DNA of 25,689 nucleotides from a virus (taxonomy: Duplodnaviria > Caudoviricetes), in the IMG/VR virus record IMGVR_UViG_3300027787_000007, positions 1 through 25,689 of that record; one strand, given 5' to 3'. The notes beneath the pieces were generated by a model, which had not been told where the DNA came from, made no database searches, and was given only the letters and a program-made list of their open reading frames with translations. The position numbers and the translations under genes are program-made. How positions within the stretch are numbered: the stretch's first letter is position 1; each line of letters starts with the position of its first letter. Shown piece by piece: positions 1 to 25,689 of this stretch.

Positions 1-2185
1 TGATCGCCACACCGAGCAGAATCATCGAGGCGGCCACGAAGGGCATCTTGGCGAAGCCCTTGAAGCCCGAGAACTTCTCGAATGCCAACATGAAGCCCAG
101 CAGCTGACCGAACATCACCGTCAAGGCCGTCAGCGAACTTGCAAGACCCGCCGCATCAACCTTGGAGAGGATCAGTACAGAGCCAGCCAACAAGCCGATA
201 GCCAACGCAATCTGCACGAGCGTGGCTGCCCGCAGCGTGTGCTGCATGGCACCAAGGCTGTCTGTGATGCCATCGAAAATGTCCCCCACGTTCTTTCCGA
301 TAGTACGAAGGGACAATATGAACGCCGTGAACGCGCCGCCGCCGATAGCTCCCACGATAGCTTCGAAGTTGATGCCCTGAAGGCTCTTCGAAACATCGAT
401 ACCCATGTCCTGGAGGAAGTCGCTGACATAGGAACCTGCCTTGTACGCCAGATTGACGACGTTGTCGAGAATATGGAACACGCCACCCCAGATCTTGGAG
501 ATGACGGCTCCGATCTTCTCGAGCGGATTGAGCTTGGCTGGGATGCTGGTGAGGCTCTTGGCCGCGTCTTGGCCGTTGAATCCGTCAAATATGCTTCCGA
601 GGAGGGTCAGAACAGACTTGAGGAAGCGAATGACCGGTTCGATGGCGTTACTGAGACCCTCGAAGAACTTGTGGATACCATCACCTTGCTTGATGGCGTT
701 CCGCAGCCCAACGATAAAGTCACCAATGTTGCCCGTGAACTCCAGAACGCTACCGGAGCCCTCAGTTACCACACCGAACAGACGTAGAAGGAAGCCGATT
801 CCTTCCTTGACGATCATCCAGCCGATGTCGAACAGTGCAAAGATTCCTGCAAATGTCCGCCGGAGATTCATTCCGGTATCAGCGCTGATTTTCAGGCTGG
901 AAGTGAAGTTCCGCAGCGAAACCGTCAAGTTGTACAACTGCTGCGCAGTGATCGGTGGAAATATCTCGTGGAAAGCGTCCTTGATCGGTGTCACGACCGC
1001 GATCAGAGCCTGGAACGCATTCTTTACCGCGTCCAACAGGACAGTCCGCCCGCCGAGCTCTTTCCAGTCCCCGAGAAGCTTGTTACGAGCATCTGAGGAC
1101 TTATTGATGAAGCCGCCGATGACGTCGTTGATGCCAGTGAACAGCTCTTTGGCCTCATCGAAGTCACCAAACAAGATCTGCCAGGTCCGAGCCCAGCCCG
1201 AGCCGACAGCCTCACGAAGAGTGCCGATGAGCTGAGTGAACGTCTTGACCTTGGTGGCGGCATCTTGTGCAGTTTTGCCGAGCTTGATGATGTCGGCGAT
1301 CTGCTTGTCCGTGTAGCCCATCTGCTTGAGTTGCTGAGCAGACAGATCCCCGGTGAATTTGTTAAGCGTCTCCGTCAGGATCTCGGCGGTGATCCAGCCC
1401 TTCTCCAAAGACGCCCGGAACGAGCCTTGCTTCTTGATGATGTCATCGATAGCCACACCGTGAACGCGGGCGGTCTCGATCAGTGCGTTCTGGAACACCT
1501 TGCCGCCAAGACCTGCGTTGACGACGGAGTTCCAGTCCATCAAAGTCAGCTTCCCGGCGGCGAGGGCCTGAGAGAGCTGATACATCGCCGCGGAGGCTTG
1601 TTCTGCGTTCGAGCCCGAGATCGCAGCAAGGTTGGCAATACCCTTGATGGCTCCTGTGGCGACGTCAAGCTTGACGCCAGCCGCAGTGAATGTACCAATA
1701 TTCCGTGCCATCTCCGAAAAGTTATAGATGGTTTGATCGGAGTATCGGTTCAACTCATCAAGCGCTTGAGTCACCCGGGCAAGGCCGGCGGCGCCTTCCA
1801 ATCCAGTGTTCGCAAGGATCGTCTGGATCGAATTCAGGTTGGTCTCGTACTCACGATAACCGTCGGCGATCGGCTGAATTGTGAGCGACTTGACCAGCTG
1901 GGCGCCGGTTGCAATGGCCTGGTGTGCGATCGTAGCCAGCGCAGTGATGCCGATGACAGACAACGCCTTGAACTTGTCGGCGAGATTCTGTACACCGGCT
2001 TCCACGCCGGAGAGGTTGACGTTTTGACCAGCCTTGCCGAGGTCCTGAAGACCCTTGGTGGCTCCCTCGAGCTGCAATCCCTTGTTGAGGGCAGCAAGAG
2101 ACTTCATCGTCTGAGCAACACGGGTTTCGAATTCCGCATTGTCAAACTTCATTTCTACAACTTTGGTGTCGATTGTTGCACTCAC
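1..2185 (-). CDS. Tape measure protein, N-terminal part (runs off window)
   Basis: GTG at 2185 overlaps the upstream stop (GTGA). Reads MSATIDTKVVEMKFDNAEFETRVAQT..., Ala/Gly-rich and helical, with a tape-measure-domain-like segment (YETNLNSIQTILANTG...LNRYSDQTIYNFSEM). I saw no stop before the window edge, and it lies after the tail genes. Confidence 0.9.
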   Translation of the reverse strand, partial: MSATIDTKVVEMKFDNAEFETRVAQTMKSLAALNKGLQLEGATKGLQDLGKAGQNVNLSGVEAGVQNLADKFKALSVIGITALATIAHQAIATGAQLVKSLTIQPIADGYREYETNLNSIQTILANTGLEGAAGLARVTQALDELNRYSDQTIYNFSEMARNIGTFTAAGVKLDVATGAIKGIANLAAISGSNAEQASAAMYQLSQALAAGKLTLMDWNSVVNAGLGGKVFQNALIETARVHGVAIDDIIKKQGSFRASLEKGWITAEILTETLNKFTGDLSAQQLKQMGYTDKQIADIIKLGKTAQDAATKVKTFTQLIGTLREAVGSGWARTWQILFGDFDEAKELFTGINDVIGGFINKSSDARNKLLGDWKELGGRTVLLDAVKNAFQALIAVVTPIKDAFHEIFPPITAQQLYNLTVSLRNFTSSLKISADTGMNLRRTFAGIFALFDIGWMIVKEGIGFLLRLFGVVTEGSGSVLEFTGNIGDFIVGLRNAIKQGDGIHKFFEGLSNAIEPVIRFLKSVLTLLGSIFDGFNGQDAAKSLTSIPAKLNPLEKIGAVISKIWGGVFHILDNVVNLAYKAGSYVSDFLQDMGIDVSKSLQGINFEAIVGAIGGGAFTAFILSLRTIGKNVGDIFDGITDSLGAMQHTLRAATLVQIALAIGLLAGSVLILSKVDAAGLASSLTALTVMFGQLLGFMLAFEKFSGFKGFAKMPFVAASMILLGVAI

Positions 2186-2559
2186 GCTGAGATCACCGCC
2201 CTCCATACCTCGTTTGCGATCTGGTCAAATATCGGTCGAATGGCAGGATTGATGAAGTCCCTGCCTTGGACGAATCCTCCGGTACCGGTTCCGTGGCCGT
2301 ACTGAAGCATGATTACGACTGGAAACCCACTCTCGATATCGGTATTCGTCCACACGATCTTGTGTGTGCCACCCTTACTGCTTACTTCGAATCCCCACGA
2401 CGCCTTTGCACGACCAGAATCCTGTGGCGTAGCCGCTGCGAGTGCAGCTACGCCCTTCTGTCCGTTTGCATTCAGAACAGCATCGATGTTGAGTTTCGAC
2501 AGGTTCTGAAGAAATCGCTCTGTCTTTGCGAAGGAGCCCCTCGTTACGTAGTAAACCAT
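2182..2559 (-). CDS. HK97 gp10-like neck/tail completion protein
   Basis: 125 aa with TPQDSGRAKASW, LQYGHGT and GRDFINPA motifs typical of HK97-gp10-like proteins; immediately upstream of the tape measure gene. Confidence 0.7.
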   Translation of the reverse strand: MVYYVTRGSFAKTERFLQNLSKLNIDAVLNANGQKGVAALAAATPQDSGRAKASWGFEVSSKGGTHKIVWTNTDIESGFPVVIMLQYGHGTGTGGFVQGRDFINPAIRPIFDQIANEVWRAVISA

Positions 2560-2570
2560 CAGGCTCCGTT

Positions 2571-3458
2571 CTAGACATCGGCTCCAGATCCGGCATCTGC
2601 AACAGGAACGCCGCAGTCTTCGACCCAGAATTTGATGTTCACACCGGTGGCGTCGATCTTCGCGTTGCCCGCAGTCCCCGCCGTACGTGCGACGAACAGC
2701 GTCACCTTGTGTGTGGCGGTGCTTCCTGCGACGACAAGCTCGTTCACGGTGACAAGTTCATATCGACCTGCGTTGACGATGTTTCGAGGCAGCGTGCAGA
2801 CCTCAGTGTCGCTCGTGGTGGGATCGACGCCGGTGGTTGTCATGAAAACGCGCGCAGCGACCTCGTCGTTCGCACCACCAGTGAGGTGCAGACCATTACT
2901 GCGAATCCGATAAGCACGCCCCGAAACTGCCGACCAGCTCAGCTTGACGACGCCCTGACCACTGGACGACGTGGTCGCGGTGCTGTTGCTGGTTCTGGTC
3001 CGTCGAGCGACGATTCCGAGAGGCCGTGGGGTGACGTTCGTGGTGTTGTTGGCTGCCACGACTGCCGCAACGTTAGCCGGCGTGCAGGCACGAGCGGTAT
3101 CAGTACCCGTCGTCGCTTCAGCATCGGTTGCAAGTTCCACCTTGCCTTGAACTGTGGTGCTTGCGGAGGGAACCTTACCCGGAACGTTGGCCGTCAGAGT
3201 CGCATCGAGACCAGCAGGTGTTACCGCACGAACCGAATCGGAGCCAGCGGTCGTTTCTGCGGTCGTAGCAAGTTCGACAAGACCTTTCGTGGTGGTGTCA
3301 GCGTCCGGAATCGTGATGATCGGCGAACCAGCATTGATATTTGACCCACCACGTGTAGTGAGGATCAAATCTCCGGATCCGTCGAATGCGCCAGTCTCGA
3401 TCAGTTCGTCGAGAGCAGCGTTGGTTGCATCCGCGGACATAACTACGGCTGTAGCCAT
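2571..3458 (-). CDS. Minor tail / tail fibre protein with fibre repeats
   Basis: Two copies of a tail-fibre-type repeat (ADTTTKGLVELATTAETTAG / ASTTVQGKVELATDAEATTG, followed by RAVTPA / RACTPA); beta-rich C-terminus. Confidence 0.7.
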   Translation of the reverse strand: MATAVVMSADATNAALDELIETGAFDGSGDLILTTRGGSNINAGSPIITIPDADTTTKGLVELATTAETTAGSDSVRAVTPAGLDATLTANVPGKVPSASTTVQGKVELATDAEATTGTDTARACTPANVAAVVAANNTTNVTPRPLGIVARRTRTSNSTATTSSSGQGVVKLSWSAVSGRAYRIRSNGLHLTGGANDEVAARVFMTTTGVDPTTSDTEVCTLPRNIVNAGRYELVTVNELVVAGSTATHKVTLFVARTAGTAGNAKIDATGVNIKFWVEDCGVPVADAGSGADV

Positions 3459-3467
3459 ACCTGTCTC

Positions 3468-4256
3468 CTACAGTGAGCTGATCGAGTAGGTGTCGGCGTC
3501 AATCGCGACAACAGACGGCCAGGTTACTTCAACCGTGTCGGCTGTCGGGAATGAAATCGCCTCGTCGGGACCGCTGATCGTGTACGTGCCATCGAGGTTG
3601 TCCGTCACCGAGAGAATCGCGTAGGTATCGAAGATGGTTACCATCTCAGCGAAGGTAGGTAGCCGTGGTTCATCCTCTACGCTTCCATAGAGAATATCTT
3701 CGATGTCACTCAAAGCGCTCGGGTTGGTGAATCGACTGTCGATCACAAGATGAGCCGTTGGCTTCACGCCAGTCATCGTACCTGGCAGTGTCGTGATGTC
3801 CCATTTGAACTCCAGAGCCTCGACATCATCGTCAAGCGTTCCGTAGTCCTTGTCGGATGGGGCAGCCAACGCGTTGTACACGATGTGGATTCGGTATCCG
3901 TATTCCGAGTTCTGTTCGTTTCCTACCTTGGTTCGATAGGACAACCCGAACTGCTTACGCACTTGCTGTGTCGCGTAGAACCCAGAGTGAACCCGAGCGG
4001 AGCCATCACATTCCGCGAATTCGTCCGGGTAGGTGTACGCCTCAATCGTTGCTTCGTATTCCTCAGCCGAAGCGACGTTGGCGTACTTCAAGCCGTCGAT
4101 GTAGTACCCCTGAGCCTTGCCACCGGAGGGTCGTTCGTTTACCGCGGTCAGTCCGTTCCACGGAACGCCACTCCCAATCGCTGGATACAGAACACCACGG
4201 TCAATGCCGGTTTCGAAGAAGTTCTTACCGGGCAGATTCCATACGATTCGGGGCAC
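3468..4256 (-). CDS. Major tail protein paralogue 2
   Basis: Shares ETG[IV]DRGVLY, WNGL, TIEAYTYP.EFAECDGS and YGY..H.VYNALAAPS.K with 4826..5698. Confidence 0.85.
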   Translation of the reverse strand: MPRIVWNLPGKNFFETGIDRGVLYPAIGSGVPWNGLTAVNERPSGGKAQGYYIDGLKYANVASAEEYEATIEAYTYPDEFAECDGSARVHSGFYATQQVRKQFGLSYRTKVGNEQNSEYGYRIHIVYNALAAPSDKDYGTLDDDVEALEFKWDITTLPGTMTGVKPTAHLVIDSRFTNPSALSDIEDILYGSVEDEPRLPTFAEMVTIFDTYAILSVTDNLDGTYTISGPDEAISFPTADTVEVTWPSVVAIDADTYSISSL

Positions 4257-4268
4257 GCAACCCTCCTC

Positions 4269-4808
4269 TCATCCAGAAGTACCGAGTTGTGCCTTGCGTT
4301 GCGCGTTCAAGTTGCGTCGTGCAGCCATGTCAGGCTTTCCAGCCTTCTTCTGTGGTTGATTCTTGGCTGCACACACTCGGATAAGCATCAACAACCGATT
4401 CAAATGCCAGTCTTGGCACTCGAAGGGGATGTTGTGACTGACCATCCAGTAGTAGATTACCTCGGAAGTGACCCTCTCCCGAGAAGGTCTGGTTCCTGGA
4501 CGGTCCCGGACAGTCGTCGCAGTCATCTTCTTGTTGATGTATTCGTTGATTTCGTCGAAGTGCTTGTTCGTCAAACGGGAAAAGACCTCCGGGGGAATTT
4601 CCCCGTCGACACACATCATCCTGACGTATGCTTTGGTCTCTGGAATCGTCCGCTCCTGATCACCCAAGAACGGCCTTTCGAATCTTGACTCCCATTTTGA
4701 CATAGATCGAAGAGAATGCTCGAGCCTCAGCACCGTCGATGGTGTCCGAGTGAACCGTGCGTGTTCATCGTCGTAACACTCGTCTCCGAGCACCAAAAGC
4801 TCGAGCAT
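4269..4808 (-). CDS. Conserved tail-region protein (possible tail assembly chaperone)
   Basis: AGGAGG lies 6 nt before the ATG at 4808. Sits between the two tail tube genes, with LEHSL..SKWES and WHLNRL motifs. Function is inferred from position only. Confidence 0.5.
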   Translation of the reverse strand: MLELLVLGDECYDDEHARFTRTPSTVLRLEHSLRSMSKWESRFERPFLGDQERTIPETKAYVRMMCVDGEIPPEVFSRLTNKHFDEINEYINKKMTATTVRDRPGTRPSRERVTSEVIYYWMVSHNIPFECQDWHLNRLLMLIRVCAAKNQPQKKAGKPDMAARRNLNAQRKAQLGTSG

Positions 4809-4825
4809 TCTCATCCTCCTACTGG

Positions 4826-5698
4826 CTACGCGAAGGTGATCAGCCAGTCGTCGTCGGTCGGAGTCGGGAACTTGTAGCCCGGCAGCGGGTTCGCCGTGAC
4901 CAGCGTGTTCTCCGTGATCGGACCGTAGGACCCGGACGGGACCACAACACCGCCGATGCGGTACTCGACACCGGTGACCGACGGGATCGTGATGATGTCG
5001 GTCGTCGAGTTGTACGTCGGTGCCGTCGGCGTGGCCGTCGTCAGCGCACCGGCGAAGATCGCGATGACCGCGTCCGGCGACGGAAGCGACGGGTCAGTGC
5101 CGGCCGTGCCGTACAGGAACTGCTCGAGCTCGGTCAGATCCGCCGAACCGACCTTCGTCGAATCGATGGTGATCAGCGACGTCGGCTTCTGCCCGGTGAC
5201 CGGCGCCGGCGTGGTGCTGAACTCCCACGAGAACGAGACGGCCTCGGGCGAGTCATTGATCGTCGAGAACGCCTTCTCGGAGGGGGCGGCCAGAGCGTTG
5301 TACACGAGGTGCAACTTGTAGCCGTACTCCTCCTTCTCCAAGTCGTTGCCGAGCCGGGTCCGGTAGGACATGCCGAAGGTCTTGCGAGGCTGCTGACCGA
5401 CGAACACGCCAGTCTCGACCTCGACCGAACCGTCGCACTCCGCGAACTCGTTGGGGTAGGTGTACGCCTCGATGGTGCCCTTGAAGCGCTCCACCGAGAT
5501 CAGGTTCAGGTACAGAATGTTGTCGGCGTACGTCTCGGTGACTTCGGCACCTTCGGGCGACTCGGTGACGGTCTCCAGACCGTTCCAAGCGTAGCCGTTG
5601 ACGTACGCACCGGACTCGTCCGGCAGGTAAAGGACACCGCGGTCGACACCGGTCTCGTAGTACCGCTGCCCGACGGCGTCCCAGTTCAGAACTGCCAT
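4826..5698 (-). CDS. Major tail protein with C-terminal Ig-like extension
   Basis: 290 aa, follows the tail terminator, strongly GC3-biased codons. The C-terminal ~70 aa is a beta-rich domain (TPTAPT..ITIPSVTGVEY..GYKF..W). Confidence 0.88.
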   Translation of the reverse strand: MAVLNWDAVGQRYYETGVDRGVLYLPDESGAYVNGYAWNGLETVTESPEGAEVTETYADNILYLNLISVERFKGTIEAYTYPNEFAECDGSVEVETGVFVGQQPRKTFGMSYRTRLGNDLEKEEYGYKLHLVYNALAAPSEKAFSTINDSPEAVSFSWEFSTTPAPVTGQKPTSLITIDSTKVGSADLTELEQFLYGTAGTDPSLPSPDAVIAIFAGALTTATPTAPTYNSTTDIITIPSVTGVEYRIGGVVVPSGSYGPITENTLVTANPLPGYKFPTPTDDDWLITFA

Positions 5699-5710
5699 TG
5701 TTGCTCCCTC

Positions 5711-6019
5711 TCAGAAGACCAGGGTGAAGACGTCGTGATTGAGATCGTGAATGGCGAAAAACCGGATATGAACACACTTGGGTTCTTGCATCAGAGTTCG
5801 AACCACAGTTTCGTCCGGATCACGGCTAATCGCCATCACCTGGTACCGCATCTCGTTGTGATACGGTCGGTTGCCCGCGAATTCGGTATCCCCACGGTCG
5901 CGTCGATACACGATCGCCGGATACTGCATGTTCGCATCGTCAGGCGGCTGGAAATATACGTTCCCAGAGCCAAGAAGAGACTCCAAACGAGCTTGGAGTT
6001 CCTCACGGCGTGGGTCCAT
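5711..6019 (-). CDS. Tail terminator / tail completion protein
   Basis: 102 aa with NVYFQPP...MQYPAIVY motif; canonical position upstream of the major tail gene. Confidence 0.7.
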   Translation of the reverse strand: MDPRREELQARLESLLGSGNVYFQPPDDANMQYPAIVYRRDRGDTEFAGNRPYHNEMRYQVMAISRDPDETVVRTLMQEPKCVHIRFFAIHDLNHDVFTLVF

Positions 6020-6326
6020 TGTAGACCTCCCCCAACCTCAGGATGAGACGGGGCCTCTGGACCTGAACGTTTGTCACCGTCCAGAGGACACCCATCCATC
6101 TGACGTAGCGAATGGCAAAGAAATTCAGGTTCGCGTATGCATCTGCGACGATGCTGACCGAATTGCTGAGAACAACATCCTTGTTCAGTTTGTCGTCCTC
6201 CTGCAAACGCCGACTGTTCTGGATGATCTCACCCATGTACGTTTTCTCGGTGATTACATCGCGGTGAACGCCTGGCGCAGACTCGGTCTTCGTCGCATAA
6301 CCGACCTCACCGTAGAACTTTGCCAT
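6003..6326 (-). CDS. Head-to-tail stopper (head closure) protein
   Basis: 107 aa, beta-rich, directly downstream of the capsid gene; ends WTVTNVQVQRPRLILRLG. Confidence 0.65.
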   Translation of the reverse strand: MAKFYGEVGYATKTESAPGVHRDVITEKTYMGEIIQNSRRLQEDDKLNKDVVLSNSVSIVADAYANLNFFAIRYVRWMGVLWTVTNVQVQRPRLILRLGEVYNGPTP

Positions 6327-6341
6327 CGCGGGTACCGCCTA

Positions 6342-8378
6342 TCAGGCAGCGTCGCGCTTGAAGGTCCAGGTCTTCGGACCGGTCCGCAGGTAGTAGCCGC
6401 TGGCGGCCTCGGCACGGATCGTGACGTAGGTACCCGCCGGGATGGCCGTCTGCGCACCCGAGGAGAGGGTCGCGTCCGTGGCGTCGTTCTTGTAGACCAC
6501 GCCGGTGACCGACGGGATCGTGACGACACCGGTGCTGCTGACGAACGCCGGCGCGGTCGGCGTGACCAGCGTGTCGCTGTCGCCCGAACGCATGACGATG
6601 ACAGCCGACTTGTACTTGGTCAGAGCGCCCGACAGACGGGTCTCGATCAGGTACGTGTAGGTGTTGTAGTCGATGTTGAAGTCGTCGAAGGTGGTCAGTT
6701 CCCCGCCGCGGTTGGTGCCGATGGCGTAGTCCACCAGGTTGACGAAGATGCCAAGGACGTCGGCGTAGTCCGCGTCCTCCATCACCTCGACCTCGACGAT
6801 CTCGTTCACCATCAGCGCGTTGGCCAGCGCCGCCTTCGAGTCGTACAGCCGCCGACCCGTGGTGTCCTTGATCAGGAGCATCTCCGCCATGGTGGCGTAG
6901 GTGCAGAAGAAGTCCGGCGTACCCGTGCCGCGGTACTGGCTGCGGGCCCGGATGAGCTCCTCGATGACCTCGTTGTAGCTCGAGTTGGCGTCGCCGAGGT
7001 TGATCGTCAGCGTCGTCGCGTAGACGTGGTGCTCGTGCAGGATCGACCGGATGCCGGTGCCCTCGTTGGCGCCCTCCGGGTCCTTGATCTTGTCCGGGTC
7101 GTCCACGGCGCGGCCGTCACCGATGAGGATCGCGCGCGCGAGCTCCTCCTTGATCATGAAGCGCATCTCTTCCCAGAGCCACGCCACGACGTCGAAGTCG
7201 GTGATGTCCAGGAGCGTGTCCCGGTCCATCTTCTGCTTCTTGTAGACGGTCGAGGGCCCGGTGGTCCGCTGGCTGACCGGGAACCACTGCTCCTTCTTGA
7301 ACTCGCCGGTGATGTAGCCCTTGGCGCGAGCCTCCTCGTAGGTGAGGTCCGCCAGCATGTTCTTGATCTTGGCGAAGGGCAGGTGGCGGGTGCCGTTGAT
7401 GACCCGGTCGACCCACTCAGACCGCCGGCGGATCCACTCCGGCCGCTCGGTGAGCATCTTGGCGTCCGGGAACAGCGACTCGACGCTGTCGATCCCGTGC
7501 GAGAGGGCGAACTCCTTGACCGCGCCCATGAAGTCACCGGAGCGCTTGGCGTTCGCGAAGATGGTCTCGCAGTCACTGTGCGTCAGGGCGTACCCCTGGC
7601 CGCCGGCGGTGTCGACACCACCCTTGTTGTTCTGGTCGAAGACGTTCCGAGTACCCATCTCTCCGGGTTCCTCCTTCTGGTCGTGGATGAGGTCGCCCTC
7701 GGTCTGCTTGTCGCCCTGTTCCAGATCCGCCGGCTTGACACCGGCTGCTTCGAGAGCCTTCTGGACCATGAAGGCGGCGACGTCCTTGTCTTGCTGGGAC
7801 CAGGAGTCGTAGATCTCCCGGATCGTCGGGTCGTCGGCGGAGTGCTCGGCCTCGCCGCCGGTTTCGTCGTCGGTCTCTGATTCGTCGGCGGAATCAGGAA
7901 CCTCGATCTCGAGACCGGTGTGGATGATCGCGTCTTCGTCGGAGACGGTGACGTCAGCTGGGTCATCGCTGTGCTGGATGCGAACCCAGTCGATGACTGC
8001 GCCCTTGTTGGCACCCGCGAGAACCAGACTCACCTCGCAGATCTGACCGTGAAGAACGCTCTTAACCTTGCCGAGCATCTTCTCGACCAGCCGGTTGGCG
8101 TAGATCGACATGTTCTTGATGTCACCATGCTGAACCAACGCCTTGGCGTTCTGGCCCTGCTTGGTGCCGTTGAGGAAGCCCCAGGCGTAGACACCGTCAG
8201 GGCGAGCCTCGAGAATGGCGTGACCCAGCACATTCTCAGGGCTGTTGTGTCCGTGCTGCCAGACGAGCGGAACCGTCATCTTGTCCTGGTGCCGGAAAGC
8301 TTCAGGAGTGATAACCCGTCCATCGGAGCACTCGAGACCAGCCTTGGTGGCGTAGCCGCTGAAGTCAGCGTCTTCCAT
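6342..8378 (-). CDS. Fused prohead protease + major capsid protein (HK97 fold) with C-terminal Ig-like domain
   Basis: Likely start is the ATG at 8378 after GGAGGG, not 8582. The N-terminus has HK97-protease motifs (FSGYAT, VPLVWQHGH, MSIYA, EVSLVLAGAN), then an acidic linker, then the capsid domain (EELARAILIGDG, YLIETRLSGAL). Confidence 0.88.
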   Translation of the reverse strand: MEDADFSGYATKAGLECSDGRVITPEAFRHQDKMTVPLVWQHGHNSPENVLGHAILEARPDGVYAWGFLNGTKQGQNAKALVQHGDIKNMSIYANRLVEKMLGKVKSVLHGQICEVSLVLAGANKGAVIDWVRIQHSDDPADVTVSDEDAIIHTGLEIEVPDSADESETDDETGGEAEHSADDPTIREIYDSWSQQDKDVAAFMVQKALEAAGVKPADLEQGDKQTEGDLIHDQKEEPGEMGTRNVFDQNNKGGVDTAGGQGYALTHSDCETIFANAKRSGDFMGAVKEFALSHGIDSVESLFPDAKMLTERPEWIRRRSEWVDRVINGTRHLPFAKIKNMLADLTYEEARAKGYITGEFKKEQWFPVSQRTTGPSTVYKKQKMDRDTLLDITDFDVVAWLWEEMRFMIKEELARAILIGDGRAVDDPDKIKDPEGANEGTGIRSILHEHHVYATTLTINLGDANSSYNEVIEELIRARSQYRGTGTPDFFCTYATMAEMLLIKDTTGRRLYDSKAALANALMVNEIVEVEVMEDADYADVLGIFVNLVDYAIGTNRGGELTTFDDFNIDYNTYTYLIETRLSGALTKYKSAVIVMRSGDSDTLVTPTAPAFVSSTGVVTIPSVTGVVYKNDATDATLSSGAQTAIPAGTYVTIRAEAASGYYLRTGPKTWTFKRDAA

Positions 8379-9636
8379 TTTGACTGTCTCCCTCCAGATC
8401 TGTGGTTGGATCCGACCCCGATGAGGACGGAACTGCGCTTGGACTTGCTGATTCTGACGGCATGTTCGGGTTACGAAGTTGATCAGCCTTCGCATCCTTA
8501 ACCGGCGGGAAACCGATGACGCCGCGCATCTCATTTGCGGTTGCGACTTCGTTCCGGATGAACTTGTCTGCGATCTCCGCAATCTTCTCCATGGGAACCT
8601 GCTTGAAAGCGTTCATGAAGAAGAGAATCCACTGTCGTTGCGAGCGAGCGGTCTTCGAGAGGAGAGTCCGCCTCATGGCTTCGACAATGGCTGTTAGCAG
8701 AGGTTCAACCGTACGGTTCTTGTAATTCAACATTGCCGCTTCATCCGCGGTTCCGTTCATTACCGATTCGGTCAAACCCAGCTGGGAGTACAACATCGCC
8801 ATGAGGTACTCGACCTGCTTGAGAAGGTTGTTCTCAGCCGCTCGATTCAGCTGAGTGATCTTCTCAGTTCCGTCTGTGTAAGCAATGCCGTACTGACTGC
8901 CCTTGAGCTGGAACTCGATGTCTTTACGTCGTTGTTCTGCTTGCTGTCGGCGTGCCTCAGACTTCACGACGTACGGAAGCTGGATGATCAGGTCCAGTTT
9001 TCCAGAAGCAACAAGCTCGTCAGCGTTGTCCAACAAGTTCAACTTGTGGATCAAACGCTTCAGAGTCGAGTTCGGCTCATTCATCACGGAATAGAGAGGA
9101 TTCTCTACGATCGCGACGAATCTCTTCTCGAGAGTGACTTCTTCGCGACGGCCGGTCTGATCGTTGTAGAGATCCACGCGCACATGTCGTGGAGACCATT
9201 TCACAATCTTTCCGACACGCATTGTCTTGATGTCAAACCCCGTCGAATCCGCAGGGTTGACAGACGTGTCGACCGGAACTATCGCGATTACGCCTTGGTC
9301 GAGAATGCTCATAACCACGTCTTGGCGGAACATTCTCGCTGCCTGGTCGATATTGGCTTCGACGGTCAGACAGTTGTTCAGTCCGCTCGGAATGTCAGAT
9401 TCGTAACGACCCTGATCATCCAACCGCACATGCCGAATGTCCACTGAAGCAACATCCATTGCAATGCGGGTGTAGATCGAGGATATGATCGATCGTTCAT
9501 TACCGAGCATCATTCGAGGTCGGTCAGGACGAGTCCCGTATGAAGTTCCTGTGTCGTCGAATGGCCGATTCTCGAGATTGAAAAACGCATTCCACGCGTG
9601 CTTCAGACGGTCACCTACTTTAGCTGCCCATGCCAC
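8365..9636 (-). CDS. Portal protein
   Basis: 423 aa between TerL and the protease-capsid gene; AGGAGGTGA before the GTG start; HK97-portal-like features (IYTRIAMDVAS, TANEMRGVIG). Confidence 0.88.
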   Translation of the reverse strand: MAWAAKVGDRLKHAWNAFFNLENRPFDDTGTSYGTRPDRPRMMLGNERSIISSIYTRIAMDVASVDIRHVRLDDQGRYESDIPSGLNNCLTVEANIDQAARMFRQDVVMSILDQGVIAIVPVDTSVNPADSTGFDIKTMRVGKIVKWSPRHVRVDLYNDQTGRREEVTLEKRFVAIVENPLYSVMNEPNSTLKRLIHKLNLLDNADELVASGKLDLIIQLPYVVKSEARRQQAEQRRKDIEFQLKGSQYGIAYTDGTEKITQLNRAAENNLLKQVEYLMAMLYSQLGLTESVMNGTADEAAMLNYKNRTVEPLLTAIVEAMRRTLLSKTARSQRQWILFFMNAFKQVPMEKIAEIADKFIRNEVATANEMRGVIGFPPVKDAKADQLRNPNMPSESASPSAVPSSSGSDPTTDLEGDSQNGRR

Positions 9637-9654
9637 GTACTCACCTCCTCTCCC

Positions 9655-11400
9655 TCACTCGAACGCCTCCTTGTTCAGTTTGTACGCAACGAAGGCGTCC
9701 ATGAGAGCCGCCACGTTGTCGATCTTTTCGTCAAAACGTCGCTTGAGCAGCTTTCGGTTTCCGTTTGTGTCCTCGATGGTGATGGCATTACCCATCGCCC
9801 ACGACATCAACGTCTCGTCGAAGAGAAGCAAGCGTTGGCCGCTGAGATGTTTCAACTCACCGAGAGGAACAGATTCGGTTCGAGCACCTTGAATCACTTT
9901 CTCGATGCCGTATGAACCGTTCTCCTGTTCCCATCGAGTCACAAACTCTTTGGCGTTGTACGGGTCGAATCCTAGGCACCGGACGTCATACTCACAGGTC
10001 TCGATGTGTTTATCGAGATCTTCGTAGACCTCCATCATGTCCAGGATTGTACCTTCGAGAACGTGAAGACTTCCTTCTCGGATGAACTCCTCGTACTTTT
10101 GTCGCATTGCCCCCGGCAACTTCATCAACGTCAAGGACGTGATGTAGCTTCTTACCTTGATTCCGAACTGACCGAACGCCAATGGGAACAGGAACGTGAA
10201 AGCACAGAAGTCGTCGCCTTGCGAAAGGTCGGCACCGAGAGCACATGGCAACTTCCAATACTCTTGGTGACGATGTGGAAGGGTCTCTTCGTACGTGAAG
10301 AAGTACGTGTATCCCTCCATAGGAATTCCGAATCGCTTGGCTAGGATGTCATTCCTCGACGCGGGGGCCTTTTCGGCTCGCTCCACATCCAGATGGTACG
10401 TTTCGTACGTGACGGTCTTACCGATGTTCGGATTTGCCTTAGGCCACATCGCAGGGTCGGCAACTTCTTCCAGCTCGTCGAGCTTGTAGTGCCAGATCGA
10501 AACATGCGGCGCAAGGTAATCACCCTTCAGTATGTCAGCAAGTTCCATTTTGATTGTATCACCGGAACCATTGCGGACAGTACCTTCAGAGCTGATTGCA
10601 ACGATCAGATAGTCGTCAAGCTTTGATGCTCCCTGCTCGACAGCACCAACGACGTCTTCACGAAGATCGCCCGATAGCCATTCGTCGATCGTCGAGACCT
10701 TAGGTCGTAGTCCCTGCAATTTGTTAATGGCCATAGGACGAACTTCAAGCAACGAGCCAGTCAGAAAGTTCTCGATGCCTTTCTTCGTTGACGCCAGCTT
10801 GACCCGATTGGCTCGCGAACCCGTCGTGTTCTGCAACGAACCATCGGTAAGAAACTCGAACAGCGGTCCACGCGCGCGCGTGATGGCCGTACGAATCGGC
10901 GACATTACTTCGTCAGCTTGCTTCATCGTCGGCGCTGTTGTGATCTGGTGAGTCGTTGAAGTATCGACATTCAGGAAGTAGTTCTGAATGAGCGATGCAT
11001 ACATCGACTTGGCTGCGCCACGAGCGACGATCAAGTACTGCTTCGTGGTTAGACGTTTCTTGATTAGCTTCTTGACATAACGTCCACCATGACCGTCAGT
11101 CGAAGGTTGATAAACACTTCGCTCAACGAAGTAGTACCAACCAAAGATCTGTTCGGCCCACACCTTGAAGATGGGAAGCAGGTGAAGGTCAGATCCATCT
11201 GTCAGCGTAAGTTCGTTCTCGCAGTAGAGGATGAAACCTTGGATTGCCTGATCGTCGTAATAGATGTTCGGGTTGGCGATCAGCGCATCGATACGGTTCA
11301 TCTCCATCGCGACTTCCCGGTTTACTGGGATCTCGCCACGAAGTACCGCTTGACGAAACTCGCCGTAGTACTTGGGAGTCGCCTTGTTCGATAACACCAC
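9655..11400 (-). CDS. terL: Terminase large subunit
   Basis: 581 aa; Walker A-like VARGAAKS, Walker B STIDEW, nuclease motifs GADLSQGDD and KIDNVAALMDA, plus WPKANPNIG. Confidence 0.93.
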   Translation of the reverse strand: MVLSNKATPKYYGEFRQAVLRGEIPVNREVAMEMNRIDALIANPNIYYDDQAIQGFILYCENELTLTDGSDLHLLPIFKVWAEQIFGWYYFVERSVYQPSTDGHGGRYVKKLIKKRLTTKQYLIVARGAAKSMYASLIQNYFLNVDTSTTHQITTAPTMKQADEVMSPIRTAITRARGPLFEFLTDGSLQNTTGSRANRVKLASTKKGIENFLTGSLLEVRPMAINKLQGLRPKVSTIDEWLSGDLREDVVGAVEQGASKLDDYLIVAISSEGTVRNGSGDTIKMELADILKGDYLAPHVSIWHYKLDELEEVADPAMWPKANPNIGKTVTYETYHLDVERAEKAPASRNDILAKRFGIPMEGYTYFFTYEETLPHRHQEYWKLPCALGADLSQGDDFCAFTFLFPLAFGQFGIKVRSYITSLTLMKLPGAMRQKYEEFIREGSLHVLEGTILDMMEVYEDLDKHIETCEYDVRCLGFDPYNAKEFVTRWEQENGSYGIEKVIQGARTESVPLGELKHLSGQRLLLFDETLMSWAMGNAITIEDTNGNRKLLKRRFDEKIDNVAALMDAFVAYKLNKEAFE

Positions 11401-11414
11401 GCCAACCCTCCTTC

Positions 11415-11807
11415 CTACTTACTGGTAGCTTCTGCCACACCCTTGATCGCGCTGTAGACCTCATCGCCGAGCTTGGCGACATTGAGCAGATCACGAATTT
11501 GATTCGAACCTGCGAGGAGGTCTTGACGACGTAGTTGCTTGTATTGCTGCTCGAGCTGCATCCTTCTGATCAGCTTCTGCAGATCAGCGTTGGACAGAGA
11601 GCTCGGCTTGCTCTTCCTGGCTCGCTGCTGAAGCTTGGCTGCGTCGACCGCGTCTTTCGTGGCACGCTGGTTCTTACCACCCCGGACTTTGATCTTTCCG
11701 CCCGGCTTGGTCTTGGCAGTGACAGCGACTGGTCGACGATTGCGACGGACTCCCCACTTCATCCCCTTCACACCGAAGTGCGCGAGGACCTTATCGATTT
11801 CGTCCAT
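11415..11807 (-). CDS. Small basic protein with HxG(V/I)KGMKWGVRR N-terminal motif (DUF7211-like, possible internal virion protein)
   Basis: N-terminus reads LAHFGVKGMKWGVRR; Lys/Arg-rich; C-terminal LSNADLQKLIRRMQLEQQY helix; lies just upstream of terL. Confidence 0.65.
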   Translation of the reverse strand: MDEIDKVLAHFGVKGMKWGVRRNRRPVAVTAKTKPGGKIKVRGGKNQRATKDAVDAAKLQQRARKSKPSSLSNADLQKLIRRMQLEQQYKQLRRQDLLAGSNQIRDLLNVAKLGDEVYSAIKGVAEATSK

Positions 11808-11817
11808 GTATTCCTCG

Positions 11818-12492
11818 CTAAAGAGACTTGTAGAAGATCGGTGTTATGCCGTAATACGGCGTACCTGATGGGTCGACCTGAGGCACCACGTCACCAGCTC
11901 CGACACGGAACAATGCCGGGTAGATTCCCGTCCAACCTCCAACGATTGATGAAATATCTTCGTTGTGGCTGGGAACCCGAACCGGATCGGCGTCAGAGTA
12001 AGCTCCATGACCACCAGAAAATGATGGTGAGTGCACGTAGTGACCGGCAGCATTGTAGCGAGAGACAACATATACCTGTCCGGTGTTCACCGCGACGGGC
12101 GTGTCAAACAATGTATCTCGGTATCCGCCACCCGTAGATGCAACCGTCTTGTTGGCCAAACTAGCTGTTGATCCAGTGTCTGGAATGTGTCCGTTTGTAG
12201 TCTCAGCATCCCACAACCGCATCACCCAGTTGCCCGCACCTGCAGCACCGTCATACCAGCGAACACCGGTGATGAAACCCGAGTTATGCAGGATGAACTG
12301 GTGTCCGATGACGATGTTCGGCGTTCCGTCAGTGTAGGCAGTTGGAGTGATCAGTAGTGCATCGTTGACGTAATACGGACCATCTGCACTAGCCGGCTTC
12401 TCCCAGACGATCTGTCCATCGACCATCATCATGTCGACTTCTTGATTGGCTACTCTGGCCTCGATTGCTGTGGTGAAGTCATACTGAGGCAT
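11818..12492 (-). CDS. DUF4082-like beta-sandwich protein (minor structural, possibly carbohydrate-binding)
   Basis: IGHQF...GFITGVRWY...LW...LFDTPVAVNTGQVYVVS...GHY follows the DUF4082 pattern as I recall it. Confidence 0.6.
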   Translation of the reverse strand: MPQYDFTTAIEARVANQEVDMMMVDGQIVWEKPASADGPYYVNDALLITPTAYTDGTPNIVIGHQFILHNSGFITGVRWYDGAAGAGNWVMRLWDAETTNGHIPDTGSTASLANKTVASTGGGYRDTLFDTPVAVNTGQVYVVSRYNAAGHYVHSPSFSGGHGAYSDADPVRVPSHNEDISSIVGGWTGIYPALFRVGAGDVVPQVDPSGTPYYGITPIFYKSL

Positions 12493-13055
12493 CAGGCCGG
12501 CAATCGGAAGTAGATATGAAGCGGATTCGAGTCAGCGGCGGGTGGCCACGAACCATTCGCAACCAAAGTTACTGTGACTGACTCTCCGTCCGCACCATCT
12601 GCGCCGTCGGCACCGTCAGCTCCAGGCGGGCCTTGAATGCCCTGGGACCCCGTAGCTCCAGTGTCACCCGTGTCTCCCTTAGGGCCCTGAATACCTTGAG
12701 CCCCGGTTGCACCTGTGGCTCCTGTTGCGCCGGTAGCACCCGTTGGCCCAGCAGGACCGACGAGAGACTCGAGCCACTCCGCCTCGGTGCCCACAAAACC
12801 ATTATCAACAGCAACCTCATAAGCTGAATCACCGGGAACTCCTTCGAGCACGGCACCCTCGATAGCCGCGGTAATCAACGCTTCGATTTGAGGTTGGTCG
12901 ATGTAGTAGGGAAGGACAACCCAGTAGGTATTGCCATCCCCGATTTTGAACTTCTTCGTGTCCGTTTCGAAGCCGATCTCGCCAGAACGCAAGAGCGGAT
13001 TCCTGGAGGTCCAGCTAGCAGACGTACCACGCCGAACCTGAATGATGTCCGCCAT
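12492..13055 (-). CDS. Collagen-like fibre protein with Mtd/hyaluronidase-type N-terminal domain
   Basis: N-terminal [37 protein letters not shown]; [22 protein letters not shown] motif; run of about 20 Gly-X-Y triplets. Confidence 0.8.
12583..12760 (-). repeat. Gly-X-Y collagen-coding repeat
   Basis: Encodes [60 protein letters not shown]; boundaries approximate. Confidence 0.85.
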
Positions 13056-13063
13056 GAAGTCTC

Positions 13064-13468
13064 CTAAGGATCTCCGCCGTCGACGATAATGTCGTCATCG
13101 AGAACGACATCTGGATCAGGATCGACCCATTCGGTTTCTTCCCGGTACGCGTTGATGCGCCATTCGAGTTCCTTGATCTGCTGCTCCATCGCCGTCTGGT
13201 GATAGCTTGTGGAGGGAGGATCGAAGGCCATTCGAACACGCATCTGAACGTACTGCTTGACGTTGTTCTTGCGCTTGTCGGTTCCAAGGAAGGTGTCCCA
13301 CGTGGGCACCTTGTCCTCGATTGCGAACCCGTCAGCCGGGCCTACACCCAACTGATTCAAAGTTGCAAAGACCGAGTTCGTGAAGAGGATGATGTCTTCG
13401 TCGAACGAAGTATCGGCCTCAGGAAGACCTAGGGTCTTCTTCAAACTCGTTAAGATGCTGGTGATCAC
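13064..13468 (-). CDS. Head-to-tail adaptor (gp6-like connector)
   Basis: GGAGGTG precedes the GTG at 13468. Helical protein, [11 protein letters not shown]...FDEDII...[16 protein letters not shown]...ELEWR. Confidence 0.65.
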
Positions 13469-13488
13469 GCGGGACACCTCCCTTCAGA

Positions 13489-14217
13489 TCAGAACCGACC
13501 CTCGTTGAGCCGACGCTGCAGCGCCTTGACGGTCACCGGATCCATTCGCTGGGTCACCGGGACGCCGAGGTACACCTGCAGGGCGCCGATCGTCTTCGGG
13601 CCGAGTTCTCCGTCGGCAACGAGCCGGTGATTGACACGATCCGCCAGGTACCGCTGCACCCAGTAGATCAGTTCGGACTTCGGTGTCGAGATGACGCCAT
13701 CCACGTACGGGCTGCCGATGATGGCCTGCCACTTGGAGATGGTCTTCGGACCGAGTTCTCCGTCGACGTCGAGACGCTCGTTCTTCCAGTCGACCTGCGG
13801 ACGGCCCTGCTCCGGCGGAACGTACTCGCCAGCGAACCATTCCGAGTGAACGTGGTCCTCGTGGTTGGCGGTCGGGTCACCCCGGTCGGCCATCTGCCGC
13901 ACGACACCCGGAGAAACCACCGTCGAGGTGATCTTGTGATTCCAGATGACGTGACGCAGCTTGTGTCGACCGCGCCGCTCCCAGATCGCATTCCGAACGA
14001 AGTCGCCGGCCTCCTTGGTGTGAACCATGAAGTCGATGACCGGATGCTGCTCGGTGTGGTTGAGCTTGTGGTCCATGTTCGGACCGTCGCCCCACAGGAA
14101 CCAGACGTCGTGCCCGTTGGCCCAGGCGAGGTTGCAGATCTCGTAGGCGATGTCCCAACCGTTGGCTGGGACTGCGCCGAGCTCGCTAGAGACGTAGCCC
14201 CACTTGTCCTCAGCCAT
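13489..14217 (-). CDS. Endolysin: Zn-peptidase (M15/LAS-like) domain plus two peptidoglycan-binding repeats
   Basis: ATG at 14217 after GAGGA. Catalytic-like DH...IDFM...VIWN...NHEDHVH motif. C-terminal repeats LDVDGELGPKT..WQ and LVADGELGPKT..LQ resemble PG_binding_1. Confidence 0.8.
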   Translation of the reverse strand: MAEDKWGYVSSELGAVPANGWDIAYEICNLAWANGHDVWFLWGDGPNMDHKLNHTEQHPVIDFMVHTKEAGDFVRNAIWERRGRHKLRHVIWNHKITSTVVSPGVVRQMADRGDPTANHEDHVHSEWFAGEYVPPEQGRPQVDWKNERLDVDGELGPKTISKWQAIIGSPYVDGVISTPKSELIYWVQRYLADRVNHRLVADGELGPKTIGALQVYLGVPVTQRMDPVTVKALQRRLNEGRF

Positions 14218-14605
14218 TGGCATCCTCGTCCTTCTCGTCCGCGTCGAAGTCGGCGTCGTCGACGGTCTTGTCGCGAGCTTCCTCGTCGTAGGCCGCGTTG
14301 GAGTCGTGGCGCTCCGGGGTCTGGACGTAGACGTCCGGGTCCTGCGTGCTGACGTCGGGCTTGTTGTCGCCCGGCTGGACGAACTGCGGAGCCTCGGCCG
14401 AGACCGGCGCAGAAGCACGGGTGTCCTGGCTCGGCTGAGCGTCGCTGTCGTTGGCGTCGACGTTGTCGTTGTCTGCGACGAGGACGGGCTCGTCCGCGTT
14501 CTTCTCCACGGCGTTCTGGTGGGCGGCCAGTGCCTTTTCCCGGGCCTGCGTCAGGTCCTCGGTGTTCTGGGCGTCGGCGTGGCCGCTCTCGACTCGCTCT
14601 TCCAT
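14210..14605 (-). CDS. Highly acidic low-complexity hypothetical protein
   Basis: AAGGAGG before the ATG at 14605; 131 aa rich in D/E/A/N; overlaps the lysin start. Confidence 0.7.
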   Translation of the reverse strand: MEERVESGHADAQNTEDLTQAREKALAAHQNAVEKNADEPVLVADNDNVDANDSDAQPSQDTRASAPVSAEAPQFVQPGDNKPDVSTQDPDVYVQTPERHDSNAAYDEEARDKTVDDADFDADEKDEDANG

Positions 14606-14621
14606 CGTTCCTCCTTCTCGG

Positions 14622-15032
14622 TTACCACAACTTGGTGTCGCCAGCCACACGAGCAACGGGCAATCGGGGAAGTTGCTGCGCGGTACCGTAATGGATGGCA
14701 TTGTGGGTCTTGTGTGTGACCGTGATCAAGTACTCCGGGTCGAGAATGCTTGGATCTCCACTCGAAATATCGTCAACCGTCATCGGATTCATGTGATGGA
14801 TGTAAAGACCCTTGTGGATCTCAAATCCAAGGATGCCTAAATCGCAGCCCTCATCGCGAATGATGACGTGGCGACGGATTTGACGCCACTCTTTTGAACG
14901 GTAGAACATCTGGTTCATGTATCGGTCGAACCCAAACGTGGAATCACCGACTTGACCGTTCAACTGGAGGTATTCGAACCTAGACTCAAGCGTATCGAAC
15001 CGTCGAAGCTCGGAATACGACCTAATTCTCAT
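14622..15032 (-). CDS. HNH endonuclease (packaging-associated, HK97 gp74-like)
   Basis: W..IRRHVIIRDEGC...IHHMNP...LITVTHKTHNAIH; located at the start of the packaging module. Confidence 0.8.
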   Translation of the reverse strand: MRIRSYSELRRFDTLESRFEYLQLNGQVGDSTFGFDRYMNQMFYRSKEWRQIRRHVIIRDEGCDLGILGFEIHKGLYIHHMNPMTVDDISSGDPSILDPEYLITVTHKTHNAIHYGTAQQLPRLPVARVAGDTKLW

Positions 15033-15375
15033 AGTCGTCCTCTGAGGGTTGAGCCTCTTGGCCTTGATAGAGCCGCATGACACGAATTGCTTCGCTGTAG
15101 AGCTGCTCTACTCTCTTCTCGGATTCGATTGCATCGGCCTTGATCCTAGTTAACCTCAGTTCCTCTTCTAAACGCTCTTGCTCGAGTCGTTCTCGTGAGG
15201 AACCAAGCTTGAGATAGTGACTAATGACCTGAGCAGATGCCGTACCATTCAGCAGCTGCTTCTCAGCCAGGTCAGTAGCGTAGGAAATGAGCTGAGCCTC
15301 CCGAGCATCGGGAGTTGTGGCGGGTCTTGGCCGTTTGGGCTCGGAATCCGACTCTTTGGGTCGTCGAATGACCAC
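15022..15375 (-). CDS. Putative terminase small subunit
   Basis: 117 aa, helical with a coiled coil (RERLEQERLEEEL); next to the HNH gene and the putative genome end. Assigned from position and size. Confidence 0.45.
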   Translation of the reverse strand: MVIRRPKESDSEPKRPRPATTPDAREAQLISYATDLAEKQLLNGTASAQVISHYLKLGSSRERLEQERLEEELRLTRIKADAIESEKRVEQLYSEAIRVMRLYQGQEAQPSEDDYEN

Positions 15376-15409
15376 GTCTCAACTCCCTTCTGCTAGATGG
15401 GGTCGAAAC

Positions 15410-15697
15410 TCAGGGAGCCAGCTGCCTGGCGGTGCGCATCTTGCCCAGCAGCGAGTTCACGGTCGTCCGCAGATTGACGACATCGGTCCGCAGCGCGTTG
15501 AACTCGGCCTCGGTGGGCGATTCACCGCCCGTGATGGCAGCCTGAGTCATCGCCGGGGCGTCAGTCTGGGCCGCGGCCTGCTTGGGGATGACCAAACCGG
15601 CTCCGGAAGCGTCGAAAAGCTCGAGCTGGAGCGTCAGTTCATTGGTTCTGCGCGTCCCGCCATCCACCAGGACGGCTTGCTGCGTCGGTTGTGCCAC
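15410..15697 (-). CDS. Small structural protein (head fibre/decoration-like)
   Basis: GAGAGGG before the GTG at 15697. The KQAAAQTD...PTEAEFNAL...NSLLGKMR pattern resembles phage head-fibre proteins. Confidence 0.45.
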   Translation of the reverse strand: MAQPTQQAVLVDGGTRRTNELTLQLELFDASGAGLVIPKQAAAQTDAPAMTQAAITGGESPTEAEFNALRTDVVNLRTTVNSLLGKMRTARQLAP

Positions 15698-15714
15698 TTT
15701 TGTCCCTCTCTGTC

Positions 15715-15845
15715 CTAGTTTGCCCCGACTTTCCGGGGGCAAAAAACTTACTCGATTTTGTCCCCCGGGGCATTTTTGAGGACGGAGGCGATGCGGACGG
15801 GGGGTCTGATTTGCGGACCCCCTCCCCCCTACGTCTTCATCTCTC
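15715..15845. other. Putative genome terminus / cos packaging region
   Basis: Non-coding gap with inverted repeats TTTGCCCC/GGGGCAAA (15719-15743), CCCCGGGG (~15763-15770) and GGGGGTC/GACCCCC (15800-15822); lies just upstream of the packaging genes. Confidence 0.55.
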
Positions 15846-15850
15846 CCACT

Positions 15851-16099
15851 CTATGCAGCCACTGAGACAGGAGCTGCGACTTTTCTGTAGATTCCGAGAA
15901 CATTGTTCTCAACAATCCACGAAATCGCATTCTCTATCTCAACACTTTGCACATCATCAGGCAACTCATCAGACACGTTGGCAACACGTGCCAAGAAAGA
16001 CGGAGTGTTGTACCCTGCTTGTCTGTCGAATGCATACCACTCATCCCAATGTGTGAAAGGATTCCATGGATTGTCGACAGTAGTTAACATGTGTTCCAT
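15851..16099 (-). CDS. Small acidic/aromatic protein directly downstream of the RNA polymerase-like gene
   Basis: AAGGAG before the ATG at 16099; 82 aa, LTTVDNPWNPFTHWDEWYAFD. Confidence 0.75.
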   Translation of the reverse strand: MEHMLTTVDNPWNPFTHWDEWYAFDRQAGYNTPSFLARVANVSDELPDDVQSVEIENAISWIVENNVLGIYRKVAAPVSVAA

Positions 16100-16110
16100 T
16101 GATTCTCCTT

Positions 16111-18729
16111 TCACTCACTAAGACCAACCTTGAGTGTGGTAAGCGAAACACCAAGAGCATCAGCAATCTCAGCCTGGGTGTATCCGGAGTTCATCATTGC
16201 CTTGGCCCTAAGCTTCTTGATGGGAGTCATAGAAACCGAAGACCTAGGTGTGGCTAGTTCCTTAACACGATCCAAGTCTGCATTGTTGAGGATCTGGTTG
16301 AGACGGTTGGGACTGATAGCACCTGCCTGAATAGCGGCCCATTCAGAATCGGTGATGTCAATCCTCTGCTTACGGGCCCCCACTCTAACCCGGGCCTCCG
16401 CTAGAGCCTGGGCTTTGAGGCGCTTAAGTTCAGCACTGTCCATGTCTGGGCGCCCTTGGGTCTTGAGGCGGACGATTTCGCCTGCCATTACCTGGGCACG
16501 TCTTTCTAATGGACTGTTTCTAAGGGCTACCGAAAGCTTCGATTGTAGGGAGGCCACTTCATTTGAGTACGCCTTCTTTGCAGATGGAGAATAGGGGATA
16601 CCCTTTGTGTTGACAGCAGCAAGCCTTGCCTGGTTGGCCAAGGACTTGAGTGAGTTCGAGTGATCTGCATACACCTTCTCTATGGGCGTGCCCGAAGAGA
16701 GGGAGCGTGCATCACTAGCTTCTGCCAACTTCTTTACTTTGATCTCTTTCCTTACCAACTGCCCTTGCCTGTTGGTAAAGGTTTCCCCTGTCGGTTCGAA
16801 TACCTTCCTACCAGTAGCCCGGTCTACAGGACCACCCTTTGCTGCAGACCTAGGTTTCCTATCAGGCACTCGTGTTTCAGAGCCGGCCCTTGAAATGAGG
16901 GTTGATGCCCCACCTCTCGGATTACCCTGATACTTCTCCATTAACTGCGAGATGCCGTTGTCTCGAGCAGATCCCTTGTAATCCAGGTTGTGTTTCTCTG
17001 CATCGATTACAACCATTGAATGCCGAACTGCGCGCGCTAGCTCGGCCGTGTTGGCACCACGAATTGTCATGTCCGTGATTAGGTTGGAAACGATACCCAT
17101 CTGGATCTGTTTGGTGCGTGGACTAATCGGCTTCATTCCAGGATAGGCAGGGTATGCCTTGATGGGATCGAAGTCTTTTAGTCCTTCTAGTGGCGAACCG
17201 GTCTTGATCTTCCTGTCGTTGTTGCGAATGACAAGAACATGATCGCCATCGAAGTCTGCACCCGAGAGACGTTGCGCTACCTTGTGATTGATGCCTACTG
17301 CATCTCTTGCTCGACCGATACTGGTCTGTGCTTCCTTGTTCCGGTTGTTCACTGTCAGTTCTGGGATCTCGAAGATTCCACCATGTGGATGGCGAATCAA
17401 TACAACCCTCTCACCATTACGGTAATTGGGTGCATAGATCTCATTGTCTTTCAGCGAATTGATTGGAAGGATCACATGGTTCGCAGTACCAGGAAGAGCA
17501 GCCGCTTTGAGATGTACAGCCGCAGCATCTGCATCATCAGCGAAGGATTCCAACAGACGCTTACGAACAGAAGGATTGGTGAGCTTGGAGATCTGTTCGA
17601 ACTCCTGACGCTTCCGTTCAGCTGCGACATCCAGTTGGGTCTTGGCGAGTGATGGACTCTGCTTCGACAACATCTGAGAAGACAGAGCTCGAGACCACTG
17701 TTCCCAGTTTCCTTCTTCGTTGATGATGTTCATGACGCCATGTTGTCGACTGATGGAAGCACCGAACGGATTGTCCGGATCGTCTTTCAGTTTCTTCAAG
17801 GCATCGAGTTTGTTGCCTGTGTTTTTCTTGTTCACATTGACGACAAGGTCCACGCCAGGAGGCATGTCGTCTTTGTACATTGCCATGCCCTTGATGTAGT
17901 GCGTTCCATCAACCGCAATACGAACCTGGGCATAGCTGGATTTACCGAGCGAGATGTCTTCTTTGCCGCGTCGAACATAGATGACACCGTCAGCTGCAGC
18001 ACCGCCCTCATCAGCATAACGAATTGCAACACGCTTCGAGCTGATTGAGGTGGGGGGCTTCAAACCGAGGAAAGTGCGCCCACCATCTTCGGAGTGTTCG
18101 GTAACAGTCCTGATGTTGGCACGATTGGCATAAGTCTCGGAGTACTTCGTGCCTGGAGCTACCAACACAGTCTGAGTTGTGAATTGACCGGTACCGAGTT
18201 GTGGAACCTTGACGTATTGAACGAGGTAGCCTTCTTCTTTCAGAAGGGCTACGGCCGCATTCAACTTCGTCCGACTGATCCCCATGTGGTGTTCAACACC
18301 GCTACCGATATCGAGGTACTTCTTGTCTGCGACTTGGTCACGCAGCATGTTCGACGTTGCCGTCAGAACATTGGCACGATCAGCGACACCCGGAGCTAGC
18401 AGAGCTCGAACAGAAGACTCATTGATCTTCATTCGTTGTCCGATGGCAACATTCGAATAGCCCTTGTCCTTGAGCCTCTGGGCCATCGCGATGTCTGCTT
18501 GCTTCTGCTGGTTGTTCGCAATCGTCTTTGCTGCGCGGAGCTGGGTAGTAGTGATGTTGAAGCTACGTGCGATTTCTACATCACTCATACCTTCTCGACG
18601 CAAGTTATCGACCGTCATCAAGAAAGTACGGTTACGACCCTCCTGCGTCTTACCAGATCCCCAGGGATAGCGACCTGATCTACGCAGAATGCCGTAGTGA
18701 GCGAGATGATTATCTTTGAGAATGATCAA
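16111..18729 (-). CDS. Single-subunit two-barrel (double-psi) RNA polymerase, YonO/QDE-1-like, with N- and C-terminal HTH domains
   Basis: Catalytic LSGADFDGD (DFDGD at 17242-17256). Upstream motifs ADG and QVR...IKG, and RHPH; downstream MGIVSN and HSMVVIDAEK. HTHs: GMSDVEIARSFNIT, GYSNVAIGQRMKINESSVR and GYTQAEIADALGVSLTTLK. GGAGGTG precedes the TTG start. Confidence 0.82.
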   Translation of the reverse strand: MIILKDNHLAHYGILRRSGRYPWGSGKTQEGRNRTFLMTVDNLRREGMSDVEIARSFNITTTQLRAAKTIANNQQKQADIAMAQRLKDKGYSNVAIGQRMKINESSVRALLAPGVADRANVLTATSNMLRDQVADKKYLDIGSGVEHHMGISRTKLNAAVALLKEEGYLVQYVKVPQLGTGQFTTQTVLVAPGTKYSETYANRANIRTVTEHSEDGGRTFLGLKPPTSISSKRVAIRYADEGGAAADGVIYVRRGKEDISLGKSSYAQVRIAVDGTHYIKGMAMYKDDMPPGVDLVVNVNKKNTGNKLDALKKLKDDPDNPFGASISRQHGVMNIINEEGNWEQWSRALSSQMLSKQSPSLAKTQLDVAAERKRQEFEQISKLTNPSVRKRLLESFADDADAAAVHLKAAALPGTANHVILPINSLKDNEIYAPNYRNGERVVLIRHPHGGIFEIPELTVNNRNKEAQTSIGRARDAVGINHKVAQRLSGADFDGDHVLVIRNNDRKIKTGSPLEGLKDFDPIKAYPAYPGMKPISPRTKQIQMGIVSNLITDMTIRGANTAELARAVRHSMVVIDAEKHNLDYKGSARDNGISQLMEKYQGNPRGGASTLISRAGSETRVPDRKPRSAAKGGPVDRATGRKVFEPTGETFTNRQGQLVRKEIKVKKLAEASDARSLSSGTPIEKVYADHSNSLKSLANQARLAAVNTKGIPYSPSAKKAYSNEVASLQSKLSVALRNSPLERRAQVMAGEIVRLKTQGRPDMDSAELKRLKAQALAEARVRVGARKQRIDITDSEWAAIQAGAISPNRLNQILNNADLDRVKELATPRSSVSMTPIKKLRAKAMMNSGYTQAEIADALGVSLTTLKVGLSE

Positions 18730-19289
18730 AACGGCACCTCCTGTCGCAGATCGTTCAGACGCTTGTCAAACGTCCGAATTTTGTCGATGATGTGAAAGAT
18801 GTCATCCGGATCGGGAATAAGCACCTTCACGTCATCATTCTGATAAATCCGCAGTTCTGCTCTGATCTCATTCGGCTTGAATTTGTACTCCAAACAGAAC
18901 AAGGCCATGTAGACCATGAGCTGAGTGAAGGACGCCTCGTTGATGCCGGTTTTGAGATCGTGGACTCGAAGAGTGTTCTTACGGAAGCCGATCGCATCGG
19001 CAGTACCGTAACAGTTCATCGAGTAGAACAAAATCTGTTCGGGTGTCAAACCATAGCTGATGGCATCATTGACGTACTGGTTCAACGTCGCCGAAGTGGC
19101 CGGCAGCTTTACCCGCAACTTGATCATTCGTTGCGCAAGGTCATGGAGCTCAGTTCCCCGGCGAGCAGCCATTTGCGCATGGAACACACGATCAAGTTTG
19201 TCTTCTGTGTAGTTAACCCAAGAGTGGTTACTCGGGCTAAGAAACGCGTGCGCCGCGGGAAGCACGGCGGAATGTCTGTTGAAGTCCAC
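18726..19289 (-). CDS. PD-(D/E)XK exonuclease, Cas4/RecB-like
   Basis: Likely GTG start at 19289. Motifs HAFLSPS, GTELH, EQ.L, GTADAI, VHDLKTG and QLMVY. Confidence 0.8.
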   Translation of the reverse strand: MDFNRHSAVLPAAHAFLSPSNHSWVNYTEDKLDRVFHAQMAARRGTELHDLAQRMIKLRVKLPATSATLNQYVNDAISYGLTPEQILFYSMNCYGTADAIGFRKNTLRVHDLKTGINEASFTQLMVYMALFCLEYKFKPNEIRAELRIYQNDDVKVLIPDPDDIFHIIDKIRTFDKRLNDLRQEVPF

Positions 19290-19560
19290 GGAAGACGTCC
19301 TCTTCGTTCTCAGGATAGATAAAGGCTGCGAACGACATTGCGTCGAAAAGCTCGACGTAGTAGCGCTGATTGGGTCGCTCAGGAGCATTTTCGTGTGCCT
19401 TTATCTCGAGCATGGCCCACGTGTTCCCGTAAAAGACAGTTCGATCCGGAATTCCTTGTACGAGTTGCGGATCGTTCTTTACGACAACACAGCCTGGGAA
19501 ATCCTCGTGGAGCCTGTTAACGACGTGTCTCTCGTATCTGCTTTCACGCATTTGCTCCAC
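19237..19560 (-). CDS. VRR-NUC domain nuclease (Holliday junction resolvase-like)
   Basis: E..Y...GIPD.......LEIK.......PNQ pattern of VRR-NUC; 107 aa. Confidence 0.8.
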   Translation of the reverse strand: MEQMRESRYERHVVNRLHEDFPGCVVVKNDPQLVQGIPDRTVFYGNTWAMLEIKAHENAPERPNQRYYVELFDAMSFAAFIYPENEEDVFRGLQQTFRRASRGARVS

Positions 19561-19589
19561 CTCCCAAACAAAAAGGGCTTGCTCTTACT

Positions 19590-19625
19590 CCTTCTATTAT
19601 ATCCTGCGATCCATACGCTACTTAA
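19590..19625 (-). promoter_or_regulatory. Putative promoter (TATAAT -10) for the VRR-Nuc/exonuclease/RNAP operon
   Basis: Perfect TATAAT on the minus strand (19596-19601) in the intergenic gap; no convincing -35. Confidence 0.5.
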
Positions 19626-20139
19626 TATGGCGTTTTATCAAGATGTGGTGATCAGTCGGGTACACCGTATAATTCCAGTGTCCGTGAAGAATGTTCGCTG
19701 CGCTAAGCACCACAGCTCGTTCAAGCAACCCATAGGTTTTCGCCAACTCCCAGCTATCCGGAAACTCCTCTCCCGTCTCGTGGATAATCAATGGTTCGTA
19801 CATACGATTTTGATAAGGCTGATTTTGGAACTGTTTGTGATACTCGATTGCGAAAGGTCGTGGACGCCAGGCGAGGTTGTTTGCCTGGAGATTGCCACGG
19901 TCGCCGTCGAGATGGATGACTGTATTGGAACGACGGTCTGGGGGGTCTACGAACGCCTTAGCGACGAGTACGGCAACAGACCTACAATAATCCACACCAC
20001 CTCGATGGAGGTTAATGTTGCGGATACCCTGGTGGTTGACTCGAATGGGCAAGAATCTTTTACTCAGATGCGAGTAGATCCGTCCATCGTCATGTACTTC
20101 GTAATCGAGGAATTCCTCGATTGCAGCGAACTCGGTCAT
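19618..20139 (-). CDS. NUMOD4-HNH homing-endonuclease-like protein
   Basis: N-terminal DYEVHDDGRIYS (NUMOD4), VAVLVAKAFV, and VIHLDGDRGNLQANNLAW (HNH_3-like). Confidence 0.75.
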   Translation of the reverse strand: MTEFAAIEEFLDYEVHDDGRIYSHLSKRFLPIRVNHQGIRNINLHRGGVDYCRSVAVLVAKAFVDPPDRRSNTVIHLDGDRGNLQANNLAWRPRPFAIEYHKQFQNQPYQNRMYEPLIIHETGEEFPDSWELAKTYGLLERAVVLSAANILHGHWNYTVYPTDHHILIKRHIK

Positions 20140-20159
20140 CAGGCATACATCTCCTCGGA

Positions 20160-20430
20160 AAAGCTCATGTCAAAAACCAAAAATTTTGGCCAAAAAGTTT
20201 TCTATAAAAACGCACATAGTATCAGTGCTGTTGATATTAAGTGAGTTTTATTGAGAAAGTTTTTAGCTTCAGATTTGACAGATTTGACAGATGATCTTGT
20301 AATTTCCACAAAATCCTGTCCTATTCTGTCCGAGTTTCGCCCCTTTCGCCACAACTATGTCCCTATTTACCCCCTTCTGCCCAAGTATGCCCATTATTTC
20401 ATCCTACTATGTCCTATTTCATCCACCCAG
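20160..20430. repeat. AT-rich tract with short direct repeats; candidate replication origin
   Basis: Markedly AT-rich. CAGATTTGA x2.5 (20270-20292), TGTCC(C)TATT x3 (20317, 20358, 20410) and TATTTCATCC x2 (20395, 20415); immediately downstream of the helicase. Confidence 0.55.
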
Positions 20431-21593
20431 GCCCGATTTGCTATGAATCGGCTTTCGTTGAAGTTCCGTTTTTCTGCCAAGGATTTTTTTATTCCAAAAT
20501 CCAAAATCGTTTTTGACAGAAGGCGGTAGTAGAAAAGTCTGTTATAGGGTGAATTCAACCGATCGATCCTACCATGCCCTTGTTCCCATAGTTTGTACGA
20601 ATACGGTTGCGAGTAGAAAACCATCGCATTGGTATCCGTACAGTTCCATCCCTCCCCTCCAGCGGCGTACTGAACCAAGTACAACCATCTCTCACAAGTC
20701 GGTAGAGGCTCGTGCTTGTGACCATTCCATTCAGAAATCGTCACTGTCTTCGAAAGCGATCTCAAGATCTCTAGTTCGAAGTCGAAGTTGTAGAAGACAA
20801 TCAACCGCGGGTGTATAGACATCAGTGACTGTACAACCCGCAACCGAGACAAGTCGGAATTCACAACCCGCCTCATCACAAGGAATAGTTCCGCCACGGT
20901 CTTCAACGGTCTGTTCTCGTACACATGCCATCGATCTACCATCACTCTCTTCAAGAGCTCAGCGTCGTAGTCGCACCAGACGTCCTCCTCCACTCGCACA
21001 GTGTGGCGTTGGTAGGGCATCTCTACGAGGATCTCATTACGCAGCCGGACCAGTTTCCCTACTGCTGTATATCTTTGAACTTTAGGGAATTTTGTGTACG
21101 GGTTATACACAACGTGGTCTCGCTTGAACTCAGAACGATTTCGATAGAATCCGTTGGCGATGAACACCGGAATGTAATCCATCCAAGTATCGCCTGGAGT
21201 GGCGGAGAGAAGGATCCACCGGTTTCGTCGAGTGATAGCCAGGAATTTGGTAACCCACTGACCACTACCGACAATTCGTTGCTCGTCGAAGATGAAGAAC
21301 GCCCCACTAACGGAGGCATACTTTCCAATGTTATTCCACGAATCGACCGTGAGAACACCCGCGACAGTCGCCCCAGGAACTCCTCCCACGGCTCGCTTGG
21401 CAAACTCCCCCTCCCAATCGCGAGAGTCTCTCTTCTTGGCTGTCGTGATGACGTAGACATCCTTTGGTGCTTCTTTCTCCATATAGTAGGCAACGGCTGT
21501 CAGGGATTTCCCCGTCCCGACACCGCCCCACAAGATCTTGCCGTTCGCTAGTTTCTTGACTGCTTCAGCTTGGTGGGGGTGAAGTTCGATCAT
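20394..21593 (-). CDS. Superfamily 2 DNA helicase
   Basis: Walker A GGVGTGKS, motif II FDEQ, motif III LSATP, motif V GGEGWN, motif [10 protein letters not shown]. Confidence 0.9.
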
Positions 21594-21994
21594 TTATCCT
21601 CGCACCCACAAGTTGGCGTATGCCTATCTCCGTGCTTACCATCCGGACCCAATGGACGATGTTTGTCGAGTTGGTCGATCAGCCTTTGCAAGCGACGGAT
21701 ATGGCTATGACTCCAGTTCCGACCTGACTGGCCAATCTCCGTCTGAGCGATACAGAACAATTCCCGGGTCATCTTGACGTTGTCGACCTGCAACGTCGGA
21801 ACAACCTCTGGAAATGCCCCGATTTCATTTCCGATCGCGTTGAACAGATCCTTCAAGTTCTTCCGATCCAACGTCGCAGCACCACTACCGTGCATGTGAT
21901 TGACGATGAGCTCGTAGGTGTTCGGATCTGTCTTCCGTAGAATCGCCTCCTCTTGTGTCTGATGGTCGTACACATCCCACAAGTCTTCGTCCAT
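21590..21994 (-). CDS. Hypothetical protein
   Basis: AGGAGGTG before the ATG at 21994; C-terminal [20 protein letters not shown] is a possible metal-binding tail. Confidence 0.65.
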
Positions 21995-21995
21995 T

Positions 21996-22310
21996 TCACA
22001 CCTCCTTGCCATACAGAGACCTCGAGCCGTACTGGGGGGAACCGAATCCGACCGTAACCTTCCGCCATCCCGATCCATCAAGGTCGTCGAGATAGAACGT
22101 GTTGCCTCCGTACGTAACCCGCACCGCCGGGCGTACCTGCCCTACAAATAGACGGGCCCAGTACTCGGGATGAATGCCCGGATCAGACACCACCAAATTG
22201 ACTTTCTGTGCATCACAAGGTTCCCCGTTCCAATATGTGCAAATTACTCCCGGGGGATGATTCAGGAACGAAGCCGGGAGGGGGGCACGAAGCTTCCTAC
22301 GGTTGCTCAT
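21996..22310 (-). CDS. Hypothetical protein
   Basis: AAGGAGAAGGTG before the ATG at 22310; 104 aa; packs tightly with its neighbours. Confidence 0.65.
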   Translation of the reverse strand: MSNRRKLRAPLPASFLNHPPGVICTYWNGEPCDAQKVNLVVSDPGIHPEYWARLFVGQVRPAVRVTYGGNTFYLDDLDGSGWRKVTVGFGSPQYGSRSLYGKEV

Positions 22311-22327
22311 CACCTTCTCCTTTAGCC

Positions 22328-22365
22328 AAAAACGAAACACCATGTTATTCACACGATGCCTCGTT
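22328..22365 (-). terminator. Rho-independent terminator
   Basis: Minus-strand 14-bp stem AACGAGGCAUCGUG/CAUGGUGUUUCGUU (with G-U pairs) running into a U tract, just after the stop at 22373. Confidence 0.7.
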
Positions 22366-22372
22366 CGAGGGT

Positions 22373-22609
22373 TTATTCTTCTTCCATTCTCTTCTTCAAC
22401 TTCTCGATGGCGTTCTTCATCACGAAGTAGTCCATCAACACGGCGTCCCAGCCTGCCTTGAATCCATCCGCGAACCAGCGGCGCGTCTCGACGTAGAGCT
22501 CGTCCTTGTGGGACTGCTCCATCGACTTGACGACACGACGGTGTCGGATGACCCAGACGAGGTTGGTCAGCAAAGCTGTAACTACTCCGGCGAGGATTGC
22601 AGCGAGCAT
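22373..22609 (-). CDS. Small membrane protein (single N-terminal TM helix)
   Basis: AAAGGA before the ATG at 22609; MLAAILAGVVTALLTNLVWVI followed by RHRR. Confidence 0.7.
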   Translation of the reverse strand: MLAAILAGVVTALLTNLVWVIRHRRVVKSMEQSHKDELYVETRRWFADGFKAGWDAVLMDYFVMKNAIEKLKKRMEEE

Positions 22610-22624
22610 GGCTGTTCCTTTCAG

Positions 22625-22665
22625 AGATGGGGTCTCATTATAAGCCATGTTTCTCCCGCGATAAT
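22625..22665 (-). promoter_or_regulatory. Putative promoter (TATAAT -10) of the membrane-protein cassette
   Basis: Minus strand reads CGCGGGAGAAACATGGCTTATAATGAGACCCCATCT; TATAAT at 22637-22642. Confidence 0.55.
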
Positions 22666-22669
22666 ATGA

Positions 22670-22698
22670 GTAGAGGGGGCCCGATCAACCCCCTCTAC
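22670..22698 (-). terminator. Strong hairpin / probable terminator downstream of the tRNA region
   Basis: Perfect 10-bp inverted repeat GTAGAGGGGG / CCCCCTCTAC, followed on the minus strand by UCAUAUUAU. Confidence 0.55.
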
Positions 22699-22810
22699 CC
22701 TATTCTCCCTCTCAGAAAGTCCGCCATTGAATGTAGGGTCTTTAGGCACTCAACCCCATGTCGCACCTCCTCTGATTAATCCGCGATTCCTGCAGCGTGC
22801 ACCCACTGCG

Positions 22811-22885
22811 CGCTGGTGGCAGGACTCGAACCTGCACACTTCGTGTCCACCCCACACGAGGCTCTACCAGTTGAGCTACACCAGC
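22811..22885 (-). tRNA. tRNA-like gene with Thr-like body (central GGU) and non-canonical anticodon arm
   Basis: Acceptor GCUGGUG/CACCAGC, D arm GCUC-AACUGGUA-GAGC, T arm GCAGG-UUCGAGU-CCUGC. Anticodon arm is UCGUGU-GGGGUGG-ACACGA. No encoded CCA. Confidence 0.75.
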
Positions 22886-22945
22886 AAGGTGAGTCGAGCC
22901 CCCGGAAATCCCGTACCAAGAGCCCGACCCACGCCTTGGATGCTG

Positions 22946-23431
22946 CTAGAAGATGACCCGAACCGTCTCTCCGAAATTGGCCCGGTTGCAGTTGGTGCAC
23001 GCCGTCTCGATCCTGAACCGGAAGGCGCAGAAGCATGGCATGTGGTAGGAATGCAACGTCACGCCGTACGTCGGACCGAGGTTTGTCAGCGCACCCCACC
23101 CATTGTTGGGCTGGACCACGTAGCACGACCCGGTGTACGGACAGACCTGCGTGCGAACCGTCATCCCACCCGTCGACGCGATCTCGACGTTGATGTCGTG
23201 ACAGGAGGGGACGCTGTTCTCGTTGCCGTACTCGTGCCACTTCCCGGCGAAGACGTCGTAGCTACCCGCGTCGTAGGCGAACCAGGTGGTGTCGTATCCC
23301 CAGTCGCACCCGGGGTAGTTGTACGTGTCGGCCTTGGCCATGGACGGGACGAAAAGCATCGTCACCGCGACGGCCACCACCCCGAAGAAGGCCATGGCTC
23401 GCCGGAGCAGGAACTTCTGACGCTCACTCAT
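22946..23431 (-). CDS. Secreted Cys-rich protein with Sec signal peptide
   Basis: GGAGGAG before the ATG at 23431. Basic n-region, hydrophobic h-region and AKA|D cleavage site; 8 Cys in the mature part. Confidence 0.75.
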   Translation of the reverse strand: MSERQKFLLRRAMAFFGVVAVAVTMLFVPSMAKADTYNYPGCDWGYDTTWFAYDAGSYDVFAGKWHEYGNENSVPSCHDINVEIASTGGMTVRTQVCPYTGSCYVVQPNNGWGALTNLGPTYGVTLHSYHMPCFCAFRFRIETACTNCNRANFGETVRVIF

Positions 23432-23636
23432 TGGGGGTCTCCTCCACATCTTCCCCGTCCTGCATCCGCGAGGCCACGTCGATGGCCCCATTGACTGCCT
23501 CGAGCGAGTCCCGCAGCTCCGTCAGGTTGACCAGAAACGACCTCCCGGCGAGGCTCAGCTGGTCCACCCGCACCAAGAGCTTTCGGAACGGCTCACGTGC
23601 GTTCTCCGGCGTCATGTCGGAGGTGAGATCTGACAT
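23424..23636 (-). CDS. Hypothetical protein
   Basis: AAGGAG RBS; 70 aa; overlaps the next start. Confidence 0.65.
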   Translation of the reverse strand: MSDLTSDMTPENAREPFRKLLVRVDQLSLAGRSFLVNLTELRDSLEAVNGAIDVASRMQDGEDVEETPNE

Positions 23637-23645
23637 TGTGCTCCT

Positions 23646-23831
23646 TCACACTGCTGATTGGATGTACACCCGGATTTCCCCGCGGTCGTAGTCGTGATAT
23701 ACGTCGTCGACTACGAAGATTGTGGCCTTGATTCGCACCTTGGTGCCCACCTCGGGGATGATGAGCTGACCTTCTCGAGTTCGATGGACCGGATTTCCAG
23801 CGACACCCTTCCCCATGAAGAAAGCGTTCAC
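23646..23831 (-). CDS. Hypothetical protein (small beta-rich)
   Basis: 61 aa; start overlaps the upstream stop; IPEVGTKVRI...FVVDDVYHDY. Confidence 0.6.
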   Translation of the reverse strand: MNAFFMGKGVAGNPVHRTREGQLIIPEVGTKVRIKATIFVVDDVYHDYDRGEIRVYIQSAV

Positions 23832-24094
23832 TTGGTGCCTTTGCTGGTTTCGATCAGCGCCTGGACCTGGGACACCTTTCCGATCATGGTCTGGTGGTAG
23901 TCCTGCGACAGCGCCTCGATCGCTACCAGGACGTTCTGAATCCCCTCCAGATCACCCAGCGCCGCGACCATCTTGACGTTCTCCCGAGCCCGGTTGACGA
24001 TGTCGCCAACGAGATGGGTCTTCTCCTTGGCCTCGTTCAGGATCGACTGAGCCTGGCTGAGCATGAGCCGGGCGGTTTCGAGGTTGATGGCCAT
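23828..24094 (-). CDS. Hypothetical helical-hairpin protein
   Basis: TAAGGAG before the ATG at 24094; 88 aa of amphipathic helices. Confidence 0.65.
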   Translation of the reverse strand: MAINLETARLMLSQAQSILNEAKEKTHLVGDIVNRARENVKMVAALGDLEGIQNVLVAIEALSQDYHQTMIGKVSQVQALIETSKGTK

Positions 24095-24141
24095 TCTTTT
24101 GCTCCTTAATATTAGGGCCAGAGACTGATCGCCTCCAGGAA

Positions 24142-24170
24142 GCAGACGAGGCGTTCGAGACCCCATCTGC
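24142..24170 (-). terminator. Intergenic hairpin, possible terminator
   Basis: Minus strand GCAGAUGGGGU-CUCGAAC-GCCUCGUCUGC forms an 11-bp stem; only a weak U tract follows. Confidence 0.4.
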
Positions 24171-24182
24171 AACCTGCAAGAA

Positions 24183-24476
24183 TCAGGAACTGACGAGTTC
24201 CTCGAAGCTCTTGCGGAACGCCTGTCCGGTGTACACCTTGAACTGGTTGCCGGACTTCGTCACCACGTCACCAACGAACGCCTTGGTCTGACGCTCGTTG
24301 ACGTACTTGAGGATCGGCACCTTGACGTAGGGCTGCGCTTCCAGCCCTTCCTCAGGCTTGGGCTTGGTCTGCTGAACCGAGCCCCCGCACCACTCCGCGA
24401 CCTCTTCGAGGTTCTCCGTCGTCACTTCGACCCCGTCGACGAAGAACACCTTCCGCGCGTACTTCTGAACCTTCAT
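24183..24476 (-). CDS. Hypothetical phage protein
   Basis: Likely ATG at 24476 after AGGGG; KYARK.F.VDGVEVT.EN...WCGG...AFVGD...F..SFE. Confidence 0.65.
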   Translation of the reverse strand: MKVQKYARKVFFVDGVEVTTENLEEVAEWCGGSVQQTKPKPEEGLEAQPYVKVPILKYVNERQTKAFVGDVVTKSGNQFKVYTGQAFRKSFEELVSS

Positions 24477-24516
24477 CGAGTCCCCTACTTGTTTGTTGTG
24501 ATACCTGTTGAGAAGG

Positions 24517-24867
24517 TCAGCTGCGTTCACGGAACAGAATTCCCTGATTCTGCATCTCGTTGATGGCGTGTGCGATCTGTTGCGGCGTCAGCCCGATCTT
24601 GGCCAGCGCGTTGTAGACCTTGTCCATGGTGCCTTCGTTGTGGAACTCATCCCCATCCGACACCATCGCCACGCCGTCGTCGTTCAGCATGACAGAAGAC
24701 ACCGCGACGAGCTCGTGATACGGCCCCCATTCCGTGGCCATTCGAGACATCAGGTTGTGGACGTGTGACCACTCTTCCACATCACCGGTCTCCACCATCA
24801 AGCTCAGTCGATGGGTTGTCTTGCGGTGGTCTGGAGGATCGACGTAGACCGGCGTGATCTCATTCAT
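24517..24867 (-). CDS. Hypothetical protein
   Basis: Likely ATG at 24867 overlapping the SSB-like stop; C-terminal AINEMQNQGILFRER. Confidence 0.65.
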   Translation of the reverse strand: MNEITPVYVDPPDHRKTTHRLSLMVETGDVEEWSHVHNLMSRMATEWGPYHELVAVSSVMLNDDGVAMVSDGDEFHNEGTMDKVYNALAKIGLTPQQIAHAINEMQNQGILFRERS

Positions 24868-25366
24868 CGACTTTCCCTGCCCTTGGCGGTAGATCCTCCA
24901 GGTCCGCGTATTTCTCGTCGAGGGGATCGGTGACGATGGTGACGTACATGGTCTGCACGTATGCCTTCCGTCCACCACGTCCAGCCACCGACCAGTCGTA
25001 GGGACGGATGACCAGGTCTACGTTCTCGATGTCGACCCAGTCCAGGACCTCGATCTCGTCCTCGCCCAAGGGCGTGCGACGCGGCTGACCCTTGATGTGC
25101 GTGATCATGTAGATGCGCGGCGGACGGATCTTGTACCCCACCGAGACGGGGATCCACGGCGTCCCGAGCTCCTCGTCCAGCTCGTCACGAGGCTTCAGGA
25201 CCTTGACGTTCCAGCCGTCCCTAGACATCTGCTCCGCGATTTCCGGCGGGAGAATCAGTCCGAAGTTCCGATCCCCCTCCGCGTTGTACTGCCCTTCCTT
25301 GCCGGCGAAGTTCCGGAAGATGATTCGGGCGTTCTCGATCGTGAGAGTTCCGTCCTGCGGGCTCAT
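24860..25366 (-). CDS. Single-stranded DNA-binding protein (phage OB-fold type)
   Basis: LTIENARIIFRNFAGKEGQYN..GDRNF...VDLVIRPYDW...KAYVQTMYV, with an acidic C-terminal tail. Confidence 0.6.
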   Translation of the reverse strand: MSPQDGTLTIENARIIFRNFAGKEGQYNAEGDRNFGLILPPEIAEQMSRDGWNVKVLKPRDELDEELGTPWIPVSVGYKIRPPRIYMITHIKGQPRRTPLGEDEIEVLDWVDIENVDLVIRPYDWSVAGRGGRKAYVQTMYVTIVTDPLDEKYADLEDLPPRAGKVDE

Positions 25367-25656
25367 AGCTTCTCCTGCAGGGATGCCTTGGTGATACTCA
25401 TCGAGTCCACACGGCGAAACTGGGCCACGTTGAACTCCTGGAGGATGCCGTCGTACGTCACCTTGAAAACTGTGTCCCCGACGAAGGAGCAGATGACTTC
25501 GGCGGTCCAGTTGCTCATTGTCATTCCGAACGCCACGACCTTGAAGTCATTCGGTTCGAAGTCTCGGGCCGGATCCAAGCCTTCCCGCGCATTCAGCCAA
25601 GTCGCTACGAGGCTGATAGCCTCGACCTGGTCTTCGAGAAATTCCATTTCGGGCAC
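25363..25656 (-). CDS. Hypothetical phage protein (DUF6275-like)
   Basis: VVAF..TMSNW.A.V.....FKVTYDG...E..V..F pattern; stop overlaps the SSB-like start. Confidence 0.5.
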   Translation of the reverse strand: MPEMEFLEDQVEAISLVATWLNAREGLDPARDFEPNDFKVVAFGMTMSNWTAEVICSFVGDTVFKVTYDGILQEFNVAQFRRVDSMSITKASLQEKL

Positions 25657-25689
25657 GCTTCAGTCTCCGTCTCGATCGAGATTGTCTTT

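Follow-up and report, generated by a model that had tools for sequence, protein, structure and literature searches.

The closest described system is the capsid targeting sequence (CTS) of phage T4, which is borne by IPI–III and Alt and acts with gp21; in the available sections of the published account, it is a 10-residue tag that is cut after Glu and removed (PMC9026906). The locus described here, on the minus strand of a 25.7-kb window (the whole stretch of DNA that was analysed), resembles the system in those sections in having a short peptide on unrelated, basic and poorly conserved proteins, and a three-residue protease pattern common to the disposable scaffold proteins and the tag. Unlike the T4 pattern (L/I-X-E), the pattern here ends in His and the conserved part follows the His; the tag recurs inside polyproteins, every capsid subunit carries the predicted protease as a fusion, and the phages are siphophages of 43–60 kb, for which no sequence relation to T4 is expected. 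The jumbo myophages phiKZ and SPN3US are similar in their virion-borne polymerase and their protease-processed cargo with redundant sites, but they have a multi-subunit RNA polymerase and a Glu-specific protease, and the available parts of these accounts do not describe a shared tag (PMC9026906, PMC5694885). The 872-aa protein of the window belongs, with its DxDGD motif, to the phage 1706 family of YonO-like polymerases (phrog_4291); the accessible text of the accounts of this family predicts polymerase activity and mentions neither the N-terminal motif nor packaging (PMC2919709; bioRxiv 10.1101/842583). YonO itself differs in being a late-gene enzyme, according to the part of its description that was available (PMC5467207). 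Our literature search found no paper naming DUF7211, nothing relevant for the motif strings or PF23847, and no head-loading tag system as such in print.

We propose that the DUF7211 peptide is probably a head-loading tag for cargo that includes a predicted RNA polymerase, and that a predicted His-cutting head protease trims this cargo. A core member of the tagged family is the basic 130-aa protein (11415..11807, minus strand; pI 10.8) encoded directly upstream of the gene for the terminase large subunit (9655..11400, minus strand), which itself has no tag. Residues 1–24 match DUF7211 (Pfam PF23847, a 25-position family for which Pfam gives no function) with 48.1 bits against a cut-off of 27 (E 7e-13). 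The full tag, L8–R22, lies at 11742..11786 on the minus strand, with L8-A9-H10 starting at 11786, His10 at 11778–11780 and the end of W18-G19 at 11751; a second conserved motif, L-S-N-x-E-L...R82...E86, lies within the same gene (11415..11807, minus strand). The 872-aa polymerase gene (16111..18729, minus strand) has a TTG start that follows AGGAGG and overlaps the stop of an exonuclease gene, and its N-terminal motif, L9–G26 (18652..18705, minus strand), has L9-A10-H11 starting at 18705 and W23-G24 ending at 18658. The first-pass annotation had proposed a common leader on these two proteins; both N-termini that it quoted are exact minus-strand translations in the right places, and the proteins are otherwise unrelated, as it held (best BLASTP E value of 0.25, over 9 residues). 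The scan for further copies that it called for returned exactly these two in the six frames of the window: two matches compared with an average of 0.02 over 500 shuffles for a regular expression fitted to both motifs, and the same two compared with 1.39 for a looser one, both patterns being post hoc and built from the two motifs. Neither regular expression nor tag profile found further tags in the six frames of the window, which is a fragment. An origin of the tag as a chance match is excluded by the DUF7211 score, the shuffles and the 51,549 clusters (at 50% identity) of DUF7211-tagged proteins.

In the siphophage lineage to which this phage belongs (AM/AU/AW/BI/CC/DJ/EL-1706), the tag stands at the start of many unrelated basic proteins whose genes adjoin terL or the portal gene. 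All 69 tagged proteins from relatives match DUF7211 at E ≤ 0.01, some of them below the curated cut-off; the family covers the motif of the 130-aa protein and the tags of its relatives, with the polymerase version outside it. That the leader is portable is borne out by the cargo, in which 93 segments fall into 46 BLAST clusters and the domains, among 69 + 52 proteins scanned, include GNAT, 2H phosphoesterase, Ntox50 and papain-fold. Of 283 tags, 272 are found no further than −8/+3 kb from the portal gene, 75 of the 80 long loci found by tag alone carry the terL, portal or capsid gene of the lineage (tagged genes lay away from head genes in 5/80), and cargo pI exceeds 9 in 23/23 proteins compared with 68/343 other open reading frames; the sequences in all of our counts are related, so that none of the counts represents independent events. 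PADLOC gave no match (0/8 proteins), and a PDB sequence search with the 2H cargo gave a weak match to a 2′-5′ RNA ligase only (E 0.39). Many tagged proteins are polyproteins, with two to four tag copies in 138 of the best 150 matches. A second hydrophobic-x-His site is present at most 30 aa upstream of 216 of the 289 internal tags, compared with 33 (maximum, 46) at random positions, and of 134 of 175 after dereplication.

The capsid gene encodes a 678-aa protease (S78)–scaffold–major capsid precursor (6342..8378, minus strand). The N-terminal part is predicted to be an S78 prohead protease from its profile match (27.7 bits; cut-off, 21) and its conserved His and Ser residues (H42, H44 and S91, invariant in 16/16). 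A PDB search with the protease profile returned no credible relative. In the scaffold segment (7497..7979, minus strand), six hydrophobic-x-His sites occur (His136, 153, 179, 232, 267 and 294), of which His294 abuts the predicted start of the mature capsid protein. Across precursors, position −2 is hydrophobic for 102 of 112 scaffold His residues (background, 35%), a pattern that was replicated in 51 further non-redundant precursors (338/359) and that has a density of 3.8 per 100 aa in the disposable scaffold versus 0.34 in the mature capsid. A site is present at the scaffold–capsid junction in 11 of 16 precursors. Further sites lie in the protease domain and close to the N terminus of the portal protein (8365..9636, minus strand; His13), the latter kept in 13/17 non-redundant portals; the tape-measure proteins show no enrichment (2–5 triplets in 1,530–1,996 aa). 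The scaffold pattern and its recurrence upstream of internal tags point to a His-specific head protease and T4-like loading of cargo. The suggested link between leader and prohead protease holds in part: the L-x-H of the tag is the same P3–P1 pattern as at the scaffold sites, but P1′ differs. It is S/A/G in 72/102 scaffold sites and F/Y/H in only 4/102, whereas Y/H/W/F follows the His in 89/94 tags, for which reason the tag may escape cutting. What does not survive is the analogy to a T4-style leader that is cut off. Removal as in the T4 CTS is rejected because the conserved residues lie downstream of the putative scissile His, copies of the tag occur inside precursors and its P1′ is atypical; the polymerase, moreover, carries only half a tag.

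In the proposed mechanism, the tag would attach to the prohead during its assembly and recruit whichever protein carries it. The docking partner would be the precursor, and most probably its protease domain, for which the tag would be a substrate that binds tightly or is cut slowly; the tag has a site-like first half, with an aromatic residue after the His, and a further 12 conserved residues. The S78 protease that each capsid subunit carries would cut hydrophobic-x-His|(S/A/G) and digest itself along with the scaffold; polyproteins would be loaded whole and then cut into single domains. Cargo would accompany the DNA out of the head; early transcription would fall to the polymerase, and host takeover or counter-defence to the variable enzymes. 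More tentatively, and with rather less confidence than in the tag itself, we envisage a very widespread siphophage lineage with modular injection, in which the His-specific protease on every capsid subunit might also serve as receptor for the cargo, a pseudo-substrate tag of 15 residues might load a compact polymerase and polymorphic effectors (>50,000 clusters), and polyproteins might be cut to single enzymes in the head before ejection. If the tag functions as proposed, DUF7211 would gain a function, tens of thousands of phage proteins of unknown function would become candidate injected effectors among which enzymes of counter-defence and host takeover could be sought, the Glu-cutting head proteases of T4 and phiKZ would be joined by one that cuts at histidine, and the 1706-family polymerase (predicted) would be an enzyme carried in the virion of a small phage with a long tail. 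Phages of Gram-positive bacteria could then also be loaded with proteins by means of the tag, much as T4 is with its CTS. With cultured members on the harmless hosts Streptomyces, Arthrobacter, Gordonia and Lactococcus, every step is testable.

Association with the virion, which the first-pass annotation had predicted for both proteins, agrees with the annotation of their orthologues in Lactococcus phage 1706. Only 2 of its 76 ORFs carry the motif, orf7 and orf75 (the polymerase), and both are annotated as 'structural protein' (chance P = 0.037 given 15 of 76; 0.005 outside the portal–tail block); this association consists of two GenBank labels, which would fit the head and the tail alike. The labels reportedly rest on LC–MS/MS by Garneau in 2008. 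orf62 and orf71 are labelled structural without carrying a tag. Virion proteomics of the lineage was not found in the literature searched; Garneau 2008, Summer 2011 and their supplements, possibly relevant, were beyond the reach of that search.

The polymerase shares only the first half of the tag, acidic-L-x-H-[YF]-G-[IV]. A profile of 40 tags aligned with the 16 polymerase N termini over only 14 columns, ending at G-[IV]-x (probability, 93%; E 3e-7), W-G lies four residues further from the His (+12 compared with +8 in the tag), and the remainder is a family-specific S-G-R-Y-P-W-G-S-G. The proposal of one shared motif stands for this half only. No DUF7211 match was obtained for the polymerase at E ≤ 0.01 (the family is absent among the best five of nine families listed, led by an HTH at 29.3 bits), and the tag profile scored at most 10.5 bits on polymerase N termini and <8 bits on that of this phage. 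These observations, together with the invariance of Y21–G26 (77/77) relative to L9, H11 and G13 (at least 90%), fit a system that is real for the small proteins and a polymerase that shares the protease site only, its S-G-R-Y-P-W-G serving activation, autoinhibition or partner binding. We consider this reading, which concerns the polymerase alone and overlaps with the head-loading explanation, unlikely but deserving of weight. Against it, orf75 is labelled structural despite lying far from the morphogenesis block, and the half in common with the tag extends past the His to the aromatic-Gly-[IV] typical of tags and rare at scaffold sites. Somewhat less probable is a tag that acts after cutting, with loading achieved otherwise: cleavage at L-x-His would drop an acidic mask and bare a basic aromatic N terminus, by which cargo would be tethered to packaged DNA or guided into the portal or tail for ejection. 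Mean net charge indeed changes from −2.5 before to +3.3 after internal tags, all conserved residues are downstream of the His, and every domain of a polyprotein carries a tag, although a single tag would suffice for loading. Multiple copies can, however, come simply from fusion of neighbouring tagged genes, the P1′ residue is again atypical, and in Tanis gp12 and Pepy6 gp13 the only tag follows a 2H phosphoesterase, from which a linker separates it (eight sites in Tanis), and the phosphoesterase would end up untagged.

Two further readings dispense with loading or with cutting, and we consider both improbable, the second slightly more so. The tag could be a non-virion docking or nucleic-acid-binding motif, with the polymerase a YonO-like late-gene enzyme and the tagged proteins helpers of assembly or transcription. 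Tag and cargo are basic, the polymerase gene precedes the morphogenesis genes, with which it shares a strand, and the late genes of SPbeta are transcribed by YonO, a distant relative, according to the available part of its account (PMC5467207). Against this reading stand the structural labels of both tagged 1706 ORFs, enzyme cargo of many unrelated kinds, and protease-type sites at polyprotein joints, which are sensible only within a prohead. Alternatively, the hydrophobic-x-His repeats could be docking or metal-binding scaffold units that the tag mimics to co-assemble; a His-specific prohead protease was not found in the literature search, the protease profile lacks a credible PDB relative, and 5 of 16 precursors have no site exactly at the capsid junction. 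Against this reading count the sites in the protease domain and near the portal N terminus, and the small P1′, the short pattern of three residues and its redundant occurrence in disposable segments, which resemble the L/I-X-E of T4 and the S/A-X-E of phiKZ, as given in the available sections (PMC9026906). Against the head-loading explanation, the triplet alone is insufficient to define a cut, because seven more hydrophobic-x-His triplets lie inside the polymerase.

In the polymerase model, residues 1–22 and 24–26 have pLDDT < 50, yet the motif is conserved in 118/120 homologues; the low pLDDT could stem from the shallowness of the alignments (77 and 27 rows). The tag of the 130-aa protein is at about 52–54 in a model with a pTM of 0.38. 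The motif thus lies outside the modelled fold of both proteins, and neither model supports it as an integral part of the fold; an Atlas model (pTM 0.36) had no structural match at TM ≥ 0.5 by query. The 872-aa protein is predicted to be a single-chain, two-barrel (YonO/RdRP-like) RNA polymerase with HTH regions at both termini, on the basis of its DxDGD loop and fold. The catalytic D-F-D-G-D (residues 492–496; 17242..17256, minus strand) is invariant in 77/77 aligned sequences. PDB sequence searches with the polymerase gave HTH matches only. A promoter scan of 11000–25689 gave 5 sites compared with 7.2 expected, and no promoter-like family was among the 20 largest direct-repeat families. Foldseek matched the polymerase model to QDE-1 (E 6.5e-9) and Thermus phage polymerases (E 3e-7 to 3e-4), with TM only about 0.3; RDR2 was also among the fold matches. 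The 872-aa protein matches 250 phage records, 249 of them over at least 80% of its length.

The window is a siphophage genome fragment with its genes on the minus strand. The N-termini quoted in the first-pass annotation for the 872-aa two-barrel RNA polymerase (16111–18729) and the 130-aa protein beside terL (11415–11807) were exactly as given and, as it had said, the two proteins are unrelated apart from the motif. A regular expression fitted post hoc to both motifs matched only these two proteins in six frames of the window (0.02 expected). The motif of the 130-aa protein (hereafter, the tag) is DUF7211 (PF23847; E 7e-13), a Pfam number without function. The proposal of one common leader held in part: aligning a profile of 40 tags with one of 16 polymerase N-termini paired 14 columns (acidic-L-x-H-[YF]-G-[IV]), but the polymerase matches only half of the tag and its W-G spacing differs. 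The polymerase motif was kept in 118 of 120 homologues. With shallow alignments behind both predicted models, the tag was unstructured in each (pLDDT <50 at polymerase residues 1–22 and 24–26; pTM 0.38 for the 130-aa protein), which speaks against a motif integral to each fold; conserved yet unstructured, it would behave as expected of a docking motif.

The head gene (6342–8378, minus strand) encodes an S78 protease–scaffold–capsid fusion, an arrangement already noted (PMC5513430, excerpt). Ten hydrophobic-x-His triplets lie in residues 1–294 of this precursor, the most C-terminal of them located where the capsid is predicted to begin. Across 16 non-redundant precursors (of 36), triplet density was 3.5 per 100 aa before the capsid start versus 0.23 after it; values elsewhere were 0.3–0.6 (terL, helicase, tail tube and portal) and 0.7 (polymerase). 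Within the scaffold only, 102 of 112 His residues fit the pattern (background, 35%), and S, A or G came next at 72 of these 102 sites. The pattern was chosen on this first set and then held fixed for 51 further precursors, in which 338 of 359 His fit, densities were 3.8 versus 0.34 per 100 aa and every precursor (51/51) had at least three sites. The T4 (L/I-X-E) and phiKZ (S/A-X-E) proteases have short redundant sites within disposable segments (PMC9026906, excerpt); from the site pattern and this likeness, we infer a head protease that is probably specific for His. A hydrophobic-x-His triplet also occurs at the portal N-terminus (9598–9606; 13 of 17 non-redundant portals), where trimming is possible.

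Tagged genes lie around terL and portal in relatives: one each in HotFries and 1706 and, over 50 kb of each record, four in Tanis, six in Niktson, eight in Pepy6, one in oengus and two in BitterVaud1. The tag was present in 5/5 further virus records versus 0/14 control genomes, and a 32-position profile matched 51,549 representatives (E ≤ 0.001). A cargo segment followed 93 of 94 tags; these segments formed 46 BLAST clusters, the largest of which (26 members) includes the 130-aa protein. Most cargo had no Pfam family (69 + 52 proteins scanned, the 52 being a subset of the 150 best-scoring representatives listed), and assigned domains included GNAT, 2H phosphoesterase, Ntox50 and papain-fold. 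Tagged cargo had pI >9 in 23/23 cases versus 68/343 other ORFs. Domains resembling bacterial toxins occur in tagged proteins at L050:8297–8629, L053:7478–8500 and L035:2004–2834; the Ntox50 match was above cut-off, and those to papain-fold and PBECR3 were weak. Among 144 loci fetched via the tag alone, 80 had at least 9 kb downstream, and 75 of these carried the lineage's terL, portal or capsid. At the other five (L155, L164, L185, L188 and L194), tagged genes lay outside the head module (following tail/lysis genes, next to recombinase-like ORFs, or flanked by helicase and polymerase), a pattern that suggests that they travel as cassettes. In the window, DUF4082 and Mtd_N/collagen fibre-like genes (11818–13055) lie between the connector gene and that of the tagged 130-aa protein, before terL.

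Two to five tags (median spacing, 212 aa) were found in 139 of the 150 best-scoring representatives, which are mostly multi-copy through selection by score. A second site lay ≤30 residues upstream of 216 of 289 internal tags, versus 33 at random positions, and was mostly followed by Ser; after dereplication, 134 of 175 internal tags had an upstream site, and Cys enrichment in that stretch equalled that of His. This arrangement reads as a precursor loaded by its internal tag and then cleaved, and is an argument against the tag requiring a free N-terminus. A linker with eight sites connects the 2H phosphoesterase of Tanis gp12 to a tagged core domain; a 2H phosphoesterase upstream of an internal tag, with a site-rich linker between, was observed at L025:5478–7043 and L027:10681–12276. 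2H enzymes from other phages break down cyclic-nucleotide immune signals, and the tagged 2H phosphoesterase may be a virion-delivered counter-defence; a PDB search with this cargo gave one weak match only, a 2'-5' RNA ligase.

We consider it fairly probable that the tag loads proteins into the head and that maturation is His-specific. The tag would dock most likely on the protease domain, and cargo would leave the head together with the DNA. The phage 1706 entry, as annotated by its depositors, has the motif in 2 of 76 ORFs: orf7, which contains it twice, and the polymerase ORF, orf75. Each is labelled 'structural protein' (n = 2; chance, 0.037, or 0.005 outside the portal–tail block); as counter-evidence, orf 62 and 71 are labelled structural yet lack the tag. 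ORFs labelled structural, portal, capsid or tail total 15, in agreement with the 15 proteins that Garneau in 2008 reportedly detected by LC-MS/MS. Excerpts of PMC5694885, PMC13313380, PMC3900856, PMC4155818 and PMC5883640 held no virion proteome of this lineage. Set against these labels, a non-virion motif on a YonO-like late enzyme, for which a late-polymerase model is cited (PMC5467207, excerpt), is distinctly unlikely. Given the half match, the polymerase might have only the cut site in common with tagged proteins, which we find doubtful and which overlaps the main reading.

The tag had also been likened to the T4 capsid targeting sequence (CTS). The T4 CTS has a Glu site and is removed, whereas the tag has a His pattern with its conserved residues downstream, so that the leader comparison fails: the tag would be CTS-like in action yet is not a CTS family member. 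A post-cleavage role for the tag, as an ejection or DNA anchor, seems rather unlikely. Directly after the tag His, 89 of 94 tags have Y, H, W or F, unlike scaffold sites (F, Y or H at 4 of 102), and the tag may act as a pseudo-substrate that is cut slowly or left intact. That the His repeats are docking units and are not cleaved is very improbable beside their likeness to the T4 and phiKZ sites. Literature searches, with sparse coverage of subscription journals, found no description of the tag system.

Among 50,697 phage records, 250 matched the polymerase, 254 the capsid precursor and 235 the 130-aa protein, all three sets being dominated by Arthrobacter, Gordonia, Streptomyces, Curtobacterium, Rhodococcus, Microbacterium and Lactococcus groups. 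The lineage is a supercluster in bioRxiv 10.1101/842583 (excerpt), where the 'HTH protein' is the predicted polymerase, and YonO-like proteins include the phage 1706 family (PMC2919709, excerpt). The polymerase model (mean pLDDT 79) matched QDE-1, RDR2 and Thermus phage polymerases (TM about 0.3), and D492–D496 was invariant across 77 sequences. Two paralogous major-tail-like genes (3468–4256 and 4826–5698; both phrog_2645) flank a 181-aa gene; the paired layout recurs in HotFries, Tanis, Niktson and Pepy6, and 1706 and oengus list one. The gap at 15740–15850 separates the 87-aa gene that follows the polymerase from the 110-aa/terS-like genes; it matches the position of the genome ends in cultured relatives, has a short palindrome near 15759–15772 and is a possible packaging site.
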